A stretch of 64,000 nt of DNA from Ruminococcus sp. GTDB taxonomy: Bacteria > Bacillota > Clostridia > Oscillospirales > Acutalibacteraceae. The notes below the pieces were generated by a model. It was not told the DNA's origin, did no database searches, and saw only the letters and a list, made by a program, of their open reading frames with translations. The position numbers and the translations under genes are program-made. The stretch's first letter is position 1, and the number at the start of each line of letters is the position of its first letter. Below are positions 1-64,000 of this stretch, piece by piece. Where the stretch lies: assembly GCA_045541275.1 (NCBI GenBank), contig JAZQIX010000014.1, positions 32,877 to 96,876 on the forward strand. The letters run 5' to 3'.

Positions 1-334
1 AAGGATACGTCGTTCCATAACCTCCGTACCAGTACCATGTTTCTGTACGTGGAGTAACAAGGCCATTTTGGTCAACGGTAACAGACTCCCCCTCAGCCAC
101 ATACCAGTACACTGAATCTGCTGATGTATTAAGCTGAAGCTTCACAGATGCAGGATACTCAGAAGGTATCTCACCGATAACTGCCTTGTAGTCATCATCA
201 AGCACATAAATCTCAGACCTGTCACAATTGAGGCTTAGACTCTCCTGAGCACTGACAGGCATCATAAAGGCAGTCAGCATAACCAATACAAGCATCAGTG
301 CAAATACCTTTTTACAATTAAATATATTTTTCAA
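1..334 (-). CDS. exported protein of unknown function (N-terminal part only; gene runs off window start)
   Basis: Minus-strand frame is open from the window edge to TTG at 334-332, with an AGAGGGGG RBS 7 nt upstream. The N-terminus LKNIFNCKKVFALMLVLVMLTAFMMPVSAQE looks like a Sec signal peptide. It is absent from the ORF track because it is truncated. Confidence 0.45.
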   Translation of the reverse strand, partial: MKNIFNCKKVFALMLVLVMLTAFMMPVSAQESLSLNCDRSEIYVLDDDYKAVIGEIPSEYPASVKLQLNTSADSVYWYVAEGESVTVDQNGLVTPRTETWYWYGGYGTTYP

Positions 335-461
335 AGCAATAACCCCCTCTTATTTATTATAACAATCCAATTGAATATTTCAAGATAATATAATATAAAC
401 AAAAAGCAATGTATATACAAACCAGTACACACATTGCTCTATTTCAAATTTTTATTGATTT

Positions 462-989
462 TTAGTTTGTAAACATTGGCAGTTTTTTCAGCATAAAGTA
501 AAAGGGAATTCCTAACACAATACACACTCCAAATTCCCCCAGTGCCACAGTTGCCGCCTGAAAAAGAAATCCTATGAAGGTAAAATCGCCTTCGATGTAG
601 AAAATCTCCAGTTCCAAACCGATTATCACAGCATTGAACACAACAGGCATCAGCAGAGATAAAACAGGCACAGAGAACACTTTGATATTTCTGAGGTAAT
701 AGGCACACACCGCCGCCAAAAAGGTTGCCAATGTACCCAGCACCATATCAAGAGGAAGCACTCCCACTGACACAATATTTGACAGCAGACATCCTACAGT
801 CAGTCCGGGGATAGCCGCAGGGGTAAACACCGCCAAAGTACACAGCACCTCGCTGACTCGAAACTGCACAGGACTTATTGACGATGTAGGCAGTATCATC
901 TCCTGAGCAAAGTTTATGGCAACATACAACGCCGCCACAATTGCCGCCTGCACCATATACAGGGTAGCAGACTTTTTAGTTTTGTTCAT
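462..989 (-). CDS. queT: QueT-like queuosine-precursor transporter (polytopic membrane protein, ECF S-component type)
   Basis: 175-aa multi-TM protein. Overall similarity to the QueT family was recognised by eye (N-terminal ...ATLYMVQAAIVAALYVAINF..., PLDMVLGTLATF). A GGAGG RBS is present. Confidence 0.6.
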   Translation of the reverse strand: MNKTKKSATLYMVQAAIVAALYVAINFAQEMILPTSSISPVQFRVSEVLCTLAVFTPAAIPGLTVGCLLSNIVSVGVLPLDMVLGTLATFLAAVCAYYLRNIKVFSVPVLSLLMPVVFNAVIIGLELEIFYIEGDFTFIGFLFQAATVALGEFGVCIVLGIPFYFMLKKLPMFTN

Positions 990-995
990 CTTAAA

Positions 996-1054
996 TTCCT
1001 CCGTAGTTTTGATTTGAGATTTTTAAATCTCTGTCAGGATTTTGCGAACTGACA
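996..1054 (-). promoter_or_regulatory. candidate preQ1-I-like riboswitch in the queT leader
   Basis: Minus strand reads GUCAG-UUCGCAAAAUC-CUGAC, then a small hairpin GAGAUUUAAAAAUCUC, then an A-rich tail AAAUCAAAACUACGGAGG that runs into the SD. A 5-bp P1 plus an AAAACUA tail resembles preQ1-I, but the inserted hairpin and the missing loop UAG are atypical. Confidence 0.3.
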
Positions 1055-1119
1055 TAGTTATGAATTGTATAATAAATTATACTATAAACCGTCCTTTATT
1101 GCAATACACAAGAAGAGAA

Positions 1120-1300
1120 CAAGGCGATACACCTCGGCCTTAGCTTTCACGCCTCGTATGCTCTCCGCTACTCCTTAAAAAGGCTCACAGTCCTCTGATT
1201 TGCCTGTACGGATTTTTGAAGTATCAAATCCGTACTTTTCGGCAAATCCTCCGTCCCATGGCATTTTTAAGGGCTCCGAGCCTCGTCGCTTCTGACAAAC
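1120..1300. repeat. GC-rich structured intergenic repeat, copy 1 (related to 47215-47450)
   Basis: Long imperfect hairpin. It has a perfect 10-bp inner inverted repeat (GTACGGATTT 1206-1215 / AAATCCGTAC 1226-1235) and TTTGCC...GGCAAA outer pairing. It shares the 12-mer TTCGGCAAATCC and the CTAC.CC..CAGTC..TTTGCC context with the element at about 47380-47420. Confidence 0.4.
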
Positions 1301-1327
1301 AAAAACACCGCCTGTATACAGACGGTG
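1296..1327 (-). terminator. intrinsic terminator downstream of 1387-1650
   Basis: Hairpin CACCG(C/T)CTG-TATA-CAGACGGTG, followed on the minus strand by TTTTTGTTTG. Confidence 0.5.
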
Positions 1328-1386
1328 CTTTTGCTTTTTAGGTTTTTGAAATCAACGTGAAACGAAGTTATCGTGGTTTGATAAGT

Positions 1387-1650
1387 TTACGCAGTCTTTG
1401 TTACCACTTCGCCGTACAGACCGAATCTGAACAGCTTGCTCTCATCCTCCTGATTGTCACAGAGAATGTAAGCCTCAGTGATCTTACCGCCCTCGATCAG
1501 CTGTGTTAAGCCGATGAGCTGACAAAGCTTGCTTTTAAGGTTGAGGTGATCTCCCTCACGGGTTACAAGATATACATTGCCCTTGCAAGTGTCAAGCACG
1601 GTGAGGAACTTATCAACATCGATGTTGTGCAAACTGATGACTGTAGTCAT
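1387..1650 (-). CDS. small hypothetical protein (87 aa)
   Basis: ORF-track frame trimmed to the ATG at 1650 (MTTVISLHNIDVD...), which follows AAAGGAGGAAACAGT. No family was recognised with confidence. Confidence 0.55.
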   Translation of the reverse strand: MTTVISLHNIDVDKFLTVLDTCKGNVYLVTREGDHLNLKSKLCQLIGLTQLIEGGKITEAYILCDNQEDESKLFRFGLYGEVVTKTA

Positions 1651-2104
1651 ACTGTTTCCTCCTTTTATTAATATAAAATTTTCGTGCTGCCATTTACCAT
1701 TTGGCATGTTCCTAAAATACTGACTGATTATTGAGATTGTGTATAGTCAGTAATCAGGTGGACTTTTAACCTGACAACTTCATTATATTCATTTTTTCGT
1801 GATTGTCAACAACAAATTGTATTTTAAGTTGTGCATATTGCTATTTACGTTATAATATTTCACTATCTCCAACTGCCATTTTTAGTTATTTTGCACACCA
1901 TCTCGTTGTTACTGATTTTTATGATTTTTCTTATTGTAGTCACTTTATACCGAAATTCAGATTACAACCTCTCTGTTTTTAATAAAATCTCCGAAAGTGA
2001 GGATTTGACTCAGATTTAATGAAAAACATCGTAAAAATGTGGTTGTGAAGTGCCTTTCTTTAATGTATAATAAGCTTATACATAAAAAACTCGGAGGATT
2101 TATT

Positions 2105-3607
2105 ATGCTTAATGACTTTTATAAACAGTTCAAAAGCGGTACCGATATCCGCGGAATAGCCAGTGAAGGCGTAGAGGGCGAAGTCCTCAATATGACAAAC
2201 GAAGCCGTAAAGGATATGACAGGAGGCTTCTGCCGTTGGCTTATGGATAAAACAGGCAAGAATGCAAAAGAACTTACTGTGTCCGTAGGCCGTGACAGCA
2301 GAATCTCAGGCGAGAGAATTGCTTCAGTTGTAACCGAGACTCTTTCTTCTTTCGGTGTAAAGGTTATCTACTGTAACCTTGCATCCACTCCCTCAATGTT
2401 TATGACCACAGTAGATTTAAGCTGTGACAGTGCTGTGCAGATTACTGCAAGCCACCATCCCTTTAACCGCAACGGACTTAAGTTCTTCACACGACAGGGC
2501 GGACTTGAGGGCTCTGACATCACAGCTATCCTTACAAACGCAAGTGATAAATGCTTCCCCGAAGAAGCACAGAGCGGAGTTATTGAAGCAGTTGACTATA
2601 TGACTCAGTATGCAGAGCACCTTTGCGACATTATCAAAAAGGGCGTTAATGCTGAAAATTACGACAAACCCCTTGAGGGCTTTAAGATTTGCGTAGATGC
2701 AGGCAACGGCGTAGGCGGTTTCTATGCTGACAAGGTCCTTGCCGTGCTGGGTGCTGATACTAAGGGTAGCCGTTACCTTGACCCTAACGGAATGTTCCCC
2801 AACCACGTGCCCAACCCCGAGTCCCCTGTAGCTATGAAGGCTATCTCTGAGGCTGTTGTTGATGCAGGGGCAGACCTTGGAGTTATCTTTGACACCGACG
2901 TTGACCGCGGTGCTGTAGTTGACAGCAAGGGAAATGAAATCAACCGTAACAGACTGGTAGCTCTGGCTTCTGCCATTGCACTGGAAAACTGCGAGGGCGG
3001 TACAATCGTTACCGACTCTATCACATCTGACGGACTCCGTGAGTTTATTGAGGAAACTCTTCACGGAAAGCACTACCGCTACCGCAGAGGCTACAAAAAT
3101 GTTATTGACAAGGCAATTGAGCTTAATAAAGAGGGAATCCCCTGTCCCCTTGCTATTGAGACATCAGGTCACGCCGCAATGCAGGAGAACTACTTCCTTG
3201 ATGACGGTGCTTATCTTTGCACAAAAATCATCATCAAAGCCGCACAGCTTCGTAAAGAAGGCAAGGACATCTCCGACCTTATAAGCACACTCAAAGAGGC
3301 TAAAGAGGAAAAGGAAATCCGCATTAAAATTTTAGAGGAAGACTTCCGTGCCTGCGGAGAGAGAGTCATCGCACAGCTTCTGTCCTATGCAGAAGAAAGA
3401 GCGGACTGGCACATTGCTCCCGACAACCGCGAGGGTATCCGCGTATCCTTTGATAAAGAAAACGGCGACGGATGGTTTTTACTCCGTCTTTCTGTTCACG
3501 ACCCCATTATGCCTCTTAATATTGAAAGCAACAGTGTAGGCGGTACAGGGGTCATCCTCTCTCACTTAAACGAATTCTTCAAAACCACAAAGGGACTGGA
3601 CATCTGA
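2105..3607 (+). CDS. phosphoglucomutase/phosphomannomutase family protein (alpha-D-phosphohexomutase)
   Basis: Active-site loop TASHHPFNRNGLKF, metal loop FDTDVDRGAVVD and sugar loop ETSGH. Start trimmed to the ATG at 2105 behind a GGAGGA RBS. Confidence 0.85.
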   Translation: MLNDFYKQFKSGTDIRGIASEGVEGEVLNMTNEAVKDMTGGFCRWLMDKTGKNAKELTVSVGRDSRISGERIASVVTETLSSFGVKVIYCNLASTPSMFMTTVDLSCDSAVQITASHHPFNRNGLKFFTRQGGLEGSDITAILTNASDKCFPEEAQSGVIEAVDYMTQYAEHLCDIIKKGVNAENYDKPLEGFKICVDAGNGVGGFYADKVLAVLGADTKGSRYLDPNGMFPNHVPNPESPVAMKAISEAVVDAGADLGVIFDTDVDRGAVVDSKGNEINRNRLVALASAIALENCEGGTIVTDSITSDGLREFIEETLHGKHYRYRRGYKNVIDKAIELNKEGIPCPLAIETSGHAAMQENYFLDDGAYLCTKIIIKAAQLRKEGKDISDLISTLKEAKEEKEIRIKILEEDFRACGERVIAQLLSYAEERADWHIAPDNREGIRVSFDKENGDGWFLLRLSVHDPIMPLNIESNSVGGTGVILSHLNEFFKTTKGLDI

Positions 3608-3753
3608 GAAAATCCAGTGTTTATGGGCTTTTTGAGGTTTCGCAACCAAGAGTTGCGGATATGAAAACCAGAATATATAGCGTTTTTTGTTGGTTGCGGC
3701 TATAATGAAATCACAGTCAGACAAACACAAACAACTGGTTTTCGGAGGTAAAT

Positions 3754-4572
3754 ATGAACATTGAAACAGCAAACAGACTTCTTCAGTACAGAAAGAAATC
3801 AGGTCTTTCTCAGGAGGACTTAGCAGAGAAAATCGGAGTCAGCCGTCAGGCAGTTTCCAAGTGGGAGCGTGCCGAGGCGTCCCCCGATACTGATAATCTT
3901 ATTATACTTTCAAAGGTTTACGGAGTATCACTTGACGAGCTCCTCAATGTAAATCCCGAGGAAGAAAAGGAAAATCCCGAACCTCAGACAGAAGAAACAG
4001 CCGACTCAGAATCCCAGCCCAAGGGCAAGGATTCTGTAAGCTTCCGTGACGGTATTCACGTTAATGCTGAAAACGGCGACAAGGTAGACATCAGCTTCAA
4101 GGGCGGAATTCACGTTGATTCCAAGGACGGCACCCACGTCCACATAGGAAACGGCAAAATCCATGTAGATGACCCAAGACGCAACACAAGCTATCACAGC
4201 GACACAGCACCTTGGATAATAGGTCTGCTGTATATCCCCTTCCCTGTTATCATCACAGCCTGTTTTCTCCTTTGGGGTTTCAGCGGAGTGTACGGAGGCT
4301 GGGGCACTGCGTGGATGAGTTTTCTCACAATTCCCCTGTTCTACTCTCTGATAGACGCAATCCGTTACAAGGACGCACAGCGCTTTGCATTCCCTGTACT
4401 TGCAGTGCTTGTGTTCTGTGCAGTGGGACTTTTCCTTAACATCTGGCACCCCACATGGGTTGTATTCCTGTTGATTCCGGTTTACTATATGGTTTGTACT
4501 GCAATCAAAAAAGCAGTCAAGGGTGAGCCTGAGGTAACAGTAGTTACAGACACTGATGAAGTAACCAAATAA
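3754..4572 (+). CDS. XRE-family HTH transcriptional regulator with C-terminal multi-TM domain
   Basis: N-terminus LLQYRKKSGLSQEDLAEKIGVSRQAVSKWERAEASPDTDNLIILSKVYGVSLDELL is a classic Cro/C1 HTH. The C-terminal about 110 aa are hydrophobic helices. Confidence 0.8.
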   Translation: MNIETANRLLQYRKKSGLSQEDLAEKIGVSRQAVSKWERAEASPDTDNLIILSKVYGVSLDELLNVNPEEEKENPEPQTEETADSESQPKGKDSVSFRDGIHVNAENGDKVDISFKGGIHVDSKDGTHVHIGNGKIHVDDPRRNTSYHSDTAPWIIGLLYIPFPVIITACFLLWGFSGVYGGWGTAWMSFLTIPLFYSLIDAIRYKDAQRFAFPVLAVLVFCAVGLFLNIWHPTWVVFLLIPVYYMVCTAIKKAVKGEPEVTVVTDTDEVTK

Positions 4573-4592
4573 ATAATATTTTACATAATATC

Positions 4593-4627
4593 AAAGCCTG
4601 TGTACTTTTGCGGTACACAGGCTTTTT
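4593..4627. terminator. bidirectional intrinsic terminator between convergent genes
   Basis: AAAGCCTGTGTAC-TTTTGCG-GTACACAGGCTTTTT: 12-bp stem flanked by an A-run and a T-run. Confidence 0.6.
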
Positions 4628-5283
4628 CATGCCAGCATCTTCTCACGAAGTGACAGCAGTATCTTCTTTTCTCTTCTGCTTACCTGCACCTGAGTAAGCC
4701 CAAGCTCCTTTGCGGTTACAGACTGGGTCTTGCTTTTAAAATACCGCAGGTTAATAATCTCCCTATCCTGTTCGGGCAACTCTCCGATTAACTTATGAAG
4801 TGTCATTTTTTCAGTTATACTTTCTTCCTGAGAGTCCACCGCCACATCTATCTGACGGCTTTCTTCCTCAGTTTCATAGGAAAGTGACAAAGGAATACGT
4901 GATGCTTCCATAGCCTGTGCCGCATCTTCAACTGATATTTCAAGGATATCTGCTATCTCCTTAACCGTAGGTGCACAGCCCTTTTCCATCTCATATTTTT
5001 CGCAGAATTTTGTGACTTTCAGGCTTAATTCCTTGAGACTTCTGCTCATTTTTACAGCTCCCCCATCTCTAAAAAACCGCTTTATCTCTCCCAGAATAAC
5101 AGGCACAGCATAGGTGGAAAACCTATACCCTAAACTCTCGTCAAAGTTATCCGCTGCCTTTACAAGCCCCACACAACCGCAGGAGAACAGGTCATCATAT
5201 TCTGCACCTCTGCCCAGAAATTTTCTGGCACAGGCATGGACAAGCCCTGTGTTTTCCTCAATAAGCTTACTGCGGTCTTTCAT
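4627..5283 (-). CDS. sigF: sporulation sigma factor SigF
   Basis: Sigma-70 regions 2-4 (DDLFSCGCVGLVKAADNFD, RFSTYAVPVILGEIKRFFRD, TQSVTAKELGLTQVQVSRREKKIL), immediately downstream of spoIIAA-spoIIAB. Start placed at the ATG at 5283 (17-nt overlap with spoIIAB). The track start at 5352 would overlap by 86 nt. Confidence 0.85.
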   Translation of the reverse strand: MKDRSKLIEENTGLVHACARKFLGRGAEYDDLFSCGCVGLVKAADNFDESLGYRFSTYAVPVILGEIKRFFRDGGAVKMSRSLKELSLKVTKFCEKYEMEKGCAPTVKEIADILEISVEDAAQAMEASRIPLSLSYETEEESRQIDVAVDSQEESITEKMTLHKLIGELPEQDREIINLRYFKSKTQSVTAKELGLTQVQVSRREKKILLSLREKMLA

Positions 5284-5716
5284 TCTGTGCACATCGGATA
5301 ATAGCTTTTTCCATTGTAACGGTTGTGCCCCTTGAGGGAGCTGAGCGGACACTAACCTTGTCCATGAAGCTTAGCATTACAGCAAAGCCCAGTCCTGCAC
5401 GCTCCTCTCCTCCTGTGGTATAAAGTGGCTCCATTGCCTGCTTTACGTCAGGAATTCCGCAACCCTTGTCTCGGATTTTTATGATAACCTTATTAGTGTC
5501 TGTAATTTTTGCGTTTATGTATATAGTACCGCCCTGATATCCGTAAGCGTGAACAATGCAGTTTGTCACCGCTTCAGACACAGCAGTTTTAATATCAGAT
5601 AGTTCAGCTATTGTAGGGTCAAGGCACAGTACAAAAGAAGCTATGGCAGACCGTGCAAAGCTTTCGTTGATGCTCTTTGCACTGAAATTTAAGTTCATTT
5701 CGTTTACAATATTCAT
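5267..5716 (-). CDS. spoIIAB: anti-sigma F factor (serine kinase) SpoIIAB
   Basis: GHKL kinase motifs (AVSEAVTNCIVHAY, IRDKGCGIPD, ERAGLGF) and position between spoIIAA and sigF. Confidence 0.9.
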   Translation of the reverse strand: MNIVNEMNLNFSAKSINESFARSAIASFVLCLDPTIAELSDIKTAVSEAVTNCIVHAYGYQGGTIYINAKITDTNKVIIKIRDKGCGIPDVKQAMEPLYTTGGEERAGLGFAVMLSFMDKVSVRSAPSRGTTVTMEKAIIRCAQNERPQ

Positions 5717-6027
5717 TCCATTACCCCCAAACTCTCAATTCCTGAAAGGCGGAACACCCTGTCAATGTTCTCCGACACATTTACAACTTTAAGGCGACCT
5801 CCCAAGAGAGACATTTGTCTGTATCTACCCATCACAAGTCCCACTCCTGAGGAGTCCATAAACTGAACACGTGAGAAGTCAAGCACTAAAAGCTCAGGTC
5901 TTTGGCTGTCTGCGCGGGCATCAATCTTCTTTCTTATAACAGCACAGCGGTGATGGTCAATATCACCCGAAAGAATGGCTGTCATAACATTTCCGTTATT
6001 TTCAATTTCAACCATCTGTTCCTCCAC
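5713..6027 (-). CDS. spoIIAA: anti-sigma F factor antagonist SpoIIAA (STAS domain)
   Basis: STAS motif LDFSRVQFMDSSGVGLVMGRY with the phosphorylatable Ser. 4-nt overlap with spoIIAB. Confidence 0.85.
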   Translation of the reverse strand: MEEQMVEIENNGNVMTAILSGDIDHHRCAVIRKKIDARADSQRPELLVLDFSRVQFMDSSGVGLVMGRYRQMSLLGGRLKVVNVSENIDRVFRLSGIESLGVME

Positions 6028-6132
6028 AGTTTAAATCTGCATTATTACATAGCTTGTACATAAAAAAAGCCAACACCTATATTGTAATAAGTGTTGGCAA
6101 AAATTCCTGTATTATTCAGTTGTCGTAAAAGT

Positions 6133-7422
6133 TTATTCTCTGACCGCTTTAAGGATATAAGGTCGGATTTGCGATGCAAGATACAGAGACCCGCACACAC
6201 ACAGGTGTGTGCCCTCAGTCCTTGCCTTATCAAACGCTTTCTTTAATGCATATTCCGACTCCTCGCAAGCCTCCGAATCATCAAAATATGAACTGCATAT
6301 TTCAGCAAGCTCTTTTGCGCTCATCGCTCTGGGATTATTGATATTTACAGTGTACACCTTGCTGAACATTCCTTTAATGTATTCAAGGGATGTTTGTACA
6401 TCCTTATCTTTAAGCATACTAAACACAAGAACACCTTTTTTATCAGGTAGTAGACTTTTTAGAGTATTTGCAAAAGTCCTCATTCCCTCAGGGTTGTGTG
6501 CTCCGTCAATTATTACTGTGGGATATTCCCCTACCACCTCAAACCGAGCAGGATTCTTTGCGTTTTTTATCCCCTCTCTTATACTGTCAGAAGTGATGCT
6601 CTCAAAACTTTTGCTTTTTAAAACATCAAGCACACAAAGAGATACACTCAGATTATCAACCTGATGCTTTCCTAAAAGAGGCAGAGTGTATTCTTCGCCT
6701 TTGTATTGAATTTCTGTACCCAAAAGGCTTTGATTCAAGACCTGTATACTCTTTGTGTCTGCATACATAAACGGCACGTTTTTCTCACAGCAGGTTTCCT
6801 CAAGCACCCTTTGCACATCATACTCCTGAAGTGCTGATACCACCTGTGTACCCTCCTTGATGACACCGCATTTATGCTTTGCAATTTCAGTGAGCGTCTT
6901 ACCAAGTACACCTGTGTGGTCAAGGCTTATGGGTGTAAGCACTGCACACAGAGGACTCTTTATCACATTAGTGCTGTCAAGGAGTCCTCCCATTCCCACC
7001 TCAAGGACTGTAACATCACAATTCTTCCTGCAGAAAAACTCAAAGGCTGCCGCCATAGTAAACTCAAACTCAGTGATGATAATTTTCCTTTCAAAGAGTC
7101 TGTCCGAAAACGCAAATACATATTCCGCAATTTCCGCAAATTCCTCCTCGGAAATCATATTCCCGTTCACTTGAATCTGCTCGCGTAAATCCGTGATAAA
7201 GGGAGAGGTGAAAAGTCCCGTTGTGTACCCTGAAGCCCCCAGCACCGAGGACACCACAGCACATACCGAGCCTTTGCCGTTAGTGCCTGCAACGTGCAAA
7301 AACTTAAGCTTGTCCTGAGGATTGCCCATCATATCAAGGAGCATTCTGACTCTTTCAAGCCCCGGCTGAGAGCCGTACTTCCTCAAATCTTCGATTTTAC
7401 CCAGAGCCTCTTTATATTCCAT
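6133..7422 (-). CDS. folC: bifunctional folylpolyglutamate synthase / dihydrofolate synthase
   Basis: Mur-ligase P-loop HVAGTNGKGSV, plus VLEVGMGG and DGAHNPEG motifs. Confidence 0.85.
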   Translation of the reverse strand: MEYKEALGKIEDLRKYGSQPGLERVRMLLDMMGNPQDKLKFLHVAGTNGKGSVCAVVSSVLGASGYTTGLFTSPFITDLREQIQVNGNMISEEEFAEIAEYVFAFSDRLFERKIIITEFEFTMAAAFEFFCRKNCDVTVLEVGMGGLLDSTNVIKSPLCAVLTPISLDHTGVLGKTLTEIAKHKCGVIKEGTQVVSALQEYDVQRVLEETCCEKNVPFMYADTKSIQVLNQSLLGTEIQYKGEEYTLPLLGKHQVDNLSVSLCVLDVLKSKSFESITSDSIREGIKNAKNPARFEVVGEYPTVIIDGAHNPEGMRTFANTLKSLLPDKKGVLVFSMLKDKDVQTSLEYIKGMFSKVYTVNINNPRAMSAKELAEICSSYFDDSEACEESEYALKKAFDKARTEGTHLCVCGSLYLASQIRPYILKAVRE

Positions 7423-8255
7423 TACATCAATTCCCTGTAGATATCGTTCTTCTTAAGTCCTGTGATGTTTGCCGCTTTCTTAGCCGCCTCTGTGGGCTTT
7501 TCGCCCCCGTCTATGAGATTCTTTGCAATCTCCACTGCTTCCTCAAGGGTATACTCCTGCTTTTTCACCGCAGTATCACCCTCAAGTATGAGCACCATCT
7601 CACCCTTGAGTGACCCGTTGCCAAACTGCGTAAGAGCTTCTTTTGTGGTGGTGCGGATAATCTCCTCGTGAAGCTTTGTAAGCTCCCTTGCAATGGTGAG
7701 CTTTCTGTCCCCGAAGGTCTCATAAAAATCCTTTAAAGTGTTGCTAAGCTTGTGAGGTGCTTCGTAAAAAATCATAGTCCGCTTTTCGTAAACAAGTGAC
7801 TCAAGGTGCTCACGTCTGCTCTTTTTATTAACAGACAGAAAGCCCTCAAAGGTAAACCTGCCTGTAGAAAGTCCCGACACACACAGAGCGGATATTACCG
7901 CCGAGGGACCGGGGACAACCTCTGTCTTTATGCCAAAGCCTGCACACTGCTTAATAAGCTCCTCGCCGGGATCGGATATACAGGGCATACCTGCATCTGT
8001 GACAACAGCACAGCTCTCACCCTCAAGGATTCTCTTACAAATAACCTCGCCCTTGAACTGCTTGTTATGCTCAAAGTAGCTTATCATAGGCTTCTTGATT
8101 CCTAAGTGATTCAGAAGCTTCACTGTAACTCTGGTGTCCTCTGCAGCAATAAAATCCACATCAGAAAGCACCTGAGCCGCTCTGGGGCTTAAATCCGACA
8201 GATTGCCGATGGGTGTGCCCACAACGTATAAAATTCCTGTATTCTCCATACTCAT
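7422..8255 (-). CDS. rsmI: 16S rRNA (cytidine1402-2'-O)-methyltransferase
   Basis: LYVVGTPIGNLSDLSPRA, IAAEDTR and DAGMPCISDPG motifs typical of RsmI. Confidence 0.9.
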   Translation of the reverse strand: MSMENTGILYVVGTPIGNLSDLSPRAAQVLSDVDFIAAEDTRVTVKLLNHLGIKKPMISYFEHNKQFKGEVICKRILEGESCAVVTDAGMPCISDPGEELIKQCAGFGIKTEVVPGPSAVISALCVSGLSTGRFTFEGFLSVNKKSRREHLESLVYEKRTMIFYEAPHKLSNTLKDFYETFGDRKLTIARELTKLHEEIIRTTTKEALTQFGNGSLKGEMVLILEGDTAVKKQEYTLEEAVEIAKNLIDGGEKPTEAAKKAANITGLKKNDIYRELM

Positions 8256-9001
8256 TTACTCCCTGCACCGTCCTTGTATGTGCCATAAATATCGTCCATC
8301 TCCTGAGTAAAGCCCCCCTCGTCCTTCTCTACAATAAGTGTAGGAAGCACCACAAGGTTGCCTTTCTTTGAGCCTCTTTTGCCCTCAAGCAAAAACAGCT
8401 TAGGGGATTTATGGCTTTTGCCCTGCACAAGCCGCAGTCTCTTAGGCTCCACGTCATATTTACGCATTAATTCCATTGCATCAGTAAGCCGTTCGGGACG
8501 CTGACAGATACACAGCCTGCCTGAAAACTGCAGAAGCTTAGCACCTATGGATATTACATCCTCAAGGTTGCACATATTCTCGTGCCTTGCCACCAGCTCA
8601 TGGCTCTCCTCGCTCTCTATCCCTCCCCCTGAAAGCTTATACGGGGGATTGCAGGTCACAAGGTCAAAGTAACCGAAAGGAAGCTTTCCTTTCAAGTCCT
8701 TAATATCTGCACACACAGGCTTTATTATATGAGAAAGAGAGTTGTGCTCAGCTGTTCGCTTAAGCATATCCGCACCCTCCTCAAATATTTCAACTGCATA
8801 TACCTCTTTTGGGGGATTATTCCTCATCCACAGCATAGGAATAGTACCGCAGCCTGTACAAAGGTCAACTGCCTTGTCAGTCTTTCTGTGATTTGCAAAA
8901 TGGCTGAGTAAAATTGTATCAGTTGTAAAGTGAAAGTCTCTGCTTACTATAATCTCAATCCCTGAGCCTAAGGGCTCAAGGTGTTCTGAACTTTTAAGCA
9001 T
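8252..9001 (-). CDS. SAM-dependent N6-adenine methyltransferase (TrmN6/YabB-like)
   Basis: SAM motif DLCTGCGTI and catalytic VTCNPPY. The conserved Firmicutes neighbourhood upstream of rsmI supports the call. Confidence 0.7.
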   Translation of the reverse strand: MLKSSEHLEPLGSGIEIIVSRDFHFTTDTILLSHFANHRKTDKAVDLCTGCGTIPMLWMRNNPPKEVYAVEIFEEGADMLKRTAEHNSLSHIIKPVCADIKDLKGKLPFGYFDLVTCNPPYKLSGGGIESEESHELVARHENMCNLEDVISIGAKLLQFSGRLCICQRPERLTDAMELMRKYDVEPKRLRLVQGKSHKSPKLFLLEGKRGSKKGNLVVLPTLIVEKDEGGFTQEMDDIYGTYKDGAGSK

Positions 9002-9099
9002 TTCTTTACACCTCCAAAAAACATCCTATATAGAAGAACAGCACCCCAAACAGGCAAATCGTAGCCTGCGGGGTGCAGTTACATTCCTCTTTAAGAGAA

Positions 9100-9270
9100 T
9101 TACTCCTCGTTGGGAGCACCTACGGGACAAGCATCAGCGCAAGCACCGCAATCTGCGCAGAGGTCTGCGTCAATAACATACTTGCTGTCGCCCTCGGAGA
9201 TAGCACCACAGGGGCACTCATCTACGCATGCGCCGCAGGAAATGCATTCATCATTGATAACATATGCCAT
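9100..9270 (-). CDS. 2x[4Fe-4S] ferredoxin (56 aa; below ORF-track size cutoff)
   Basis: Hand translation of the minus strand gives MAYVINDECISCGACVDECPCGAISEGDSKYVIDADLCADCGACADACPVGAPNEE. It has two CxxCxxCxxxCP clusters and an AAGGAGG RBS 8 nt upstream. The plus-strand track ORFs here are shadows. Confidence 0.85.
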   Translation of the reverse strand: MAYVINDECISCGACVDECPCGAISEGDSKYVIDADLCADCGACADACPVGAPNEE

Positions 9271-9405
9271 GGGAGGCACCTCCTTTAAATTTCTAAATAT
9301 AATTGTAGCACACTTTTCAGAAAAAGCAATTATTTTGTCGCAATTTTCTGAAATTCCCTGTAAAAACTAAATTTTTCTACATAGATGTGCGTATATACCC
9401 CAATA

Positions 9406-10272
9406 TTACTCAAGGTCTTTAAGCTCTGCAAGCTCTTTTTTATCTACACGGATGGCACCGTCCTTGATAATTTTAACTTCCTTAACCTTAAAGGACTGGG
9501 GTGCCGCCTCAGGTGGAGTGTTGTCCATCTTAACTTTCAGCATACCTGTAAGGAGGCTCACCTCAACAACTGTACCCTTGCCCTGAGGAGTCTTAACAAT
9601 TGCTCCGTACTTAGGTGTATTCCTGAGCAAGTCAGTATATGCATCCTGCTCGTATTTAAGACAACACATAAGTCTGCCGCATGTGCCTGAAATCTTCACA
9701 GGAGAAAGGGACAGTCCCTGCTCCTTAGCCATTTTAATGGAAACAGGTGCAAACTCTCCCATAAAGCTTGAACAACAGAACTGCTTACCGCAAACGCCGA
9801 GTCCTCCCAGCATCTTTGCCTCATCACGGACACCGATCTGTCTAAGTTCTATTCTTGTTTTGAACACAGATGCCAGATCTTTTACCAGTGCTCTGAAATC
9901 AACTCTGCCGTCAGCAGTAAAGTAAAACAGCACCTTGCTTCCGTCAAAGGTATACTCCACGTTTACAAGCTTCATTTCAAGCCCGTGTTGTTCTATCTTT
10001 TTCATGGCAATATCAAAAGCCTTCTTCTCAAGTGCTTTGTTGTTTTCAAGCTTCTTAAGGTCATCTTCTGTTGCCTTTCGGATAATGTTTTTGAGTGGAT
10101 GCACAATCTCCTCATCAGAGACAACCTTGTTGCCTGCGGCAATCACACCGCACTCAACGCCTCTGGCTGTTTCAACTATAACCCTGTCTCCAATAGAAAA
10201 CTGCTCCTCGCCAGGTGCAAAATAATATATCTTGCCCACTTCTTTGAAGCGGACACCTACTACATCTGCCAT
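9406..10272 (-). CDS. ricT: PSP1-domain protein RicT/YaaT (stage 0 sporulation-associated)
   Basis: MADVVGVRFKEVGKIYYF... with the Cys-rich segment CGKQFCCSSF...GTCGRLMCCLKYE typical of YaaT. Start trimmed to the ATG at 10272. Confidence 0.8.
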   Translation of the reverse strand: MADVVGVRFKEVGKIYYFAPGEEQFSIGDRVIVETARGVECGVIAAGNKVVSDEEIVHPLKNIIRKATEDDLKKLENNKALEKKAFDIAMKKIEQHGLEMKLVNVEYTFDGSKVLFYFTADGRVDFRALVKDLASVFKTRIELRQIGVRDEAKMLGGLGVCGKQFCCSSFMGEFAPVSIKMAKEQGLSLSPVKISGTCGRLMCCLKYEQDAYTDLLRNTPKYGAIVKTPQGKGTVVEVSLLTGMLKVKMDNTPPEAAPQSFKVKEVKIIKDGAIRVDKKELAELKDLE

Positions 10273-11126
10273 GATATCCTCCTGTATTCTCCGCAAAGCC
10301 AGGTTGAAAGAAGCACCGGGCTAACATTGCGGTTTGTTTTATTTATGGCGTCACTTGTAACATCAATGAGCCTTATTATCTTATTCTTTGTAAGTCTCTG
10401 CCGAAGTTTTGAGGCAAGCTCTTCATCAAACAAAGCCTTAGCCCCTACAGATATACTCAGTGCATCGCACAGAACTGTCCTTATAACAGGCAGTATCTCC
10501 AGAGATTTCTGTCTGGTACTAAGAAGGCTTGTGGCTTTTAAAAGGTTCAGCTCGCTTGAATCTATAATTCCAAGGAGAATAGCCTTTGCCGCCTCTTTTG
10601 TTTCTTCAGACAGTTCCCTTAGTGACTCCAGAGTAAGACAAGTACAACGGGAAAGTATGGTCTGAGGTACAGCCTTTACATTTTCCGCCGTCAGTATAAA
10701 GAGTATGTCCTGCATAGGCTCTTCCAGAGTCTTCAGAAATGCGTTCATAGACTCGTTGCCCATACGCTTGTCAGCGTCTTTGAGCACATACACCTTTTTG
10801 TATGCCTCGTGAGGCATAATGGCTGTGTCTCTGGTGATATTTCTTATCTCTTCTACAGAAATAATATCCGTCTTTCCTGAGCCTTTGGCAAAGTATATAT
10901 CAATATGATTTTTACCCTCCGCCTTGTGGCACTGAGGACACTCACCGCAGGGACGTTCACTGTCTGCAGTACACACACACCACTTGCACAGAAAATCCGC
11001 AAAAGCACTGCGTGTACTCTCGCTGCCTCCTGTGATTATAAGGGCGTGGGGCATTCTGTGGCTTTTCTCCATAGCTTCAAGCTGATTTTTAAGTCCTTCT
11101 CCTAAATCCAATCCGAGAAAATTCAC
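10260..11126 (-). CDS. holB: DNA polymerase III subunit delta'
   Basis: HALIITGGSES..., zinc module CGECPQCHK, TAENVKAVPQTILSRC (SRC motif). Conserved position upstream of ricT. Confidence 0.8.
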   Translation of the reverse strand: MNFLGLDLGEGLKNQLEAMEKSHRMPHALIITGGSESTRSAFADFLCKWCVCTADSERPCGECPQCHKAEGKNHIDIYFAKGSGKTDIISVEEIRNITRDTAIMPHEAYKKVYVLKDADKRMGNESMNAFLKTLEEPMQDILFILTAENVKAVPQTILSRCTCLTLESLRELSEETKEAAKAILLGIIDSSELNLLKATSLLSTRQKSLEILPVIRTVLCDALSISVGAKALFDEELASKLRQRLTKNKIIRLIDVTSDAINKTNRNVSPVLLSTWLCGEYRRISWQM

Positions 11127-11185
11127 AGTACCTCACCTCGCCTTTTGATTGTATCATAAAACATTTAATTTTTCCACAGAAAAAA

Positions 11186-11656
11186 TTATCTTGTAATTTT
11201 CACAACATTTGTCAATACCCCTGCAGGAGTAATATCAATAAGCCCGTAGGAGCCTTCATATCCCATAATACTGCCTGGGTTAAAGAGGTAAATTCCCTCG
11301 TCATAAATTTCCAAAGCCTGATGTGTATGTCCAAAAACGGCGATATCTGCCTCAGCCTCTCTACAAGCACAAGAAAGGTTATACAATCCGCTCTTTACGT
11401 TGTAAAGATGCCCGTGCGTAATAAACAACTTCTTACCCTCAAGGGTGATTGTTTCTATGTTGGGATTTTCTGTACAGAAATCGCAGTTACCTCTCACTGC
11501 AATTATCGCTCTGTCTGTAAACTCTCTTTTGATTTCTTCAATATCAGAAGCACCGTCACCGCAGAAAATTATAACCTCGGCGTCACTGTGTTTCATAACC
11601 GCACGCCTCATACTCTCATACATTCCGTGGGAGTCTGACATAACTAAAATTCGCAT
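11186..11656 (-). CDS. YfcE/MJ0936-family metallophosphoesterase
   Basis: MRILVMSDSHG, CGDG, GNCD, THGH and GHTH motifs. Confidence 0.8.
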   Translation of the reverse strand: MRILVMSDSHGMYESMRRAVMKHSDAEVIIFCGDGASDIEEIKREFTDRAIIAVRGNCDFCTENPNIETITLEGKKLFITHGHLYNVKSGLYNLSCACREAEADIAVFGHTHQALEIYDEGIYLFNPGSIMGYEGSYGLIDITPAGVLTNVVKITR

Positions 11657-11715
11657 AATCGCCTTTCTGTCATAATATATAAATGACTTTCATAATATAA
11701 AGCGAGGTGTTATCT

Positions 11716-11949
11716 ATGGAAAACAAGCAGAACGAATTTCTCTCTATGCTTTCAGGGAAATTAGGCAAATCTCCTGAGGAGATAAAGAAAAGTGCACAGA
11801 GCGGAAACCTTGATTATCTTACAAGCAATCTGTCCTCTGAACAGCAGAGCAAGGTGAAAGCAATTCTGTCAGACCCCAATGAGACAAAAAGAATAATGGA
11901 AAATCCTCAGGTGCAAGCCCTCATACGGATGCTGAACTCAAATGGATAA
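11716..11949 (+). CDS. small hypothetical protein (77 aa)
   Basis: ATG at 11716 behind a GAGGTG RBS. First of three tightly packed small genes. Confidence 0.5.
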   Translation: MENKQNEFLSMLSGKLGKSPEEIKKSAQSGNLDYLTSNLSSEQQSKVKAILSDPNETKRIMENPQVQALIRMLNSNG

Positions 11950-12379
11950 TCTGCAGGATATTTTTTCATCTGTTCTGTCAAATCCTGAAGCTGTCAGCAA
12001 ACTTCGCTCCTTAGGCAAGGAACTGGGACTAAGCACCGGCACAGATAACACATCAAAGGAAAACACAAAAGCTGTACAAACAGGCAACCCACCCTTTGAT
12101 ATATCAGCTTTATCTTCTCTCTTATCATCTAAGGAAAGCACCCCACAGCCTGTATCCTCATCTGGTTTAGGTTCTTCCCTGTCGCCTGATTCATTAAGCA
12201 GTATTACAAAATTGATGCCTCTGCTGTCAAGCCTGAACAGCGAGGACGAAACCACCGTACTACTCAATTCTCTGCGACCCTTTTTGTCAGGAGAGAAACG
12301 CCGCCGTCTTGAGGATGCAGGCAAAATTCTGAGAGTAATGCGAATACTGCCTAAACTCAAGAACACTGGTATATTCTAA
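11942..12379 (+). CDS. hypothetical Ser/Leu-rich protein (145 aa)
   Basis: Overlaps the previous gene by 8 nt, which suggests translational coupling. No family recognised. Confidence 0.5.
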   Translation: MDNLQDIFSSVLSNPEAVSKLRSLGKELGLSTGTDNTSKENTKAVQTGNPPFDISALSSLLSSKESTPQPVSSSGLGSSLSPDSLSSITKLMPLLSSLNSEDETTVLLNSLRPFLSGEKRRRLEDAGKILRVMRILPKLKNTGIF

Positions 12380-12392
12380 GGAGGTACAGCAG

Positions 12393-12746
12393 GTGGACTC
12401 AATCGAATACGAAGCTTTGAGACGTGCTCAGGAAATGCAGAGAGGTCAAAACCAAAACCGCAGTCAAAGACACAATCAGAGCCAAGGTGAAAACCAGACC
12501 CACAATCCCCAAAAAAGAGAACCAGAACATTCTCCCAAGCCTGCACAAAAATCTGCTGACAATCCTCAGACACAAGGATATTCTCCTTTGCAATCTCAGC
12601 CTGTTCAAACTCAAAACAGCGATTTACTGGGGACTCTCTTTGAGGACAAAGAAAGGCTACTAATCCTTGCCCTCATACTGATACTCTCAGGAGAGGACTC
12701 AGGGGATCCTGCCCTGATTTTAGCACTTCTGTATCTTATAATTTAA
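12393..12746 (+). CDS. hypothetical Gln/Asn/Pro-rich protein with C-terminal hydrophobic helices (117 aa)
   Basis: GTG start 8 nt after an AAGGAGG RBS. Low-complexity QNQ-rich N-terminal half and an LLILALILILSG...ALILALLYLII tail. Confidence 0.5.
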   Translation: MDSIEYEALRRAQEMQRGQNQNRSQRHNQSQGENQTHNPQKREPEHSPKPAQKSADNPQTQGYSPLQSQPVQTQNSDLLGTLFEDKERLLILALILILSGEDSGDPALILALLYLII

Positions 12747-12757
12747 CATCCAAATGC

Positions 12758-14005
12758 TCAGACTCTTACCTGACCATTGCCTTTGATAATAAACTTCATG
12801 CTGGTGAGCTCGTTAATACCCATCGGGCCTCTGGCATGGAGTTTTTGTGTTGAAATACCAATTTCGGCACCCAAACCGAACTCTCCGCCGTCAGTAAAAC
12901 GGGTGGAGGCATTTACATAAACTGCCGCAGAGTCTACCTCTTTTGTAAACTTGTTGGCATTATTATAATTCTCTGTAACAATACATTCACTGTGGCCTGT
13001 AGAGTGCTTAGCAATATGAGCAATTGCATCATCAATAGAATCCACAACCTTAACAGCAAGGATGTAATCGTGATACTCTGTGTAGTAATCCTCATCAGTT
13101 GCAGGCACAACACTATCACCAAGAATAGCCTGTGTCTTTTCACAACCACGGATTTCTACGTTCATCTTGTCAAGCTCAGCCTTCATTGAGGGCAGTGCTG
13201 TATCGGCAATGTTCTTATGTACAAGTACGGTCTCAATGGCATTGCACACAGAGGGACGGGAGGTCTTTGCATTGAAAACAATCTCTGATGCCATCTGTAC
13301 ATCTGCAAACTCATCAATATAAACGTGGCAGTTACCTGCACCTGTTTCAATCACAGGCACCTTTGCATTCTCAACAGTAGCCTTTATAAGTCCTGCACCA
13401 CCTCTGGGAATAAGCACATCAAGGTAGTCTGTAAGACCCATAAGCTCAATACTGCTCTGACGTGTTGTATCCTCTACAAGCTGAATTGAGTCTGCTGGTA
13501 TTCCCGCTTTCTCCACAGCTTCACGCATAACCTTTGCCACTGCCATATTGGAGTTAATTGCTTCTTTACCGCCTCTGAGAATTACAGCGTTACCTGACTT
13601 CAGACACAGAGCAGCTGCATCAGCAGTAACATTGGGACGAGCCTCATAAATAATACCGATAACTCCCAAAGGAACTCTCACCTTTGTAACTTCAAGTCCA
13701 TTGGGCAGTGTATTGCCTGAAAGCACCGTGCCTACAGGGTCTGGGAAGGCTGCTACCTGACGTGCACCCTGTGCCATAGAGGTTACACGTGAAGAATTCA
13801 ATGCAAGTCTGTCAAGAAGTGCATCGCTCATTCCGTTTGCTCTTCCTGCTTCTAAATCCTTTTCGTTTTCACTAAGTATATAGTCACAATTTGCTTCAAG
13901 TGCATCAGCTAAAGCAAAGAGAGCTTTTGTCTTTTCGTCACTTTTTGCACAGGAAAGCACACGGGAGGCTTCCTTTGCTCTTTTTCCCATCTCTGTCATA
14001 GTCAT
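12758..14005 (-). CDS. proA: glutamate-5-semialdehyde dehydrogenase
   Basis: Full-length similarity to ProA (IYEARPNVT, CNAIETVLVH, HSTGHSE). Confidence 0.9.
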   Translation of the reverse strand: MTMTEMGKRAKEASRVLSCAKSDEKTKALFALADALEANCDYILSENEKDLEAGRANGMSDALLDRLALNSSRVTSMAQGARQVAAFPDPVGTVLSGNTLPNGLEVTKVRVPLGVIGIIYEARPNVTADAAALCLKSGNAVILRGGKEAINSNMAVAKVMREAVEKAGIPADSIQLVEDTTRQSSIELMGLTDYLDVLIPRGGAGLIKATVENAKVPVIETGAGNCHVYIDEFADVQMASEIVFNAKTSRPSVCNAIETVLVHKNIADTALPSMKAELDKMNVEIRGCEKTQAILGDSVVPATDEDYYTEYHDYILAVKVVDSIDDAIAHIAKHSTGHSECIVTENYNNANKFTKEVDSAAVYVNASTRFTDGGEFGLGAEIGISTQKLHARGPMGINELTSMKFIIKGNGQVRV

Positions 14006-14044
14006 AATATGTAATCTCCTTTAGTAAAAAAAATCTAAGAAAAA

Positions 14045-14827
14045 TCAGTTTTTGCAGAAAAGCGTACCCACAGATTTGCCGTCTGTTACATCATAAATAC
14101 GCTGTGGGTCGTCACCGCATACAACATAGCAGTCAATTCCTGCCGTAGTCACATACTTAGCCGCCTGAAGTTTGGTGGTCATACCGCCTGTACCGCGGTT
14201 AGAACCTGAGCCTCCTGCCATATTCTCAATTTCCTCAGTAATCTTTTCAACTCTTTCAATACGTTTTGCATCCTTGTTATTTCTGGGGTCTGAGTCGTAA
14301 AGTCCGTCTATGTCTGTAAGAATCACAAGAGCATCTGCAGACACAAGCTTTGCAACAATAGCAGAAAGCATATCGTTGTCGCCGAAGTTATGTCCCTCCA
14401 GCTCATCAATAGCAACTGTGTCGTTTTCGTTTACAATGGGGATAATGCCCATAGAAAGCAGGGTATTGAAAGTATTGAGCACATTCTGCTTTCTGTGCTC
14501 AGAGTCCACCGCATCACGGGTGAGGAGCACCTGTGCCACCATATTGTTGTATTCACCGAAAAGCTTGTCGTACATAAACATCAGCTCACACTGGCCAATA
14601 GCAGCAAGTGCCTGTTTTTCAGGGGTGGAGTCAGGTTTTTTTGCAAGCCCCATCTTACCCATACCAACTCCTATAGCACCTGAAGAAACAAGAATAATTT
14701 CTCTGCCCTGATTGTGCAAATCAGACAACACCTTGCACAGCTTGTCAATTCTTCTGAGGTTAGCTTTTCCGTTTTCATATGTAAGGGTGGAAGTACCCAC
14801 CTTGACAACAAATCTCTTAAGGTTCAC
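14045..14827 (-). CDS. proB: glutamate 5-kinase (short form without PUA domain)
   Basis: VVKVGTSTLT, ILVSSGAIG, NENDTV and GGMTTKL motifs. Adjacent to proA. Confidence 0.9.
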   Translation of the reverse strand: MNLKRFVVKVGTSTLTYENGKANLRRIDKLCKVLSDLHNQGREIILVSSGAIGVGMGKMGLAKKPDSTPEKQALAAIGQCELMFMYDKLFGEYNNMVAQVLLTRDAVDSEHRKQNVLNTFNTLLSMGIIPIVNENDTVAIDELEGHNFGDNDMLSAIVAKLVSADALVILTDIDGLYDSDPRNNKDAKRIERVEKITEEIENMAGGSGSNRGTGGMTTKLQAAKYVTTAGIDCYVVCGDDPQRIYDVTDGKSVGTLFCKN

Positions 14828-14970
14828 TTAATACATCCCCTAATAAAAATATAATCAAGTAATTATACCATAAGCACACAGTACACATCAAGTATTTTGC
14901 ACAAAAAAGCTCCCTCAACGAGGAAGCTGTGTTTGTCATAGTCAATATTTATAAGCAAATTGAAGCTGTC

Positions 14971-15810
14971 TTATGCGTACTCTTTGCAGAAATCCGCAAG
15001 ACAAAGTTCAAACTTAACGCCGTACCAGTGATTTTCTTTATCATCCATTGTAGCCTTGATGCACTTAACGGTAAAATCCGTAGCAATCTGCGCCGCTTTC
15101 TCAAAGCTATATCCCTTAGTATAAGACGCGACAAAGGAACTTGCCCACACATCTCCTGTGCCGTGGAACATACTCTCAATCCGCTCTCCCTGATAGTAAG
15201 TGTACTCACCTGTAAGTGAATCATAGCAGGCAACTCCCAACCGTTTCTCGTCAAAGCTGACCCCTGTGAGTATTATCTTCTTTGCACCTAAAGCTGCAAG
15301 CTCGCACAAAAGCTCCTTTATGTATTCTTCGCTGTAGCCTTCTCCCACATATTGTCTGCCTGTGAGAAAAGAAGCTTCTGTCAGATTAGGTGTGATAATA
15401 TCCGCTCTTGCACAGAGCTTTCTCATTTCCTTAGGAAACTCCTCTGTAAAATTTGTGTACAGCCTGCCCCCGTCTCCAAGCACAGGGTCAATTATAACTG
15501 CCGTATTCTCACCCTTGAAGCGGTCAATAAAATTCTCCACAAGCTCAATCTGCTCCAAAGAACCTAAGTAACCTGAGTAGATGGTGTCAAACTTCTCTCC
15601 CCGAGTCTGCCAGTGGTCGGAAATAGGCTTAATCTGGTGAGTTAAATCACAAAAAGTAAAGCCCTCAAAGGCAGTATGAGCTGACAGCAGTGCCGTGGGC
15701 AGTACCGCACACTCTATACCGAGTGAGGATATTATAGGCAGTGCCACTGTAAGAGAACACTTGCCTATGCAGGATATATCGTTAATTGCAACTGCTCGTT
15801 TCAATTTCAT
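14971..15810 (-). CDS. pdxK: pyridoxal/pyridoxamine kinase (ribokinase superfamily)
   Basis: AINDISCIGKCSLTVALPI, SGYLGS, DPVLGD and HGTGD motifs. Start trimmed to the ATG at 15810 (MKLKR). Confidence 0.75.
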   Translation of the reverse strand: MKLKRAVAINDISCIGKCSLTVALPIISSLGIECAVLPTALLSAHTAFEGFTFCDLTHQIKPISDHWQTRGEKFDTIYSGYLGSLEQIELVENFIDRFKGENTAVIIDPVLGDGGRLYTNFTEEFPKEMRKLCARADIITPNLTEASFLTGRQYVGEGYSEEYIKELLCELAALGAKKIILTGVSFDEKRLGVACYDSLTGEYTYYQGERIESMFHGTGDVWASSFVASYTKGYSFEKAAQIATDFTVKCIKATMDDKENHWYGVKFELCLADFCKEYA

Positions 15811-15994
15811 AAAAAATTCACCACTTTTCCCGAAATAACACATAAAGATTATAGCACACAGACGGATAATTTCAACCTTAAATGTTTACAAATAAACAAG
15901 GATATATTATAATTTTATTATTAATGTCCATTTACCGAGGAATAAATCACCTCATATGCAAATCAAACATTAACTCTACCTAAGCGAGGTAATT

Positions 15995-17245
15995 ATGGAA
16001 CTTATAGAAACCACTGAAAAAACAGACAGAGCCCTCCTTGTATCCGTTGACACAGGTAACTTTGACGCAGAGAGTTCACTCTCAGAACTGTTTGAGCTTG
16101 TAGAGTCTGCAGGTGCAGAGCCTGTTGCCTCCATAAGCCAGAAGTTAGAGCGTCCGGACACAGCCACCTGCGTAGGAAGCGGAAAGCTCATTGAAATAAA
16201 AGAATACTGCGAAGCAGAAGAAATCGACCTTATTATTTTTGACTGTGAGCTAACCCCTACCCAGATACGTAACATTGAGAAGGAGACTGATGTCAGAGTA
16301 GTAGACCGCACCACCCTTATTCTTGATATCTTCTCTCAGCGTGCCAGATCAAAAGAAGGTAAGCTACAAGTAGAGCTTGCACAGCTTAAATACTCCCTGC
16401 CCCGCCTTACCGGTAAGGGTATAGCCCTGTCCCGTCTTGGCGGCGGTATCGGCACCAGAGGTCCAGGTGAAACAAAGCTTGAAACCGACAAACGCCACAT
16501 CAGACGCCGTATGGAAACCGTCAAAGCTCAGCTTAAAGACGTTGAAAGCCATAGAGCAGAGCTGAGAAGAAGACGTGAAAAGAACTCAGTTATAACAGTT
16601 GCAATAGTAGGCTACACCAACGCAGGCAAATCCACACTGATGAATTATCTCACTGAAGCAGGAGTGCTTGCGGAAGATAAACTCTTCGCAACCCTTGACC
16701 CAACCTCACGCTCACTTAAGCTTCCTGAGGGAGTCACCGTTATGCTCATTGACACAGTAGGATTTGTAAGACGCCTTCCCCATCACCTTGTAGAAGCCTT
16801 CAAATCCACTCTGGAAGAAGCCGCTCAGGCAGATATTATCCTCAACGTCTGTGACATAAGCTCAGAGGAAGCTCAGCTTCATCTGAGTGTTACCCGAGAC
16901 CTTTTAAAGGAGCTTGGTTGCGGAGACACACCTATTATCAACGTGTTGAACAAATGTGATCTGCTTACAGAGAGATTAGAGGAAATTGACCTGGGCACCA
17001 GTGTGCGTATTAGTGCAAAAACAGGAGAAGGTATAGACAAGCTCCTGAGGGCTATTGAAGAAAACCTACCTGTAAGAGTTAAAAAAGTAAAAATCCTTGT
17101 GCCCTTTGCAGACGCAGGACTTATTGCGGAAATCCGCAAGACTGCTACTTTAATCAGCGAAGAATACACCGCTCAGGGGATTCTTGCGCAAGCTATAATT
17201 GACGAGAAATTCTGGCACAGAGTCCGCGATTATGTTCAGGAATAA
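15995..17245 (+). CDS. hflX: GTPase HflX
   Basis: HflX N-terminal domain, then G-domain motifs GYTNAGKST, DTVGF and NKCD. Confidence 0.9.
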   Translation: MELIETTEKTDRALLVSVDTGNFDAESSLSELFELVESAGAEPVASISQKLERPDTATCVGSGKLIEIKEYCEAEEIDLIIFDCELTPTQIRNIEKETDVRVVDRTTLILDIFSQRARSKEGKLQVELAQLKYSLPRLTGKGIALSRLGGGIGTRGPGETKLETDKRHIRRRMETVKAQLKDVESHRAELRRRREKNSVITVAIVGYTNAGKSTLMNYLTEAGVLAEDKLFATLDPTSRSLKLPEGVTVMLIDTVGFVRRLPHHLVEAFKSTLEEAAQADIILNVCDISSEEAQLHLSVTRDLLKELGCGDTPIINVLNKCDLLTERLEEIDLGTSVRISAKTGEGIDKLLRAIEENLPVRVKKVKILVPFADAGLIAEIRKTATLISEEYTAQGILAQAIIDEKFWHRVRDYVQE

Positions 17246-17264
17246 GTGCACAGGGAGTAAAATT

Positions 17265-17453
17265 ATGAACATTAAAGTCGGAGATATTTTAGAGATGAAA
17301 AAGTCCCACCCCTGCGGAAGCAAAACCTTTCTTGTTACCCGTGTGGGAATGGACTTCAAGATGGTTTGTCAGGGCTGTGAGCATCAGGTAATGCTTCCCC
17401 GCTCAAAGGTTGAAAAGAACATCAAAAAAGTAATCAGTGCAGACAATGCCTGA
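17265..17453 (+). CDS. DUF951-family small protein (62 aa)
   Basis: MNIKVGDILEMKKSHPCGSKTFLVTRVGMDFKMVCQGCEHQVMLPRSKVEK with a CxxC/HPCG zinc-ribbon-like pattern. ATG at 17265 after GGGAG. Confidence 0.6.
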   Translation: MNIKVGDILEMKKSHPCGSKTFLVTRVGMDFKMVCQGCEHQVMLPRSKVEKNIKKVISADNA

Positions 17454-17476
17454 TTACTGCCAAAGGATTTGATATC

Positions 17477-18550
17477 TTGTTTGATAAAATCGAAGTATTT
17501 GTGAAACGTTATGAAGAGCTGAGTAAAATGCTCTACGACCCCTCTGTTGCCTGCGACAACGAGCGGTATACCGCTATTATGAAAGAGCTTCATAGCATAG
17601 AGCCTGTTGTGCTCACATATAAAGAATATAAAACAGCCAAAGAAACTGTAGATGACTCCCTTGCAATCCTCTCTGACCCTGAGTCTGACGAGGAGCTTAA
17701 GGCTATGGCACAAGAAGAGCTGAGCCAAGCCAAAGAGGACATTGTAAACCTTGAGGGAGAGCTAAAAATCCTACTGCTTCCCAAAGACCCTAACGATGAC
17801 AAGAATGTTATTGTTGAGATACGTGCAGGTGCAGGCGGTGAGGAAGCCGCTCTGTTCTGCTCAGTGCTCTACCGAATGTACTCAATGTATGCAGATGCAA
17901 GGGGCTACTCCACTGATACCATCAACATATCTGAAACAGGCCTTGGAGGTATCAAAGAAGTTTCCTTTATGATAGAAGGTATGGGTGCATATTCAAGGCT
18001 CAAGTTTGAAAGCGGTGTGCACCGTGTACAAAGAGTACCGGAGACTGAGTCGGGAGGCAGAATCCACACCTCCACCGTCACTGTTGCAGTCCTGCCCGAA
18101 GCAGAGGATGTAGAAATTGACATAAACCCCAATGACCTGAAGATAGACACCTTCCGTGCCTCAGGTGCAGGGGGGCAGCACATCAACAAAACCTCCAGTG
18201 CAATCCGTATTACCCATCTGCCTACAGGCACTGTGGTGGAGTGTCAGGATGAGCGAAGCCAATACAAAAACAAGGACAAAGCTATGAAGGTGCTCAAATC
18301 CCGACTTTTAAGCGAAAAACAGCAAGAGCAGTCGGGAGCTATTGCCGCTGAACGTAAATCTCAGGTCGGCACAGGTGACAGGTCTGAGCGAATCAGAACA
18401 TATAATTACCGCGAAAACCGAGTAACCGACCATCGAATCGGACTTACTCTTTACAGGCTGGACAGCATTCTGGAGGGCACTCTGGACGAGGTGATAGACC
18501 CCCTCATCACTGCCTACAGGGCAGAACAGCTCAAAGACCAAAACAACTAA
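17477..18550 (+). CDS. prfA: peptide chain release factor 1
   Basis: PET/PxT-type region and GGQ motif (RASGAGGQHINKTSSAIRITH). TTG start. Confidence 0.95.
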   Translation: MFDKIEVFVKRYEELSKMLYDPSVACDNERYTAIMKELHSIEPVVLTYKEYKTAKETVDDSLAILSDPESDEELKAMAQEELSQAKEDIVNLEGELKILLLPKDPNDDKNVIVEIRAGAGGEEAALFCSVLYRMYSMYADARGYSTDTINISETGLGGIKEVSFMIEGMGAYSRLKFESGVHRVQRVPETESGGRIHTSTVTVAVLPEAEDVEIDINPNDLKIDTFRASGAGGQHINKTSSAIRITHLPTGTVVECQDERSQYKNKDKAMKVLKSRLLSEKQQEQSGAIAAERKSQVGTGDRSERIRTYNYRENRVTDHRIGLTLYRLDSILEGTLDEVIDPLITAYRAEQLKDQNN

Positions 18551-18560
18551 GGAACTAATT

Positions 18561-20189
18561 ATGAAAACACAACTTCTCACAACTAAACAGGAGGATATAA
18601 AAACTGCCGCACAGATTCTCAAAGACGGCGGTCTTGTGGGTATGCCTACAGAAACTGTCTACGGACTTGCCGCCAATGCACTCTCAGGTGAAGCTGTAAG
18701 CGGTATTTTCAAAGCCAAGGGCAGACCCTCCGACAACCCTCTGATTGTGCATATAAGTGCCCTTGAGGATATAGAAAAATTCAAGCTTGTCAGCGATTTT
18801 CCGAAAAGTGCCCAGCTCCTTGCAGAGAACTTCTGGCCGGGACCTCTCACCATAATTATGCCAAAGGGAGATTGTATCCCCAAGGAAGTCACAGGAGACC
18901 TGAACTCCGTGGGAATCCGTCTGCCTGCACATAAGGGTGCAAGGGATTTAATCCGCGAGGCAGGTACTCCCCTTGCAGCACCCTCTGCAAACCTTTCGGG
19001 CAGTCCAAGTCCCACCACTGCTCTGCACGTAATGAACGATCTCGAAGGTAAAATCCAAGCTGTAGTTGACGGGGGCGAAAGTGACGTTGGACTTGAAAGC
19101 ACAGTTATTACTGTATGTACAAATCCTCCTATGGTGCTCCGCCCGGGTGGTATTACCCTTGAGGATTTGCGTGAGGTTTTAGGCGAGGTTGCACTCTCAG
19201 ATGCAGTCCTTGAAAAGCTCAAAGAAGGCGAAGAAGCCGCCTCTCCGGGTATGAAATACAAGCACTACTCCCCTAAGGCTAAGGTTTACCTTGTGCGAAG
19301 TACAGACACACAGTTCTACACCTTTTTGAATTCAAAGGACGCAAAAGAAACAGTAGCTTTGTGCTATAACGAAGATGTCCCCCATCTTAACACCCACACA
19401 CTGCCCTTAGGCGAAAAGCAGGACTATGGTACACAGGCACACAATCTTTTCTCCGCTCTCAGACATGCTGATGAGATAGAAAATGTAACCACTGTCTACG
19501 TCCGCTGTCCTGACACAAAAGGCTTAGGAATGGCACTTTTTAACCGTCTTATCCGTGCCGCAGGCTTTGAGATTATAAATCTTGAGGAAGAAAAAAGCTA
19601 CACTCTCATAGGACTTACAGGCCCTACAGGTGCGGGTAAAGGAGAAGTCAGCAAAATACTCACTGATGCAGGCTGTGCTGTTGTTGATGCAGACAAAATC
19701 GCCCACAAGGCACTCACAGTACCCGAATGTATAAGGAAGCTTACAGAAGCATTTTCTGAAGATATTCTGAATTCTGACGGCTCTGTAAACCGCAAAGTTC
19801 TTGCAAGCCACGCCTTTAAGGATGAAGAAAGCACAAAACTTCTCAACTCTATAACCCATCCTGTAATACTCAGCCTTGCAAAAGAAGAATTTGAGCGATT
19901 AAGTAAAGAGGGATTCAAAAACATAGTATTTGACGCACCTACACTCTTTGAGTCAGGAAGCCACAAACTCTGCGATATAATAATTGCAGTTGTCGCTCCC
20001 AAAGAACTGCGTCTTAAGAGAATCCTTGCCCGTGACGGCATTACAAAAGAGCAAGCTCTCTCCCGCATAAGTGCACAAAAAAACAATGAGTTTTACGCAG
20101 ACAGGGCAGACGCAGTTATTACAAATGACGGAAATCTTGAAAGCCTAAAAGCTCAGACAGAAGCTGTAATTACGGAGCTTTGCCTATGA
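18561..20189 (+). CDS. fusion protein: L-threonylcarbamoyladenylate synthase (Sua5/YwlC type) + dephospho-CoA kinase
   Basis: The N-terminal about 340 aa have YrdC/Sua5 motifs (TETVYGLAANA, KGRPSDNPLIVHI, SANLSGSPSPT). The C-terminal about 195 aa are CoaE-like (IGLTGPTGAGKG P-loop, VDADKIAH, ITHP, FDAPTLFESG). Confidence 0.8.
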   Translation: MKTQLLTTKQEDIKTAAQILKDGGLVGMPTETVYGLAANALSGEAVSGIFKAKGRPSDNPLIVHISALEDIEKFKLVSDFPKSAQLLAENFWPGPLTIIMPKGDCIPKEVTGDLNSVGIRLPAHKGARDLIREAGTPLAAPSANLSGSPSPTTALHVMNDLEGKIQAVVDGGESDVGLESTVITVCTNPPMVLRPGGITLEDLREVLGEVALSDAVLEKLKEGEEAASPGMKYKHYSPKAKVYLVRSTDTQFYTFLNSKDAKETVALCYNEDVPHLNTHTLPLGEKQDYGTQAHNLFSALRHADEIENVTTVYVRCPDTKGLGMALFNRLIRAAGFEIINLEEEKSYTLIGLTGPTGAGKGEVSKILTDAGCAVVDADKIAHKALTVPECIRKLTEAFSEDILNSDGSVNRKVLASHAFKDEESTKLLNSITHPVILSLAKEEFERLSKEGFKNIVFDAPTLFESGSHKLCDIIIAVVAPKELRLKRILARDGITKEQALSRISAQKNNEFYADRADAVITNDGNLESLKAQTEAVITELCL

Positions 20190-20788
20190 GTCAGAGACGC
20201 AGAAAAAAGAAAAAAGGATGCGGTTGCTCAGGACTTCTTGTTACCGCCCTTGCCTTTATACTCTTAGCCTGTATTCTAATTTTCACTGATGTGCTCACAG
20301 TCCTCAGGCAAAAAATCGAAATGCAGCTGTATCCTCTTAACTACAGAGAAGAAATTCTGAAAGCCTCAGAGGAATACAACTTAGAGCCTGAGTTCATCTG
20401 TGCAGTTATCCATACAGAAAGTGGGTTCAAATCAGATGCCCAGTCTGTGGCAGGTGCTCAGGGACTTATGCAGATTATGCCCGAGACCTTCCTCTGGCTT
20501 TGTGATTTAAAGGACGAGGACTACAGCCCTGAGGCTGTCTTCATTCCTGAGGTTTCCATTGACTACGGTTGCTTCTACCTCAGACGTCTTACAGACGCAT
20601 ACGGCGATGAATATACCGCCTGCGCCGCATATAACGCAGGAGGTGTTGTAGACAGCTGGCTCCAGAATCCTCAGTACAGCTCAGACGGCATAACCCTTTA
20701 CTCTATCCCCTACACTGAAACCTCACAGTATGTAGAAAAAATCCGACACGCAGAGCAGATGTATCAGAAGCTCTACTTCGATGTATAA
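20186..20788 (+). CDS. membrane-anchored lytic transglycosylase (SLT domain)
   Basis: ATGA overlap with the upstream stop. N-terminal basic stretch plus TM, then SLT motifs IHTESGF, GLMQIMPET and AYNAG. Confidence 0.75.
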   Translation: MSQRRRKKKKGCGCSGLLVTALAFILLACILIFTDVLTVLRQKIEMQLYPLNYREEILKASEEYNLEPEFICAVIHTESGFKSDAQSVAGAQGLMQIMPETFLWLCDLKDEDYSPEAVFIPEVSIDYGCFYLRRLTDAYGDEYTACAAYNAGGVVDSWLQNPQYSSDGITLYSIPYTETSQYVEKIRHAEQMYQKLYFDV

Positions 20789-20940
20789 CACCAACACCCT
20801 ACCTTGTGAGAGAGTAAAAAACAATTATCCGTAAATAATAACAATCATATTGAAAACTTTTTGCACTCGTGGTATGATTAAAATAGGAATTAATAGGGTG
20901 CACTTACCCTGTCCAATATATAAACAGGAGGAATAAATTT

Positions 20941-22338
20941 ATGTCAGACACAAATGCTGCAAAAGCAATGAAAGAACAGATATTAATGGACCCCAAGCCC
21001 GGCATCTCAAAGCTCAGCGAAGAGGAAATCAAATCCGCAGATGCATTCTGCGAAGGCTACAAGCCTTTCCTTGATTACTCACGTACAGAGCGTGATGCTG
21101 TAAAGTACTCTATTGAGCTTGCCGAGAAGGCAGGTTTTGTTGAGTTTAACCCCGAAAACACCTACAAAGCAGGCGACAGAGTATATGTCAACAACCGTGG
21201 CAAAGCTCTTATGCTGGCTGTAATCGGAAAACAGGGTGTTAAAAACGGTGCTCAGCTTGCAATCGCTCACATTGATTCCCCCAGAATTGACTTAAAGCCC
21301 AATCCTCTCTACGAGGCAAATGGTCTTGCTCTTTTCAAGACTCATTATTACGGCGGTATCCGCAAGTATCAGTGGCTTGCAATGCCTCTGGCTCTTCACG
21401 GTGTTGTATGTCTTAAGGACGGCACATCAGTAGATATCCGCTTTGGGGATGACGAGTCAGAGCCCTGCCTGTGCATTTCCGATCTTCTTCCCCACCTTGC
21501 TTACGAGCAGGTTGAAAAACCTCTTAAGAAAGCATTCAACGGTGAGGACCTGAATGTTATCGTTGGCTCTCGTCCTTTCTCAAACGATGACGAAGCTGAC
21601 CTTGTAAAGCTTAATGTTATGTATATCCTCAACAAAAAGTACGGCATTACCGAAGGTGACTTCCTCTCTTCAGAGCTGTGCCTTGTTCCCACCTACAAGA
21701 CCCGTGACGTTGGCTTTGACGGCGGACTTATGGGCGGTTACGGACACGATGACAGATGCTGCGCATACCCTGCTCTTATGGCTGCTATTGATGCAAAGGC
21801 ACCTGAAAAAACCGCAATCACAGTTCTCTGTGATAAGGAAGAAACAGGCTCAGACGGCAACACAGGTATGCAGAGCGACTACCTCCGTTACTTTATTTAT
21901 GACCTTGCAAAGATGGACGGCGTAGAAGGCTATCATGCACTCTCCAAGTCAAAGTGCCTCTCTGCAGACGTTAACGCTGCCTACGACCCCACATACGCAT
22001 CCTGCTTTGAAGCAAAGAACAGCTCCTACCTTAACGAAGGTGTTGTAATCAGCAAGTACACAGGTCACGGCGGTAAAGGCGGCACCTCCGATGCTTCTGC
22101 CGAGTATATGGGCGAAGTCAGAGCAATGCTTGAAAACAACAACATTCTCTGGCAGGTTGGCGAGCTTGGCAAGGTAGACCTTGGCGGTGGCGGCACCATT
22201 GCAAAGTACGTTGCAAATATGAACGTTGACGTTGTAGACCTTGGCGTTCCCGTGCTCTCTATGCATGCACCTTTTGAGATTATCTCCAAAATTGACATCT
22301 ACATGGCATACCGTGCATTTAGTGCTTTCTTTGAATAA
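20941..22338 (+). CDS. M18-family aminopeptidase
   Basis: 465 aa. HIDSPRIDLKP, GHDDRCC, DKEETGS and SMHAPFE are typical M18/M42-type metallopeptidase signatures. Confidence 0.75.
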   Translation: MSDTNAAKAMKEQILMDPKPGISKLSEEEIKSADAFCEGYKPFLDYSRTERDAVKYSIELAEKAGFVEFNPENTYKAGDRVYVNNRGKALMLAVIGKQGVKNGAQLAIAHIDSPRIDLKPNPLYEANGLALFKTHYYGGIRKYQWLAMPLALHGVVCLKDGTSVDIRFGDDESEPCLCISDLLPHLAYEQVEKPLKKAFNGEDLNVIVGSRPFSNDDEADLVKLNVMYILNKKYGITEGDFLSSELCLVPTYKTRDVGFDGGLMGGYGHDDRCCAYPALMAAIDAKAPEKTAITVLCDKEETGSDGNTGMQSDYLRYFIYDLAKMDGVEGYHALSKSKCLSADVNAAYDPTYASCFEAKNSSYLNEGVVISKYTGHGGKGGTSDASAEYMGEVRAMLENNNILWQVGELGKVDLGGGGTIAKYVANMNVDVVDLGVPVLSMHAPFEIISKIDIYMAYRAFSAFFE

Positions 22339-22360
22339 TCAATATTCTTACAATCTACTC

Positions 22361-22394
22361 AGGACTTCCAATGTTCGGAAGTCCTGTTTTTTTC
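22361..22394 (+). terminator. intrinsic terminator after aminopeptidase gene
   Basis: AGGACTTCC-AATGTT-CGGAAGTCCT followed by GTTTTTTT. Confidence 0.6.
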
Positions 22395-22469
22395 AATATA
22401 GTGAAGCACTCAATCAAGTACAACACGAAAAACAAATAAACTTTAAACACAAAAAACTGAAATTTCCTC

Positions 22470-22498
22470 TTGACATTCGCCCTCAAATGTAGTATTAT
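22470..22498 (+). promoter_or_regulatory. sigma-A-type promoter for tRNA-Pro
   Basis: TTGACA (22470-22475), 17 nt, TATTAT (22493-22498), about 20 nt upstream of the tRNA 5' end. Confidence 0.55.
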
Positions 22499-22519
22499 AT
22501 TCAAGTCGCAAAACGACAT

Positions 22520-22596
22520 CCGGGTGTAGCGCAGTTTGGTAGCGCGCTTGAATGGGGTTCAAGAGGCCGCAGGTTCGACTCCTGTCACTCGGACCA
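22520..22596 (+). tRNA. tRNA-Pro (anticodon GGG)
   Basis: Hand-folded cloverleaf. Acceptor CCGGGTG/CACTCGG (C1-G72), D arm GCGC-AGTTTGGTA-GCGC, anticodon arm CTTGA-AT GGG GT-TCAAG, T arm GCAGG-TTCGACT-CCTGT, discriminator A and encoded CCA. Confidence 0.9.
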
Positions 22597-22597
22597 T
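22549..22597. repeat. attL: 49-bp direct repeat (3' part of tRNA-Pro)
   Basis: tgaatggggttcaagaggccgcaggttcgactcctgtcactcggaccat is identical base-for-base to 57864-57912. The flanking bases differ on both sides. Confidence 0.9.
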
Positions 22598-22600
22598 CTA

Positions 22601-22647
22601 AAAGTCTTGAAAAACGCAGTGTTAATGCGGGTTTCAAGACTTTTTTA
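22601..22647 (+). terminator. island-borne intrinsic terminator now serving the tRNA
   Basis: AAAGTCTTGAAA...TTTCAAGACTTTTTT (12-bp stem, T-run), directly after attL. Confidence 0.5.
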
Positions 22648-22798
22648 TTTGCTAAAAAGGGTCTGAAAACAGACGTTTTCAGACCCTTCGGTGTAATATT
22701 GGTGTAACTGGAGCAAAAATCGCTCTTGACTTATTCCATAATATATGGTTATATTTAAGTATAGGTAATTCTGAATTTATGGAAAGTACGGTGAATAT

Positions 22799-25744
22799 AT
22801 GAGCGTAGAGTTTGAAAAAGCAGATATGATCGAAAAATTCAATATAATAACTGAGTGTTTAAAATTTCCAGATTCTCATTTTCGAGAGTTGAATATTTTC
22901 TTGAGCTACCTTTATGTAAGCACAGAACAAATGAAACCCTTTGGCTATTGGTATCACAATATGCCCGACAGAGCTTACAATAGCAATTATTCTCAAAGAG
23001 ACCTAAAAATCTTAATTCAAGATTTTCCTGAGATTCAAATTGATAGAACCTCTGCTGTTGAGATATGGGACTTTCTTGGTACACTTTCCATATACGTTTT
23101 TCTAACTATGTTTAGTGACAAATTAAAAATCTCTTTGGTTGATGTTGTTTGCTCCATTTTGGAGACAGCATATTCTTCAAGATATGCGGCAATTCTGAAT
23201 TTATATCTCGTGCTATATTGCGGAAACTGCGATTATGAGTGGTATATTTCTCTTTATGATAGGATAACCACTGAACTTGACAAAAAGAATAACATAGGCA
23301 ATCCACTTTCGGAGGAAAGTTATTCATATCTCTTTAATGCAATATATCACTCCTGTACTAATCTTACCCATGAAACAATTACGCCTGGAAATGCAATTGA
23401 GTTGTCAGATTTGATATGCAATATTGCTACCTCTAAAAAGCAAAGATTAGAGTTGTTCTATCAATACAAAGAGTTATCGAAGGATACTGAAAGTGATGAG
23501 CGATATATTTTGCTTGCAAAAGATGTAGCGGCATCTGATTTTATCATTGCACAAGATTCAATAGGCGAAGCAGAAATAGAATGCAATATGCTATTTGGAA
23601 GAGTTTTCAATAGACGAGCAAAAAGAATTTTTGTTGTTAACCCTTCGATTGAGCTAATTCGATTACTTAATCGAAAATGTAAAGAAGTAAATAACTACCG
23701 TGATAAGTTAGATCGAGAAACAGACAGGACACCTTTGCAAATTTATGTAGTTACTGATACTGACATAAAAGCAAAGTTGCTAAGAACAGAGTTTAAAAAT
23801 ATCATCTTTTTTTCTTATGACAAATTTTTAGGATTAAAATCTGTTGATTCAATATATTTCAGCGCTACCGACAAAAACACATTTAAGAAACTTAGCGATA
23901 TTTTGGATAAGATTGTCGGACTACAAAACGAAGAGTCTTTGTGTAGCATAGTTATTGGCGATACATCAAAAAAAGATCTATTGAATATGGCCGAGAAATA
24001 CAATCTTTGCATAACTCGAATTGATAGCATTCCCAGTGGAATTACCGATACCGATCCCAAAAAGAAGAGTGTTATTTATTTCATGATTAACAAGGTGCAA
24101 AACGAATCAATATCACTTCGAGAGTATTCCTTGTGTGAAAACGGAAGCAAAGAAATGATACTTAGTAAGGAAGTATTCGTTTCTAAAAGCGATTTGTTTT
24201 CAGACGCATCTTTTTCCAATTTGCTCAAAGAGCGATTTGTTAGATCACCTGTATATAACAAATCTTTGGAAATGATATTCTCAAACGAATTATCAATTTT
24301 CTATAAATGTTATTCTTATAGCGATAAAGCTGATTCATACAGAATTATAGCTTTTCTGAAAGAAAACATTAAAGAAGGCTCCAAAGCTAAATCCGGAAAA
24401 AAGATTAGTAGCTCCGAGAAAGAAAAAAGACTCCACTGCAAAGAATATGAATTATCAGGTTTAATAGAAAAATGGTTAATTCGTGAATATGTGTTGGATT
24501 CAAAAGTATGCGATGATGCAATCAGGTTAATTAAAGAAAAATCACCCCATAAATCCCCTATGTCTTTTAGAAGCTATTGGCTTATCAAGCGACATCTGCT
24601 TTATAAAACAGATGTGGAACTTCTTAACGCACTGGATGAATTGGCGTTTGAAAATCACATTGCAGGACTTATAGTTGGTGAAGCTTCAGGCAAGGATTTC
24701 GAAAATGCTATTTTGAAATATTTATCTCATGATAATTTCAACTTATACTTAGAAGCACTCGAAGAATTTTTTGAGTTTGCGAAAAGAGAGAAATTATATG
24801 AGATAAATCCTATAACAGAGATTTTTCATATTAAGAGAAAAGAAAAGGCTGATTTCGATTCAATAAGATCAGCTATGACTAAAAAGACTTTTTCGAGATA
24901 TGAAGAATCAAAATTAGTGAAACGATTGATAAACAAAGCTAATAGCGACCCGTATGAACTTGCTGTTTTACTTGAACTTTTCACGGGACTATCTGCAAAC
25001 GAAATTGCTGCGCTTAAAGTGAAGAATTTCGAAAAGCGTGGCAGTGGCGAGTGCTATCTAACTGTTTATAGTGCTTTAAAGAAAGAAAACGGAGAATGCA
25101 AACTGATTGTCCATAAAAAGAAAGAGAAACATAGAAGAACTCCTATTATTCCCCTTGTGGCAAAATTTTTTTGTACTGCAGATAAGGATAAAGAGGGTTT
25201 CTTGCTTACCAAGATAAATTCAAACGAACCATTAGATCCGTGGAAAATTTCTGAAACATTAAGAAAAGTCATTAAAGAAGAGTTGGATATCAAAGAAGAT
25301 TTAATCATATTGCCCGACAAAGACGGCAAAGGCAAAACGACTGATTTAAATGTATATTATGGAAATCTGTTAAGATCAAACTACCGATATCAACTGATAA
25401 ATATTTGTAAGATGGAAGAAATGGAGTGCGATTACTTACTTGGCAACCAAAGAAAAGCTGCATACGGTAAAAACTATTGTGACTTTTCAAACAAATTTAC
25501 TCAATTGAGGCTTTATAAGAAGCTTCTCAGATGGGAGGCGCATTATTTACAGATTGATCTTATCCCGGAGACAAAACGTATAAACGTAAGAGGTATTCAT
25601 CTTAGCAAAAAAGGAACCAGAGTCGCAATATCTGCTCAAATTAGCGTTAATGACACAACGCGTATATGCGTTACCAGTAAAGATGGAATTAGCGGAACTG
25701 TATATATAAAGCGAGGTGAGCAAAATGAAAACAAAGATTCCTGA
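22799..25744 (+). CDS. large (981 aa) protein with C-terminal degenerate tyrosine-recombinase-like domain
   Basis: The C-terminal about 300 aa keep the integrase layout, but several catalytic positions are altered: TGLSANE (Arg-I to Ser), HKKKEKHRRTPI (beta-hairpin Lys region), NLLRSNY (His-II to Asn, Arg-II kept), YLLGNQ (His-III to Asn), AAYGKNY (Tyr candidate). The N-terminal about 650 aa are unrecognised. Confidence 0.55.
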   Translation: MSVEFEKADMIEKFNIITECLKFPDSHFRELNIFLSYLYVSTEQMKPFGYWYHNMPDRAYNSNYSQRDLKILIQDFPEIQIDRTSAVEIWDFLGTLSIYVFLTMFSDKLKISLVDVVCSILETAYSSRYAAILNLYLVLYCGNCDYEWYISLYDRITTELDKKNNIGNPLSEESYSYLFNAIYHSCTNLTHETITPGNAIELSDLICNIATSKKQRLELFYQYKELSKDTESDERYILLAKDVAASDFIIAQDSIGEAEIECNMLFGRVFNRRAKRIFVVNPSIELIRLLNRKCKEVNNYRDKLDRETDRTPLQIYVVTDTDIKAKLLRTEFKNIIFFSYDKFLGLKSVDSIYFSATDKNTFKKLSDILDKIVGLQNEESLCSIVIGDTSKKDLLNMAEKYNLCITRIDSIPSGITDTDPKKKSVIYFMINKVQNESISLREYSLCENGSKEMILSKEVFVSKSDLFSDASFSNLLKERFVRSPVYNKSLEMIFSNELSIFYKCYSYSDKADSYRIIAFLKENIKEGSKAKSGKKISSSEKEKRLHCKEYELSGLIEKWLIREYVLDSKVCDDAIRLIKEKSPHKSPMSFRSYWLIKRHLLYKTDVELLNALDELAFENHIAGLIVGEASGKDFENAILKYLSHDNFNLYLEALEEFFEFAKREKLYEINPITEIFHIKRKEKADFDSIRSAMTKKTFSRYEESKLVKRLINKANSDPYELAVLLELFTGLSANEIAALKVKNFEKRGSGECYLTVYSALKKENGECKLIVHKKKEKHRRTPIIPLVAKFFCTADKDKEGFLLTKINSNEPLDPWKISETLRKVIKEELDIKEDLIILPDKDGKGKTTDLNVYYGNLLRSNYRYQLINICKMEEMECDYLLGNQRKAAYGKNYCDFSNKFTQLRLYKKLLRWEAHYLQIDLIPETKRINVRGIHLSKKGTRVAISAQISVNDTTRICVTSKDGISGTVYIKRGEQNENKDS

Positions 25745-27209
25745 AATTGATATATCCGAATATAATGGTAAAATAGGTAATCAAATGACCTTTCATTGTG
25801 TTGTGAAAGAGTATTATGATAAGGGTATATCCAAGGGTTGGCATGCAGATTCAACACATAGGAGCTATATTAACGACTATAATAAAGTTCTTTTTCCTAT
25901 CATTACAGATAAGGTTTCATTAGCAAATTTAAGCAAGGAGTATTTTGACGAGATTATAGATAAAATATCCGATAATTATTTTACTAGTGAACACAAACCA
26001 ATCTCAGAACCCAGGCGTCGACACTTTCGTCATCTTATTCGAAGAGTTGTTGAAACAGGTGCGCAAAATGGTATATGCGACGACTATCTTTGGGGTACAG
26101 TTTTTGCTCCGGATGAGGGCGATTCCATTGAGGGAGATGAACCGAACAAAGATAAATTGCAGATTATACAAAAATCTTTAACTCCTGTTCAAGAACTTAA
26201 AATATACAATCACATAATGATATCTCCTTTACAAACAGGACAGAAAATGGGACTTGCTATTATGTTCTGCAGCGGGGTCAGGAACGAGGAGGCATGCGGA
26301 CTAAACTTTGAAGATTTAATTGTAATTCCTAATCACAAGGGATGTTATTGCATAAGAATATTTAAAACAACTTATCAGTACTCAAATGAACTTAAAGGAA
26401 AAGGAAAGACTACAAATGCATATCGTATCTTGCCTGTTCCGAAAGCATTATCAGATTTAATTTTAGCCCGCAAAGAATACTTACAAAGTTTATTTGAAAA
26501 AGGCGAAATTAAAACACCTGTAGAAAAATTACCGATTGTGTGCGTTGGCAATGATTACGAAAACAGATGTATTGCCGATCATCTTACCTCTGCAGGTAGA
26601 CAACTATTCAAAGATATCGAGGTAGATGAAAAACTCGTTCGTTCTGCTGAGGAGGAACTTATTGATATTTTTACAGCGGCGATAGATATAGATGATGAAG
26701 TAGTTCTAAAAAAACAAGCCACAACGTATCTATTAAGGCGAAATTATGCTACCCACCTTCTTATCTTAGAATTAGATGATGTGGAGATTCACTATCTTAT
26801 GGGACATCAAATAGAAAATCGTTCTTTTAACAGAAATGATTTGAATAATCCCGATAAGTTATTTGCTATGTATAAGAAACTAAATCAACGACCTTTGGTG
26901 GGAACACCGGATTATGGTACTTGTATCATAGAAACCGTTGAAGATATCTCCATAAATATCAAATCGAAAACAAGCTTTGAATTTGATGTATGCGGTGAGG
27001 TCTACCTTCAATTAACCACCTCTGAGCCAAACGATAAAATATCAATAAGGTTTAACAAACCAGAAGATGTTCTTCTTGAAGGAACATACACTATTTTACC
27101 TGTTAATGAGGAATACACTAAAAACATAAGTGTACTTTCCGAGTATCATGCGGAGTATATAAAACTTGAAAGCAAGAAGGAATTATTACACTCCATAGAT
27201 GGAAAATAA
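25725..27209 (+). CDS. tyrosine-recombinase-like protein (about 494 aa), atypical
   Basis: ATG at 25725 after a GAGGTG RBS, overlapping the upstream gene by 20 nt. Motifs: CSGVRNEEACGL (Arg-I), GKGKTTNAYRILPV, TYLLRRNYATHL (Arg-II present, His-II to Tyr), YLMGHQ (His-III). The nucleophile Tyr is not confidently placed. Confidence 0.6.
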   Translation: MKTKIPEIDISEYNGKIGNQMTFHCVVKEYYDKGISKGWHADSTHRSYINDYNKVLFPIITDKVSLANLSKEYFDEIIDKISDNYFTSEHKPISEPRRRHFRHLIRRVVETGAQNGICDDYLWGTVFAPDEGDSIEGDEPNKDKLQIIQKSLTPVQELKIYNHIMISPLQTGQKMGLAIMFCSGVRNEEACGLNFEDLIVIPNHKGCYCIRIFKTTYQYSNELKGKGKTTNAYRILPVPKALSDLILARKEYLQSLFEKGEIKTPVEKLPIVCVGNDYENRCIADHLTSAGRQLFKDIEVDEKLVRSAEEELIDIFTAAIDIDDEVVLKKQATTYLLRRNYATHLLILELDDVEIHYLMGHQIENRSFNRNDLNNPDKLFAMYKKLNQRPLVGTPDYGTCIIETVEDISINIKSKTSFEFDVCGEVYLQLTTSEPNDKISIRFNKPEDVLLEGTYTILPVNEEYTKNISVLSEYHAEYIKLESKKELLHSIDGK

Positions 27210-27240
27210 TAAAACAATATTTATACATATCAGCAAGCAA

Positions 27241-27276
27241 AAAAGGAAGCAGAGTCTTTTGCCTCTGCTTCCTTTT
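27241..27276. terminator. bidirectional terminator between convergent genes
   Basis: AAAAGGAAGCAGAG-TCTTTTGC-CTCTGCTTCCTTTT. Confidence 0.55.
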
Positions 27277-27475
27277 ACTTATTATTATCTCTATCAATTG
27301 TTTCGTTTATTGCGCGCTTGATAAAAGCTGCAACACTTTCACCGGTTTTTTGGGCGTGATCCTGCACAGCTTTGTGTTCTTCGGGTTTAAGTCTGATTTT
27401 TACATCGCTGAACTGAGACAGATATTTCTTTGTTGCTCTGAGCTGAGAATCCGCAGTTTTGTTCTTATTTTCCAT
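27275..27475 (-). CDS. ribbon-helix-helix (CopG/Arc-like) small DNA-binding protein
   Basis: 66 aa from the ATG at 27475 (GAAGGA RBS). ...VKIRLKPEEHKAVQDHAQKTGESVAAFIKRAINETI fits a beta-strand plus two-helix RHH pattern. Confidence 0.55.
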   Translation of the reverse strand: MENKNKTADSQLRATKKYLSQFSDVKIRLKPEEHKAVQDHAQKTGESVAAFIKRAINETIDRDNNK

Positions 27476-27513
27476 ATAAAACAATCCTTCTAAAAAATTT
27501 TTAAAAAAAGGTA

Positions 27514-27542
27514 TTGACCTATGGGGTCATATATGTTATACT
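27514..27542 (+). promoter_or_regulatory. sigma-A-type promoter of xis-int leader, overlapped by a TGACC-N5-GGTCA palindrome
   Basis: TTGACC (27514-27519), 17 nt, TATACT (27537-27542). The inverted repeat TGACCTATGGGGTCA overlaps the -35 and spacer. The RHH gene is divergent from this promoter. Confidence 0.5.
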
Positions 27543-27707
27543 GTGGTTACAGAAATAAAAGTAGCAGCACACAGGAGCGGCAACTCCCATGTGCCTACGC
27601 AGGTGAATTCGGCACCGTGCATAACAGCAATCGCTGCACTACAAAGAAAGTATAACTTATTAACCTCTTTTTTGCAAGGGTTATTATATATTCTTTTTTA
27701 GTTCAGA

Positions 27708-27745
27708 GGCGCTATGCGGGTCCTTCCTGCATGGCGCTTTTTTTC
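27708..27745 (+). terminator. intrinsic terminator inside the xis-int leader (27 nt before xis)
   Basis: GGCGCTATGCGGG-TCCTTC-CTGCATGGCGC followed by TTTTTTT. Confidence 0.55.
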
Positions 27746-27771
27746 TGAATAAAAAAGAAAGGTGTGTTTAT

Positions 27772-27987
27772 ATGAAAAACACAGCAAAAGAAACTTTGAG
27801 TCCCTTTATGACAGTTGAGGATGTAAGATGTTATCTTAATCTCAGCACCTCGAAAGCCTACGCTCTGACACATCAGAAAGGCTTTCCCGTATGCCGTTTC
27901 GGTAGCAGTATCAGAATACCCAGAGATGCTTTTCTCCTTTGGGTACAGCAGATGTCCAGCATTCCTGAGAATCTGATTGTTGCGTAG
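27772..27987 (+). CDS. xis: excisionase-type helix-turn-helix protein
   Basis: MTVEDVRCYLNLSTSKAYALTHQKGFPVCRFGSSIRIPRDAFLLWV matches the MerR-like/excisionase HTH_17 pattern. It lies directly upstream of int. Confidence 0.65.
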   Translation: MKNTAKETLSPFMTVEDVRCYLNLSTSKAYALTHQKGFPVCRFGSSIRIPRDAFLLWVQQMSSIPENLIVA

Positions 27988-27998
27988 GAGGTGTTTAT

Positions 27999-29096
27999 AT
28001 GGGAAGAAAGCGTTCTAATGGTGAAGGTAGCATTACTAAACGCAGTAATGGTACCTGGCGCGGTCAGTTAATGGTAGGCTACAATGATGATGGTTCACCT
28101 CGTCGTGTAAACTTCAGCGGCAAAACAAAGGCGGAAGTTCTTGATAAAATCCGTGATTATAAAAACAAGGCTGATGCTAAACTCAGCGATGCAAGTAATC
28201 TTACATTCAGTGCTTGGGCTGATACCTGGTATCAGAATTACGAAACTCAGGTTCAGGCATCAACATACGATGGCTACAAGTACACGCTAAAACTTCTAAA
28301 AGAGGGGTTGGGTGGCAAGAAACTCCAGAGCATTATCCTTATGGATGTGAATGCTTTTCTGGATAATCTGCGTCAGCGAAATTACTCTATGTCTGCAATC
28401 CGTAAATGCCGAGCAATGCTCCTGCAGATTTTTGATTACGCAGAGGATAACAATCTGATTATGCGTAATCCTGCTCAGCGCTCAAAACTTATGAAATCTC
28501 AAAGCGAAGATTTGTTTTCCGTTAGTGATGATAAAGATGCATTCACTGATGAGGAAGTTGCAATTCTTGAAAAAGAACTGTCAAATGATTTGCTTGGAAA
28601 CAGTATTCTTTTTATGATTTATTCGGGTATTCGCACACAGGAGTTGCTTGCTCTCACAATATCGGATATAGCCGAGGATGGTTCATCTGTTACTGTAAAC
28701 AAGGCAATCAAGACAGTTAAAGGTAAGCCTACAATTGGTCCTCCTAAAAGCAAGTCCAGTTATCGTCAGATTCCTATTCCCGAGGATAAACGCAAGTATG
28801 CTCTTTATCTGAGAGAGCACGCAAAGCATGATTTGATATGGAGTCATTCGGGAGATAAGCCCTACGGTGTAGGCTCATTTAGACGCCGTTATTATACAGC
28901 GATTAAACCTCTCCCTGTACGTAAACTCACACCCCATTGTTGCAGACACACTTATGTAACAAGATTACAGGCAAAAGGTGTGCCCCTTGAGGTTATTGCC
29001 AAACTCGTGGGACATTCCGAAATCAAGACAACGGGCGTATATTTGCACACAGCATTTCCCACACTGCAGGACGCAGTTACAGTACTTAATAAATAA
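27999..29096 (+). CDS. int: site-specific tyrosine integrase
   Basis: SAM-like N-terminal domain plus a complete catalytic set: SGIRTQELLAL (R), KSKSSYRQIPIP (K), HCCRHTYVT (H-x-x-R), LVGHSEIKTTGVYLH (H, Y). Confidence 0.9.
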   Translation: MGRKRSNGEGSITKRSNGTWRGQLMVGYNDDGSPRRVNFSGKTKAEVLDKIRDYKNKADAKLSDASNLTFSAWADTWYQNYETQVQASTYDGYKYTLKLLKEGLGGKKLQSIILMDVNAFLDNLRQRNYSMSAIRKCRAMLLQIFDYAEDNNLIMRNPAQRSKLMKSQSEDLFSVSDDKDAFTDEEVAILEKELSNDLLGNSILFMIYSGIRTQELLALTISDIAEDGSSVTVNKAIKTVKGKPTIGPPKSKSSYRQIPIPEDKRKYALYLREHAKHDLIWSHSGDKPYGVGSFRRRYYTAIKPLPVRKLTPHCCRHTYVTRLQAKGVPLEVIAKLVGHSEIKTTGVYLHTAFPTLQDAVTVLNK

Positions 29097-29117
29097 AAGA
29101 AAGATGAGGTTAATATT

Positions 29118-30071
29118 ATGAATCACCAGTATATTAAAGACTTTATGTATGGCACAACTGTAGCAAGTTGCTACATTCTTCAGGATTTTCGTGTTGGCAC
29201 AACCAAGAATGATACTAAGTATCTGAGTGCAACTCTTAAGGATAACTCCGGAACTATTTCCGCAAAGCTCTGGAGTTATTGCGATTCAGTAAATGCAAAT
29301 GATGTCGGTAAAATTGTGTTTGTTGAAGGTAGTGTTGACATTTATCAGAATAATCCACAGATTGTTCTTTCAGGTATTCGAAGCATAACCTTGGATGATA
29401 TGGAAGGGCTCGATGACTTATCTGCATTGGTTCCTATGGCGCCAATTGATGTTGATGATGAAATGCATAGTATCAGTTGGACAATTTACAGTATGACAGA
29501 CGAGGATTACAAGGCTATCTGTAAAGAGATGATTAGCAGATACGAAAAGGAAATCAGAGTTTTTCCTGCCGCAAAGAGTGTTCATCACAGTTTTCGTTCA
29601 GGTCTTCTTATGCACACAACGAATATGCTTATATTAGCAGAGTACATTGCTGATATTTACAAATCTCATGTTAATCGTGATTTGCTTTTAGCAGGTGTAC
29701 TTTTGCATGATATTGGCAAGATTAAGGAGTTTACCGTCAGCGAGTTGGGTTTGGTTACAGATTACTCAATTGAAGGAAAACTTATGGGACACGCCATTAT
29801 TTGTGCAGAGGAAATTACAGAGATTGCTGATGAGCTCGGTACTCCTGAAGAGAAGGTGCGACTTCTCAAGCATCTTATCCTTTCACATCACGGAAAACCC
29901 GAGCATGGCGCTGCAGTAGTTCCTATGTGTCTTGAAGCAGAACTTCTATCCTGTATAGATATGCTTGATAGCAGAGTGGAAATCTACAGCGAAGCCACCG
30001 CAAATATTTCACCCGGCGAGTTCTCTCCACGTATCTACGCTCTGGACAAGCAAGTATATAGACACAACTAA
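29118..30071 (+). CDS. OB-fold + HD-domain protein (YhaM-like 3'-5' exoribonuclease family)
   Basis: N-terminal OB-like region, then HD signatures LLAGVLLHDIGKIKEF and LILSHHGKPEHGA. Confidence 0.6.
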   Translation: MNHQYIKDFMYGTTVASCYILQDFRVGTTKNDTKYLSATLKDNSGTISAKLWSYCDSVNANDVGKIVFVEGSVDIYQNNPQIVLSGIRSITLDDMEGLDDLSALVPMAPIDVDDEMHSISWTIYSMTDEDYKAICKEMISRYEKEIRVFPAAKSVHHSFRSGLLMHTTNMLILAEYIADIYKSHVNRDLLLAGVLLHDIGKIKEFTVSELGLVTDYSIEGKLMGHAIICAEEITEIADELGTPEEKVRLLKHLILSHHGKPEHGAAVVPMCLEAELLSCIDMLDSRVEIYSEATANISPGEFSPRIYALDKQVYRHN

Positions 30072-30213
30072 TCTTAATATTAACTTAATAATATGGATTC
30101 GCAAAAAAGCTGGTGTTAAAATATTTAACTGAAATGATATAGTGATGGTAGACACAAAAAAGTGTCTACCATCACTTTTTATGTTAGAATAAAGAAAAGG
30201 AGTTGAAAAAAAG

Positions 30214-30573
30214 ATGGGAAGGCCAAAAGGTGGAACAAATAAGAATCATAGCAAAGAAGAAAAATTAGCATTGGTAAAACGAAATTTAGCAGGAGAACGA
30301 GCATCAGATTTGGAAAGAGAAACAGGAATATACCACGCTCAAATACACAAATGGACACAACAGTATTTAGAGGGTGGTGAAGCTGCACTTGTTAACAAGC
30401 GCAAACCGGGTAACCCGCTTGCAAAATATGCGCGTAAAAAAGAACTCACTCCAACAGAGCAATTAGAATACAAAATTGCACTATTAGAGCGAGAACTTCT
30501 AAAGAAAAACGGAGAAATTGTACGATTAAAAAAATTCATAGAACTGGAAAGGGGCGATGCCAAAAGAAAGTGA
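30214..30573 (+). CDS. IS3-family transposase OrfA (HTH + leucine zipper)
   Basis: 119 aa with an HTH (ERETGIYHAQIHKWTQQY) and a coiled-coil tail. The slippery site A_AAA_AAA lies in LKKF. Confidence 0.85.
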   Translation: MGRPKGGTNKNHSKEEKLALVKRNLAGERASDLERETGIYHAQIHKWTQQYLEGGEAALVNKRKPGNPLAKYARKKELTPTEQLEYKIALLERELLKKNGEIVRLKKFIELERGDAKRK

Positions 30574-31472
30574 TTCAGCAAATATATGCTTGTGTTGAAC
30601 GCGAAAGTGAACACCACTCAGTAAAGGAATTATGCGATGTGTATGAAGTATCCCGTTCAGGATATTACAAATGGTTAAAACGGAAAGGAACTTTAAATCG
30701 TTATGAACAGCAACAGCAAGAACTGGATTACTATGTTGCAGATGTTCATTCTCATTATCCGTCGCAAGGATACAGAAGTATAGCAGATACATTGTTAAAT
30801 GAATATGGTTGGGTAGTATCCGATGTTTCTGTGTTTAAATCTATGAGGCGGTTAGGAATTAGTGGATTTATTAGAAAGCAAAAGAATTCGGAACAAGACG
30901 GTTCTGGAAATGAACACGATAGATTCCCTAATATTCTCAACCGAAATTTTTATTCAGCCAAACCGATGCAAAAGATTGTCACCGATGTTACATACATTAA
31001 AAACAAAGGAAAGTGGTATTATCTTGCATGTTATCTGGATTTGTTTAACAATGAAATTGTGGATTGGGAATTAAGTGATACCTTTGACAATTTTCTTGTA
31101 ATGAAACCTGCCAAAAGAATTCTCGAAAAAGCAAAAAGTACTGCAACCCCTATCCTTTTGCACAGCGATCAGGGCGTACAGTACTCATCAGCAGGTTATT
31201 GCAACCTGCTTAAATCTTACAATACTATTCAAAGCATGTCAAGAGCAGGAAATCCGAGAGACAATGCTGTAATTGAATCTTTCTTTGGTAGATTCAAAGA
31301 TGTTATGTCATCACACTTCCAATATTGGAAGTGTGATGACATACACAAAGTTGTTGCCGACACTATTCATTACTTCAATTACATACTCCTGTTCGTAAAC
31401 TTAAAAGAAAGCCGCCAGTCCAATACAGAATTGAACTGGCAGCTTGATCTTTTGCTTTTTTGTGTCTACTAA
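30570..31472 (+). CDS. IS3-family transposase OrfB (DDE/rve integrase core), probably made as an OrfAB -1 frameshift fusion; 3' end possibly frameshifted
   Basis: rve motifs (VTDVTYI, HSDQGVQYSS, GNPRDNAVIESFF). The -1 frame is open from the A7 run. The conserved IS3 C-terminal tail (HTPVRKLKRKPPVQYRIELAA*) is found in another frame from about 31382. Confidence 0.75.
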   Translation: MIQQIYACVERESEHHSVKELCDVYEVSRSGYYKWLKRKGTLNRYEQQQQELDYYVADVHSHYPSQGYRSIADTLLNEYGWVVSDVSVFKSMRRLGISGFIRKQKNSEQDGSGNEHDRFPNILNRNFYSAKPMQKIVTDVTYIKNKGKWYYLACYLDLFNNEIVDWELSDTFDNFLVMKPAKRILEKAKSTATPILLHSDQGVQYSSAGYCNLLKSYNTIQSMSRAGNPRDNAVIESFFGRFKDVMSSHFQYWKCDDIHKVVADTIHYFNYILLFVNLKESRQSNTELNWQLDLLLFCVY

Positions 31473-31596
31473 CTATTGACTATTTCAGTTAAAATATTTA
31501 ACACCAGCTTTTACAATTTTGTTAGATATCTTTGCTCATATTATTTACACAACAAATTTTACTATATATGTAAAAATAATATAAAAACATATTATT

Positions 31597-32610
31597 TTAA
31601 CATACTATTTTAAACGCAGATATATACAATTCGTCAATTTGTCTTCTAATAAAGCTTTCAAAGTAACGACTCGTAGGAACCAATTTAGTAACGCCAACAT
31701 GCATTTCGTTAATACCCAAGTTGTTCGCAAGAGATTCTGCATGATCAGTATCCCTTGGTTCTCTATTAATTCTCAGAAGAAGATAATCTCCTTTATATTT
31801 CTCCCAAAATGTTGAATCAAAGTATTTGTTATCAAGATTACCTCGATCTCTATAAAACTTCAACTGTTCCTGGGGTGAAACATTAATGTTTTGACAGTCT
31901 GGATATTCAGTTTTTAAAAACCTATTCCATATATTAACGTAATTATCATAATCTATTTTCTTATGGTCGATTCTAGCAGCAAATGCAAAAGAGAAATATG
32001 AAGGCGATTCCTTTCTATCTATTAAGTAATAGCAACTATAATCGTTTTGATCCTTAATTCTATTATAAAAACCCAGTTTCAATTTGCTAAACTCTTGTTT
32101 CTGTTTTAAAGGCATTGTTGCTAAGTAGGAAACAGAATTAAACATAGCGATATCCAAAAAAATATCTACAGCTGCTGATATTTGATCTTTTTTATCAATA
32201 ATGATTTTTGCATTACCTGGAATTGCTTGATCTGAAACCATTACTCTCCGCTGTGGTGTTAATGTTTTAAAATTAATTAAGTGTGTGATATCTTCAATAT
32301 CAATCTCCTTTAGTTCTTCAAAGTCATTTATAGTCTTTGCTGAATCAAAGTCATTAATTATTATTCGTAACTTTGTATTATCCTTAACAACTCTCCTTAC
32401 AATTACAAATGGTAATACTCTCCCACCTACTATCGCATTAGTCTCTTGTATTGCCATCCAGAGTCTTTCATTGATTTCTTTGACAAACTTATCCTTCTCT
32501 TCATCGTCGGATGATGTATCGTCAATTAAAATATATCTTTCTAATGTATAATTAGAAAAATTTCGCATAGTAGCTTCTCTAAATGTATTTCTCATTTTGC
32601 GTTCAGACAT
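31597..32610 (-). CDS. hypothetical protein (337 aa), no recognisable family
   Basis: Long AT-rich ORF, 29 nt downstream of the DUF2971 gene on the same strand. Confidence 0.55.
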   Translation of the reverse strand: MSERKMRNTFREATMRNFSNYTLERYILIDDTSSDDEEKDKFVKEINERLWMAIQETNAIVGGRVLPFVIVRRVVKDNTKLRIIINDFDSAKTINDFEELKEIDIEDITHLINFKTLTPQRRVMVSDQAIPGNAKIIIDKKDQISAAVDIFLDIAMFNSVSYLATMPLKQKQEFSKLKLGFYNRIKDQNDYSCYYLIDRKESPSYFSFAFAARIDHKKIDYDNYVNIWNRFLKTEYPDCQNINVSPQEQLKFYRDRGNLDNKYFDSTFWEKYKGDYLLLRINREPRDTDHAESLANNLGINEMHVGVTKLVPTSRYFESFIRRQIDELYISAFKIVC

Positions 32611-32639
32611 AATTCTTTTTCCTTTCTATATTATAAACA

Positions 32640-33503
32640 TTAATCCATATGAATATTTATTAATCTACACCCATCAATAGTAAATGTAATTTTCTTCAAT
32701 TCACACAAATCTTCACATAACATACAAAGAATTCTTTCGTTTGTAGGATCTATTTTTTCGCCGACAACAACTCCAACAATAGCATCGTTACTACCATCAA
32801 TATCTAAATTCTTTTCGTTATATGCAAGATAGCGAAATTCTTTTTCACCTTTCCAATCATCCAATTTATGAAAATAATTATACTTAGTAAAATCGCAATT
32901 TTCTTTTATAAATGTATGGCACTGTATTTTAAATCCAGAGCTCTCTGGTGCTACCCCTAACAAGCTATCAATTTCCTTTATTGTTTCGTCGCTAAATTTG
33001 TATGTGAATAATTGATCCTTATACACAACATTCGAATGGTATAGGAGAAGCGAATTCAATCTTCTTTGAATTAAACGAGATAATTTATTTTTATCATACA
33101 CTAAACACACACCAGTATTATTGTTTGCATATTGTGCCCACATTCTAGGCATTGCAAATCCCCTTCCAGAATAATCTGAATAACGTGTACGTGAATCAAC
33201 ATTATTTTCATTAAGTTCATTGTCCATCGAAAAACACAACAATTGAAGATCCCCTGAGTAATTATCATTAAAAGAATGTATCCACTCAATTAGACGACGA
33301 TGTGTTTTTTGATTCATAGTCTCAAAATTAATTTTTAATTTAGACTCTAACGTATCGTTGGTGCGACTAATTTTCGAAAATCTTAATGAATTTCCATCTA
33401 AAATTTTAAACGCTTTATCTATATTTGTATAATGGTATAAATATTTACCAGTGTCAAAGTTATCGTCAAAAGCTGTAAGCCAAGCCATATTATCTATTAT
33501 CAT
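32640..33503 (-). CDS. DUF2971-family protein
   Basis: YLYHYTNIDKAFKILDGNSLRFSKISRTNDTLES matches the DUF2971 N-terminal signature. Start trimmed to the ATG at 33503 (AGAGGTG RBS). Confidence 0.6.
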   Translation of the reverse strand: MIIDNMAWLTAFDDNFDTGKYLYHYTNIDKAFKILDGNSLRFSKISRTNDTLESKLKINFETMNQKTHRRLIEWIHSFNDNYSGDLQLLCFSMDNELNENNVDSRTRYSDYSGRGFAMPRMWAQYANNNTGVCLVYDKNKLSRLIQRRLNSLLLYHSNVVYKDQLFTYKFSDETIKEIDSLLGVAPESSGFKIQCHTFIKENCDFTKYNYFHKLDDWKGEKEFRYLAYNEKNLDIDGSNDAIVGVVVGEKIDPTNERILCMLCEDLCELKKITFTIDGCRLINIHMD

Positions 33504-33656
33504 AAATTCACCTCTAATATATTGTATGTAAAACGCAAAAGATCTATTGAGCAAATATTATTAATGCAATATGTTTTTTACTGCTCTAAATGATATTTGA
33601 TATTTACGAGTTCATTATTAATAATTGGTAACCACAAATAACAAAGATAAGCTATC

Positions 33657-35354
33657 CTATGTTTTTGTTTGCCTTCGCATTGATTCTACTGCTGCACCAA
33701 TTAGATTGGGTACATTTTCTGATGCCCATGCATCCCAGAACTTAATTGTTGCACTATTAGGCTCAGGATTAGGCTTTTTTATAAGTATTCTACTAGGCAG
33801 CAGACAAGAATCACCCACTACTAAAGCTTCTCCTACATCAAGGATAGGCAACAGATCGCCAAAATTACCAATGCTATCAGGCAAAAGTCTTTTTATAACA
33901 TTTTGATCATCTGAATTGGTTAACCTCATTGCAACATAGTTACTACTTTGACTTAAAACAGTCCTGTCCACCTCAGATGGTCTCTGTGTAATAACAACAA
34001 GACCAACACCATATTTTCTTCCTTCTTTTGCAATTCTTTCGAAGCTCTGCAAACTCATTGATTCCATACCTGCATTAACATTTTGAGGGATATACAAATG
34101 AGCTTCATCGCAGAACAATGCAATTGGATGTATTTTTTCTTTTTCTATCCATTGCTGAACAGAGAATACAATTCGAGCAATAAGTGAAACGACCAGAGGC
34201 AATATGTCAGATGGCACTTCAGAAAAATCAATGATTTTTATTCCACCACCTCCAGATGCCGGTAGCATTAACTTTTCACATAATACACTCATATAGTCAT
34301 ACTTTAGCAAATTACAATCCTGAGAAAACATAAAGTTCAATCTTTTGTCGCTAGTTTTATTTTCTAACCTCTGAATAAATCTTGACAACACCCCATTATA
34401 GTCTCCCTTTTTAAGTTTTCCGCTTGATCCTGTAACCATTTCTGTATTAAACTCGTTAAATTTACTAATAACTGCAGGAATACTATAGGGGACCGGACAA
34501 TCGATTGTGATATTATCTAATATATCATCCATACCATTTTCGGCTAAAAATTCATTTTTCTTTTCCAAAACTGTTTTGCTAAAAATCATTGCCTGATTTG
34601 GAGCGTTATTATCTCCTCTGTCCAGCATCATTGACATCATCTCTTCATATGTCAACAACCAATATGGCAAGAATAAGACCTCATCAAAATAAATATCGCA
34701 TGGTCCCGCAATTCTATAATGCTTGATGTTTTCACCTATAATAGGTACATACTCCCCGTGTATATCAAATACAATTGCATTTGCAGATTTTAACAGAGCA
34801 GCTTGTTCGATAATTGTTGCAACTGTACATGACTTACCGGATCCTGTACTACCTACAACCACAGCATGCTTTTGAAAAAATTTATTCCCATCTAAATATG
34901 CATTTGCATGTTTACTCAATGCATAAGTTCCTATATTAAGTGGCTCTACTCCTTGTTGCGCAGTATTTGACAAGACACCCATAAAGTTTGCTAAATCATC
35001 ATCGTTCATTATATAACATTCTGAACTGATTTCAGGAACAGATTCTAAAGTTCTTTTAAAAACATTTTTGGCTGTACCTTCTTTGTCTAAAAGAGTACCA
35101 ATCAAATTAACCTTCACTATATCTTCTGTTGAAAATTCTTCGTCACTATCTATAAGCTCGTTATATTTTCTAACAATTTTAACGACCATACCTATAAGTG
35201 TTTGACGCTCCTTCGAAGCTTTTATAACAACAAGATTGTTAACTTTCACACTAGATAAAACTACCTCATTCTCAACATTTATTACCACACTAGCAGTATC
35301 AACAGCTTGCACTACACCTATACGTGAATTCTCTTCAAAACTAAATATTGACAT
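33657..35354 (-). CDS. herA: HerA-like (DUF87) ATPase/helicase of a SIR2-HerA defence pair
   Basis: Walker A VVGSTGSGKSCTV, Walker B IALFCDEAHLYIP, VVITQRPSEVD. ATG at 35354 is 6 nt after GGAGG, and the SIR2 stop TAG lies within the RBS. Confidence 0.8.
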   Translation of the reverse strand: MSIFSFEENSRIGVVQAVDTASVVINVENEVVLSSVKVNNLVVIKASKERQTLIGMVVKIVRKYNELIDSDEEFSTEDIVKVNLIGTLLDKEGTAKNVFKRTLESVPEISSECYIMNDDDLANFMGVLSNTAQQGVEPLNIGTYALSKHANAYLDGNKFFQKHAVVVGSTGSGKSCTVATIIEQAALLKSANAIVFDIHGEYVPIIGENIKHYRIAGPCDIYFDEVLFLPYWLLTYEEMMSMMLDRGDNNAPNQAMIFSKTVLEKKNEFLAENGMDDILDNITIDCPVPYSIPAVISKFNEFNTEMVTGSSGKLKKGDYNGVLSRFIQRLENKTSDKRLNFMFSQDCNLLKYDYMSVLCEKLMLPASGGGGIKIIDFSEVPSDILPLVVSLIARIVFSVQQWIEKEKIHPIALFCDEAHLYIPQNVNAGMESMSLQSFERIAKEGRKYGVGLVVITQRPSEVDRTVLSQSSNYVAMRLTNSDDQNVIKRLLPDSIGNFGDLLPILDVGEALVVGDSCLLPSRILIKKPNPEPNSATIKFWDAWASENVPNLIGAAVESMRRQTKT

Positions 35355-35364
35355 AACCAACCTC

Positions 35365-36354
35365 CTAAATAATCTTATTGAACCCTTCTATTGTCCAATA
35401 AACACCTTCTATAACAGTATCTGTCTTGTTAATAATGAATCGTGTTTGATTCTCTCCGCCGCTAATTACAACAGCATGTTTTTTACTATTACTAACTATC
35501 ATATCAAGTGCACTATCCGAAAGTTCTTTTGTGACAACAACAATGGGAACTCCTAACTTTATGCGAGAAATAATTTTACCTTGTATCTGGCTATCATTAA
35601 AGCCATAACCAATACAAAGGTAATTATTAGCTTTATCAATCAAGGTATCAGTGTTATGTAATATATCTCTATTAGTCGTTGTATTTAATATCGCTTCATA
35701 CTTATTTGTTCCTGGTGTAATTATCTCAGGCATAAATCCAATTGGAATATTCATCTGCAATGGTATTGATACACTTTCCTTTGTTTTTTCATCAACAAAA
35801 GAATCTAAGGAACCATGCACCTTCAATAAATTAACTATATTTCTTTCTCTTAACTGAGATATCTTTGATTTTTTGTAATACATTCCTGTATATCTGTTAT
35901 CGACTTGTGCATTACATCTATCACAGCAATATTCAATGTATCTATCGTAGTTTGTTGTAATAATATTAAGATTGTTGCTACTGGTTCTGAGCAACTTTTT
36001 AATCAAATCTGAAAATGGTAAATCATAACCAAACAAAACTTTCTCTCTAAACACCTTTAAATCAGCATCACTAATCAATTGCCATGTTGATCTTTTTATA
36101 TCATTTAACAAACTCTCACTCAAATTAATAGATGTAAGTGCTTTTTCTAAATCTTCACCTTCTCTTAACCTTTTCGAAACCTTAATCCAATCAGCATCTT
36201 CGAAATACTTATCTTCCAAATTATCCAATAAATATTGTGCTAACTCCTTCATTCCCGGAATCCCAACAGGAATAGAAGCACCCGTTCCTACAAGCATCAA
36301 AGGTACATCGGATAGGTATTCCTGAATAATCTTATAAATCTCTTCTTTATTCAT
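35365..36354 (-). CDS. SIR2-like (SIR2_2) NADase-type effector protein
   Basis: LMLVGTGASIPVGIPGM, IITTNYDRYIE and KVHGS are SIR2_2 hallmarks. Start trimmed to the ATG at 36354 (MNKEEIYK). Confidence 0.75.
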   Translation of the reverse strand: MNKEEIYKIIQEYLSDVPLMLVGTGASIPVGIPGMKELAQYLLDNLEDKYFEDADWIKVSKRLREGEDLEKALTSINLSESLLNDIKRSTWQLISDADLKVFREKVLFGYDLPFSDLIKKLLRTSSNNLNIITTNYDRYIEYCCDRCNAQVDNRYTGMYYKKSKISQLRERNIVNLLKVHGSLDSFVDEKTKESVSIPLQMNIPIGFMPEIITPGTNKYEAILNTTTNRDILHNTDTLIDKANNYLCIGYGFNDSQIQGKIISRIKLGVPIVVVTKELSDSALDMIVSNSKKHAVVISGGENQTRFIINKTDTVIEGVYWTIEGFNKII

Positions 36355-36424
36355 ATAAAACAACCTTTCAAAAGCAAGCACAATAATAGTGCTTGCTTTA
36401 TATATTCGTATTATTAACAAACAC

Positions 36425-36450
36425 CTTACAATAACTATTTATTATTGTAA
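36425..36450. repeat. lox/dif-like palindromic site A (CTTACAATAA-CTATTTA-TTATTGTAA)
   Basis: 26/26 identical to the reverse complement of site B. It lies 33 bp upstream of the 36483 start. Confidence 0.8.
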
Positions 36451-36482
36451 AAAACAAAAGAATGCTAATGGAGGATCAAATA

Positions 36483-37865
36483 ATGGAAACATCCTTAAGT
36501 AATTATAATCCTAGTGTTAATATATTAACCAATGCAGAAATCCTCAACACAGATAAATATAAGAAAAAAATTAGCTATCTAACTGTTCAAAGTAGTTTAT
36601 TTGCGGACTCGACATTTAAGAACTGCGATATTGTGGGATGTAAATTATATAATAGTAAATTCAGTAATGTTTCCCTAGACAATGCAGACATTATTTCGCT
36701 TCAAATATCAAATTGTTTATTTATAAATGTGAGTTTTGATGGAACATGTATAGAAGACATAGATTTTAGAAACTGTGTCTTTGATAGTTGTAGTTTTAAA
36801 AATTTCTCTATGAAAAATTGCTGTTTTTCAGGATGTGTGTTTTATAAGTTTAAACCTTCTTGCTGTTTGTGTGAATTAAATAACTATGTAGAGTGTACAT
36901 TCACGGACAGTACTTTTTCAAGTTCATTTCACTATCAAATTTTTAGTGATTGTACATTTAATAACACAAGTGTTGATTTAGAATTATTGGGATATAATTA
37001 TGGCTTGCTATCCAATAGTCAGATTATTATAGAAAACGGCAACATAAATGATTCTACGAACAGAATTGAGTATTTATATAACAATTATTTAGAACAAAAC
37101 TTATACGCTAATGCATTCATATTAAAAATTAATTTTGAATATGGTGAAAATCCATCTGTGTTATTATTATGGACTGATTTTTTGGAAATTATATTGAAAA
37201 ACGACATAATAATTAAATCCAATGAAATAGTTTTTATTAAAAACCTAATTTCTCTTTTCTCAAGAAAAAAACAGATTGCTCCCTTATTATTGTTTGTTTT
37301 GAATAACAAACTTATAAATACGCTTAATAAGTTTAATGTTGAAAATTCTAAAACTAGAGATGATATAATTCTGCTTGTAAACAATATTTATTTCGAATTC
37401 AAGAGCATTATCCAGGAGTTTTCTACACTAAAAGATAATTACTATTTTGAGAATAAGAGACTATTAATTGAAATAAAATACGTAGAAAAGCCTGAAAAAG
37501 ATTTGAGTCAAATATTAAATCAATTTGGCCTGGGTCACTGTAAACAAATAAAAACTGAGGCTGGTTCTTTTTATGAGTGGATTTCCTGTCCAGATAACAT
37601 GATAAAATGTTTGGAAGTTTTTTTGATGTTGTTGGGAATAGCCGCACCTATTGTTTATGATTCAATTAAAACTAAGAAAAAAGAAAAAGCAAAAAAGCCG
37701 ACAAATTTCTTGGATTTGTCAGAAAATACATCTATAAATGTAACTATCAATGTTACAATTAATAATGGATGTCAAATTTTAAATAATTGTAACTTTGTAG
37801 AAAACAACTTTTACGGCTATAACAATAAAAATGTTCAAAAAGTTAAGATATCTGTCGAGAAATAA
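36483..37865 (+). CDS. pentapeptide-repeat protein with C-terminal TM helix
   Basis: A run of A(D/N)LxX-type pentapeptides (FKNCDIVGCKLYNSKFSNVSLDNADIISLQISNCLFINVSFDGTCIEDIDFRNCVFDSCSFKNFSMKNCCFSGCVF) and a TM segment FLMLLGIAAPIVY followed by a Lys-rich stretch. ATG at 36483 is 7 nt after GGAGGA. Confidence 0.7.
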   Translation: METSLSNYNPSVNILTNAEILNTDKYKKKISYLTVQSSLFADSTFKNCDIVGCKLYNSKFSNVSLDNADIISLQISNCLFINVSFDGTCIEDIDFRNCVFDSCSFKNFSMKNCCFSGCVFYKFKPSCCLCELNNYVECTFTDSTFSSSFHYQIFSDCTFNNTSVDLELLGYNYGLLSNSQIIIENGNINDSTNRIEYLYNNYLEQNLYANAFILKINFEYGENPSVLLLWTDFLEIILKNDIIIKSNEIVFIKNLISLFSRKKQIAPLLLFVLNNKLINTLNKFNVENSKTRDDIILLVNNIYFEFKSIIQEFSTLKDNYYFENKRLLIEIKYVEKPEKDLSQILNQFGLGHCKQIKTEAGSFYEWISCPDNMIKCLEVFLMLLGIAAPIVYDSIKTKKKEKAKKPTNFLDLSENTSINVTINVTINNGCQILNNCNFVENNFYGYNNKNVQKVKISVEK

Positions 37866-38964
37866 ACTCAAGTAAAGCAGTCAACGCATTTCCAATAATA
37901 TGAGGATCTAACGATAAATTAATTCTAAACGAACAATTAGGATTCCCATTAAGAAAACCAGGAATGATTGAAACTAAAGTCTCCTTTATCATTTCTTTAA
38001 TAAAGTTTATTGAATCCAAGGGGATATCGGGAATGTAAATTGTTGCATAAGATCCTAAAGAATGAATTGTGTCTATTTTGGCAAATGGGTATTTCTTTAG
38101 CACTTCGATTATTATGGATTTGCTTTGTTCAAACCATATTTTGGCCCTTCGTTTACAAAGATCATAATTTGGGCTCAAAAAATGCTCTATAGCATTTATA
38201 CTACTTCCAGGTAAAGCTCCACCTATTACATCAATCCATTGTTCCAAAAAATCATCATTAGACTTGTCACAAATGATGGCTGAAAACTTAAATCCATTAA
38301 AAAACAAAGATTTGTGAGGACTATATATGCCAAATAAGTATTTATTTGGTTGCAAATCTCTAATAGTTTCAAAACCATTTATATTCAAGCTCTCATCAAT
38401 AATTACTAATCTTTTGTTGCTTGTTAATGTGTTGATACTTTGAATTGTCGATTTCCTCAACATACAGTTAGTAGAATATATTGGAGATGTAACCCATATA
38501 GCATCTGTCTCATTTGTTTTTAAGATTTCAGAAGGAAACATACAATTGGGTTCATATGAGATTTTTACAATCTCAAACTCGGCTAATTTACATGTTTCTT
38601 CTACAGAAAAATACGATGGTTGAAGAATGAATAGGCGACGATATTTATTCAGTTTTAGATAGTTAATGATATTTACTATTGCCAACGAACTATTAGGCAA
38701 AAGCATACACATCTGTGTCTTAGTCCGTTTTCCAGTAAGTTTTTCTATGATTGCTTCCCTTATCTCAATAGGAATATCATATGTATATACATAATCAAAA
38801 AGTCTTGATATAGATTGTGGTGTTAGTTCTTTTAACATCATATCCGTATATTCGTTTGATGGATTCCAGTAAGACAAGTTTGTAACAGGTTTGTTAGTAT
38901 GCAAAGATATATCTTTCTCAATTTCAAATATATTGTCCATAAAAAATATATCGTCAATAAACAT
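37843..38964 (-). CDS. PLP-dependent aminotransferase-fold protein (divergent)
   Basis: The order of class I/II aminotransferase landmarks is preserved: WVTSPIYSTN (NPxNPTG position), VIIDESLN (DEAY position), YSPHKSLFFNGFKFS (SxSK Lys loop) and CSFRINLS (C-terminal Arg). Each landmark is degenerate. Confidence 0.45.
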   Translation of the reverse strand: MFIDDIFFMDNIFEIEKDISLHTNKPVTNLSYWNPSNEYTDMMLKELTPQSISRLFDYVYTYDIPIEIREAIIEKLTGKRTKTQMCMLLPNSSLAIVNIINYLKLNKYRRLFILQPSYFSVEETCKLAEFEIVKISYEPNCMFPSEILKTNETDAIWVTSPIYSTNCMLRKSTIQSINTLTSNKRLVIIDESLNINGFETIRDLQPNKYLFGIYSPHKSLFFNGFKFSAIICDKSNDDFLEQWIDVIGGALPGSSINAIEHFLSPNYDLCKRRAKIWFEQSKSIIIEVLKKYPFAKIDTIHSLGSYATIYIPDIPLDSINFIKEMIKETLVSIIPGFLNGNPNCSFRINLSLDPHIIGNALTALLEFISRQIS

Positions 38965-38992
38965 TATACATTAAACCTTTCAATAATAATCC

Positions 38993-39018
38993 TTACAATA
39001 ATAAATAGTTATTGTAAG
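38993..39018. repeat. lox/dif-like palindromic site B (TTACAATAA-TAAATAG-TTATTGTAAG)
   Basis: Reverse complement of site A, 26/26. It lies 27-28 bp upstream of the 38964 start on the minus strand. Confidence 0.8.
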
Positions 39019-39237
39019 TTGTTTTCATAAATTATCAACTTTTGGTATAAAAAATAATGTAAAAAAGCACCACTCATAATAATTCCTAACCACAACTACC
39101 AACAATATTCAACAAATAAAAAATTTTCAACAAAAACTCGAAATTCAATTTTATGGATTACGAGTCTTTTCTTTTTTTAACAATGATAAACACGCATCTG
39201 AACTCATTAACCTATCCTCTCTCCTTTTACCATTACG

Positions 39238-39269
39238 TATAAACTTACAATAACAATAAATTATTGTAT
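39238..39269. repeat. lox/dif-like palindromic site C (CTTACAATAA-CAATAAA-TTATTGTATG core)
   Basis: 32/32 identical to the reverse complement of site D. It lies 66 bp upstream of the 39336 start. Confidence 0.8.
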
Positions 39270-39335
39270 GATAATAAGGGATCAAAAATATCATATACGA
39301 GCAGTTGTAAAAAGGGAAAGGAACAATGATTCACA

Positions 39336-40433
39336 ATGAATAAGATGGACATATATGAACGAGCAGTTCAAAGTATTATAGACTATAGTTCTGGAGATGT
39401 AACATCATGCTTGATGAAAGAATATGCGATTAAAGGAATGTATAATCTGCTATCTTGCTTGGATAACCTTGGTATGTGTGGGAAAGAGACAAAGTTAATT
39501 GCATTGCCCGATTTTACTTTTTCAAGAAACGATAAAAGATTTAACTCTTTTTTTCCTTACGGCTCTATAATACATATCGATACATCTGGTGAAATGTTTA
39601 TACCGCTGGGATTTAGACCCAATTGTTGTGGTATCACGATGCTTGAATTAACGAATACAGATGCAAACATTGATAAAATTAAAACAAATCTATACACTCT
39701 TGCAAAACTTGATTTTGGTATTGCAAGCGACGATTTGAATAGAGGCAATCATTTCATTGGTATATATGAAAATCAATCTACATCTCAAATGTATGCAATT
39801 ATTCATGGGTCATTTGACTTTGTTAAATCGGGACATAACGACATCCCCGGATTGTATATTGATAAAACAAATTATTGGGACGATAAATTATGTATATATA
39901 GTGAAAACGATGTCTACTTTCCTTATCTCGTTAGTGACAATGCGGTTCACTATTACAAGGCATACTTACAACATGAGCAGACAACAAAAGAACTACGTAG
40001 TAAAATTGCTTACCATCTGTTCCCGAATAGCAAAATTATTTTTAATGAAACGCATGAGGGGTTTTACCAACATAACACCATTACACTTGGAGCATATATA
40101 AAAAACACTTCTTTTACTGCACCCATTATGCTTTCAGCAGAATCAGATTTATCCATAATTAATGTAAATCGTCCGTTAACGGATATTTCATCAAACATAT
40201 ACGCCTGTCCACATGGAGGAGGTTATTCCTTAAAATATATAGTTAATGGACTGTATAATATTGACACTCATATTTATAAGTTGCAGTTTGAAAACAAGGC
40301 TGTGATGGAGACAACTGATATTCGCAAACTAATATATGATTATAGAACTAATACTGATCTTATTTGGTGTAAACATCATGCCTTCGGTAATATTACAAAT
40401 AAATACTCTACTGTATACAATCTTAAACTATAA
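39336..40433 (+). CDS. divergent RtcB-like (RNA ligase fold) protein
   Basis: RtcB motifs occur in the right order: ALPDFTFS (MPDxH position, His lost), RPNCCGIT (DxGCG), NRGNHFIGIY (GNHFIE), IIHGSFDF (HSGSRG), YQHNT (HHNY), ACPHGGGYS (HGAGR nucleophile His). Confidence 0.5.
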   Translation: MNKMDIYERAVQSIIDYSSGDVTSCLMKEYAIKGMYNLLSCLDNLGMCGKETKLIALPDFTFSRNDKRFNSFFPYGSIIHIDTSGEMFIPLGFRPNCCGITMLELTNTDANIDKIKTNLYTLAKLDFGIASDDLNRGNHFIGIYENQSTSQMYAIIHGSFDFVKSGHNDIPGLYIDKTNYWDDKLCIYSENDVYFPYLVSDNAVHYYKAYLQHEQTTKELRSKIAYHLFPNSKIIFNETHEGFYQHNTITLGAYIKNTSFTAPIMLSAESDLSIINVNRPLTDISSNIYACPHGGGYSLKYIVNGLYNIDTHIYKLQFENKAVMETTDIRKLIYDYRTNTDLIWCKHHAFGNITNKYSTVYNLKL

Positions 40434-43058
40434 CATCATCAGAAATGTAGATAACGCCTGTTTGTGATTGATTAAATCATCAATCATATCTACATTTATA
40501 TTGTTTGTAATAGTTTCATAAAGATAGGATTTATATAATTCCGTCATTTCTGCTATGTGATTCTCGGTAGATGATAATGCTTTAACCGCAGCTTTTTTTA
40601 ATTCAAAAAGGTTATATTCTTCGCACAGATCTATGATAGTTTTTAAACGATGTGCAAGATGCAATTTGCTTGCTTGTTTTATACAGAGTTTCAGAATACA
40701 TAATGCTTGTGTTGTTTGGTGAGCAGCCAAAAGTGCATAGGCATAGGTAATGCCTGTAGCAACTTCTTCTTTCTTTAAATTAAGTTGTTGTGCTTTTTTA
40801 TATGCTTCTTCGCCCCAGTATACAGTTTGAGGAATATCATGCATTTTATAATAGATTTGCGAATGCAATTTCATAGAGAATGTAAGGCCTCGTTGAGTGT
40901 TTAGAGATTTCTTTATTTCTATGCTTTTATCATTATACGCAATTGCAACATCATAATCTTCATTTCCCAACGCACATTTACTCAATCGATAATATGCAAA
41001 TGCTCGACGTTTGATGCTGACAAAATATCTTGTGTCCATTAATTGAGTAAGTGTTTGCATAGCGTTTTTGAACAATCCTGCTTTTTCCTCAATTATACAA
41101 ATTCTATGGATAGCTTTAGCCGAAAGATTTGATAAATTATTGCGTATAGCTAAATTGAATATATAATAATAAATTTCAACTGCTATTTTCATTTCACCAA
41201 CGACATAATAAGTTCGTCCAATTATAAAGAGAATTTGTAAATATAAATCTATAGGATAATGCTGATATTCAAAAATATTATCATAAAAATCCTTGAGTAA
41301 ATTTGTAAAATCACATTGAAAGTATCTCAATCTCAAATTCAAGTAATTCCACATATGGTAATCTTCGTTTGATTTGTCAATAATATCTTTTGTTATATTA
41401 ATGTAATTACTCAATAAATCATATTCAGATTTTCTTTCTAATAATATCATCTTTTTGATTAGAATAGATAACGAGTTTCTTTTGTTGAGTTTTTCTCGTT
41501 CTTGAAGAGATTCCAATAACATCACATCGTAGCCTCTGCTCAAAAGAAAATCAAATTTTTCTTTCAAAAGAGCATCATATTCATTACTTCTATTAGTTTT
41601 ACAACACAAATTCATAAGATCTATATATAAAAGTGAGTTTTCACTAGCACACAATTCTATTATATCGAATGCTTCTTCGGGAATTAAATGTAATAAATCT
41701 ACGATGTACTTCTTGTACATATCGTGCAGGACTATTACTTCACCTTCTAATTTTGTCAATCTTTTTTGAGTTAATTTTTCGAGAGCTGATCTATAGCTAT
41801 TTCTTTCTAATAGTTTTATCGGCAATGGAACTCTCGAGAATGCTAAAGAATAGAGCAGAGCTTTTTCTTTGTTTTCCATTAAAGAAATTAACGAATCAAA
41901 ATATGATGATAATCCTTCACAATTAACACACTCAAAGTTTGTTGGCAATATTTCTGCTAGACCCGGTAACCCATCGGATCTTTTTACGATTTCCTCCATT
42001 TCCTCTTCATTAAGAGCTTCATTATAAGATAATGCAATTTCTCTGATATGTTGCGGCGATAGGGGTTCGACATCCACAAATACAATTTTATTATTAACTT
42101 TCAAATCATGAATGTTAAAAATATTAAACCATCCAAGTAAATGCATCTTACTTCGTTCTATCTCGAGTAATTGAATTAATAATTCAATATACTGATTACT
42201 GTTACATTTGTGGATATCATCAATAAAAAACACGCAATCATAATTTGATAGCATAGTTTTAATTATATTAATAAGCGACGCAGTTAGATAATTACCATGA
42301 CTATTTAAATATTCATTTAATTCGTTTCTTTTTAATACACAAGCAAAAAATGTACCAAGTGATTCCAGAAAATTCTTTATTTGACACTCGCCATCTTGCA
42401 TTAATATTCTATGCCAAAATACAAAATACCCTTTGCTGTAATAGTGATGTGCAATGTTTTTTGCGAGTTGTGTTTTGCCAACACAAGATGGACCAACAAG
42501 ATAAAAACAATGTGTGTCAGATTCTAACAATAATTTCTTCTCTATTTTTCTATTAACCAAATTATGATTTGATGGTAAAATGCGAGATGTATATTCTAAT
42601 TCATATGAATGTTCTACGATGTTTAACAAGGTGTAAATGTGGTTTTTTAGCTCGAAAAACAATTGCTCTGTGTCTGTGTGATTAAGGCAAGTTATATACC
42701 TTTCTAACGAGGTTTCCTCTTCCCAAGCTACATTTAGTTTATATTGTTTTGAAATTGATAAAATGTAATCTTTAGTTGCAGGAGTAAGATAGGTATTCGT
42801 CCAAATGTAAAATAAATCAGGTTTTGTGGAAACAGCCCAATTTAACGATTCACATATATTTTTTTGTTTTATTGAAGATTTATGGTTTTTACACTCTACA
42901 ATAACCGTCTTAGATACACCGTTATATTCATATATTGCCACAATATCTTTGCCACGATCCGAACCACCTCTATAGAATTCTATGCTCTTTGGATGGGTTC
43001 TTTCTAAAATTGAAAAAACCAAATTTTCAAATTCATTCCCTTTTTGAGTTGTATTCAT
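40428..43058 (-). CDS. Mrr-like PD-(D/E)xK nuclease + STAND/AAA P-loop NTPase + TPR-like repeats (Avs-like defence protein)
   Basis: N-terminus GNEFENLVFSIL...GGSDRGKDIVA...VIVECKNHK (Mrr_cat pattern). Walker A YLVGPSCVGKTQLA, Walker B CVFFIDDIHK. The C-terminal about 400 aa are helical-repeat/TPR-like. Confidence 0.7.
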   Translation of the reverse strand: MNTTQKGNEFENLVFSILERTHPKSIEFYRGGSDRGKDIVAIYEYNGVSKTVIVECKNHKSSIKQKNICESLNWAVSTKPDLFYIWTNTYLTPATKDYILSISKQYKLNVAWEEETSLERYITCLNHTDTEQLFFELKNHIYTLLNIVEHSYELEYTSRILPSNHNLVNRKIEKKLLLESDTHCFYLVGPSCVGKTQLAKNIAHHYYSKGYFVFWHRILMQDGECQIKNFLESLGTFFACVLKRNELNEYLNSHGNYLTASLINIIKTMLSNYDCVFFIDDIHKCNSNQYIELLIQLLEIERSKMHLLGWFNIFNIHDLKVNNKIVFVDVEPLSPQHIREIALSYNEALNEEEMEEIVKRSDGLPGLAEILPTNFECVNCEGLSSYFDSLISLMENKEKALLYSLAFSRVPLPIKLLERNSYRSALEKLTQKRLTKLEGEVIVLHDMYKKYIVDLLHLIPEEAFDIIELCASENSLLYIDLMNLCCKTNRSNEYDALLKEKFDFLLSRGYDVMLLESLQEREKLNKRNSLSILIKKMILLERKSEYDLLSNYINITKDIIDKSNEDYHMWNYLNLRLRYFQCDFTNLLKDFYDNIFEYQHYPIDLYLQILFIIGRTYYVVGEMKIAVEIYYYIFNLAIRNNLSNLSAKAIHRICIIEEKAGLFKNAMQTLTQLMDTRYFVSIKRRAFAYYRLSKCALGNEDYDVAIAYNDKSIEIKKSLNTQRGLTFSMKLHSQIYYKMHDIPQTVYWGEEAYKKAQQLNLKKEEVATGITYAYALLAAHQTTQALCILKLCIKQASKLHLAHRLKTIIDLCEEYNLFELKKAAVKALSSTENHIAEMTELYKSYLYETITNNINVDMIDDLINHKQALSTFLMML

Positions 43059-43143
43059 AACAAACCTCCTAGGTGTATCATATCTTTTTAAAAAACCTCA
43101 AGTAACATGTATCGGTTATTTGATTATTGCATCCATTATTACA

Positions 43144-43175
43144 ATACAATAATTTATTGTTATTGTAAGTTTATA
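43144..43175. repeat. lox/dif-like palindromic site D
   Basis: Reverse complement of site C, 32/32. It lies 86 bp upstream of the 43058 start (minus) and about 60 bp upstream of the recombinase start (plus). Confidence 0.8.
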
Positions 43176-43236
43176 TTTATACTTACACCTCGAAATTTGA
43201 TAAAATAAGAAAAATAATATTTCAATGAGGTGTATT

Positions 43237-44148
43237 ATGAAAAATTTAAACAATCTAATTACTGAGTTTATTAATATAGCTCAGTCAACTAAAAATCTGT
43301 CTACTAAGACCACTACTGCCTACAAGTCTGATTTACACGATTTTGCAAACTATGTAGAAAGTAAATCAATAGGCGAAGACACAATATTAAATTACATACA
43401 AATACTATCTCAAAAAAGGAAGTTGAAAGATAGCACTATAAACAGAAAGCTCATCGTACTTAAAATGTTTTTTCAATTCTTGCAATCTCATAATTACATC
43501 AAGCAAAACTACTTTACTGCACACAATTTCAAGTTCAAACGAGAACGCAAACTTCCAAAAACGATATCCATAAAAGAGTCAAAAAAGCTTTTATCTTACT
43601 CTACAAATCTAACTATCACAGCAAAAAGTGACTTTGAGAAATGGAAATCTATTCGCAACCTAGCTTTGATTGATATACTAATAAGCACCGGAATTAGAAT
43701 TGCAGAAGCTTCCAATATAATGATGGAGGATATTATCACCTCTGAACACACCATACTAATTCATGGTAAGGGACGAAAGCAAAGGCTAATATACATTTCC
43801 TGTTCTCAAACATGGCAAAACTTAAATTTATGGATAAAATACAGAAACAAGCGAGTAACCACATCAAATAATCTGTTTGTCAACCGATACGGAGAACAAA
43901 TCAGTATTCACGGAATCGAATACATTTACAACTCACTTAAAACGGGAGCAAAAATCAATTTAAACTCAACACCACATTATTTAAGACATACCTTTGCAAC
44001 CAATCTTCTTGCAAATGGTGCTGATCTTCGTTCTGTTCAAGAAATATTAGGTCATAGTAGCGTATCTACAACTGAAATATATACTGAGGTTACTACAAAA
44101 CGAAAGATGCAAGTACTAAATAGATACAACTATAGAAATAAATTATAA
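43237..44148 (+). CDS. XerC/XerD-like tyrosine recombinase (complete catalytic set)
   Basis: [12 protein letters not shown] (R), [10 protein letters not shown] (K), [12 protein letters not shown] (H-x-x-R), [16 protein letters not shown] (H, Y). The start is either 43225 or 43237. Confidence 0.85.
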
Positions 44149-44162
44149 AACATACGGAAGCA

Positions 44163-45092
44163 TTAATCTAATTCTTCTTTATTTTTTATAACAACTACCA
44201 ACTCAGAATACTCTTCTTTAAACTCTTCAAAGCAAGCATTTACATATTCCTTGTTGGGCACAAAATCATTGCCACTGCTTATTACATTAAACAGTTCGAC
44301 ACCACAGGATGTTAAGAAATATGAATCAATTGATATAGTAGGAGCATTATCATTCTGCGCAATAACGAACACCACTGTATCTTTGTTATGCACAACCAGT
44401 GTCTTATCCGCAGAAAAATCAGTTGCAAGCGAATTATCAATAGATAACAATCCTGCTTCAATCAAAGGAATAATGTGAGTTGAATAAACATACCCTTTTT
44501 CGTCAATTATTTTTTTGCTCCTATGGTTCGAATCGTGAAGCTGATAAAAACCATTTGAATTGATAAAATAGCAATCACCGCTTACTAAAACCAATTGACA
44601 CAACTCGTTAAAAATCTCAGCTTCTTTTTGCGAAATATTTCTGATCACCTCTAATGTCCTCAAAGAAACATTGCCGGGATTTATTATTTCTCCGCATAAT
44701 ACCCTGCTCCACAACTTTTGCAACTCTTCATTACTAATACTTCCTACTGCATCAAAGAAGCGCATAATCCAATCAAAATCAACAGGGTTATCTGACACAG
44801 CTTCAACATTTTCCAAATACTCACTTGCAAAGCCTGCTGTTTTCACAAAATTTTTAAGTTTTGCCACCTCATACAAGGTAAAGGTTTGCTGTTCAAGTAA
44901 TTCTTCTTGCTGTCTTTGCCTGTAAATTTCAACATCAACTTCCGCCTTGCCTTTTTTCAGTGTTATGGTCGGCAGATACAATGTTTTAATCACATCTCCT
45001 ACAACATCTATAAGCTTTGCTAACACAGGAGATGCAGCAACAATCGGCAATCCGGTATTAATTAATTCTATTATCTGATTTTGATCAATCAT
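44163..45092 (-). CDS. DUF2806-like protein
   Basis: DFDWIMRFFDAVGSISNEELQKLWSRVLCGEIINPGNVSLRTLEVIRNISQKEAEIFNEL resembles the DUF2806 core recalled from memory. Start trimmed to the ATG at 45092 (GGAGGA RBS). Confidence 0.45.
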   Translation of the reverse strand: MIDQNQIIELINTGLPIVAASPVLAKLIDVVGDVIKTLYLPTITLKKGKAEVDVEIYRQRQQEELLEQQTFTLYEVAKLKNFVKTAGFASEYLENVEAVSDNPVDFDWIMRFFDAVGSISNEELQKLWSRVLCGEIINPGNVSLRTLEVIRNISQKEAEIFNELCQLVLVSGDCYFINSNGFYQLHDSNHRSKKIIDEKGYVYSTHIIPLIEAGLLSIDNSLATDFSADKTLVVHNKDTVVFVIAQNDNAPTISIDSYFLTSCGVELFNVISSGNDFVPNKEYVNACFEEFKEEYSELVVVIKNKEELD

Positions 45093-45167
45093 ATAATCCT
45101 CCAACAAGAACAATCCATACAAATTATATACATAATTTTATCATTCATTGTAGAACTTTTCACCAAT

Positions 45168-45202
45168 TTGGCATAGATGGTAGAAAAAATGGCGTAGTTG
45201 GT
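45168..45202 (-). promoter_or_regulatory. candidate LytTR-type binding site: 14-bp direct repeat with 21-bp phasing
   Basis: Minus strand reads TACCAACTACGCCA-N7-TACCATCTATGCCA (12/14 identical, start-to-start 21 bp), then 16 nt and TACAAT. The 45-nt block resembles 55606-55649 upstream of agrB. Confidence 0.4.
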
Positions 45203-45229
45203 AAATTCTGTCGATTGCTAATAACACAC

Positions 45230-45260
45230 AAAGACTCCATCGGATAGCGATGGAGTCTTT
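45230..45260. terminator. hairpin terminator downstream of the dGTPase-like gene
   Basis: AAAGACTCCATCG-GATA-GCGATGGAGTCTTT. Confidence 0.5.
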
Positions 45261-45359
45261 GTAATATTATTAATCTTTAAGCACACATATTGATAAACGC
45301 AAATTAACTATATTTTATCTGTTAATACTATAAGAGTCCACTTTTGTCCCTTAGCAAAA

Positions 45360-46586
45360 TCAGAAATACTCATGATACTGCAGTTTACCAATCAACTCAT
45401 CATTGATATGCAGATGCTTGCAAATATCAATAAAGTAGTCATCAGACATACTCGCGATAAAATCAGTAACAATTTCATTGGGATCTGCAATGATTGCTCT
45501 TGTAGCCTTATCACGATAGCAATCCCCTAATATGGATTTGTTAAGGTGATGAGCAAACACAGGAGAAGTATAATCCCTGTTTTTAACATCTTCTACCAAT
45601 CGTTCATAAAGTCCATGCATTAATGGTCTGATTATTTCATAATAAGGTACATTCAATTCTGTATCGCCATATATCTTATAGTTTTCTCTGATCAAATCCT
45701 CAAAATCATCAAAAACTTCTTTATCCATATTCAATGTAGGGGAATCAATACTATTCTTAATAATGTTAATAACAATATTGGAAATAATATCACTATTGCT
45801 TGTACCAATTAATCGCTTTTCCTTAAACTCCTCGGGAATCATTCCTGCTCTAAGCATATCCTGTCTATCCTTGCCTGCATAAGCAATTCTGTCGCTTATT
45901 CTTACAACACAGCCTTCAAGGGTATTAGGACGAAGCTTTTTGTGATAATTATTATCCAGATAGCAGTTCTCCAGAATTTCATCAAACTCCTCAAATGTGC
46001 TCAAGCTTGACGGTGAATACTCCTTATATCCTTTTTCACCGTTGTGCGATAAGATTCCGCTAAGTGTCTGCAACGAGAGGTTAGAGTCCAGAATATATCG
46101 AAACAATCTGGCACTATGTACATTATGATTAAAGTATCTTACTGGGTTGCCTGATTCTTCACAACCTTTCTGATAACATTCACTCAGAAACTCCTCTCCT
46201 TTGTGACCGAAAGGAGTGTGCCCCATATCGTGTCCAAGAGCAATTGCTTCGATGAGATCAAGATTGAGCTTCAACGCACGGCCGATTGTTCTGGCAATCT
46301 TTGATACAAACTGAACGTGCAAAGCTCTTCTGGTAATATCATCGTTCTTATAAAACGAAAACACCTGAGTCTTATCAGCATATCGATTGTATAGTGGATT
46401 ATGAATAATACAATCAATATCATAAGAATACTGAGGACGTATAATTCCATGTCTGGGACCTCTGGCCTTTCGTATTGTAGCTTCATCGTTTCTAGATGCA
46501 TAAACAGATAAATTATCGTCACACATCAGGTTAACAGATTCCAAATACTTCTTCTCACTCTCGCTAAAAGAAAAATAATCACTCAT
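45360..46586 (-). CDS. dGTPase-like dNTP triphosphohydrolase (HD domain)
   Basis: ALGHDMGHTPFGHKGEEF HD signature and Dgt-family length and layout (408 aa). Confidence 0.8.
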   Translation of the reverse strand: MSDYFSFSESEKKYLESVNLMCDDNLSVYASRNDEATIRKARGPRHGIIRPQYSYDIDCIIHNPLYNRYADKTQVFSFYKNDDITRRALHVQFVSKIARTIGRALKLNLDLIEAIALGHDMGHTPFGHKGEEFLSECYQKGCEESGNPVRYFNHNVHSARLFRYILDSNLSLQTLSGILSHNGEKGYKEYSPSSLSTFEEFDEILENCYLDNNYHKKLRPNTLEGCVVRISDRIAYAGKDRQDMLRAGMIPEEFKEKRLIGTSNSDIISNIVINIIKNSIDSPTLNMDKEVFDDFEDLIRENYKIYGDTELNVPYYEIIRPLMHGLYERLVEDVKNRDYTSPVFAHHLNKSILGDCYRDKATRAIIADPNEIVTDFIASMSDDYFIDICKHLHINDELIGKLQYHEYF

Positions 46587-47214
46587 TTCGCTTTTCCTTC
46601 TTTCTATTTGGATTTTTTGAAAATTGAATTAAGTTTCTGTGCTTTGTTCTTCTGTGAATATATAGAATATCAGTTAATATAATACAATAATAATCTAAAT
46701 CCACTAGTATTATAATATCACTTTATTCGACAAATAATAGACATTTGGCACTGTTGGTCGATATTTGGCTTTAATTTGTTGCTTTTATCAACAGCACCAC
46801 AGAAACCATGTAATAAAACATAAAGAGATATGGTTAACCACAAAGCTACAATCGAGTTGCTTTTTATTAGTTTTACAATCCTATAGAATCACAACATTAC
46901 CACGGAAAGTTAAGTTATAGTAACAATACGAAGGAATTGCTGTAGTTGATATAAAATACGCTAAGCATGCAGGTCTACCATATGCATCATAACTAAAATC
47001 AAATTTTGTAATCCTCTTATATTCAAAAAACATAAAACCCAACTTGTCTCAACCTTTTGTTTTACCATTCATTTATGACTAGGTAAAAACTCCTTGCCTA
47101 ATTTGGCAAAAACGATACAAAAAAGGTTTGATTCATTAGATTCGCATACAATTCATATTTTCATTCATTCCTTTGTATTACAACATAAAACAATAAAAAT
47201 CCACTGGCTTTGCC

Positions 47215-47450
47215 GTTGGTATTTCAGACGTACCTGAACGGTTTTGTTACAAGCAGCGCCTCAAGGCACATTTATATCCGACACTTGCATTTCCACGCTC
47301 ATCTTAACCATAACGCCCTTGCCTCCCTCTGACGAGGGAGGTGGATTTTGCGAAGCTAAAGACGGAGAGAGATTCATATTTTACTACCCCTCAGTCTTTG
47401 CCTTCGGCAAATCCAGCTACCCTGACAAGGGGAGCCACGAGATGGAATCC
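47215..47450. repeat. GC-rich structured intergenic repeat, copy 2
   Basis: A GC-rich patch in an AT-rich gap. Contains hairpins CCTCCCTC-TGACGA-GGGAGG and TTTGCC-TTC-GGCAAA. Shares TTCGGCAAATCC and flanking context with 1120-1300. The track ORFs over it look spurious. Confidence 0.4.
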
Positions 47451-47567
47451 AAAACTTCGTTGTTTCACTTATTTTTCAAAATTCGTTTGTATTCAACCAT
47501 TAATCTCATATTATCTCTGTTTATCGCTAATTTTTTTGGAACCCCGATACAATCGAGGGTGTTTGAC

Positions 47568-47607
47568 AAAAAATGCTGTGTCACTATTCTGTGACACAGC
47601 ATTTTTG
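47568..47607. terminator. bidirectional terminator downstream of the immunity gene
   Basis: AAAAAATGCTGTGTCAC-TATTCT-GTGACACAGCATTTTT (perfect 12-bp stem flanked by an A-run and a T-run). Confidence 0.65.
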
Positions 47608-47656
47608 AGGGATATATTCACCTATAAAATTAATATCTTTAGGAAAACAAAAAACA

Positions 47657-48622
47657 TCATAGCAAAGATAAAACATGTGTACTGAAGTGACACGGGTCTT
47701 TCCAAACACCATAAGACATATATCTCCCACTTCTTTCGAGACTTATAAACTCTGGCATTCCTTCAAGAATTTTTTTTGAAATTATAAATTTATTATAATA
47801 ATCAATTATCATCACATAAAAATCCAAACTTTCAATATCTTCTACACAACATATTAAACAACCCTTTACTTGATCCACTAATACTACCGTTGTAACTCTT
47901 TCTGTGCTTTTCAACAAAATCTTAACATCCAAAATACTCTCATATTTAAAAAGAGAATCAATGGAATGTATAATTAAGGATTGCTTCACCATAGAAATGT
48001 GCTGATTATTCTTGCTATCTAAAATCAAATCAAAATCTTCAACATAATTATTCGATGGTGCAATTTCATAACGCAAGTCAAACTTTCCTAAATCTTCCTT
48101 CCAGTCATACAAAGCAAAATACTCTGGTTGATAAAATTTATCCATTGACTTAATTCTTTTTTTGCATATCAGAATCGTATCTTTAAAACCATCTTTAATT
48201 CCCATATTATAAGCTCTATAAAAGGATTCTATTTGATATTTATTGTTTATCAAATCAATAACAAGAACTTTTGTCAATTCATTTTTTCGAATAAAAACTT
48301 GACTGCTAACAAGAAATATATAATTACCACTTCTTGAAAACTGAATACTATTAACTTCACGTATACCTTGAGTGCTATATTGAGTTAAGGTTTCATTTTC
48401 GATATCATATATCCATAATGTTCTCTTGTTATCTAATCCAGCTATTTTTTTACCATCCGAAGAGAATTCTAAAAGGTAAGATGATTTAAAATTAGGAACA
48501 ATAACCCCTTCATTGATATGGACAGAGTCTGATAAAACCAACTCACACTTCCGCGTCAAAAAAGCTACCTTTTGAGTTTTAGGGGAAAACAAAATTCTTC
48601 TTACATTATTATACAAACACAT
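47657..48622 (-). CDS. putative RHS-toxin immunity protein (beta-propeller-like repeats)
   Basis: Starts 15 nt after the RHS stop, with an AAGGTGA RBS. Repeated FSSDGKKIA / FSRSGNYIF-type strands. The immunity role is inferred from position only. Confidence 0.5.
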   Translation of the reverse strand: MCLYNNVRRILFSPKTQKVAFLTRKCELVLSDSVHINEGVIVPNFKSSYLLEFSSDGKKIAGLDNKRTLWIYDIENETLTQYSTQGIREVNSIQFSRSGNYIFLVSSQVFIRKNELTKVLVIDLINNKYQIESFYRAYNMGIKDGFKDTILICKKRIKSMDKFYQPEYFALYDWKEDLGKFDLRYEIAPSNNYVEDFDLILDSKNNQHISMVKQSLIIHSIDSLFKYESILDVKILLKSTERVTTVVLVDQVKGCLICCVEDIESLDFYVMIIDYYNKFIISKKILEGMPEFISLERSGRYMSYGVWKDPCHFSTHVLSLL

Positions 48623-48637
48623 ACAATCACCTTAGAA

Positions 48638-51600
48638 TCAATACGGAGATAATGAATTCAGTTGTTGTAATATAGAACGCATTATTCCCAAAGCCATAAC
48701 CACACCATACTTTTTCTCTGTTTTACTTTGACCACTATAGCAACAGATACTAAAAACACCATACAGAACATTATAGTACACATGAGAATTCAGTTTTCTG
48801 TGTATTCCTGTTTTTAGGATTATTATATTCATAGAATTATTAATAGAATATCCTGCGTTTATATAAATCTTTCTAACTTCCTGCGCTTTTGTGCTCCAAC
48901 TAATATTAGACCGAGGTACGATATGATGATACTCATACGGCTTTAGAGAATGATACTTCGCCACCGCATTTGTAAGCTCGAACAACAGTAATATAGTTCT
49001 TCTCAACCCGTTAAGTTCTGTATTTATAGCATTCTTTATTGCTGAGACAATAGTTTTTGAATATCGCTTACCAAACACATAAACAACATATGCTACTGCC
49101 ACAGTTATAATCGTAGCCAACACAGCTTTGAGAACACACAACAATGTAGCCTCTGCATAATAATTGCCGCAAAGATCAATATTGTTAACAGGATTATTAC
49201 CACAATACGAAAATAAATTATAGTCTACTATTTTTCCATTTGCTCCTAAAAAAGCTGTATCATCAGGATTAATAAATCTGCCAATCTCAGGATCATAATA
49301 ACGACTTCGGAGATAATAGAAACCTGTTTCATCATCGTATACATAGCCACGATAACGGAACGGATTGAGAAGTGCTATTGAAGTCTCAGATGTTATCTCT
49401 GCACCTGTGGAGTTTGTGATACTTAGGAGCTTGCCGTATGCATCATACTCATAGTTTGCAATTACTGTACCATGGTCAGACACTATCTTTACTATATCAC
49501 CCTGAAGATTCTTAACATAGTAATATCTTGTTGCAACATAGTTAGTATAGTGAGCTACTGACTCAGGCTGACCCTCAGTATCGTAATAGAACACAAGCTG
49601 AGTATCTCCGCGTTTGAGAGAAGTTAGATTATTGTTACCATCATAGAAATACTGAGTAACAGTTCCATCACTATTCTTCTCGGTACGCATACCATTGGCA
49701 TCATAGGTATAGCTTATTGTCTTATTATCCTTTGTCAGGGTTGCAAGCTCACGGCCGTTCTGCCAAGTCATTGTGATGTCATCACGATAGGTTAAGGGAT
49801 TACCCACTGTATCATAGGTAATAGCTTCACCGTTATACTCGGTTAGCAAGTCTTTCCACTCGGAATCGCCATAAGTATAAGATATATCACTTGCAACAGT
49901 TGTCGGATATCCGTAAGTTGGATGAAGATTTTGCACTAATTCCCTGACAATGTTTCCGCCATCATCATACGCATAGGTGGTATATGTGTTATTCACATAG
50001 TTGTTAACGTTTTTGAGCTGGTTTAAGCTATCATAAGTGTAAACATACTTGGTAACTCCGTTTTGGTATTCTCTTCTTATGTTACCGTTTGCATCGTACT
50101 CATAGGAGTAAGTTATAATATCCTTGCTACCACGCTTAACAGATATGCTGTCTACAAGTTCGGTTGTCGCATTATCATCGCTACCTGCCACATAGGTATA
50201 ATCAGTAGTAAATGCAGTAAGATTATTGGGAGAAGTCGACTTGTTTGTGATTCTGCCAAGAGAATCAAGCGCAACTGTAGTATTCCAACCGTCATTGTCA
50301 ACGTAAGAGTTATCGTCCTCATCTACTCCCTGTGTAACCACACGGGTAACATTACCTACAGAGGATACTGTAATCTGATTGCCGTCTGCATCTGTGGAGT
50401 CATTGGAATATGCCACCACACTGCCGTCACTCTGATATGTAGTTGTACCAAGTGCTAAGCCGCTTACATTATACCAATAGTCAGTTATTCTGCCGCTTGC
50501 ATTATCAATTATACGAGCGACATTGCCCTTCTTATTATACACATACTCGGCTAAAACATCTTCTTCGTTGCTGATTCGGATGATATTACCCAAATCGTCA
50601 TAGGTATAGTTAATCACATCACCATTACCGAATGTGGATGCTACAAGGCTGTAGTTATCATTTCCGTATGTGTTAGTAACGAGGGTACGGCTACCAATAG
50701 AGGTAGCTGTGCTATTACCGTAACTGTCATATGCAAAACTATAATTAAAGCCATTGTGGCTAATAGCAGTAAGATTACCTGTATCAGCATAGGTAAAGGT
50801 GTTGGTCACATCACCGCTGGTTTCAGACAGAACATTGCCAAAGGCATCGTAGGTATAAGAGGTCACGTTGCCCTTTGCATCTGTCACACTGTTAACTCTG
50901 CCGTTGTTTGCATCTACTGAGTATGTAACAGTATTACCGCGAGAATCAGTCTCAGAAGTTACATAATTTCCTGTAGAATCATAAACAGTACTTGTTGTAA
51001 TGTGAGTTTTTGAAGAATCAATGGTATCCTCACCATCAGTTGAAGGGATAACTGTACCCTGTGAGGAAGTCAGAACATTGCCATAACTATCATATGTGTA
51101 TGCATAGCCGTCATAAGGCTCTGTGCTGACAGTTTCCTCTGTTGTTTCTGTTGATTCTTCCGTTTCTTCTTCAGACTCTTCGACAGTATACATATTATCC
51201 TCAAAGTTGAGCATACAGTCATAAGCAGTCATTATACCAACATTATAATCGTAGACAAAGGAGAATGCAACTGTGGAAATCACAACATTACTCTTTTCAG
51301 GAGTAACAAACAGATTTACAGATTGCTTTACGGTTGTTGCCGCATTGAAGTTCTGCAGATGTTCCTCAGTGGTACCATCAGCATAATTGATAGTAAGTTT
51401 TATACCGAATGCTCTTTCATCATTATTCAGAGGCACAGAGGTTGCACTTGCAGTACCTGTGATATTAAAGGATACATTTGCTTTATTAATGCTTACAGTC
51501 TGAGTTCTAGTTCTAGTAACTTCTGTATTACCACTTAAATATCTTGATCCGTTCCAACTTCCGCTACCAGAAAAGTCACTGTTGTTAAGAATGTTAAAAT

Positions 51601-54600
51601 CATTCATACAGCTTGCAGACTCACACTGTAAACAGTCAAACCAAGCTGTACCTGTTGCATTCTGAATACCAACGCACACCTTAACAGTAGCGGTTGTATC
51701 GGGAACATTAACGGTAACACTGAACCTCTGCCAGTTATTTGTACCGAGAATAGTATAGCTCTCTTCTTCCTCAACAACTGCACCGCTTGCATCAAGACAC
51801 TGAATCTTTAAGAACGCTCCTGATTTACATTCGCTGAGAGGCGGTGTGAGTTCACTCGTCTTTACATATGAGGAGAAGGTTACATCCCCACCTGCAAGCT
51901 CAGTTGCAGAAATACTCTGAGTTGCCATAGTAATCTGAGAGTTATCTGTATTATTAATCTTAATAGATCTACTACCCAGATGTTGAACTTTCTCTCCGTT
52001 CACTTCTTCTGTTGAAGTATCGTAGGTGAAAGTTCCTGTTGATTCTGTATCGCTGTACTCAGCAACATATCCGCTTGCACTTGTTAAGTAAGAATTAGTA
52101 ATATAATTCTTCGTATAAGAATCTGAGCCCGTTGACAGATAATACCCCTCTGATCCACCAGTATTCTCCAGGTGGCCATCCGCATTGAGAACAGAAACAG
52201 TTCTTCCGTAGTTATCGAAAGTGTAAGTTTCACTTCTTCCCTGCTTGTCTTCTATCTTAGTAGTGTTATCGGTATTATAGTTCATCTGCAACCAGTTTCC
52301 GGATATCTGGTCTGTTATTTTACTAACAGTTCTATCGCTATTATAGGAATAAACCACCTTTGTACCGCAAGTGGACTGAACTGTGTTGATTTGCTTGGTT
52401 GTAACATCATAATAGAATGTAACTGTTTCTCTATCACTGTACTCAATCTTAGAAATCCAATTTTGAGTTTCTGAGCTTGTCCCATATGTAAAGGAAACAG
52501 TTGAACTGTCAGGAGAAGTAATCTTGCTTACCCTTAACTCACCTGTTACAGAATTTGTAGAATATGAGATTATATATTCTCTTCCCGCTCCGTCAGTAAT
52601 CTTAGTAAGGTTTCCGTCTGTGTATGTGTATGTGATTGTGTTGTTGTAATCGTCTACTTCCGATAATATCTTACCACCATTTGCAGGAAGTTCAAAATAT
52701 GCTTTAGTACCAGTTCCCGCATCAAGAATTATGTTTGTTGAAGTCTTTGTAATTGTGTAGCCGAATTCATTTTCATCGGTCCAACTTTCAACATAATCTT
52801 CTGCAGTTGCTTCTTCCTCAGTAACTTCAACCTTTGTAAAATAGTGGTTTGTTCCATCCTCATCAGTGTAGATATAATCGTAACCAAGCGCCTGCAATTC
52901 TTCGCTTGGCACACTTATATATCGATTAAACGACATCTGCCACCCGCAACCTGTAGGCGATCCGTTGCTGAAAAGTTCATCGAATAGTACGCTGTTGTAT
53001 GTGGCAGAAATTGACACAGGCATTCTGGAGCCGCTTTCCTGAACAAGTTCCTGTCGAAGCACTAATGTACCTAAAGCATCAGATACATAACCTGTTCCGT
53101 AGAGTCCTGTACCATGAGTACGGTAAGTTAAATCAGTCTCTGTTCCAACATAGTTCTTATATGTAATTGTAAACATAGGCTTGCAATCGGAGTAGTAACA
53201 AGCATGGCCGCCAAGCTCAATGCCAGCTAAATCATCTGTACTCAACATCACACCATAGTTTGAAGAAGGATCATTGTACCAATCCTTCATCAACTTTGTA
53301 ATATCAAAGGTTATAGCATCCAAACTATCTGCAGTTACTTTGGCATAATCAACAACAGTACTATCAAATGTAACATTATTGTATGTGGCAGTTGCAGTGG
53401 TCCAGTCTGATGTAACCTTATATGCTTTCAACTGCATAGCAAGTGAAGGCTGTGACATAGGATATACATTCAAGGAAGCGTTTACAATATAGTCACCATT
53501 ACTAAGTTCTGTCAGCTCATTTAGCTTAAACAATCCATTATTAACATTGCTATCAGTTTTAGACACATAGGCATTTGTGTGCTGGTTCATAATTTTATTG
53601 GGGTTAGCTGAACTGATATATGCACTAGATGTTTCAGTATAGCTTTCTCCATATTCAACACTAGGGTCAATGGTTACAGGATATACTCGTGATTTATCCT
53701 TAAGCCAATCCTTGTCAGCTGTGAGTTTTACAGACAACTTCCCCTTGTTATTCTGGAGAATTTTAAGCTCTACAGCTTCGCTCATCTCACCCTCTGCATC
53801 CACCATATATGGCGCAGAAATAGTGTATACAACTACTCCGTCAGCATCTTTGAGTTCAATTGTATGACTGTCTACACTTTCAGTTACAAGATCACCAATA
53901 TTGTATTCTATTTTGAAAACATTCTTTGTGTTGGAGGATTTGAGAATCAGATTCTCCTTAACTCCTACTGTTGAGTTAATAACCTCTAAGTCCACATTGT
54001 TGTATATATTTTCATACAATACTGTACTACTTAGATTTGGAAGGACCATAAAAGCATCGTTTCCAACAAGTTCTTCTGAGTTACTTTTCTGTTCCTGAGC
54101 TTCAACAATGTTTGCTCCCGAATATCCCCAGGAGATAGTATGGTTATCCCTTGTAATTTCTATAAGTTTCGCCTTGCCTGACTTCTTAAAATGAGAAACC
54201 TTTGAGTTACTCTTTTTGTTCGTAAAAGTATCCTCTGTTTCTTCAATAGTTCTGAGGCTATATGCGGAAACTTCGTCTGCAGTTACTTCATCCTCTGTTG
54301 CTTCTGAAATTGTCACCTGTGATGAAACCAGTGAATTATCAAAATCAACATATTCTCCGTTTGCATCTTTATAATGCACAGGCACAGCATACTGAGCGGC
54401 GATGGTTGTGCCTGCATCAGTAATGAAGTGCTTTGTATATTCATCACGTTTTGATGTATCTTCGCCAATAATATTTCCTTCGGATGTTGCATCTTCTTGC
54501 TGTATTGATTCTGAATCAGCTAAACCTTCAACCTCATCAGGGGTTGCTGTAGCAGCTACCTGTACAGGCAGAGTAAACGATATCAATACAACTAAAATAA

Positions 54601-54640
54601 TTGACAAAACAGATATCGTAATTTTTCTGAATTTACTCAT
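48638..54640 (-). CDS. RHS/YD-repeat polymorphic toxin with DNRLRE-like N-terminal domain and C-terminal TM + AHH/HNH-like nuclease tip
   Basis: Signal peptide (MSKFRKITISVLSIILVVLISFTLPVQVAA), many YxYDxxGN YD repeats, RHS core PFRYRGYVYDDETGFYYLRSRYYDPEIGRFINPDD and boundary NNPVNNIDLCG. The 175-aa tip has a hydrophobic helix and YEYHHIVPRS...NIIILKTGIHRKLNSH. Start trimmed to the ATG at 54640 (AAAGGAGAA RBS). Confidence 0.9.
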   Translation of the reverse strand: MSKFRKITISVLSIILVVLISFTLPVQVAATATPDEVEGLADSESIQQEDATSEGNIIGEDTSKRDEYTKHFITDAGTTIAAQYAVPVHYKDANGEYVDFDNSLVSSQVTISEATEDEVTADEVSAYSLRTIEETEDTFTNKKSNSKVSHFKKSGKAKLIEITRDNHTISWGYSGANIVEAQEQKSNSEELVGNDAFMVLPNLSSTVLYENIYNNVDLEVINSTVGVKENLILKSSNTKNVFKIEYNIGDLVTESVDSHTIELKDADGVVVYTISAPYMVDAEGEMSEAVELKILQNNKGKLSVKLTADKDWLKDKSRVYPVTIDPSVEYGESYTETSSAYISSANPNKIMNQHTNAYVSKTDSNVNNGLFKLNELTELSNGDYIVNASLNVYPMSQPSLAMQLKAYKVTSDWTTATATYNNVTFDSTVVDYAKVTADSLDAITFDITKLMKDWYNDPSSNYGVMLSTDDLAGIELGGHACYYSDCKPMFTITYKNYVGTETDLTYRTHGTGLYGTGYVSDALGTLVLRQELVQESGSRMPVSISATYNSVLFDELFSNGSPTGCGWQMSFNRYISVPSEELQALGYDYIYTDEDGTNHYFTKVEVTEEEATAEDYVESWTDENEFGYTITKTSTNIILDAGTGTKAYFELPANGGKILSEVDDYNNTITYTYTDGNLTKITDGAGREYIISYSTNSVTGELRVSKITSPDSSTVSFTYGTSSETQNWISKIEYSDRETVTFYYDVTTKQINTVQSTCGTKVVYSYNSDRTVSKITDQISGNWLQMNYNTDNTTKIEDKQGRSETYTFDNYGRTVSVLNADGHLENTGGSEGYYLSTGSDSYTKNYITNSYLTSASGYVAEYSDTESTGTFTYDTSTEEVNGEKVQHLGSRSIKINNTDNSQITMATQSISATELAGGDVTFSSYVKTSELTPPLSECKSGAFLKIQCLDASGAVVEEEESYTILGTNNWQRFSVTVNVPDTTATVKVCVGIQNATGTAWFDCLQCESASCMNDFNILNNSDFSGSGSWNGSRYLSGNTEVTRTRTQTVSINKANVSFNITGTASATSVPLNNDERAFGIKLTINYADGTTEEHLQNFNAATTVKQSVNLFVTPEKSNVVISTVAFSFVYDYNVGIMTAYDCMLNFEDNMYTVEESEEETEESTETTEETVSTEPYDGYAYTYDSYGNVLTSSQGTVIPSTDGEDTIDSSKTHITTSTVYDSTGNYVTSETDSRGNTVTYSVDANNGRVNSVTDAKGNVTSYTYDAFGNVLSETSGDVTNTFTYADTGNLTAISHNGFNYSFAYDSYGNSTATSIGSRTLVTNTYGNDNYSLVASTFGNGDVINYTYDDLGNIIRISNEEDVLAEYVYNKKGNVARIIDNASGRITDYWYNVSGLALGTTTYQSDGSVVAYSNDSTDADGNQITVSSVGNVTRVVTQGVDEDDNSYVDNDGWNTTVALDSLGRITNKSTSPNNLTAFTTDYTYVAGSDDNATTELVDSISVKRGSKDIITYSYEYDANGNIRREYQNGVTKYVYTYDSLNQLKNVNNYVNNTYTTYAYDDGGNIVRELVQNLHPTYGYPTTVASDISYTYGDSEWKDLLTEYNGEAITYDTVGNPLTYRDDITMTWQNGRELATLTKDNKTISYTYDANGMRTEKNSDGTVTQYFYDGNNNLTSLKRGDTQLVFYYDTEGQPESVAHYTNYVATRYYYVKNLQGDIVKIVSDHGTVIANYEYDAYGKLLSITNSTGAEITSETSIALLNPFRYRGYVYDDETGFYYLRSRYYDPEIGRFINPDDTAFLGANGKIVDYNLFSYCGNNPVNNIDLCGNYYAEATLLCVLKAVLATIITVAVAYVVYVFGKRYSKTIVSAIKNAINTELNGLRRTILLLFELTNAVAKYHSLKPYEYHHIVPRSNISWSTKAQEVRKIYINAGYSINNSMNIIILKTGIHRKLNSHVYYNVLYGVFSICCYSGQSKTEKKYGVVMALGIMRSILQQLNSLSPY

Positions 54641-54820
54641 TACAATTCTCCTTTCGACATACAAAATAAAAAGCGAGACATAACTATGCTCAGCACAGTT
54701 GCCCGCTTCTCTTTGGACAACTGCTGTCGTCCATAAATAGAAATTATGCTTTTTTGGGGGTGCTCCTGCCTTGGCGAGAAAATCGTAGAGAAATATACCA
54801 AGGCAGGATTATTAACAATC

Positions 54821-54961
54821 TTATTTGCGTAAAAGCTTTTTTAGATTGTTAGGCTCTTTTGGCTGATGGATTCCCCACCAAGATGCACTACCACAAGCGC
54901 TCTTTGCTGCCATTTTTGCAATCTTTGCAACAACATCAGCAGTTGTCTTTTTAAGTTTCAT
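54821..54961 (-). CDS. agrD: AgrD-like cyclic autoinducing-peptide precursor (46 aa; below ORF-track cutoff)
   Basis: Hand translation gives MKLKKTTADVVAKIAKMAAKSACGSASWWGIHQPKEPNNLKKLLRK. It has an amphipathic leader, a central Cys and an HQPKEP...KKL tail. The ATG is 2 nt after the agrB stop, with an AAAGGAGAA RBS. Confidence 0.7.
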   Translation of the reverse strand: MKLKKTTADVVAKIAKMAAKSACGSASWWGIHQPKEPNNLKKLLRK

Positions 54962-54963
54962 AA

Positions 54964-55545
54964 TCATTTCTCCTTTCTCAGTTTATTTTTTATTAGTCCG
55001 AAAACCATATAGATACTTGAAATAAAGTCCGTAACAATTATTATTTCTAATCTAAACCATCTGTTACACAACAACACAATTGCAATATGTATGATTAAAA
55101 TCCCCAAAGAAACATATCGAAACTTCAACCTATCTTTTTGCTCTATCTCTTTATTGGGATGACTCACAGGAGAGAATACTGCCGTAATAATAAAAGATAT
55201 TATTATCATCATCCCTAAAATCACATTGCAAGATGTAGTGTGAATAATTATATCTTTAAAAATAACTGCAACAATGAATGTAATTACAGTAGTAACATTA
55301 CACGCAACATAGGAATCACAGTGCAGTCCACCTGTAAACTGACGAAGTATTATAAAAGCCAGTAAAAACAGCACTCCACTCTCAAACACACCTAAAATAC
55401 AACTTGTCACTAAAACAAGAACTGCCCCTATAAGCGACGAGAGAAAAACTTTTACTCCATACACATAAACAGGTAGCATTTCATCTTCGAAGCATTTTTG
55501 ACGCAATAAAAAATCTGCTATACGCTCAGGCAAAGAATTAAGCAT
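54964..55545 (-). CDS. agrB: AgrB-family peptide-processing membrane protease
   Basis: 193 aa, polytopic. RQFTGGLHCDSYVAC matches the AgrB catalytic His/Cys region. Confidence 0.8.
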   Translation of the reverse strand: MLNSLPERIADFLLRQKCFEDEMLPVYVYGVKVFLSSLIGAVLVLVTSCILGVFESGVLFLLAFIILRQFTGGLHCDSYVACNVTTVITFIVAVIFKDIIIHTTSCNVILGMMIIISFIITAVFSPVSHPNKEIEQKDRLKFRYVSLGILIIHIAIVLLCNRWFRLEIIIVTDFISSIYMVFGLIKNKLRKEK

Positions 55546-55609
55546 ATCATCATACCCTTGTTTATCTTTGTCTTTAATATAGCAGATTTAAATATTATTT
55601 TGTTCAAAT

Positions 55610-55644
55610 TGGCGTACTTTGTAGTTTTTTGGACGCGGTTGGTA
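55610..55644 (-). promoter_or_regulatory. candidate LytTR-type box upstream of agrBD
   Basis: Minus strand reads TACCAACCGCGTCCA-A6-CTACAAAGTACGCCA in the histidine kinase-agrB intergenic region. Shares GTTGGTAAATT, TTGGC.TA and GTAG blocks with 45164-45207. Confidence 0.4.
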
Positions 55645-55651
55645 AATTAAT

Positions 55652-56977
55652 TTATCTTTTTCCTCTTTCAAGCATAATGCTAACATCGAAAATGTTATCA
55701 TTCTCAGAAAAAGATAAGTTTCCATTGTACTTTTTCACGATTTGCTTGACAATTTTAAGTCCATGCCCATGAAATCTTTTATCAGATTTTGTAGTTTCAA
55801 GTTCGGGATTTCTATAAATCACCGAACCTGATATACTATTCTTTACAGAAAACATATAATAATTATCTTTTTCAAATATGGTAATCTGTAAAAACCTATC
55901 TGACTTTAATTTATGCAAGGCATCAAATGCATTATCTATAAGGTTTCCCAGTAAGGAAATCAGGTCAGACTCATCTATATCTACAAGATTAGTCTTAATC
56001 GTATAACTAAATGCCACCTGATTATCAATACTCTTTTTATATGCCATATTAAGCAGTGCATTCAAATAAATGTTGTCTGTACTGAATATAGCCGGTACAT
56101 CACTTAGTTCACTCTCTACATCTTCACACATTTTCTGAGCTTCCTTTATACGACCTGATCGTAGGAGTTCCCTTATGCAAAACAGTTTATTCTTCATCTC
56201 ATGCTTTACACGCGATATATCCTCAATATAATTGCTTTGATTTACTATCTCTGTTTTATAAAGTTCCTGCTCCTTTACCATCATAGAATTAATTGCACTG
56301 ATCTCTGCCGATTTACCGATATGGTGCATTAAAGAAAACATCGCGAACGCTATAACAATTGCAATTATTACAATACACCCCAAATAAATCCTATTAAGTT
56401 CTGATGTTTTGTAGTCAGATAGCACCGCTGTTGCTAAAAATGTAATTGTCATTGTAAGCACAGGAATAACAAAACATGTAACTATATCTGTTGACTTTTT
56501 AAGATTTATCTTATTCTTATAAATCCGAACAATAAGATATAGAATGAAAAAATATGTCAGATTTGCAATTATCACATATATGTATCTATAAACTGTACTT
56601 TCTGTTACAACCTGTTCAACATTTTTATTAAACACAACAGACACAAAAGTAGTATAAATCATTGCTACGCACATCAATAATAAAAATGAAAGTATCGGCA
56701 AGAATATTTTCATATACACATTACCTTTGTGACACACAATAGAAAAGGGAATCATTATCAATAAATTGGCAACTATCTCAATATCAGCAATAAAGGAGAA
56801 GCAAGAATTAATTACCGTAATCGTTATAAACAACAACAAAACCACAGATGCGCAAATCATCAAATTTATAGACTTCTTAAATTTAGGAGTAAAAAACGAA
56901 TTACAAAACAACACAAAAGCAATCCCCTGAAACAAATTAATACTAAGATTAAATATTATATCAAAAGTTTCACTCAT
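55652..56977 (-). CDS. AgrC-like membrane sensor histidine kinase (GHKL)
   Basis: About 6 N-terminal TM helices, H-box SRVKHEMKNKL, and GNLIDNAFDA and HGHGLKIVKQIV ATP-lid motifs. Confidence 0.8.
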   Translation of the reverse strand: MSETFDIIFNLSINLFQGIAFVLFCNSFFTPKFKKSINLMICASVVLLLFITITVINSCFSFIADIEIVANLLIMIPFSIVCHKGNVYMKIFLPILSFLLLMCVAMIYTTFVSVVFNKNVEQVVTESTVYRYIYVIIANLTYFFILYLIVRIYKNKINLKKSTDIVTCFVIPVLTMTITFLATAVLSDYKTSELNRIYLGCIVIIAIVIAFAMFSLMHHIGKSAEISAINSMMVKEQELYKTEIVNQSNYIEDISRVKHEMKNKLFCIRELLRSGRIKEAQKMCEDVESELSDVPAIFSTDNIYLNALLNMAYKKSIDNQVAFSYTIKTNLVDIDESDLISLLGNLIDNAFDALHKLKSDRFLQITIFEKDNYYMFSVKNSISGSVIYRNPELETTKSDKRFHGHGLKIVKQIVKKYNGNLSFSENDNIFDVSIMLERGKR

Positions 56978-57662
56978 TTGCCTTCACACTCCATCTAAGA
57001 AATTCATCTTTAACAAATTTCACCTTTTGCCGACTTATAGGTACAACCTTTCCGTTTGTTAGTATTACTTCCTTTGAATTAATCAGTTTGATATATTCCA
57101 TATTTACTATGTATCCTATATGGGTTCTGACAAATCCATACCCATTAAGTAACTCCTCTGTCTCAGATATAGTTTTACGCATAGATATATCACCTGTAAG
57201 GGTATAGAGTATGACATTATGAGATAGTTTTTCAACATATATAATCTCCGAATATCTTACTCTTGTAAGTTCCGAGCTACTCTTTACCGTCAGATACATG
57301 GTACTTTGAGATTCACGGTGTAGTCTGTCGAGGACAATAGGTAAATCCTCCTCAATATTTGATTTTCTGACAAAGCCTAAAGTGTTAGTTGTGTTATAAG
57401 CTTCAAACACTAAATCGTCCCTGTTTGTTACAAACACAATGCTAATCATTTTATCTTTGTACTGTTTTGCAAGTTCCAGACCAGACATTCCGGGCATATC
57501 TATATCAAGAAAGACAACATCATATTTATAACCAGATTCAAGGAATCTTTCTGCAGTAGTAAAAACATCCAGTGACTTAATTGTATCGTTATACATATTC
57601 ACGAATCTGTTTTTGAAAGACTGCGCAAAAATCAAATTATCATCTACAATTGCAATTTTCAT
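56970..57662 (-). CDS. LytTR-family response regulator (AgrA-like)
   Basis: REC domain (MKIAIVDDN, FLDIDMPGMSG) plus a LytTR C-terminal domain (YVEKLSHNVILYT...FVRTHIGYIVN). 8-nt overlap with the kinase gene. Confidence 0.9.
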   Translation of the reverse strand: MKIAIVDDNLIFAQSFKNRFVNMYNDTIKSLDVFTTAERFLESGYKYDVVFLDIDMPGMSGLELAKQYKDKMISIVFVTNRDDLVFEAYNTTNTLGFVRKSNIEEDLPIVLDRLHRESQSTMYLTVKSSSELTRVRYSEIIYVEKLSHNVILYTLTGDISMRKTISETEELLNGYGFVRTHIGYIVNMEYIKLINSKEVILTNGKVVPISRQKVKFVKDEFLRWSVKANE

Positions 57663-57691
57663 ATCTACACCCCAAAATATACAATATAAAT

Positions 57692-57719
57692 ATTATATCA
57701 CATTTACCGATTATTTCAA
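57692..57719 (-). promoter_or_regulatory. promoter of the response regulator-histidine kinase operon (extended -10)
   Basis: Minus strand reads TTGAAA, 16 nt (ending in TGA), TATAAT, i.e. a TGnTATAAT extended -10, about 30 nt upstream of the response regulator ATG. Confidence 0.5.
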
Positions 57720-57775
57720 CTATCAAAGTATTGTTTGGTGCAATTGTGGTGTAACGAGAAAAATTTGTATAGAAA

Positions 57776-57836
57776 ATGCGGAAAATATGGAATCGTTTTT
57801 GCTGTTTTCAGCGCTTATATTCCATATTTTCCGCAT
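57776..57836. repeat. perfect 18-bp inverted repeat at the island right end (possible bidirectional terminator/insulator)
   Basis: ATGCGGAAAATATGGAAT (57776-57793), 25 nt, ATTCCATATTTTCCGCAT (57819-57836). T-rich on both sides. Confidence 0.45.
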
Positions 57837-57863
57837 ATTTTTCAGGTTAATATCTATTATTAA

Positions 57864-57912
57864 TGAATGGGGTTCAAGAGGCCGCAGGTTCGACTCCTGT
57901 CACTCGGACCAT
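57864..57912. repeat. attR: 49-bp direct repeat (duplicated 3' part of tRNA-Pro)
   Basis: Identical to 22549-22597. There is no tRNA 5' half upstream of it. Confidence 0.9.
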
Positions 57913-57960
57913 AAAAAACCGCATTGTTAGTCAGGAATGGCTTTACAATGCGGTTTTTTA
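57913..57960 (+). terminator. ancestral tRNA-Pro terminator, now separated from the tRNA by the island
   Basis: AAAAAACCGCATTGT...ACAATGCGGTTTTTT, directly after attR. Confidence 0.6.
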
Positions 57961-58098
57961 TATATTCACAATTTATGTCATAGCAAGACATAAAAACAGA
58001 TTTGCAACTAAAAATCATCTCGATTTTCTATAATTGCACACATATTGCACACAATTACGTATAATCATAAATATAGCATGATACAACTTTAGAAAAAC

Positions 58099-58131
58099 AA
58101 AAAACACCCAACGGATATTGGGTGTTTTTTG
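58099..58131. terminator. bidirectional terminator downstream of the lipoprotein gene
   Basis: AAAAAACACCCAA-CGGATA-TTGGGTGTTTTTT. Confidence 0.55.
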
Positions 58132-58178
58132 TTTGCATTTATGCGGGTAACTGTATTACTCATTTTCACCATATATTT

Positions 58179-58559
58179 TTAGCATATAGAGAACTCTGCA
58201 TGTGTAAGTTTGGTATCGTCTGTGATTATAGGTTCTGTTACAACCACATATTCCGTAGGTTCAGTCAGTTCATAGTTATTTGGTTTTTCATTTTCAACCT
58301 TCGGTGGATCTGTTTGGGGAGCAGTGACAGTTGTCACTGCAACAACCGCTTCTGTCACTGTTTCTGTCCAAACTGCGGTTGAAGATATTGCAGTGGTTTC
58401 AAGAACTTCTTTCGCTGATGTCACTGTTGTTACTGATGTTTTTGCTATAGGTTCTGTTACTGATGTGCTTATAGGTGTTACGTCTTTTTCATTGCAACCG
58501 CTTATACTCATGCATATCATAGCTGCAAAGATTATCATTGTCTGTATTCTCTTTTTCAT
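58179..58559 (-). CDS. lipoprotein, Thr/Val-rich
   Basis: Signal peptide with lipobox MICMSISGC and a low-complexity T/V/E-rich mature part. Confidence 0.7.
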   Translation of the reverse strand: MKKRIQTMIIFAAMICMSISGCNEKDVTPISTSVTEPIAKTSVTTVTSAKEVLETTAISSTAVWTETVTEAVVAVTTVTAPQTDPPKVENEKPNNYELTEPTEYVVVTEPIITDDTKLTHAEFSIC

Positions 58560-58561
58560 AT

Positions 58562-58843
58562 CTACACCTCAGGTATCTCCATTGTTTTCATAACCTCAAC
58601 CATAAGCTTAACCGCTATGGTGAAGCCTTGGGTGAACGCTTCGGTTTCAAGGTAGTCTGTAATTTCTGACTGACAGTCCTTGAACTTATCAAAGCTTTCT
58701 TTTTGCTTTTCAGTAAGTCCAAGTATCAAGTCATCTTCATTCTGGCAGAGGAGATTCATCAGGTTATCAAGCTTACTCCCTCTGACTATTGACCTCTCTG
58801 TTGGTCTTACATTTCCGTACCATAAATCTTCAAGTATTGTCAC
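58562..58843 (-). CDS. small hypothetical protein (93 aa)
   Basis: ORF with a 2-nt gap to the lipoprotein gene. No family recognised with confidence. Confidence 0.5.
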   Translation of the reverse strand: MTILEDLWYGNVRPTERSIVRGSKLDNLMNLLCQNEDDLILGLTEKQKESFDKFKDCQSEITDYLETEAFTQGFTIAVKLMVEVMKTMEIPEV

Positions 58844-58985
58844 AGTTTACACCGTCCTTTCCAGTACAAACACATAGCATAACAATCTTCACAAGTCCAG
58901 ATATTGTTTGTTTGGTTATCGAATAAATCGATAGTTGTATTCGAAAAGATTTATGGTGTTAATTGTGGTTTTTTATAAAATCTAC

Positions 58986-59014
58986 TTGACACTAAAGAAT
59001 TCTAGGAGTAAAAT
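58986..59014 (+). promoter_or_regulatory. sigma-A-type promoter of the ilvA-leu leader
   Basis: TTGACA (58986-58991), 17 nt, TAAAAT (59009-59014). Confidence 0.6.
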
Positions 59015-59039
59015 ACTCAACAAATTTAAAATTTTCTTA

Positions 59040-59500
59040 AAGGCTGTGACGAAAAACGGTCGAGGATATTTCATTTCAGAGAACCGATGTTTGGTGTGAA
59101 TCGGTATGACCCTGCCAAGACCTCTCCCTTCCGAGCCGGAAGCCTGAACTCATTTTAGTAGGGCGGCCCGTGTATGCTACGTCAGTGCATAGAGGTTAGA
59201 TGACTTCGAATTTTCAAAGGCGTCGATGAAGACGGAATCTATCAGTTGTTTTCCCAGAGAGTCGGGGGTGGTGCGATCCCGATAAAATGCATTAGAATTT
59301 CCTATCCCTTCTGAGCCGGAAGCCCCAAAGGTTCAAACACCCAGTAGGCGTTTCCCGTGTTTGCTACGTTAGTGTATAGAAGTTGTTGGACTTCGAAGAG
59401 GTGGCGGATTTTTGTATCCGCAATTTGAGTGGTACCGCGAGTGTAATATTTTAGATTTCACCCGTCTCAAAGCAATTTAGCTTTGAGGCGGGTTTATTTT
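59040..59500 (+). promoter_or_regulatory. T-box leader with duplicated Stem-I/Stem-II region and one antiterminator/terminator
   Basis: Two AGAGA + GGTG(T/C)GA distal-loop modules (about 59079-59106 and 59256-59282). T-box sequence TGAGTGGTACCGCGAG at about 59426-59441. Terminator CCCGTCTCAAAGC-AATTTA-GCTTTGAGGCGGG + TTTATTTTTT at about 59460-59500. Confidence 0.65.
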
Positions 59501-59541
59501 TTGTCTCAAAGCATACAGTATTATGTGAAAGGCGGAATAAT

Positions 59542-60732
59542 ATGTTATCTCTTGACAAAGTTTTTAATGCACAAACTATGCTGAAAGGCATTGTTCGTGA
59601 AACAAATGTTGTAAGAGCCTATGGTGTTGCACCTCATTGTGAGCTATACCTGAAACCCGAAAATCTGCAAATTACAGGTTCGTTTAAGGTGCGTGGCTCT
59701 GCATACAAAATTGCAATGCTCAGTGAAGAAGAAAAAGCAAAGGGTGTAATAGCCTGCTCCGCAGGAAATCATGCACAAGGCGTGGCTTTAGCGGCAACTA
59801 AGAATGGAATTAAGTCTCTTATCTGCTTACCCGACTCTGCTCCAATCTCTAAGGTTGAAGCCACAAAAAGTTTCGGTGCAAATGTGTGTCTGGTAGAGGG
59901 GTGCTATGACGACGCCTACAAAAAAGCATTGGAGCTTAAAGAAAAAGAGGGATACACCTTTGTGCATCCCTTTGATGATGAAAACGTTATTGCAGGTCAG
60001 GGTACAATCGCTCTTGAAATTTTAAACGACCTTGATAATATTGACGCAATTGTGGTGCCCGTTGGTGGCGGCGGACTTTTGGCAGGTATTGCGTATACTG
60101 TAAAACAGATTCGTCCTTCTGTGAAAGTTTACGGTGTTCAGGTCAATGGTGCACCAAGTATGTACAACTCTCTGAAAGCCGATAAAATACAGCGACTTAA
60201 ATCTGTGCATACAATTGCAGACGGCATTGCCGTTAAAGAACCCGGAGAGAACACCTTTGCTATTGCAAAAGAGTATGTTGACGATGTGGTGTTAGTCAGC
60301 GACGACGAGGTTGCAAGTGCAATCCTCGCTCTTATGGAAAAGCAAAAGATGATCTCAGAGGGAGCAGGTGCCACAGCGGTTGCGGCGGTTATGTTTAATA
60401 AACTACCCATTAAAGACAAGCGTGTTGTCTGTGTAGTGTCGGGCGGAAACATTGATGTAACAAGCCTTTCAAGAGTCATCGACAGAGGACTTCTTAATTC
60501 GGGCAGGTCATCAAGCTTACTTATTGAGCTTATTGATAAACCCGGTCAGCTCAAAGAAATCTCGCGGATCATTGCAGACTGCGGCGGCAACGTTACGGGT
60601 GTTCACTACGAAAAGGGCAACACCAAAAGCGTTAACGGTTGTTTCCTCAGAATTGAAATGGAAACCCGAGATTATGACCATGTTAATCTTATCACTCAGT
60701 CACTGAAGGCTGAGGGATTCAAAATAGTGTAA
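59542..60732 (+). CDS. ilvA: threonine ammonia-lyase (biosynthetic threonine dehydratase, single ACT-like domain)
   Basis: PLP Lys motif GSFKVRGS, SAGNHAQG, GGGGL, plus a C-terminal regulatory domain. Confidence 0.9.
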   Translation: MLSLDKVFNAQTMLKGIVRETNVVRAYGVAPHCELYLKPENLQITGSFKVRGSAYKIAMLSEEEKAKGVIACSAGNHAQGVALAATKNGIKSLICLPDSAPISKVEATKSFGANVCLVEGCYDDAYKKALELKEKEGYTFVHPFDDENVIAGQGTIALEILNDLDNIDAIVVPVGGGGLLAGIAYTVKQIRPSVKVYGVQVNGAPSMYNSLKADKIQRLKSVHTIADGIAVKEPGENTFAIAKEYVDDVVLVSDDEVASAILALMEKQKMISEGAGATAVAAVMFNKLPIKDKRVVCVVSGGNIDVTSLSRVIDRGLLNSGRSSSLLIELIDKPGQLKEISRIIADCGGNVTGVHYEKGNTKSVNGCFLRIEMETRDYDHVNLITQSLKAEGFKIV

Positions 60733-60749
60733 GAAAGAGGATAATTACA

Positions 60750-61124
60750 ATGACTAAAGTTTTAACAGATAAAGCACCATCAGCAATCGGTCCTTACTCA
60801 CAGGCCGTAGTTATGGGAAACTTTGTTTTTACATCGGGACAGATTGCACTTAACCCCGAAACAGGAGTGCTTGAGGGAGATACCATTGAGGTACAAACTC
60901 ACAGAGTATGCAAAAATCTTAAAGCTGTTTTAGATGCCGCAGGCTCAAGCCTTGCAAATGCAGTAAAAACAGTTTGCTACTTAACAAATATGAACAACTT
61001 TGCCACTTTTAACAGTGTGTACGGAGAATACTTCACCGAAAAACCTGCACGTTCCTGCGTAGCAGTTAAGGAACTACCCAAGGGTGCATTGGTAGAGGTT
61101 GAAGTTGTGGCAGAAAAGGAGTAA
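60750..61124 (+). CDS. ridA: RidA/YjgF-family reactive-intermediate deaminase
   Basis: APSAIGPYSQAV...GQIALNP...ARSCVAVKELPKGALVEVE, full-length RidA pattern. Confidence 0.85.
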   Translation: MTKVLTDKAPSAIGPYSQAVVMGNFVFTSGQIALNPETGVLEGDTIEVQTHRVCKNLKAVLDAAGSSLANAVKTVCYLTNMNNFATFNSVYGEYFTEKPARSCVAVKELPKGALVEVEVVAEKE

Positions 61125-61129
61125 GTCTT

Positions 61130-62803
61130 ATGATGGACTCAAGTAAATACCGAGTGGGATACTTCCCCGTAGATAAAAAGTACAATAAATGGGTAGAAAA
61201 AGACCATATTGAAAAACCGCCTGTTTGGTGCTCGGTTGATATGCGTGACGGCAATCAGGCGTTGGTTATTCCAATGAGTTTAGAAGAAAAGCTTGAATAC
61301 TACAAAGTGCTTCTGAATGTGGGATTTAAAGAAATTGAGGTAGGCTTTCCTGCGGCTTCTGAAACAGAGTATGAGTTTTTACGCACACTTATCGACAACA
61401 ATATGATTCCCGAGGATGTTACCGTACAGGTGCTGACTCAGTGCCGAGAACACATTATTCGCAAAACCTTTGATGCTTGTAAAGGTGCACCAAGTGCAAT
61501 TATTCATTTCTATAATTCCGTAAGTGTTGCACAGCGAGAACAGGTGTTCAAAAAGAGCAAAGAAGAAATCAAAAAAATTGCAGTTGACGGTGCAAAGCTT
61601 GTAAAAAAACTTGCAAGTGAATACGAAGGCAACTTCCGTTTTGAGTATTCTCCCGAATCCTTTACAGGCACCGAGCCTGAATATGCTTTAGAAGTTTGCA
61701 ACGCAGTGCTTGATGTTTTAGAGCCTTCTGCAAACAACAATGTAATCATCAACCTGCCTGTAACGGTTGAGATGAGTCTCCCCCACGTTTACGCCTCTCA
61801 GGTTGAGTTTATGAGTGAGAACTTAAAGTACAGAGAGTTTGTTATCCTTTCCCTCCATCCTCACAACGACAGAGGCACAGGTGTTGCAGATACTGAGCTT
61901 GCGCTTTTAGCAGGTGCTGACAGAGTAGAGGGTACACTCTTTGGTAACGGTGAGAGAACGGGTAATGTTGACATCGTCACTCTTGCTATGAATATGTACT
62001 CTCATGGAGTTGATCCAAAACTTGACCTTTCTGATATGACCACCTTGGTTGAAAAATATGAGCGTTGCACCAGAATGCATGTCTATGAGCGAGCTCCATA
62101 CGCAGGTGCATTGGTCTTTGCGGCTTTCTCGGGCAGTCACCAGGACGCAATCGCCAAGGGTATGAAATACAGAAGCAAAAACGCACTTCATCAGTGGAAT
62201 GTGCCCTACATACCTATAGACCCCAAAGACATAGGCAGAACATACGATGCAGATGTTATCAGAGTAAATTCCCAATCAGGTAAAGGAGGTATCGGCTATC
62301 TTCTTGAGCAGAGCTTTGGCTATAACTTGCCCGTGAAAATGCGTGAGCATTTGAGCTATTTGTGCAAGGATATTTCAGACAAAGAACATAGAGAGCTGAA
62401 ACCTGACGAAATCCACGACATCTTTACCGAACATTATCTGAATATTGACAGCGGAATTGAGGTAACGGACTTTGACTTTATGCGCGAAAATGACGCGGTT
62501 AAAATAAATATTACATTCAAAAAAGATGGAGAAGAAACCGAACTTGAAGCCGAGGGCAACGGCTCACTTAATGCCATCAACAATGCCCTTAAAGAATATA
62601 CAAACACAACCTACACTCTGCAGATTTTCACACAACACAGTATGCAGGGACAGGGCTCACAGAGTGTTGCCGCTTCTTATATAGGACTTGAAGATGAAAG
62701 TGGCAATATGTTCTACGGTGTAGGTACAGATACTGACGTTATCCATGCCAGCACAAAGGCTTTGCTCAGTGCTTTTCACAATATGACGAAAGAAGGTAAA
62801 TGA
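61130..62803 (+). CDS. leuA: 2-isopropylmalate synthase (long form)
   Basis: [29 protein letters not shown] and a C-terminal LeuA dimerisation/regulatory domain. Confidence 0.9.
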
Positions 62804-62804
62804 T

Positions 62805-64000
62805 ATGGGAATGACTATGACTCAAAAAATTCTTGCCGCACACGCAGGGCTTGATAATGTAGTGGCAGGTCAGCTTATCAGTGCAAAGCTTGACATTGTC
62901 CTTGGCAACGACATTACAACCCCAGTGGCTGTAAACGAATTCAAAAAAGCTGGCTTTGACAGGGTTTTTGATAAAGACAAGGTAGCAATCGTACTTGACC
63001 ATTTTGTTCCTAATAAAGACATTAAAGCGGCTCAGCAGAGCAAAACTTGCCGAGAATTTGCCTGCTCACATTGTGTCAGCCATTTTTACGATGTAGGCAA
63101 AATGGGAATTGAACACGCACTTCTGCCCGAGCAGGGAGTTGTCACCGCAGGCGACTGTATAATTGGTGCTGACAGTCACACCTGCACTTACGGTGCACTG
63201 GGAGCTTTCTCAACAGGCGTGGGCTCTACGGATATGGCAGCAGGTATGGCAACAGGTATGGCTTGGTTTAAGGTACCTTCTGCAATTAAATTCAACATCA
63301 TCGGCAAACTCAGACCAAACTGCAGCGGCAAAGATGTGATTCTCACCATGATTGGTATGATAGGCGTTGACGGAGCTCTTTACAAGAGTATGGAGTTTAC
63401 AGGCGAAGGAGTTAAGAATCTTTCAATGGACGACAGACTATGCATTTGCAATATGGCGATTGAGGCAGGAGCCAAAAACGGAATCTTCCCCGTTGACGAA
63501 GTAACAATGAAATATCTTGAAGGTAGAAGCGAAAGAAAGCCGGTTGTTTTCACCGCAGATGAAGACGCTGAATACGAAAAGGTATATGACATTGATTTAA
63601 GCCAAATTGTTCCAACGGTTGCTTGTCCTCATCTGCCTGAGAACACCCATCCTGCAAGTGAGCTTAATCACATTAAAATCGACCAGGTGGTAATCGGAAG
63701 CTGCACTAACGGCAGGCTTGAAGATATGAAGGCAGCCTTCGAAATTCTTAAAGGCAACAAGGTTGCAGAGGGTGTTCGTTGCATTATCATCCCAGGTACA
63801 ATGCAGATTTTAAGGGACTGTGTGGAAAATGGCTACTACACCGCCTTTATTGACGCAGGTGCAGTTGTTTCAACTCCTACCTGTGGTCCTTGCCTTGGCG
63901 GATATATGGGAATTTTAGCCGAGGGAGAAAGATGTATTGCTACTACAAACCGCAACTTTGTAGGCAGAATGGGTCATGTGGAAAGCGAAGTGTACCTTGC
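62805..64000 (+). CDS. leuC: 3-isopropylmalate dehydratase large subunit (runs off window end)
   Basis: Hand translation gives [15 protein letters not shown]...DHFVPNKD...[23 protein letters not shown]...GSCTNGR...CGPCLG (aconitase-family Fe-S ligands). It is not in the track because there is no stop codon in the window. Confidence 0.85.

Follow-up and report, generated by a model that had tools for sequence, protein, structure and literature searches.

An overlapping pair of tyrosine recombinase paralogues on gut-bacterial mobile elements, with a predicted active site divided between two proteins

In the Flp recombinase of the yeast 2-micron plasmid, the active site is assembled in trans, with a neighbouring protomer donating the catalytic tyrosine. 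In Leishmania topoisomerase IB, the pocket is located on the large subunit and the tyrosine on a separate small subunit (PMC1669778). The Tfp proteins of SEs and the GinC proteins of GInts adopt the tyrosine recombinase (TR) fold with a non-canonical active site and are required beside complete recombinases, and in Tn554 (TnpA and TnpB) and RIT elements every recombinase carries the RHRY set and there is no separate integrase (PMC10214605). The accepted TR pentad is RK(H/Y)RH (PMC8152469, PMC8138268). TR-like relaxases, namely TcpM, MobK and MpsA, are also known (PMC8152469; bioRxiv 10.64898/2026.01.13.699239); MpsA requires a separate partner, MpsB (PMC8152469), and, according to a preprint, the MOB_M relaxases are mostly located on chromosomal elements and 96% of them are found near an integrase (bioRxiv 10.64898/2026.01.13.699239).

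Here we describe an overlapping gene pair, A and B, on a 35.3 kb island of Ruminococcus sp. The window, that is, the whole stretch of DNA analysed, comprises 64,000 nucleotides and includes the following features.

22520..22596, forward strand: tRNA-Pro(GGG) (ARAGORN)
22549-22597: attL, the copy of the 49-nt attachment repeat formed by the 3' half of tRNA-Pro (direct-repeat match)
22597..22798, forward strand: leader between tRNA-Pro and gene A (alignment with lineages L001, L002 and L003)
22799..25744, forward strand: gene A, 981 aa
25475..25477, forward strand: codon of Tyr893 in A, the putative nucleophile (aligned with the integrase Tyr)
25725..27209, forward strand: gene B, 494 aa from ATG 25725
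27275..27484, reverse strand: 69-aa ribbon-helix-helix (RHH) protein (weak, sub-threshold NikA-like/CopG matches)
27772..27987, forward strand: 71-aa HTH_17 protein, excisionase-like (Pfam PF12728, E 2.7e-9)
27999..29096, forward strand: canonical island integrase (Int), 365 aa (Pfam PF00589, E 1e-16, and SAM-like domains)
29118..30071, forward strand: YhaM-like OB-fold and HD phosphohydrolase protein, 317 aa (Pfam HD, E 2e-13; OB fold)
57864..57912, forward strand: attR, the 49-nt repeat copy that matches the 3' half of tRNA-Pro (direct-repeat match)

A 25-mer from the repeat has 2 exact matches against 0 expected; attR marks the end of the island and is followed by a terminator hairpin, and the GC content falls across the island. 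The leader contains two elements resembling hairpins or terminators and a promoter-like TTGAC...CATAAT, and conservation runs on from the tRNA through the leader into A in the alignment with L001, L002 and L003. The RHH protein, with its sub-threshold Pfam matches (NikA-like, E 5e-5; RHH_1, E 6e-4), is also encoded in L001, L003 and L004. The integrase has a complete R-K-H-R-H-Y set, with the motifs GIRTQE, PPKSK, HCCRH and GHSEIKTTGVY in the alignment, and is followed by the YhaM-like gene in the window as well as in L003 and L004. The reading frame of B opens at GTG 25716 (497 aa), and its likely start is ATG 25725 (494 aa), which is preceded by a GAGGTG ribosome-binding site; counted from this ATG, the frames of A and B overlap by 20 nt, as stated in the initial annotation, which also gave the confirmed lengths of 981 and about 494 aa. 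Residue numbers of B follow the 497-aa form.

The domain architecture of A was mapped using an AF2 model (pLDDT 87), Foldseek and VIA matches, and hhalign. Residues 1-190 form a helical domain that is found in the close clade only, and residues 193-480 adopt the fold of HsdM/CamA-like N6-adenine methyltransferases (Z 15.3, rmsd 4.4 and 279 aligned residues with 2y7c_B; Z 13.9, rmsd 3.6 and 226 aligned with CamA 7lt5_A), so that the N-terminal region can no longer be considered unrecognisable, as it initially was. A beta/TRD-like region follows (~481-582), and some CamA alignments extend into the C-terminal DNA-recognition domain of CamA. The TR core-binding domain (583-691) and catalytic domain (692-917) precede a beta tail (918-981) that is predicted to pair with B. 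No methylase match for A was detected in Pfam or NCBIfam. Among 153 A-family members, the NPPY-type motif IV is found in none and the Gly-rich motif I in only 3, and the loops of A at the methylase-motif positions read P-S-P-x-F and L-x-P-x-G-I. Judging by the motifs missing across these 153 relatives, the methyltransferase module of A is catalytically dead.

The TR assignment of both proteins is supported by sequence and structure comparisons. In A, residues 588-830 match the PHROG_1 integrase (E 5.7e-10), hhalign to canonical integrases yields a probability of 98.2 (E 5e-14), the structural match to XerA spans 242 residues (Z 16.4, rmsd 10.9), and the catalytic domain alone aligns with S. 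aureus integrase 3nkh_B over 166 residues (Z 13.9, rmsd 3.2). B consists of a TR core-binding domain (~10-130), a catalytic domain (148-365) and a C-terminal beta domain (402-480); the respective values are E 8e-16 (PHROG_1, residues 19-365), probability 98.9 with E 3e-17 (canonical integrases), Z 16.7 and rmsd 13.7 over 245 residues (XerA), and Z 14.2 and rmsd 3.2 over 177 residues (3nkh_B, catalytic domain alone). Both proteins had been described as ending in integrase-like domains: the TR fold holds for both, but each has an extra C-terminal beta domain beyond the catalytic domain, so that the integrase domain is not the end of B.

In the hhalign alignments, R189, K231, Y338, R341 and H364 of B correspond to the integrase R, K, H, R and H, with Y338 occupying the His-II position. 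This pentad is kept in 18 of the 18 B-family sequences, as are R342 and R373, and the same 18 sequences have no conserved tyrosine after H364. In A, S732 is at the Arg-I position (TGLSANE), N856 at His-II and N883 at His-III, R859 represents Arg-II, and the beta-hairpin Lys is missing; hhalign to canonical integrases aligns S732 with Arg-I, N883 with His-III and Y893 with the nucleophile Tyr, and, in the alignment of A with B, a 2-residue deletion in B falls exactly opposite Y893-C894. Across the 153 A-family sequences, the Arg-I position is occupied by E (78), S (22) or D (19), His-II by D (140), Arg-II by R (117) or K (13), and His-III by N (73) or hydrophobic residues. Tyr893 is a tyrosine in 149/149 (153-sequence MAFFT alignment) and the sole invariant column in a 120-sequence alignment of the family, whose members share only ~13-20% identity. 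The original residue calls (loss of Arg-I, His-II and His-III from A with Arg-II kept; Arg-I, Arg-II and His-III kept in B, which lacks the nucleophile) are borne out, the canonical residues lost in A are largely replaced across its family as well, and Tyr893 of A and the beta-hairpin Lys K231 of B are added. As read from these alignments, the catalytic residues are divided, with the pocket in B and the nucleophile Tyr in A. D856, N861 and D895 are strongly conserved across the A family despite the degenerate pocket and may reflect an activity of A itself, such as metal-dependent chemistry in cis; MobK requires Mg2+.

A and B are paralogues (hhalign probability 99.8, E 2e-27). The pair is conserved as a unit: B lies directly 3' of A in 24 of the 25 lineages with enough downstream DNA, and the genes overlap or abut in all linked lineages; the exception, L056, has A without B, which counts against obligate pairing. 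Co-folding of A(560-981) with B gave an ipSAE of 0.72 (0.61-0.76 in three runs) against 0.00 for the best of 3 controls; this mark is reached by 58/80 solved complexes versus 2/110 mismatched pairs. The runs share at least 67% of contacts, with a partner pLDDT of at least 77, and the residues placed confidently at the interface include A 887-889 and 892-895, B 341-343 and 364, and A 923-973 with B 402-480; this output is a list of interface residues rather than a specific pairing of Y893 with the pocket. TR dimers and tetramers have been solved for Cre, Flp, XerA and lambda Int, so the co-fold pass may be due in part to resemblance to these complexes. The model supports binding between A and B, and the heteromeric arrangement originally suggested is favoured by the paralogy, the adjacency, the complementary catalytic residues and the co-fold.

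A profile search identified 1,182 cluster representatives of the A family, for which there is no Pfam family; the pair belongs to a large family that lacks annotation and is carried by mobile elements of gut bacteria. It is usually accompanied by a third gene, C, and by genes for a complete integrase of its own, a RecD/PIF1-like helicase and a NikA-like protein, and the arrangement A-B-(C)...Int-(NikA-like)-(RecD/PIF1 helicase) is seen repeatedly across Clostridia and Spirochaetales. No recognisable relaxase or Rep is encoded on the A-B elements. In the clade of the window, which has neither the helicase nor gene C, A-B-RHH-Xis-Int is constant and the downstream cargo is variable: defence genes in the window (SIR2-HerA, Mrr-STAND, Abi-like), McrBC/type I R-M in L001, and Phd-Doc in L003. 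L003, L007 and L019 are minimal elements of ~8-10 kb that consist mostly of A-B(-C) and Int. The pair is part of the element backbone, not of the variable cargo. Relatives also adjoin Abi_2, Fic, CRISPR-Cas9 and McrBC.

We propose, with a probability of about 0.55, that A and B form an obligate TR-derived heterodimer with one composite active site split across the chains and a role in nicking or joining DNA. B would provide the phosphate-activating pentad Arg189, Lys231, Tyr338, Arg341 and His364, and A would donate Tyr893 in trans from the stretch that lies between the last helices of its catalytic domain; the chains would be held together chiefly through their paired C-terminal beta domains. 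The own pocket of A would be disabled by Ser/Glu at Arg-I, the missing beta-hairpin Lys, Asn/Asp at His-II and Asn at His-III. The N-terminal two thirds of A, a putatively dead HsdM/CamA-like methyltransferase with a recognition-domain-like extension, would most likely bind DNA at specific sequences, possibly with base flipping, to position the enzyme. An A-B unit would cleave a single strand only, and A2B2 would exchange only one strand pair, which makes a nicking/joining enzyme likelier than a full integrase. Integration and excision at tRNA-Pro would fall to the neighbouring Int/Xis pair, which is separate and complete. A-B itself probably serves the island by nicking or joining one DNA strand; the role could be relaxase-like, replication-priming or topoisomerase-like. 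TR chemistry produces a 3'-phosphotyrosyl link and classical relaxases a 5' link, a difference that counts against the proposal, as does the lack of the helicase and of gene C in the clade of the window.

A less likely alternative is that A-B is a site-specific heteromeric recombinase, or an accessory one, working on the att sites of the island or on secondary targets. It would function alongside Int or in its place, on the model of Tn554 TnpA/B/C, SE IntA-Tfp-IntB-Srap or GInt GinABCD, and might catalyse strand-biased (single-strand-pair) exchange. Both proteins have the full core-binding and catalytic architecture; SEs and GInts mix TR-fold proteins that lack catalytic residues with complete ones, and SE strand exchange is biased (PMC10214605). 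A canonical Int lies within ~7 kb of the pair in 13 of 14 lineages in a first survey, and a wider one located an Int in the retrieved locus for 14 of 20 lineages. However, Int frequently has the opposite orientation, with unrelated genes in between (L016, L025-L027), whereas in Tn554, SE, GInt and RIT the genes form tight operons; moreover, Int and the Xis-like protein already constitute a complete integration module, and one active site per A-B unit would preclude the second strand exchange. The Tn554 and RIT models raised initially do not fit, because neither A nor B is complete, as the RHRY recombinases there are, and a complete integrase and Xis-like protein are present alongside. The position of A, which in the window is 200 bp away from attL and in L001-L003 comes straight after tRNA-Pro, also favours this alternative; recurrence next to tRNA genes, a check suggested initially, holds there but not at 11 of the 12 loci scanned outside the window's clade.

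It appears improbable that A-B(-C) is defence, exclusion or addiction cargo in which the dead methylase would detect DNA that is foreign or unmodified, for nicking or trapping by the TR-derived site. The island is full of defence genes, relatives have the neighbours listed above, and restriction-type systems often contain methylase-like sensing domains, but the pair has no PADLOC match, and the queries used detected no relatives in 72,556 plasmids, 50,697 phages or IMG/VR contigs, which is unusual for defence cargo, given that such cargo passes freely between types of element. The pair is also the constant part of the element, with the defence genes as the variable part, and persists in the minimal elements; the earlier idea of a defence or maintenance module is accordingly disfavoured. 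Still more doubtful is the possibility that both proteins are catalytically dead and serve only to bind DNA in an architectural or regulatory capacity, such as in Int directionality or target choice. Neither chain has a complete active site, and Tfp and GinC are required for recombination in SEs and GInts without catalytic residues (PMC10214605), but the invariance of Tyr893 in so divergent a family, together with that of all five pentad residues of B, is the pattern of a working active site rather than of decay, and also makes a fold co-opted only for DNA binding, as once suggested, unlikely.

The proposed split-site heterodimer shares individual features with several known systems. HsdM, CamA and M.BseCI, gamma-class N6-adenine DNA methyltransferases, have the fold of A 193-480 but differ in the NPPY-type motif IV that is missing in the A family. 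Tn554 TnpA/TnpB and RIT elements resemble A-B in having several TR genes in a row, with overlapping frames, on a mobile element, but have no methylase-like domain. The genes for Tfp and GinC likewise overlap, are probably translationally coupled and lie at one end of an integrative element; in contrast to A, with its invariant Tyr, and B, with the whole pentad, these proteins also lack the Tyr, and they are encoded between or downstream of two complete recombinases, with Srap or GinD as partner, whereas the complete Int accompanying A-B is a separate gene. They have been reported mainly in Gamma- and Betaproteobacteria. The MOB_M relaxases (TcpM of pCW3, MobK of pIGRK, MpsA/MpsB of SGI1) are TR-derived enzymes that nick rather than recombine, but they are small (TcpM, 266 aa), with a catalytic domain only and the pentad and Tyr in one chain, and neither A nor B shows a specific sequence relation to TcpM (hhalign probability 2-3%). 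The Leishmania/Trypanosoma enzyme LdTOP1L/S (PDB 2B9S) is a natural member of the same superfamily in which pocket and Tyr are split as predicted for A-B, and B aligns with its large subunit, 2b9s_A, over 150 residues (Z 9.7, rmsd 3.4). However, it is a eukaryotic relaxing enzyme without a recombinase-type core-binding domain or methylase module, and its Tyr donor is the small subunit, whereas in A-B the donor would be the larger protein, a full TR paralogue. In Flp, which has no counterpart of the dead methyltransferase module, the Arg/Lys/His pocket comes from the protomer bound to the DNA at that site and the Tyr from its neighbour, as proposed here, and half-site complementation between a Tyr mutant and a pocket mutant of Flp corresponds to the division between B and A. 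Flp, however, is a homotetramer of complete subunits, whereas in A-B the division appears to be fixed in two different genes, so that only half of the potential sites would ever be active.

The only tRNA gene in the window, tRNA-Pro(GGG) at 22520-22596, is followed by a drop in GC content from about 0.44 to 0.30-0.35, and the 3' 49 nt of tRNA-Pro (22549-22597) are repeated at 57864-57912; a 25-mer of this repeat has two exact matches against none expected. The presence of the tRNA-derived repeat at both ends delimits a 35.3-kb island integrated in tRNA-Pro, of which A and B, the overlapping pair of tyrosine recombinase (TR)-like genes, are the first two genes.

Features of the island (coordinates in the window)
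22799-25744: gene A, 981 aa
25716 onwards: gene B, open frame from GTG 25716, likely start at ATG 25725 after GAGGTG, 494 aa, 20-nt overlap with A
27275-27484, strand opposite to A-B: small ribbon-helix-helix (RHH) gene
27772-27987: HTH_17 excisionase-like gene (Xis)
27999-29096: Int, a catalytically complete integrase (R, K, H-x-x-R, H and Y visible in the alignment)
29118-30071: YhaM-like OB/HD protein (HD)
30111-31506: IS3-family element, immediately downstream of HD
Downstream of the IS3 element, inside the island: a run of defence genes
48638-54664, minus strand, inside the island: 2,008-aa ORF

The HD gene follows Int in the window and in two loci carrying relatives of A (L003 and L004) and does not in a third (L001); its product gives a marginal match to the Pfam family TraI_2, the N-terminal domain of MOB_H (25.3 bits against a cut-off of 23.9), which probably arises through the HD region. 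The closest metagenome variants, whose contigs diverge at about 30055-30130, lack the IS3 element, which probably inserted recently in this genome. A Xer-type gene at 43225-44148, considered as a possible part of the A-B module, was judged separate and unrelated. No attR copy was detected within the DNA fetched for L003, and no empty tRNA-Pro site was found in the relatives, as DNA-level conservation does not extend to the right flank; the loose ends of metagenome contigs at the tRNA do not match the right flank of the window.

Both proteins possess the core-binding and catalytic fold of the tyrosine recombinase/type IB topoisomerase superfamily. Each matches the PHROG_1 'integrase' profile (A 588-830, E 5.7e-10; B 19-365, E 8e-16) and aligns with canonical integrases in hhalign (probability 98.2 and 98.9 for A and B, respectively). 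The AF2 models (pLDDT 87 for A and 79 for B) match XerA over A 583-917 (Z 16.4) and B 10-392 (Z 16.7), as well as the integrases of Tn1549, Brujita, lambda and P2, and Cre; the catalytic domains alone match 3nkh_B with Z of 13.9 (A) and 14.2 (B) at rmsd 3.2. Sequence searches of A against Pfam, NCBIfam and the PDB returned nothing useful, the A profile gave only weak core-binding-domain matches in the PDB, and a feature search of the Atlas retrieved only generic integrase clusters, every score being below 0.9. The two proteins are paralogous over the core-binding, catalytic and C-terminal domains (hhalign probability 99.8, E 2e-27).

The catalytic residues are divided between the two proteins. 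In A, compared here with an alignment of 153 relatives, the pocket is almost entirely degenerate.

Catalytic positions in A and in its family
Arg-I: S732 in A; Glu 78, Ser 22, Asp 19 in the family
Beta-hairpin Lys: none in A; no conserved Lys in the family
His-II: N856 in A; Asp 140 in the family
Arg-II: R859 in A; Arg 117, Lys 13 in the family
His-III: N883 in A; Asn 73, or hydrophobic, in the family
Tyr: Y893 in A; 149/149 in the family

Y893 is the sole invariant column in a 120-sequence alignment of A, where mean column identity is 13%; the A homologue of one locus, L010 (translation of 635-2248), could not be scored for Tyr because of a run of X, the DNA being N at the motif. Conversely, B retains R189, K231, Y338 (at the His-II position), R341, R342, H364 and R373, each in all 18 sequences compared (14 lineages in the initial survey), with no conserved Tyr past H364 among them, and the A-B alignment places a two-residue deletion in B exactly opposite Y893-C894 of A. 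This residue pattern identifies B as an accepted RK(H/Y)RH pentad without a nucleophile and A as a nucleophile with almost no pentad; neither polypeptide unites the pentad with the Tyr, and both patterns are conserved across the family. The initial annotation, in which both proteins were described as integrase-like, with a 20-nt overlap, a 494-aa B lacking a placed Tyr nucleophile, and catalytic residues assigned by eye, is correct on all these points, and the substitutions are properties of the family as a whole. Several relatives are disrupted: A is broken into two frames in L007 (4872-5540 and 5455-7731), Oscillibacter valericigenes An907 (L029, 9263-10825) has an A cut short at about 315 aa, and B is split in L041 (11406-12897). 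Pseudoflavonifractor phocaeensis An507 (L024) carries A-B at full length.

A single co-fold job, in which A(560-981) and B were both supplied as alignments, predicts an interaction between them. The ipSAE is 0.72 (0.72, 0.61 and 0.76 in the individual runs) against 0.00 for the best of three controls; 58 of 80 solved complexes attain the mark applied, as do 2 of 110 mismatched pairs, counts that apply only roughly here given that our own alignments were used. The runs share at least 67% of contacts, with a partner pLDDT of at least 77. Confidence is highest where the C-terminal beta domains of the two proteins meet (A 923-973 with B 402-480), and the confident interface also includes the Tyr893 segment of A (887-889 and 892-895) and Arg-II and His-III of B (341-343 and 364). 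These residues, which are listed individually rather than as Y893-pocket pairs, agree with a predicted donation of the Tyr in trans. This result may partly reflect likeness to recombinase dimers and tetramers of known structure.

The N-terminal 650 residues of A, which had been considered unrecognizable, contain a methylase-like module. Residues 193-480 match the fold of type I HsdM subunits, CamA, PacII and M.BseCI, with Z of up to 15.3 for 2y7c_B (rmsd 4.4, 279 residues aligned), 15.1 for 2okc_A and 13.9 for CamA (7lt5_A, rmsd 3.6); Foldseek gives E 2e-5 for the methyltransferase fold, and some of the CamA alignments run into the DNA-recognition domain of that protein. The module has the Rossmann-type fold with HsdM-like preceding helices that characterizes the gamma-class N6-adenine methyltransferases. 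In a regular-expression scan of the 153 family members at the sequence level, motif IV, (N/D/S)PP(Y/F/W), was found in none and a loose SAM-binding motif I (D/E-x-x-G-x-G) in three; the loops equivalent to the methylase motifs are conserved in the family as P-S-P-x-F and L-x-P-x-G-I. We infer that this region is a dead methyltransferase retained as a DNA-binding module.

The pair initially appeared to be a near-orphan, with four relatives of A and six of B in a word-index search; the exhaustive profile search revealed this to be an artefact of sensitivity. With A as the query, 1,182 cluster representatives were retrieved at E <= 1e-3, and 343 at <= 1e-30; these proteins are mostly about 900-1,200 aa long, and none of nine members tested contains a Pfam domain. 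The named carriers among the Clostridia are Dysosmobacter, Lachnospiraceae, Acetatifactor, Pseudoflavonifractor phocaeensis An507, Oscillibacter valericigenes An907 and a Ruminococcus MAG; the Spirochaetales are represented by three MAGs so labelled and one Candidatus Ornithospirochaeta, and 31 further loci come mainly from human-gut metagenomes. Gut metagenomes of 12 studies, from goat, bovine and other sources, contain near-identical copies of the module of the window, and one 10.7-kb contig runs from the tRNA end through the HD gene. In a goat-gut contig (run X1), 79 bp between B and RHH (window 27183-27263) are replaced by 2,027 other letters, so that a close variant of the module has an extra insert at this point, which may represent an IS or a gene resembling C (see below). 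Protein A is rare, rather than absent, in species-representative genomes (0/200 from the same family and 0/400 in a phylum sample); tblastn of P0001 and P0031 against plasmid and phage collections, and a search of IMG/VR with two peptide patterns, gave no match.

Each fetched locus (29 lineages) was scored with profiles of A, B, Int, C, the NikA-like protein, the helicase and HD. The pair is conserved as a unit: of the 25 lineages in which 1.5 kb or more is available beyond A, 24 have B directly after it, overlapping or at most a few bases away. The sole lineage with A but no B downstream is L056 (7233-10253), where convergent genes come next; its A gives an unusually strong match to the profile of B (94 bits). 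Its pocket is degenerate in the same way, so that we rejected the possibility that this solitary A is the ancestral complete form. The typical neighbours are gene C, a complete integrase, a NikA-like protein and a RecD/PIF1-type helicase (Hel), commonly in the orders A-B-C-Int-Hel, A-B-C-Int-NikA-Hel, or A-B-C with Hel-NikA-Int on the other strand. Gene C, which directly follows B in many lineages and is absent from the clade of the window, encodes a protein about 290-350 aa long that is rich in Cys and His at its N-terminus (C-x-G...C-N-A...H-x-x-G-C), shares a Q-D-P-Y motif and has no Pfam or PHROG match.

Gene C and the recurring Int/NikA-like/helicase trio beside A-B-C, by locus
Gene C: L006, 5271-6293
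Gene C: L016, 14699-15709
Gene C: L019, 14400-15269
Gene C: L022, 7717-8619
Gene C: L026, 14422-15417
Gene C: L027, 14259-15296
Trio: L007, 751-3366
Trio: L016, 19844-22574
Trio: L021, 15695-18627
Trio: L026, 15472-18208
Trio: L036-L045

No recognizable relaxase or Rep was found in the elements with this trio. Together with A-B-C, the trio appears to make up the backbone of small integrative elements of gut Clostridia and Spirochaetales, a family not yet described. The clade of the window (the window, L001 and L003-L005) shows the variant order A-B-RHH-Xis-Int(-HD), always directly 3' of tRNA-Pro(GGG), and the cargo behind the module varies among its members. The conserved linkage and the variable cargo imply that A-B belongs to the integrative-element backbone and is separate from the Int/Xis module.

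The simplest reading of the residue pattern and the co-fold model is that A and B form an obligate heterodimer and jointly build a single active site, to which B would contribute the pocket and A the Tyr. With one site per A-B unit, complete two-step recombination would not be possible; this, combined with the presence of a complete integrase, a relaxosome-type accessory protein and a helicase, and no recognizable relaxase or Rep, favours a role in site-specific nicking/joining during transfer or replication of the island. A further-reaching reading, to which we give a probability of roughly one in three, is that A-B(-C) is a previously unrecognized two-subunit TR-derived nickase that is guided by the dead methyltransferase module and serves as the missing relaxase or replication initiator. 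Its carriers would then be widespread gut-bacterial integrative elements with Int, a NikA-like protein and a RecD/PIF1-like helicase, and no known relaxase.

In the principal rival reading, the pair would act as a strand-biased auxiliary recombinase comparable to those of SE, GInt and Tn554 elements (PMC10214605). The earlier suggestion of a heteromeric recombinase resembling Tn554 or RIT is borne out in part, the co-fold supporting the heteromer and the resemblance failing: in Tn554 TnpA/TnpB and in the RIT trios, each adjacent recombinase is a complete RHRY enzyme and the element has no other integrase (PMC10214605), whereas neither A nor B is complete and a separate Int is present. The SE (IntA-Tfp-IntB-Srap) and GInt (GinA-D) operons do encode, besides two complete recombinases, a small coiled-coil protein and a TR-fold protein lacking all RHRY residues; A, in contrast, has the Tyr and B the pentad, in the order A-B-(C or RHH)-...-Int, with Tfp and GinC compared by description. 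Another rival is a defence module; the defence-gene run shares the island with the pair, which is itself part of the backbone, and PADLOC-DB 2.0 contains no family matching A or B at E <= 1. According to the third, A-B is a purely DNA-binding complex, a reading compatible with the incomplete active site of either chain, and to be set against the invariant Tyr of A and the pentad of B. The nicking/joining role remains the one we favour.

The literature searched contains no description of this pair, which is a new variant within the tyrosine recombinase superfamily, and the A family comprises more than 1,000 sequence clusters without a Pfam family. Because annotation pipelines name B 'integrase' and A 'hypothetical', element finders that count integrases would misread these islands. 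Small islands of the gut and rumen without any known relaxase have no other unexplained candidate for DNA cleavage, so the pair may explain how they move. A presumably dead methyltransferase that targets a recombinase scaffold to DNA could also be useful to the design of site-specific nickases.

Among known systems, the TR-like relaxases TcpM, MobK and MpsA/MpsB (PMC8152469; bioRxiv 10.64898/2026.01.13.699239) provide a functional precedent and are not relatives of A and B. In hhalign, the A and B profiles match TcpM (sequence from NC_010937), the one representative through which MOB_M was compared, with probabilities of only 2.6% and 2.1%, against 53% for TcpM with canonical integrases, and no NCBIfam model beyond weak Xer models supports membership of A or B in MOB_M. 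A natural precedent for the composite site is Flp, in which the active site is shared and cleavage occurs in trans. If the split-site reading is correct, A-B would be a natural, fixed form of this arrangement in bacteria, from which no natural split site of the Flp kind was found in the literature searched. The other natural precedent is the two-subunit topoisomerase IB of Leishmania, which carries the Tyr on the small subunit (PMC1669778) and the large subunit of which is among the structural matches of B.

What the first reader, a model, noticed from the sequence alone, without database searches (positions are those of the whole stretch)
36425..43175. Two inverted pairs of lox/dif-like 10-7-10 sites bracket two convergent gene pairs next to a tyrosine recombinase: candidate invertible cassettes
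Four copies of CTTACAATAA-N7-TTATTGTA(A/T)G are present. This is two 9-10 bp palindromic arms round an asymmetric 7-bp spacer, the layout of loxP/FRT/dif/att core sites used by tyrosine recombinases.
- A (36425-36450) and B (38993-39018) are 26/26 identical as reverse complements, with spacer CTATTTA versus TAAATAG.
- C (39238-39269) and D (43144-43175) are 32/32 identical as reverse complements, with spacer CAATAAA versus TTTATTG.

The sites therefore form two inverted pairs with pair-specific spacers. For this enzyme class, such spacers would normally restrict recombination to within a pair.

Each pair encloses two convergent genes with overlapping 3' ends and no terminator between them. Pair 1 is 36483-37865 / 37843-38964 (23-bp overlap). 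Pair 2 is 39336-40433 / 40428-43058 (6-bp overlap). A recombinase gene with a full R-K-H-R-H-Y set starts about 60 bp from D.

Inversion would swap which gene of each pair faces the fixed flanking regions, including the 219-bp B-C spacer and the recombinase upstream region. That could act as a phase switch between alternative defence genes.

There is an alternative reading. Every site lies 27-86 bp upstream of a start codon, in the same orientation relative to its gene, and contains a TTACAA -35-like hexamer. The sites could therefore be a shared promoter/operator module.
Basis: partly seen in the sequence, partly recalled or inferred. Interest (0 to 1): 0.85.

Follow-up and report, generated by a model that had tools for sequence, protein, structure and literature searches.

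The report
Flippable, swappable defence-gene cassettes with recombinase
A Xer-type recombinase gene sits beside two gene cassettes, each bracketed by an inverted pair of lox/dif-like sites; related gut-bacterial genomes show such cassettes being flipped and replaced at these sites, an arrangement for immune genes that I could not find described in the literature.

Summary
Four 9-7-9 (extended 12-7-12) palindromic sites form two inverted pairs with pair-specific spacers. Each pair encloses a convergent gene pair, next to a Xer-family tyrosine recombinase with all catalytic residues.

The inversion reading is strongly supported by comparison with about 125 related loci, mostly Ruminococcus and Acutalibacteraceae gut MAGs.
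- 57 site pairs have exactly complementary spacers, spread over 21 spacer types.
- 45 of the first 51 cassettes examined are convergent, with start codons 5-90 nt inside each site.
- Homologous cassettes occur in both orientations. In two cases the flanks are 100% identical: L043/L048 and L007/L004.
- Loci with both flanks conserved carry unrelated cassettes, so the sites also bound cassette replacement.

A promoter facing into the cassette is predicted only on the recombinase side. This fits a promoter-swap switch like Mycoplasma Xer1/vpma. One observation does not fit that model. The two arms are co-conserved partners (for example ThsA and a TIR protein), not independent alternatives, so the regulatory outcome is unresolved.

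A second, nested site type (GGATAA-N7-TTATCC) was also found. No published description turned up. This is a new variant of known site-specific inversion and cassette systems. There are no read-level data for this window itself.

The parts
36375..36399 (.). G+C-rich hairpin (AAAGCAAGCAC-N7-GTGCTTGCTTT) just outside site A. It looks like a terminator on both strands and would insulate cassette 1 from the SIR2-HerA operon.
   Evidence: Sequence. Comparable rho-independent hairpins lie just outside the distal site in at least 13 related loci.
36425..36451 (.). Site A, the distal site of cassette 1: CTTACAATAA-CTATTTA-TTATTGTAAA.
36483..37865 (+). Cassette 1, arm 1: pentapeptide-repeat protein (cluster c13). 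An RBS (GGAGG) lies 8 nt upstream, and the start codon is 32 nt inside site A.
   Evidence: Pfam Pentapeptide. Co-conserved with the c12 partner in L028 and L060.
37843..38964 (-). Cassette 1, arm 2: PLP aminotransferase-like protein (cluster c12). The start codon is 28 nt inside site B.
   Evidence: Pfam Aminotran_1_2 and NCBIfam. Pairing shown.
38992..39018 (.). Site B, the partner of A: CTTACAATAA-TAAATAG-TTATTGTAAG. Its spacer is the rc of A's.
39011..39038 (-). Candidate fixed promoter reading into cassette 1: TTGATA-16-TACAAT. The -35 is in the B flank and the -10 is in the outer arm of site B.
   Evidence: Consensus scans only (10/12; score 10). Inferred, not shown.
39019..39243 (.). 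Fixed 225-bp spacer between the two cassettes. It has no homologue in any related locus.
39244..39270 (.). Site C, the distal site of cassette 2: CTTACAATAA-CAATAAA-TTATTGTATG.
39336..40433 (+). Cassette 2, arm 1: 365-aa protein with no detectable family.
   Evidence: No Pfam, PADLOC, NCBIfam or PDB hit. The AF2 model was unusable. It is co-conserved with the Mrr-STAND partner in L127-L129.
40428..43058 (-). Cassette 2, arm 2: Mrr-like nuclease domain fused to a STAND/AAA NTPase (876 aa). An RBS (AGGAGG) is present and the start codon is 85 nt inside site D.
   Evidence: Pfam Mrr_cat, NB-ARC and ATPase_2; PADLOC PDC-M58A. Homologues.
43143..43169 (.). Site D, the recombinase-proximal site and partner of C: AATACAATAA-TTTATTG-TTATTGTAAG. 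Homology to the 98%-identical relative L008 begins exactly here.
43170..43236 (.). Fixed control region.
- The recombinase promoter is an extended -10, TGATAAAAT, at 43198-43206 (+).
- An inverted repeat, ACACCTC (43185-43191) / GAGGTGT (43227-43233), covers the recombinase RBS.
- A candidate cassette-facing promoter lies on the minus strand: -35 TTATCA at 43203-43198 and -10 TATAAA at 43181-43176.
   Evidence: TGnTAAAAT is conserved in all clades. The fold has z = -3.4. The cassette-facing promoter is canonical (TTGAAT-17-TATAAT) in about 17 related loci but only weak in this clade.
43237..44148 (+). Xer-family tyrosine recombinase, 303 aa, with R154, K181, H247, R250, H273 and Y282.
   Evidence: Pfam. 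NCBIfam XerC 222.7 bits and XerD 209.6 bits, both below the equivalog cut-offs. Best PDB matches are XerD, XerA and XerH. It belongs to a large family at 57-98% identity, always about 95 nt from a site.

Best explanation
The region is a site-specific recombination platform. A dedicated Xer-family tyrosine recombinase (43237-44148) acts on palindromic 12-7-12 sites of the dif/lox type (ATAA-N7-TTAT core).

Mechanism proposed:
1. Two sites in inverted orientation with identical 7-bp spacers synapse.
2. Strand exchange in the spacer flips the DNA between them.
3. The window holds two such cassettes in tandem (A/B and C/D). Their different spacers keep them, and other such loci in the genome, from recombining with one another.

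Each cassette is a promoterless, two-armed unit. Two partner genes or operons converge, each starting a few tens of nt inside a site, so the site lies in its 5' leader.

What is shown for the family:
- Cassettes flip. The same cassettes are found in both orientations, twice with zero flanking divergence.
- The sites are the boundaries at which whole cassettes are replaced between genomes.

What is inferred:
- A fixed promoter in the recombinase-side flank (and in the B flank for cassette 1) reads through the site into whichever arm faces it.
- The far arm has no comparable promoter and meets convergent transcription.
- Flipping therefore changes which partner is strongly expressed, giving phase-variable immunity. 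This is mechanistically like Xer1/vpma in Mycoplasma.
- In the orientation sequenced here, the aminotransferase-like gene and the Mrr-STAND gene would be the promoter-proximal arms.
For: Sites: real and non-random.

Architecture:
- In loci encoding relatives of the recombinase, a site lies about 95-100 nt upstream of the start codon, with a partner 1.6-7 kb further upstream.
- 57 pairs have exactly rc spacers, across 21 spacer types.
- With arms-only detection, 55 of 67 adjacent pairs are perfect, against 3.9% for random inter-locus pairs.
- Homologous cassettes carry different spacers that changed concertedly at both ends: L015, L053 and L062; L018 and L066; L038 and L046.

Inversion:
- Cassette nucleotide homology runs on the opposite strand relative to the recombinase in L015/L053 (92%), L018/L066 (87%, full length), L038/L046, and L060 versus the window's A/B cassette (77%, spanning exactly 36425-39019).
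- 8 of 10 recurrent gene-pair types occur in both orientations.
- L043 is 100.000% identical to L048 over 5,319 nt, but its junction carries L048's distal cassette end.
- L007 and L004 show the same thing.
- About 18 of 107 contigs break within 45-270 nt upstream of the recombinase.

Promoterless arms: the RBS and start codon lie 5-90 nt inside the sites, and in L040 the inner arm itself supplies the RBS.

Promoter asymmetry:
- Cassette-facing promoter scores average 9.17 in the proximal flank against 8.25 in shuffles, and 19/49 score at least 9.5.
- The distal flank averages 8.02 against 8.17, and 3/45 score at least 9.5.
- A canonical TTGAAT-17-TATAAT lies 15 nt from the site in about 17 loci.
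- Its function appears preserved despite sequence change in L079 and L084 (by eye, on the sequences).

Cassette replacement:
- 11 loci share both flanks (75-98% identity) up to the sites, yet their cassettes are unrelated in 54/55 comparisons.
- L049 and L052 have flanks 97.7% and 95.1% identical and the same spacer, but different cassettes.
- Homology between the window and L008 starts exactly at site D.

Enzyme: Xer family with a complete catalytic set.

Distant relative: a cultured Paenibacillus plasmid has the same design around a recombinase that is 46% identical.
Against: - There are no reads or alternative assemblies for this window's own strain. Flipping of the C/D cassette itself is inferred from the family, not observed.
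- The expression model rests on consensus promoter matches. In the window's clade the cassette-facing promoter is weak.
- The two arms are co-conserved partners. c5 is a full-length ThsA (E = 7e-143) paired with a TIR protein. A Thoeris-type system should need both proteins at once, which a strict either/or switch would not provide.
- The outer arm contains TACAAT, which might give every arm some orientation-independent transcription.
- A 'locked' relative (L065) has lost the distal site, and its distal gene then has its own canonical promoter. This shows that co-expression of both arms is viable.
- Cassette replacement could equally arise by homologous recombination in the conserved flanks.
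Confidence: 0.8

Rival explanations
1. The sites serve mainly as docking and exchange sites for horizontally acquired cassettes. This would be a one-slot, integron- or dif-module-like platform that uses double crossover, as in recombinase-mediated cassette exchange. Inversion would be an unavoidable by-product with no regulatory role. Both arms would be expressed in either orientation, for example from the TACAAT in the outer arm plus the flank promoters. The symmetric two-armed design would exist precisely so that the cassette works in either orientation.
For: - Conserved flanks with unrelated cassettes, including L049/L052, which share the same spacer.
- Homology breakpoints fall at the sites.
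- Arms are functional partners that should be co-expressed, such as ThsA with a TIR protein.
- Identical 5' leaders at both ends of many cassettes.
- Conserved composite end modules shared by different cassettes.
- dif modules show that Xer sites can work this way (PMC13141974).
Against: - No donor vehicle was found. No family member occurs in the plasmid or phage databases, and the viral contigs hold only single, unpaired sites.
- Platforms with the same flanks often carry different spacers, which should block site-specific exchange.
- The promoter asymmetry between the proximal and distal flanks is not expected if expression is independent of orientation.
- This rival is compatible with, rather than exclusive of, the best explanation.
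Confidence: 0.3
2. The palindromes are only a shared promoter/operator module bound by a dimeric regulator upstream of each gene. The neighbouring recombinase would be unrelated.
For: Every site lies in the same orientation 28-85 nt upstream of a start codon. The arms contain -35-like TTACAA and -10-like TACAAT.
Against: - It does not explain the perfect covariation of the non-palindromic spacer within pairs.
- It does not explain the strict linkage to one recombinase family at a fixed distance.
- It does not explain opposite cassette orientations in otherwise identical strains.
- It does not explain homology breakpoints and assembly breaks at the sites.
Confidence: 0.03
3. The inverted repeats are ends of a transposon-like element, or substrates for RecA-dependent recombination between short inverted repeats. 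The recombinase would play no part.
For: The inverted repeats extend to 32-60 nt in some cassettes. The unit site-cassette-site moves between loci.
Against: - There is no transposase in the cassettes and no target duplications.
- Crossovers are confined to a 25-nt site with the ATAA-N7-TTAT core typical of Xer sites.
- In L048/L043 the repeat is only the site plus 4 nt, too short for efficient RecA recombination.
- Spacer matching is the hallmark of tyrosine recombinases.
Confidence: 0.03

Closest known systems
Mycoplasma agalactiae Xer1/vpma (also M. bovis Mbr/vsp and M. pulmonis HvsR/vsa) promoter-swap inversion systems
   Same: A Xer-like tyrosine recombinase is encoded beside the locus. 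The recombination sites lie in the conserved 5' untranslated region of each gene, within -1 to -72 of the start codon. A unique fixed promoter is present, and inversion links a silent gene to it (PMC2268961). Here the sites are 5-90 nt upstream of the start codons, the leaders are often identical, and a predicted promoter occurs on one side only.
   Different: The vpma genes are paralogous surface lipoproteins in a multi-gene array that share one site type. Here each cassette holds two unrelated, co-conserved partner genes of immune type. Site pairs have private spacers, and cassettes are exchanged between genomes. Promoter use has not been shown experimentally here.
Acinetobacter plasmid dif modules (pdif sites, XerC/XerD)
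   Same: Xer-type sites with an ATAA-spacer-TTAT core flank discrete gene modules in inverse orientation. Inversion, excision and module exchange require identical or nearly identical spacers, and modules are replaced between related backbones (PMC13141974, PMC6449649). Compare.
   Different: pdif sites are asymmetric (distinct XerC and XerD arms), have a 6-bp spacer, and use the host's housekeeping XerC/D on plasmids. Here the arms are palindromic, the spacer is 7 bp, a dedicated single recombinase is encoded at the locus, and the setting is the chromosome of Clostridia. Both sites of one cassette share a spacer, which favours flipping of single cassettes. Cargo is promoterless and two-armed.
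Cre/lox with heterospecific spacer variants (FLEx switches, recombinase-mediated cassette exchange): engineered systems, cited from general knowledge
   Same: Palindromic arms surround an asymmetric spacer. Spacer identity dictates which sites can recombine. Inverted identical sites give flipping and allow cassette exchange. Different spacers allow independent events with one enzyme.
   Different: Those are laboratory constructs with 13-8-13 sites and a phage P1 enzyme. Here the arrangement is natural and uses a Xer-clade enzyme.
R64-type shufflons (Rci) and hsdS 'epigenetic invertons' (PMC7672463)
   Same: An adjacent tyrosine recombinase inverts DNA segments to vary a conflict-related function.
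   Different: Those swap 3' gene segments or target-recognition domains within one gene. Here whole genes or operons are flipped, and the sites are outside the coding sequences.
Integrons
   Same: A platform of recombinase plus promoter serves promoterless, exchangeable cassettes, some of which encode phage defence.
   Different: The enzyme is not an IntI (integron-integrase model 94.8 bits against a cut-off of 265). There are no attC hairpin sites. Each cassette has two inverted sites instead of one. Typical loci hold one cassette.

Membership tests
Xer-family (simple) tyrosine recombinases | Two-domain architecture (N-terminal SAM-like core-binding domain plus catalytic domain), about 300 aa, with the catalytic R-K-H-R-H-Y residues. 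| tested here: met
   Pfam PF02899 and PF00589. R154, K181, H247, R250, H273 and Y282 by alignment to XerD 1a0p.
Xer-family (simple) tyrosine recombinases | Core site of two inverted arms around a 6-8 bp central region with an ATAA...TTAT inner core. | tested here: met
   TTACAATAA-N7-TTATTGTAA at 4 places in the window and in more than 100 related sites. Binding itself was not tested.
XerC / XerD proper (chromosome dimer resolution) | Scores above the NCBIfam equivalog cut-off; a single dif site per chromosome; FtsK dependence. | tested here: not met
   XerC 222.7 bits (cut-off 335.15) and XerD 209.6 bits (cut-off 329.6). Sites occur in pairs around cassettes, and several such loci occur per MAG: L013 and L018; L045 and L060.
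Site-specific DNA inversion (phase-variation) switch | Inverted recombination sites flank the segment, with a recombinase encoded nearby. | tested here: met
Site-specific DNA inversion (phase-variation) switch | Both orientations exist in nature with otherwise identical sequence. | tested here: met
   Shown for the family: L043/L048 (100% identity over 5.3 kb, flipped) and L007/L004, plus diverged pairs. Not testable for the window's own strain.
Site-specific DNA inversion (phase-variation) switch | Orientation changes gene expression. | not testable with these tools
   The only evidence is sequence-based: the arms have no room for internal promoters, and a cassette-facing promoter is predicted on one side only.
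dif modules (Acinetobacter) | Modules bounded by inversely oriented Xer sites; recombination needs matching spacers; modules are replaced between related backbones. | tested here: met
   Compare PMC13141974.
dif modules (Acinetobacter) | Asymmetric XerC and XerD arms, a 6-bp spacer, host XerC/D, and a Rep_3 plasmid context. | tested here: not met
   The arms are palindromic, the spacer is 7 bp, and a dedicated recombinase is adjacent in a chromosomal island next to tRNA-Pro. No family member occurs in PLSDB above 46% identity.
Integron | IntI-type integrase with its extra domain, attI and attC sites, and a Pc promoter. | tested here: not met
   The integron integrase model TIGR02249 scores 94.8 bits against a cut-off of 265. 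The sites are simple palindromes, and Rfam finds nothing.
Xer1/vpma-type promoter-swap system | Recombination sites in the 5' UTR of each gene; one fixed promoter; an adjacent Xer-like recombinase. | tested here: inconclusive
   Site position and recombinase adjacency are met. The single fixed promoter is supported by scans in many loci but is weak in this clade. The cargo is unrelated to lipoprotein families.
Thoeris (for the recurrent c5/c3 cassette type; not present in this window) | ThsA (SIR2-SLOG/STALD) plus a TIR-domain ThsB. | tested here: met
   L018 protein: PADLOC ThsA E = 7e-143, full length. Its partner has a TIR domain.

The most novel reading that the evidence does not exclude
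Gut Clostridia, and at least one Paenibacillus plasmid, may carry a natural 'FLEx/RMCE' system. A dedicated Xer-like recombinase with a family of orthogonal spacer variants would flip and horizontally exchange promoterless, two-armed immune cassettes. Each locus would then be a phase-variable, reloadable immunity slot. A second nested site type (GGATAA-N7-TTATCC) hints at several interoperating recombinase/site families. The cassettes would be a rich source of uncharacterised two-gene defence systems, for example a pentapeptide protein with an ATP-grasp/radical-SAM enzyme, a STAND NTPase with an ATP-grasp enzyme, or a TIR protein with a glycosyltransferase.
Probability: 0.5. Interest if true: 0.9.

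Novelty: new variant of a known kind. Interest (0 to 1): 0.85.

Why it matters
If correct, this adds a new way in which bacteria manage immunity. Whole two-gene defence systems would be mounted in flippable, replaceable cassettes under a private recombinase. That would combine phase variation (bet-hedging against the cost or toxicity of immune effectors) with rapid turnover of the repertoire.

Three practical consequences follow.
- The recombinase/site signature is a simple genomic marker for finding new defence gene pairs. Most recurrent pairs found here have no PADLOC match.
- It provides a natural set of more than 20 mutually orthogonal spacer variants for a compact 303-aa recombinase, of interest as a genome-engineering tool.
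- It explains recurrent assembly breaks in gut metagenomes at these loci.

It also raises a sharp, testable question: why are partner genes that should act together, such as ThsA and a TIR protein, arranged so that a flip seems to favour one at a time?

Tried and rejected
- Exact-protein look-ups of the window's recombinase, the 365-aa protein, and the 100%-identical Mrr-STAND hit found no contigs. No alternative assembly of this strain could be examined.
- The metagenome scan with the recombinase returned only relatives at 70% identity or less.
- A single-sequence AlphaFold model of the 365-aa protein was unusable (pLDDT 33). A PDB sequence search found nothing.
- The site pattern in viral contigs gave 18 single, unpaired hits with unrelated spacers, which is chance level.
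- The phage and plasmid databases hold no family member above 46% identity.
- The B-C spacer and the left flank of A have no homologues in related loci. The idea that the spacer is a relic of another recombinase-proximal flank rests only on a short TTTTGGTA..AAAAT resemblance and is not claimed.
- The promoter scan of the window is not enriched over shuffles (48 found against 49.8 expected). Promoter assignments in the window are therefore only candidates.
- Rfam found nothing in 36000-44300.
- No universally conserved neighbour gene, and so no obvious accessory factor, lies on either side of the platform.
- Literature searches found no description of this system. The small serine-recombinase defence markers (PMC13552941) and the gene-altering inversions (PMC9881135) are different things.

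Full report
**Observation**

The pattern is expected 0.02 times by chance, and no other copy exists in the window. A/B and C/D are inverted pairs of 26/26 and 32/32 identity. These extend to 32 nt at 97% and 45 nt at 93%. Their spacers are CTATTTA and CAATAAA.

Each pair encloses two convergent ORFs with overlapping 3' ends:
- Cassette 1: a pentapeptide-repeat protein against a PLP aminotransferase-like protein.
- Cassette 2: a 365-aa protein of unknown family against an Mrr-nuclease/STAND-NTPase protein.

Sixty-eight nt beyond D starts a 303-aa tyrosine recombinase with the Xer domain architecture and R154, K181, H247, R250, H273 and Y282. It scores as XerC/XerD-like but well below the equivalog cut-offs.

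The setting is a 30% G+C island (about 22.6-58 kb) next to tRNA-Pro, in a host of about 44% G+C. The island is full of defence genes: SIR2-HerA, PDC-S31, dGTPase and an Abi-alpha-like gene.

**A conserved architecture**

The recombinase belongs to a large family, with the top 120 hits at 67-95% identity. I collected 7 loci through exact-protein look-ups, 80 from reference genomes and 20 from metagenomes. Most come from Ruminococcus, Acutalibacteraceae and other Clostridia MAGs of animal guts.

- Where enough sequence is present, a site lies about 95-100 nt upstream of the recombinase start, and a partner lies 1.6-7 kb further upstream.
- Fifty-seven pairs have exactly reverse-complementary spacers, although 21 different spacers are in use.
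- With sites detected from the arms alone, 55 of 67 adjacent pairs are perfect, against 3.9% for random inter-locus pairs. The exceptions are weak hits or neighbours from different cassettes, such as the window's B and C.
- Homologous cassettes in different genomes carry different spacers, changed in concert at both ends. This is the kind of covariation expected if the two sites must recombine with each other.
- Typical loci have one cassette. The window has two in tandem.
- Pairs of loci binned into the same MAG carry different spacers, as do the window's two cassettes.

**Inversion**

All-against-all comparison of cassette interiors, oriented on the recombinase, shows the same cassette on opposite strands:
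- L015/L053: 1,838 nt at 92%.
- L018/L066: 2,197 nt at 87%, full length.
- L038/L046.
- L053/L062.
- L060 versus the window's A/B cassette: 77%, with homology spanning exactly 36425-39019.

At protein level, 8 of 10 recurrent gene-pair types occur in both orientations.

Two cases are essentially direct evidence.
- L043 is 100.000% identical to L048 over 5,319 nt from the site into and beyond the recombinase. Yet the 61 nt of L043 beyond the shared 31-nt repeat (the site plus a few nt) are the reverse complement of L048's distal cassette end. The repeat there is too short to cause a k = 141 misassembly.
- L007 carries the distal end of the L004 cassette (the TIR-STAND gene start) next to the recombinase. 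That contig stops exactly 127 nt from the repeat's outer edge, as expected at a branching de Bruijn vertex when both orientations are present.

About 18 of 107 contigs, including contigs of 20-120 kb, end 45-270 nt upstream of the recombinase.

**Cassette design**

Forty-five of the first 51 cassettes examined are strictly convergent, with a start codon 5-90 nt inside each site. The RBS often follows the site directly, and in L040 the inner arm supplies it. There is therefore no room for cassette-internal promoters.

The spacer, the inner arm and up to 39 nt of leader are frequently identical at the two ends. The outer arms go with the flanks.

The arms are not random alternatives but recurrent, co-conserved pairs:
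- ATP-grasp/radical-SAM fusion with a pentapeptide protein (7 loci).
- ThsA with a TIR protein (4 loci). The ThsA match is full length, E = 7e-143.
- GNAT/SHMT-like protein with an 800-aa protein (5 loci).
- ATP-grasp enzyme with a TPR or STAND protein (9 loci).
- P-loop protein with a TIR protein.
- Methyltransferase, GT2 or spermidine-synthase-like enzymes with unknown or TIR proteins.
- Aminotransferase-like protein with a pentapeptide protein. This is the window's cassette 1.

The window's cassette 2 pair (Mrr-STAND with the 365-aa protein) recurs at 66-68% identity. Apart from the ThsA/TIR pair and the TIR proteins themselves, the pair representatives I scanned have no convincing PADLOC match.

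**Where transcription is likely to start**

The 70-nt flank between the proximal site and the recombinase carries a universally conserved extended -10 (TGnTAAAAT) for the recombinase.

On the other strand it carries a promoter pointing into the cassette.
- In about 17 loci this is a canonical TTGAAT-17-(TGn)TATAAT ending 15 nt from the site.
- Its function appears preserved through sequence change in L079 and L084.
- Other clades have TTAACA-18-TATAAA abutting the site.
- The window's clade has only a weaker TTATCA-16-TATAAA.

Cassette-facing promoter scores exceed shuffled controls in the proximal flank: 9.17 against 8.25, with 19/49 at 9.5 or above. They do not in the distal flank: 8.02 against 8.17, with 3/45. 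The distal flank often carries a terminator hairpin instead (window 36375-36399).

In the window, the B flank gives TTGATA-16-TACAAT reading into cassette 1.

This asymmetry, the promoterless arms and the shared leaders match the logic of Mycoplasma Xer1/vpma. There the recombination sites lie within 72 nt upstream of each gene, and inversion links a silent gene to a unique promoter (PMC2268961).

That step is inferred, and it has a real difficulty. Partner genes such as ThsA and a TIR protein should be needed together. A locked relative, L065, has lost the distal site, and its distal gene then has its own canonical promoter. Flipping may shift the ratio of the partners rather than switch one fully off. 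I could not resolve this.

**Cassette replacement**

Eleven loci share a conserved divergent gene on the distal side (75-98% nt identity) and the recombinase side (84-95%). Homology runs up to the sites, yet their cassettes are unrelated in 54 of 55 comparisons. L049 and L052 have flanks 97.7% and 95.1% identical and the same spacer, but different cargo.

Homology between the window and its 98%-identical relative L008 starts exactly at site D. The sites are therefore also the boundaries of horizontal cassette turnover. This is what has been shown experimentally for Acinetobacter dif modules, where inversely oriented Xer sites with matching spacers mediate inversion, excision and module exchange (PMC13141974).

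Whether exchange here is site-specific or occurs by homologous recombination in the flanks cannot be told from these data. No phage or plasmid vehicle was found.

**A second site type**

Many cassettes carry an inverted pair of GGATAA-N7-TTATCC sites 9-14 nt inside each TTACAATAA site, again with complementary spacers.
- In L031, L059 and L063, a 55-nt block (first site, 13-nt linker, second site) is invariant at all six ends. Sequence diverges immediately after it.
- The homologue of the window's cassette 2 in L127 and L128 is bounded by this second type alone.
- L128, recovered from six samples, is a cassette-only contig ending exactly at the outer edges of the 21-nt repeat. That repeat is shorter than the assembler's k.
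- The window's C and D inner flanks retain only degenerate relics of it.

Which enzyme uses these sites is unknown.

**Reach and novelty**

The nearest cultured relative is a 46%-identical recombinase on the Paenibacillus sp. IHBB 10380 plasmid. It has a perfect 30-nt inverted repeat (CCTAATAA-CTATGAA-TTATTTGG plus 7 nt) around a convergent pair, a STAND-like ATPase and a 359-aa protein. The RBS lies in the inner arm, and the recombinase stop codon lies in the outer arm.

Full-text searches found no description of such a system. I class it as a new variant of known kinds (inversion switches, dif modules, integron-like platforms), not a member of any of them. The membership tests give the reasons.

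**Limits**

Nothing here was measured on this window's own population. Flipping of C/D in this strain, promoter use and defence activity are all inferred.

Noticed in passing
L004, L031, L041, L051, L052, L059, L063, L070, L078 (9-14 nt inside each TTACAATAA site); L127 50-70 / 3902-3922; L128 ends; window 39271-39286 and 43127-43142 (degenerate): A second recombination-site-like palindrome, GGATAA-N7-TTATCC, forms inverted pairs with complementary spacers. These are nested inside the first site type, and they stand alone around the homologue of the window's cassette 2. Cassette-only contigs end exactly at it. The enzyme that uses it is unknown.
   Followed up: partly
window 43185-43233: An inverted repeat, ACACCTC...GAGGTGT, brackets the recombinase promoter and covers its RBS. 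The RNA fold is -12.4 kcal/mol, z = -3.4. The upstream arm lies upstream of the -10, so it would act only on read-through transcripts or as a DNA operator. Other clades keep an equivalent repeat of different sequence (CCCCGAAATT / AAATTTCGAGG).
   Followed up: partly
L065 7700-9930 (also L093, L073): These are 'locked' derivatives: the proximal site is present but there is no distal site within 10 kb. In L065 the distal gene has gained its own TTGATT-17-TATAAT promoter.
   Followed up: partly
L126 (Paenibacillus sp. IHBB 10380 plasmid NZ_CP010977.1) 6768-11300: A cultured, more distant relative has the same design. Here the cassette lies downstream of the recombinase, whose stop codon is inside the outer arm. 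It is a tractable organism for experiments.
   Followed up: partly
related loci, e.g. L013 5993-9864, L009 5817-9849, L038 7160-9861, L079 162-2443: Recurrent two-gene pairs without a PADLOC match could be undescribed defence systems. Examples are a pentapeptide protein with an ATP-grasp/radical-SAM enzyme, a GNAT-SHMT-like protein with an 800-aa protein, an ATP-grasp enzyme with a TPR or STAND protein, and a CAP12-like TIR protein with a GT2 enzyme.
   Followed up: partly
window 22520-31472: tRNA-Pro (22520-22596) marks the left edge of the low-G+C island. It is followed by two integrase-like genes (25716-27209, 27999-29096), an HD/OB protein (29118-30071) and an IS with an rve transposase (30570-31472). 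L008 shares 28433-30055 (94%) and 43145-46776 (98%) with the window but has different content in between.
   Followed up: partly
window 32640-36354 and 44163-46586: Other defence genes flank the cassettes: PDC-S31/DUF2971 (32640-33554), HerA (33657-35360), SIR2 (35365-36354), a DUF2806/Abi-alpha-like gene (44163-45122) and a dGTPase (45360-46586). The SIR2-HerA operon has only about 20 nt between the hairpin at 36375-36399 and its start codon, so its promoter is unclear.
   Followed up: no
window 48638-57662: A 2008-aa ORF (48638-54664) is related to the RHS/YD-shell giant protein of L004 (72% nt identity over part). An agr-like quorum-sensing set follows: AgrB 54964-55545, a GHKL kinase 55652-56977 and a LytTR regulator 56970-57662. 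The same neighbours occur in L001 and L002.
   Followed up: no
window 37698-37722 (-): A terminator-like hairpin on the minus strand lies about 120 nt past the stop of the aminotransferase-like gene, inside the 3' end of the convergent pentapeptide gene. It could limit antisense read-through. It is a consensus match only.
   Followed up: no
L028, L045, L046, L048, L049, L051, L052, L056, L059, L060, L078 (distal flank): A conserved divergent gene of about 183 aa (N-terminus LDIKELIEEGLGFESGS...) starts only 33-36 nt outside the distal site. Its promoter must therefore overlap the site or lie inside the cassette.
   Followed up: no

Follow-up and report, generated by a model that had tools for sequence, protein, structure and literature searches.

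A divergent RtcB-like protein and an Avs-like STAND nuclease paired in a candidate invertible cassette

In a 64,000-nucleotide stretch of Ruminococcus sp. DNA, the whole of which we call the window, two confirmed open reading frames converge with their 3' ends overlapping by 6 bp and no terminator between them, one encoding a divergent RtcB-like protein and the other a protein with nuclease, STAND and TPR-like parts. The 3.9 kb segment that carries them lies between two sites, C and D (Table 1). We propose, at roughly even confidence, that a recombinase flips this segment as a switch, exchanging the transcriptional inputs of two modules, a STAND abortive-infection effector and an RtcB-like module for nucleotidyl transfer. 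Among the roles that a preliminary description of this DNA had offered for the RtcB-like gene, the best fit to the evidence is that of an alternative module, expressed when the cassette is in its other orientation. Our literature search found no description of a flippable RtcB-like/STAND-nuclease cassette.

Table 1. Features of the two adjacent cassettes, with positions counted from the first nucleotide of the window
Feature	Position	Strand	Remarks
Site A	36419..36450	.	half-sites as in C/D, spacer CTATTTA
Pentapeptide-repeat protein, 467 aa	36462..37865	+	arm of second invertible cassette
Class I/II aminotransferase-like protein, 373 aa	37843..38964	-	convergent arm of second cassette
Site B	38993..39024	.	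inverted partner of A, spacer TAAATAG
Hairpin between A-run and T-run	39136..39179	.	inter-cassette spacer (225 bp); fold z-score only -1.2
Site C, left inverted-repeat arm	39238..39282	.	core TTACAATAA-CAATAAA-TTATTGTA at 39245-39268
RtcB-like protein, 365 aa	39336..40433	+	divergent compact RtcB fold; Cys, three His and nucleophile His kept
Mrr (PD-(D/E)xK) nuclease + STAND NTPase + TPR-like solenoid, 876 aa	40428..43058	-	
Site D, right inverted-repeat arm	43131..43175	.	core TACAATAA-TTTATTG-TTATTGTAA
XerC/XerD-like tyrosine recombinase, 307 aa	43225..44148	+	Pfam Phage_integrase E 4e-35

The C/D inverted repeat is 45 nt long and 93% complementary. The pattern TACAATAA-N7-TTATTGTA occurs in exactly four copies in the window (0.00 expected by chance), and the four bracket two gene pairs, in keeping with the earlier suggestion that C and D handle both genes as one unit. 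C and D have identical half-sites and asymmetric 7-nt spacers that are mutually reverse-complementary, a geometry that gives inversion, and in L057, a relative at 96.8% identity, the spacers of both partner sites have changed in a compensatory way. The recombinase gene is positioned outside the invertible segment, and its product has the catalytic motifs R158, K182, H251xxR254, H277 and Y286 and is XerC/XerD-like by NCBIfam, below the equivalog cut-off. A homologous recombinase adjoins the cassette in most related loci, and an inverted repeat brackets it, just upstream of both start codons, in all 17 of the 17 loci that have both flanks. The L001 cassette adjoins a relaxase. Inversion itself is seen among relatives, exactly at the repeat between L005 and L006/L007 (99.9% identical), and again as a clean cassette inversion in a second clade between L033 and L030/L031/L042 (99.9% identical), so that both orientations are known from public assemblies of relatives rather than of the exact window strain. 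The neighbouring pentapeptide/aminotransferase-like cassette has the same type of site and belongs to a family larger than that of the RtcB-like/STAND cassettes, in which inversion is evident between L051 and L052.

The RtcB-like protein finds no match in Pfam, NCBIfam, PADLOC or PDB sequences. The Pfam RtcB profile PF01139 does not match it even at E <= 10 and gives weak, sub-threshold matches in only four of the 37 family members scanned (best E 0.007), none of the 37 reaching the Pfam threshold. When its AlphaFold (AF2) model (pLDDT 91.3) is compared with the PDB by Foldseek, the top seven matches are all RtcB (prob 1.0, E 3e-7 to 2e-5, TMq ~0.5), at 11-15% identity, and the first non-RtcB match falls at E 0.15; against BFVD the top three places go to phage RtcB (best E 7.5e-11, TM 0.59). 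By hhalign the family profile gives 91.6% with E. coli RtcB and 95.3% (E 2e-8) with a three-sequence RtcB alignment, over 340 columns and end to end. The RtcB ancestry proposed in the preliminary description is thus borne out by both structural and profile comparison, an unrelated fold not being indicated, and the protein is indeed shorter than canonical RtcB, with 365 aa against 408-505 aa in cellular enzymes. Searched by profile, this RtcB-derived family comprises about 350 clusters at 50% identity. Distant relatives are located in chemosensory operons.

The motifs LPDF (57-60), NCCG (96-99), GNHF (137-140), HGS (157-159) and PHGGG (292-296) are invariant throughout the family, as are D59, C98, H139, H157, H240 and H293, as scored on a 37-sequence alignment with a mean identity of ~20%. 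These landmarks of the preliminary description stand, but QHN (245-247), also listed there, is not conserved and was mis-assigned, the true counterpart of His329-Asn330 being THEG (239-242). Metal-ligand identities were taken from the P. horikoshii enzyme (PMC9745838), and profile alignment to it equates H139 with His203, H157 with His234 and H240 with His329, while the invariant H293 in PHGGG is the equivalent of the nucleophile His404 in the HG(A/G)G motif. The M1 ligands Cys98, His234 and His329 have aligned and invariant counterparts in C98, H157 and H240. For the M2 ligands Asp95, Cys98 and His203, C98 and H139 are present and Asp95 is replaced by Pro95, for which the neighbouring N96 or C97 might stand in. 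The first metal-binding His had been thought lost, but the protein keeps all three His ligands, each of them invariant; His67 of the RtcB PDxH motif aligns with an invariant Arg68 and is not named as a metal ligand in the RtcB structural descriptions consulted. The residues replaced are instead M2 Asp95, the guanine-contacting Glu206 (N1/N2 contact), which aligns with Gly142, Asn330, which aligns with Glu or Gln (Glu241 in the window protein), and Arg408, which is Tyr297; the C-terminal guanine contact Lys480 aligns with the near-invariant K364. Replacement of the Asp95 and Glu206 equivalents suggests altered nucleotide or substrate specificity. We envisage an active metal-dependent enzyme that would act via a covalent His293-NMP intermediate, activating a phosphate monoester and joining it to a hydroxyl.

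The convergent 876-residue protein matches Pfam Mrr_cat at residues 6-100 (E 7e-8) and STAND-type P-loop families (ATPase_2, NB-ARC and nSTAND3) at ~170-310, and in its AF2 model (pLDDT 89) the chain from about residue 460 onwards forms an all-helical solenoid. Residues E11, D38 and E55-x-K57, Walker A (189-196) and Walker B (D280-D281) are family-invariant. Foldseek places an uncharacterised archaeal STAND-TPR protein (6mfv) first, followed by Avs4 (8dgf, E 9e-10) and Avs3 (8dgc, E 1e-9), and these results together uphold the Avs-like build that had been read from the sequence. The PADLOC Avs models give no match at E <= 0.01, and the sole PADLOC match is the candidate PDC-M58A, over the Mrr domain. 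An Avs-like mode of action would have the TPR sensor bind a phage cue, the STAND NTPase drive oligomerisation and the Mrr nuclease degrade DNA, with abortive infection as the outcome.

About 36 of 37 related loci, drawn from several phyla, have the two genes as a convergent pair, a recurrent association that the preliminary description had left to a co-occurrence survey, and a convergent STAND homologue lies downstream in every locus with enough sequence except L034. The pairing of this RtcB-like clade with the STAND nuclease across phyla is near-obligate, the STAND family matches the paired clade in its small size, and the divergence of the two proteins is correlated (r = 0.96, n = 22, protein identities). 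Such tight co-evolution would also be expected if both proteins worked together in the same cell, as in a co-expressed two-component defence system in which the STAND protein senses infection and the RtcB-like enzyme acts alongside it, either as an end-joining or capping effector or as a repair enzyme making the response reversible, while inversion only tunes the dosage ratio or is nearly neutral. We consider this somewhat unlikely. Partner genes of one system rarely converge so that their 3' ends overlap without a terminator, an arrangement that favours transcriptional interference, and the conservation of recombinase and repeats across phyla, with both orientations seen, argues that orientation matters. 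Metal-dependent PD-(D/E)xK nucleases, moreover, usually produce 5'-phosphate and 3'-OH ends, but the ends that RtcB joins are a 3'-phosphate and a 5'-OH, a mismatch that makes repair of the partner's own damage chemically awkward.

The sequence around the repeats indicates that flipping probably changes which of the two genes is expressed. The distances from repeat to ATG are -11/-10 nt in L001, where the start codon is contained within the repeat, 4/10 in L015, 19/18 in L038 and 18/30 in L048, which leaves no room for an internal promoter in several relatives. The recombinase gene of L001 and of L015 runs in the direction of the proximal gene and stops 13-35 nt short of the repeat. Each of the five loci listed (the window, L033, L048, L026 and L006) has a terminator-like, inward-blocking hairpin immediately beyond the repeat on the side of the RtcB-like gene, and in the three of these for which the position of the recombinase is known (the window, L033 and L048) it is on the side away from it; L002 has a strong outward-facing terminator just beyond the distal repeat. 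The hairpin between the two window cassettes resembles an intrinsic terminator working in both directions, which would insulate them. We suppose that transcription comes in from the flanks and that inversion exchanges the inputs between the two genes. The likeliest layout is a single expression site on the recombinase side, the other side being insulated or silent. Expression in a given cell would then be mainly of one or the other, the Mrr-STAND-TPR protein or the RtcB-like enzyme, and in the window's present orientation the STAND gene would be the one expressed.

Several promoter-like elements bear on this arrangement and add to the case for co-expression. The window repeat arms resemble a -35/-10 pair (CTTACA-17-TATGAT) and the STAND gene has a TG-AATAAT element inside the cassette, so both genes could be transcribed in either orientation; the repeats of L013 and L036, at 127-199 nt, could each hold a full promoter; and a promoter-like element is present on both flanks of L001, that on the side away from the recombinase being TTGAC-N16-TATAAT-like. 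This last element, together with the aminotransferase cassettes, in which both flanks read inward, suggests that a version of the switch with one silent site may be too strict. A promoter scan did no better than on shuffled sequence (48 matches against 48.6 expected).

In the RtcB-like state of the proposed switch the cell could deploy a nucleic-acid end-sealing or tolerance module, or else a second nucleotide-modifying defence arm. Recurrent neighbours in related loci bear on this choice: at least 14 loci have a CobC/phosphoserine-phosphatase-like histidine phosphatase inside the cassette, L013 has a SerA-like D-2-hydroxyacid dehydrogenase, L029 a SAM methyltransferase and L034 a P-loop kinase and a HAD phosphatase, while in L055 an APH-kinase::RtcB-like fusion is clustered with two radical-SAM enzymes, an aminotransferase, an SDR and a HAD hydrolase. 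With the aminotransferase-like gene that diverges from the window RtcB-like gene, and the loss of the guanine-specific Glu206 equivalent, these neighbours could mark a small-molecule or nucleotide-tailoring pathway rather than a nucleic-acid ligase, whose modified nucleotide or aminonucleoside-type product serves as a chemical antiviral or signal. That idea is a matter of biochemistry and would fit both expression models, and we find it quite doubtful: RNA end-healing and sealing systems (Pnkp/Hen1) classically come with a kinase, a phosphatase and a methyltransferase as well, the window aminotransferase-like protein has no specific similarity to that of L055, the window cassette itself carries no accessory enzyme, and the product is not predictable. 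A wider generalisation, which is speculative and which we judge unlikely, is that of a new class of immune switch in which XerC/D-like recombinases flip convergent two-gene cassettes between mutually exclusive, co-evolved programmes, here an Avs-like suicide nuclease and an RtcB-derived enzyme that makes a modified (e.g. amino-) nucleotide or reseals nucleic acids, working with dehydrogenase, aminotransferase, phosphatase or methyltransferase partners; the aminotransferase/pentapeptide cassettes would be the second member of the class.

A defence function for the cassette is suggested by its context and by the Avs-like architecture. The window also encodes SIR2-HerA, dGTPase and DUF2806/Abi_alpha, and GmrSD, AbiGi and dGTPase are found around relatives. 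It is highly improbable, in our view, that the cassette has no part in immunity and sits in a defence island incidentally, as a phase-variable module with some other role, for instance as an addiction or selfish module carried by mobile elements or in regulating another cellular process. The chemosensory and relaxase neighbourhoods noted above would suit such a module, as would the match to no validated defence family, but defence genes recur around independent loci, the Mrr-STAND-TPR architecture structurally matches Avs4 and Avs3, and the catalytic motifs are invariant in both proteins.

These results define an unannotated family of RtcB-derived enzymes, one clade of which is tied to an Avs-like STAND nuclease. 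If the proposed switch is correct, programmed inversion is extended from variants of one protein to the toggling of two different, co-evolved proteins, and it is suggested that defence-island recombinases, often dismissed as mobile-element remnants, can be regulators of immunity. The aminotransferase/pentapeptide cassettes provide a second, more abundant family in which the generality of this architecture can be tested, and were the wider class real, the RtcB fold would gain a non-canonical chemistry.

Among known systems the RtcB family (PF01139; P. horikoshii, E. coli and human RTCB) has the same fold as the RtcB-like protein and is its only significant structural match. The order of catalytic motifs is common to both, and the equivalents of Asp65, Cys98, Asn202-His203, His234, His329 and His404 are invariant in the RtcB-like family; the partners differ, being RtcA, RtcR, archease and PrfH for RtcB and the STAND nuclease and recombinase here. 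Pnkp/Hen1 and T4 Pnk/Rnl likewise combine a ligase-type enzyme with a phosphatase, P-loop kinase or SAM methyltransferase, as do relatives of our cassette, but they belong to another ligase superfamily, have no counterpart of the dehydrogenase partner and differ from the window cassette, in which no such accessory gene is found; RtcB chemistry, unlike theirs, needs no end healing. Avs4, a nuclease-STAND-TPR protein, binds the phage portal. Like Avs4 and Avs3, the STAND protein has an N-terminal nuclease effector, a central STAND NTPase and a C-terminal TPR-like sensor, but it has 876 aa where the matched Avs chains have 1534-2004 residues, and unlike Avs it has an obligatory convergent RtcB-like partner and an invertible cassette.

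Site-specific inversion systems are known in which convergent genes take turns at one fixed external expression site, among them the phage Mu G segment/Gin, Moraxella Piv pilin, the R64 shufflon/Rci, Mycoplasma pulmonis vsa/HvsR and type I R-M hsdS invertons (for the last, see also PMC7672463). Like these, the RtcB-like/STAND cassette keeps the recombinase outside its invertible segment, has two genes that face inward with an inverted site at the 5' end of each, and occurs in nature in both orientations, and the L001 start codon within the repeat resembles their expression-site fusions. In the known systems the repeats lie inside the coding regions and inversion swaps variants of one protein (tail fibre, pilin, lipoprotein or specificity subunit), whereas here the repeats are upstream of the coding regions and the arms hold two unrelated, co-evolving proteins.

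The 365-aa protein has no match in Pfam (to E 10), NCBIfam, PADLOC or the PDB sequences (phmmer), none of its 55 close homologues (~365 aa each) is annotated, and a 28-sequence profile likewise finds no match in the PDB. Homology to RtcB surfaced only through a broader family profile and a structure model. With the AF2 model (pLDDT 91.3, pTM 0.90) the top seven Foldseek matches in the PDB are all RtcB (E 3e-7 to 2e-5, the next match having E 0.15), and the top three among viral models are phage RtcB ligases, the best of 370 aa (E 7.5e-11, TM 0.59). Searched with a profile, 1.84 billion representative proteins yielded 346 clusters of the family, 275 of them at E <= 1e-10. Four members of the wider family alignment (37 sequences) match PF01139 weakly, and hhalign scores this alignment at 91.6% against E. 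coli RtcB and at 95.3% (E 2e-8, 340 columns) against a small alignment of Pho, Tth and Eco RtcB. Profile and structure searches both point to the RtcB ancestry that a preliminary description had read from short landmarks. Searches by tblastn returned no match among plasmids and one weak match (21% identity) among phages.

The motifs ALPDFT, RPNCCG, RGNHF, HGS, THEG, PHGGGY and YR are invariant in the alignment of close homologues. Mapped by hhalign onto P. horikoshii RtcB, D59 corresponds to Asp65, C98 to Cys98, N138-H139 to Asn202-His203, H157 to His234, H240 to His329, H293 to the nucleophile His404, Y336-R337 to Tyr-Lys and K364 to Lys480, all invariant or nearly so. Since the RtcB metal ligands are His234, His329 and Cys98 for M1 and Cys98, Asp95 and His203 for M2 (PMC9745838), and H139, H157 and H240 align with the three histidines, the earlier view that the first metal-binding His had been lost is wrong in detail. 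The supposed QHN landmark (residues 245-247) is a non-conserved look-alike, the real motif being THEG. Substitutions relative to P. horikoshii RtcB are Asp95 to Pro95, Glu206 (a guanine contact) to Gly142, Asn330 to Glu241 and Arg408 to Tyr297, and His67 of the RtcB PDxH motif is Arg68. The 365-aa protein is a compact and very divergent enzyme of RtcB type, probably catalytically active, its nucleotide or substrate specificity probably having changed.

In the convergent 876-aa protein the Pfam matches are Mrr_cat (residues 6-100) and, at ~170-310, several P-loop models of STAND type. Both the PD-(D/E)xK signature (E11, D38, E55-C-K57) and the Walker A (G189...G194-K-T196) and Walker B (D280-D281) residues are invariant among 16-19 homologues. 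In the AF2 model (pLDDT 89.4) an alpha/beta nuclease is combined with a P-loop NTPase that has helical and winged-helix modules and with a long alpha-solenoid; in Foldseek the model finds the archaeal STAND-TPR protein 6mfv first (E 1e-15), then Avs4 (8dgf) and Avs3 (8dgc), with plant NLRs, MalT, Dark and TPR proteins at lower ranks. No Avs model of PADLOC was matched, the sole match being the candidate PDC-M58A over the Mrr domain. The protein is therefore Avs-like in build but belongs to none of the described Avs families.

The association of the two genes was surveyed through homologue lookups, a scan of species-representative genomes (7 loci) and a metagenome scan (31 loci). The genome loci include Claveliimonas, Ruminococcus, Lachnospiraceae, a Bacilli MAG and Winogradskyella, and the Maridesulfovibrio salexigens locus (L001; related loci carry L numbers) was reached through a homologue lookup. 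Wherever a locus has enough sequence, a homologue of the STAND protein lies convergent and directly downstream, the sole exception being L034. Measured against the window copies, the percent identities of the two proteins co-vary (r = 0.96, n = 22), and a search with the STAND protein itself gave only 21 clusters, whose contigs have nearly the same sizes. The pairing, which had been suspected from this one locus, is thus recurrent and near-obligate. In a ~38%-identical clade a histidine phosphatase gene lies between the two genes; L013 has an extra SerA-like D-2-hydroxyacid dehydrogenase upstream, and L029 a SAM methyltransferase instead. At L034 (5536-8398) the RtcB-like gene lies between genes for a DUF4062-P-loop kinase and a HAD hydrolase, with serine recombinases nearby.

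In the window the two genes overlap by 6 bp at their 3' ends and lie inside a ~35-kb segment of low GC (~30%, against ~44% in the flanks), which begins after a tRNA-Pro gene and contains integrases, an IS3 element, SIR2-HerA, a DUF2806/Abi_alpha protein, a dGTPase and an RHS toxin (see table). Conflict and regulatory genes continue downstream of the cassettes (44163-57662). The YhaM-like gene and the AgrB/AgrC-like genes point to a host among the Firmicutes. Rfam has no match in 36000-44500.

Features of the low-GC segment and its cassettes (window coordinates)
Feature	Coordinates	Strand	Details
tRNA-Pro	22520-22596		left end of island
Integrase-like gene	25716-27209		left end of island
Second integrase-like gene	27999-29096		left end of island
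YhaM-like HD exoribonuclease	29118-30071
IS3 transposase	30570-31472		between 58-nt inverted repeats at 30105-30162 and 31455-31512
SIR2-HerA defence system	33657-36420		PADLOC E 3e-100 and 3e-228
Pentapeptide-repeat protein ORF	36462-37865	+	cassette 1
Class I/II aminotransferase-like ORF	37843-38964	-	cassette 1
Site C	39246-39268		spacer CAATAAA; left of RtcB-like/STAND pair
RtcB-like ORF	39336-40433	+	365 aa
STAND ORF	40428-43058	-	876 aa
Site D	43145-43167		spacer TTTATTG; right of RtcB-like/STAND pair
XerC/D-like tyrosine recombinase	43225-44148
DUF2806/Abi_alpha-like gene	44163-45122
dGTPase	45360-46586
RHS-repeat protein	48638-54664		2008 aa
AgrB	54964-55545
AgrC-like histidine kinase	55652-56977

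The motif TACAATAA-N7-TTATTGTA occurs exactly four times in the window, against zero expected. Two copies, C and D, flank the RtcB-like/STAND pair and have mutually reverse-complementary spacers; the other two, A and B, flank the pentapeptide/aminotransferase-like pair with a different spacer (CTATTTA / TAAATAG). This layout is that expected of two independently invertible segments sharing the one adjacent tyrosine recombinase. In all 17 related loci with both flanks an inverted repeat (17-199 nt) lies just upstream of both start codons, in most with the core GGATAA-N7-TTATCC, and most loci have a homologous recombinase next to the cassette, which may lie on either side and point either way. 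Inversion itself is evident where L005 is compared with L006 and L007 (99.9% identical), the cassette being inverted with breakpoints exactly at the repeat, and the same difference separates L033 from L030, L031 and L042 in another clade. The relative L057, 96.8% identical to window 39241-43169, ends exactly at both repeats and has spacers CTATAAA/TTTATAG rather than CAATAAA/TTTATTG, a compensatory change at the same position in both partner sites. Cassette-length contigs (many of 3.8-4.6 kb; L057, 3938 bp) were considered as evidence of mixed orientations and rejected, because inverted repeats about one k-mer long interrupt a de Bruijn assembly in flipping and non-flipping segments alike; such contigs show repeat conservation only.

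The neighbouring cassette 1 (36419-39024), directly beside the RtcB-like/STAND cassette, likewise has convergent genes and its own spacer in the inverted sites, and belongs to a larger family, the aminotransferase-like protein having >130 homologue clusters. In loci L051-L054 this protein is again convergent with a pentapeptide-repeat protein, beside a XerC/D-like recombinase and between inverted repeats; the flanks of L051 and L052 are identical, and the cassette is cleanly inverted between the two. L054 has the window A/B half-site core (one outer-arm base different), the same spacer and a recombinase 56% identical to that of the window, and L051, with GGATAA-type sites, has a recombinase that shares 55% identity with the one at the RtcB/STAND locus L013, so two recombinase/site lineages each serve both cargo types. 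The two-gene cargo travels as one unit. The 225-bp spacer separating the two window cassettes holds a hairpin (39136-39179) between an A-run and a T-run, which looks like a putative bidirectional terminator that would insulate both. The probable SIR2 start codon (~36354) is only ~70 bp from site A, so the orientation of cassette 1 might affect the SIR2 promoter region.

Between the inner edge of the repeat and the start codon there is often too little room for a promoter (-11/-10 nt in L001, 4/10 in L015, 19/18 in L038, 18/30 in L048 and 28/21 in L002). The recombinase gene of L001 and L015 stops 13-35 nt short of the repeat and is directed into the cassette, so that the proximal gene probably shares a transcript with the recombinase. 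These two features suggest that transcription would enter from the two different flanks, and we infer with fair confidence that a flip would exchange the transcriptional inputs of the RtcB-like and STAND genes and, with moderate confidence, that no more than one of them is on at a time. The recombinase side would then be the expression site, with mainly either/or output, and in the window's present orientation STAND would be the expressed gene. Mainly either/or output from an expression site on the recombinase side is favoured by the tail-to-tail overlap of the genes with no terminator between them. It is favoured too by terminator-like hairpins that block read-in just outside the RtcB-like-side repeat in five of five listed loci (window, L033, L048, L026, L006), on the side away from the recombinase in the three where its position is known (window, L033, L048); by a strong outward-facing terminator just past the distal repeat in L002; and by an extended -10 element in L033 that lies towards the recombinase and faces the cassette. 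A strict either/or model is weakened by the repeat arms of the window, which look promoter-like themselves, by the very long repeats of L013 and L036, by the distal flank of L001, which carries a good promoter-like element, and by a sigma-70 promoter scan at chance level (48 matches, 48.6 in shuffles), for which reason individual promoter calls are given no weight.

The Maridesulfovibrio repeats (L001, 11663-11699 and 7988-8011) contain an ATG. The proposal that they supply both proteins with four shared N-terminal codons proved only half right: on one side the ATG is the RtcB-like start codon (MNDI...), and towards STAND it begins a leader of 8 codons, the stop of which overlaps the STAND start (ATGA), an arrangement suggestive of translational coupling.

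Conservation argues for catalysis by the RtcB-like enzyme through a His293-nucleotide intermediate. That it repairs damage inflicted by its STAND partner is unlikely, because PD-(D/E)xK nucleases leave 5'-P and 3'-OH ends and RtcB requires 3'-P and 5'-OH. Phosphatase, kinase and methyltransferase genes that accompany the relatives resemble RNA end-healing and sealing systems; the SerA-like dehydrogenase of L013, a CobC/phosphoserine-phosphatase-like enzyme and an APH-kinase::RtcB-like fusion in a radical-SAM/aminotransferase/SDR/HAD cluster resemble nucleotide/sugar tailoring pathways. This fusion of an APH-type kinase to an RtcB-like domain (relative P0140; L055, 6001-8232) is encoded in one operon together with two radical-SAM enzymes, an ATP-grasp-like protein, an aminotransferase, an SDR and HAD hydrolases, a set that resembles a biosynthetic cluster for a small molecule or nucleoside. 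A specific tie between its aminotransferase and the aminotransferase-like protein of the window was tested and none was found. Distant members (P0055 and P0075; L016-L019), of 24-27% identity and ~390-405 aa, are encoded by the penultimate gene of chemosensory operons (MCP, CheW, CheR, CheA, response-regulator cyclase, CheB, RtcB-like and a 466-aa protein without a Pfam match), so the family is not confined to defence.

Literature searches on RtcB with STAND, Mrr or defence, and on invertible convergent cassettes, found no description of the arrangement, leaving aside the treatment of RNA repair by Burroughs and Aravind (NAR 2016), who may have mentioned the RtcB-like clade earlier. The components are each of a known kind: an RtcB fold, an Avs-like STAND nuclease and a tyrosine-recombinase inversion switch. 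That the cassette represents a new class of immune toggle is the less likely reading. The inversion systems known to us exchange variants of one protein, whereas the RtcB-like/STAND cassette carries two unrelated, co-evolving proteins in its two arms.
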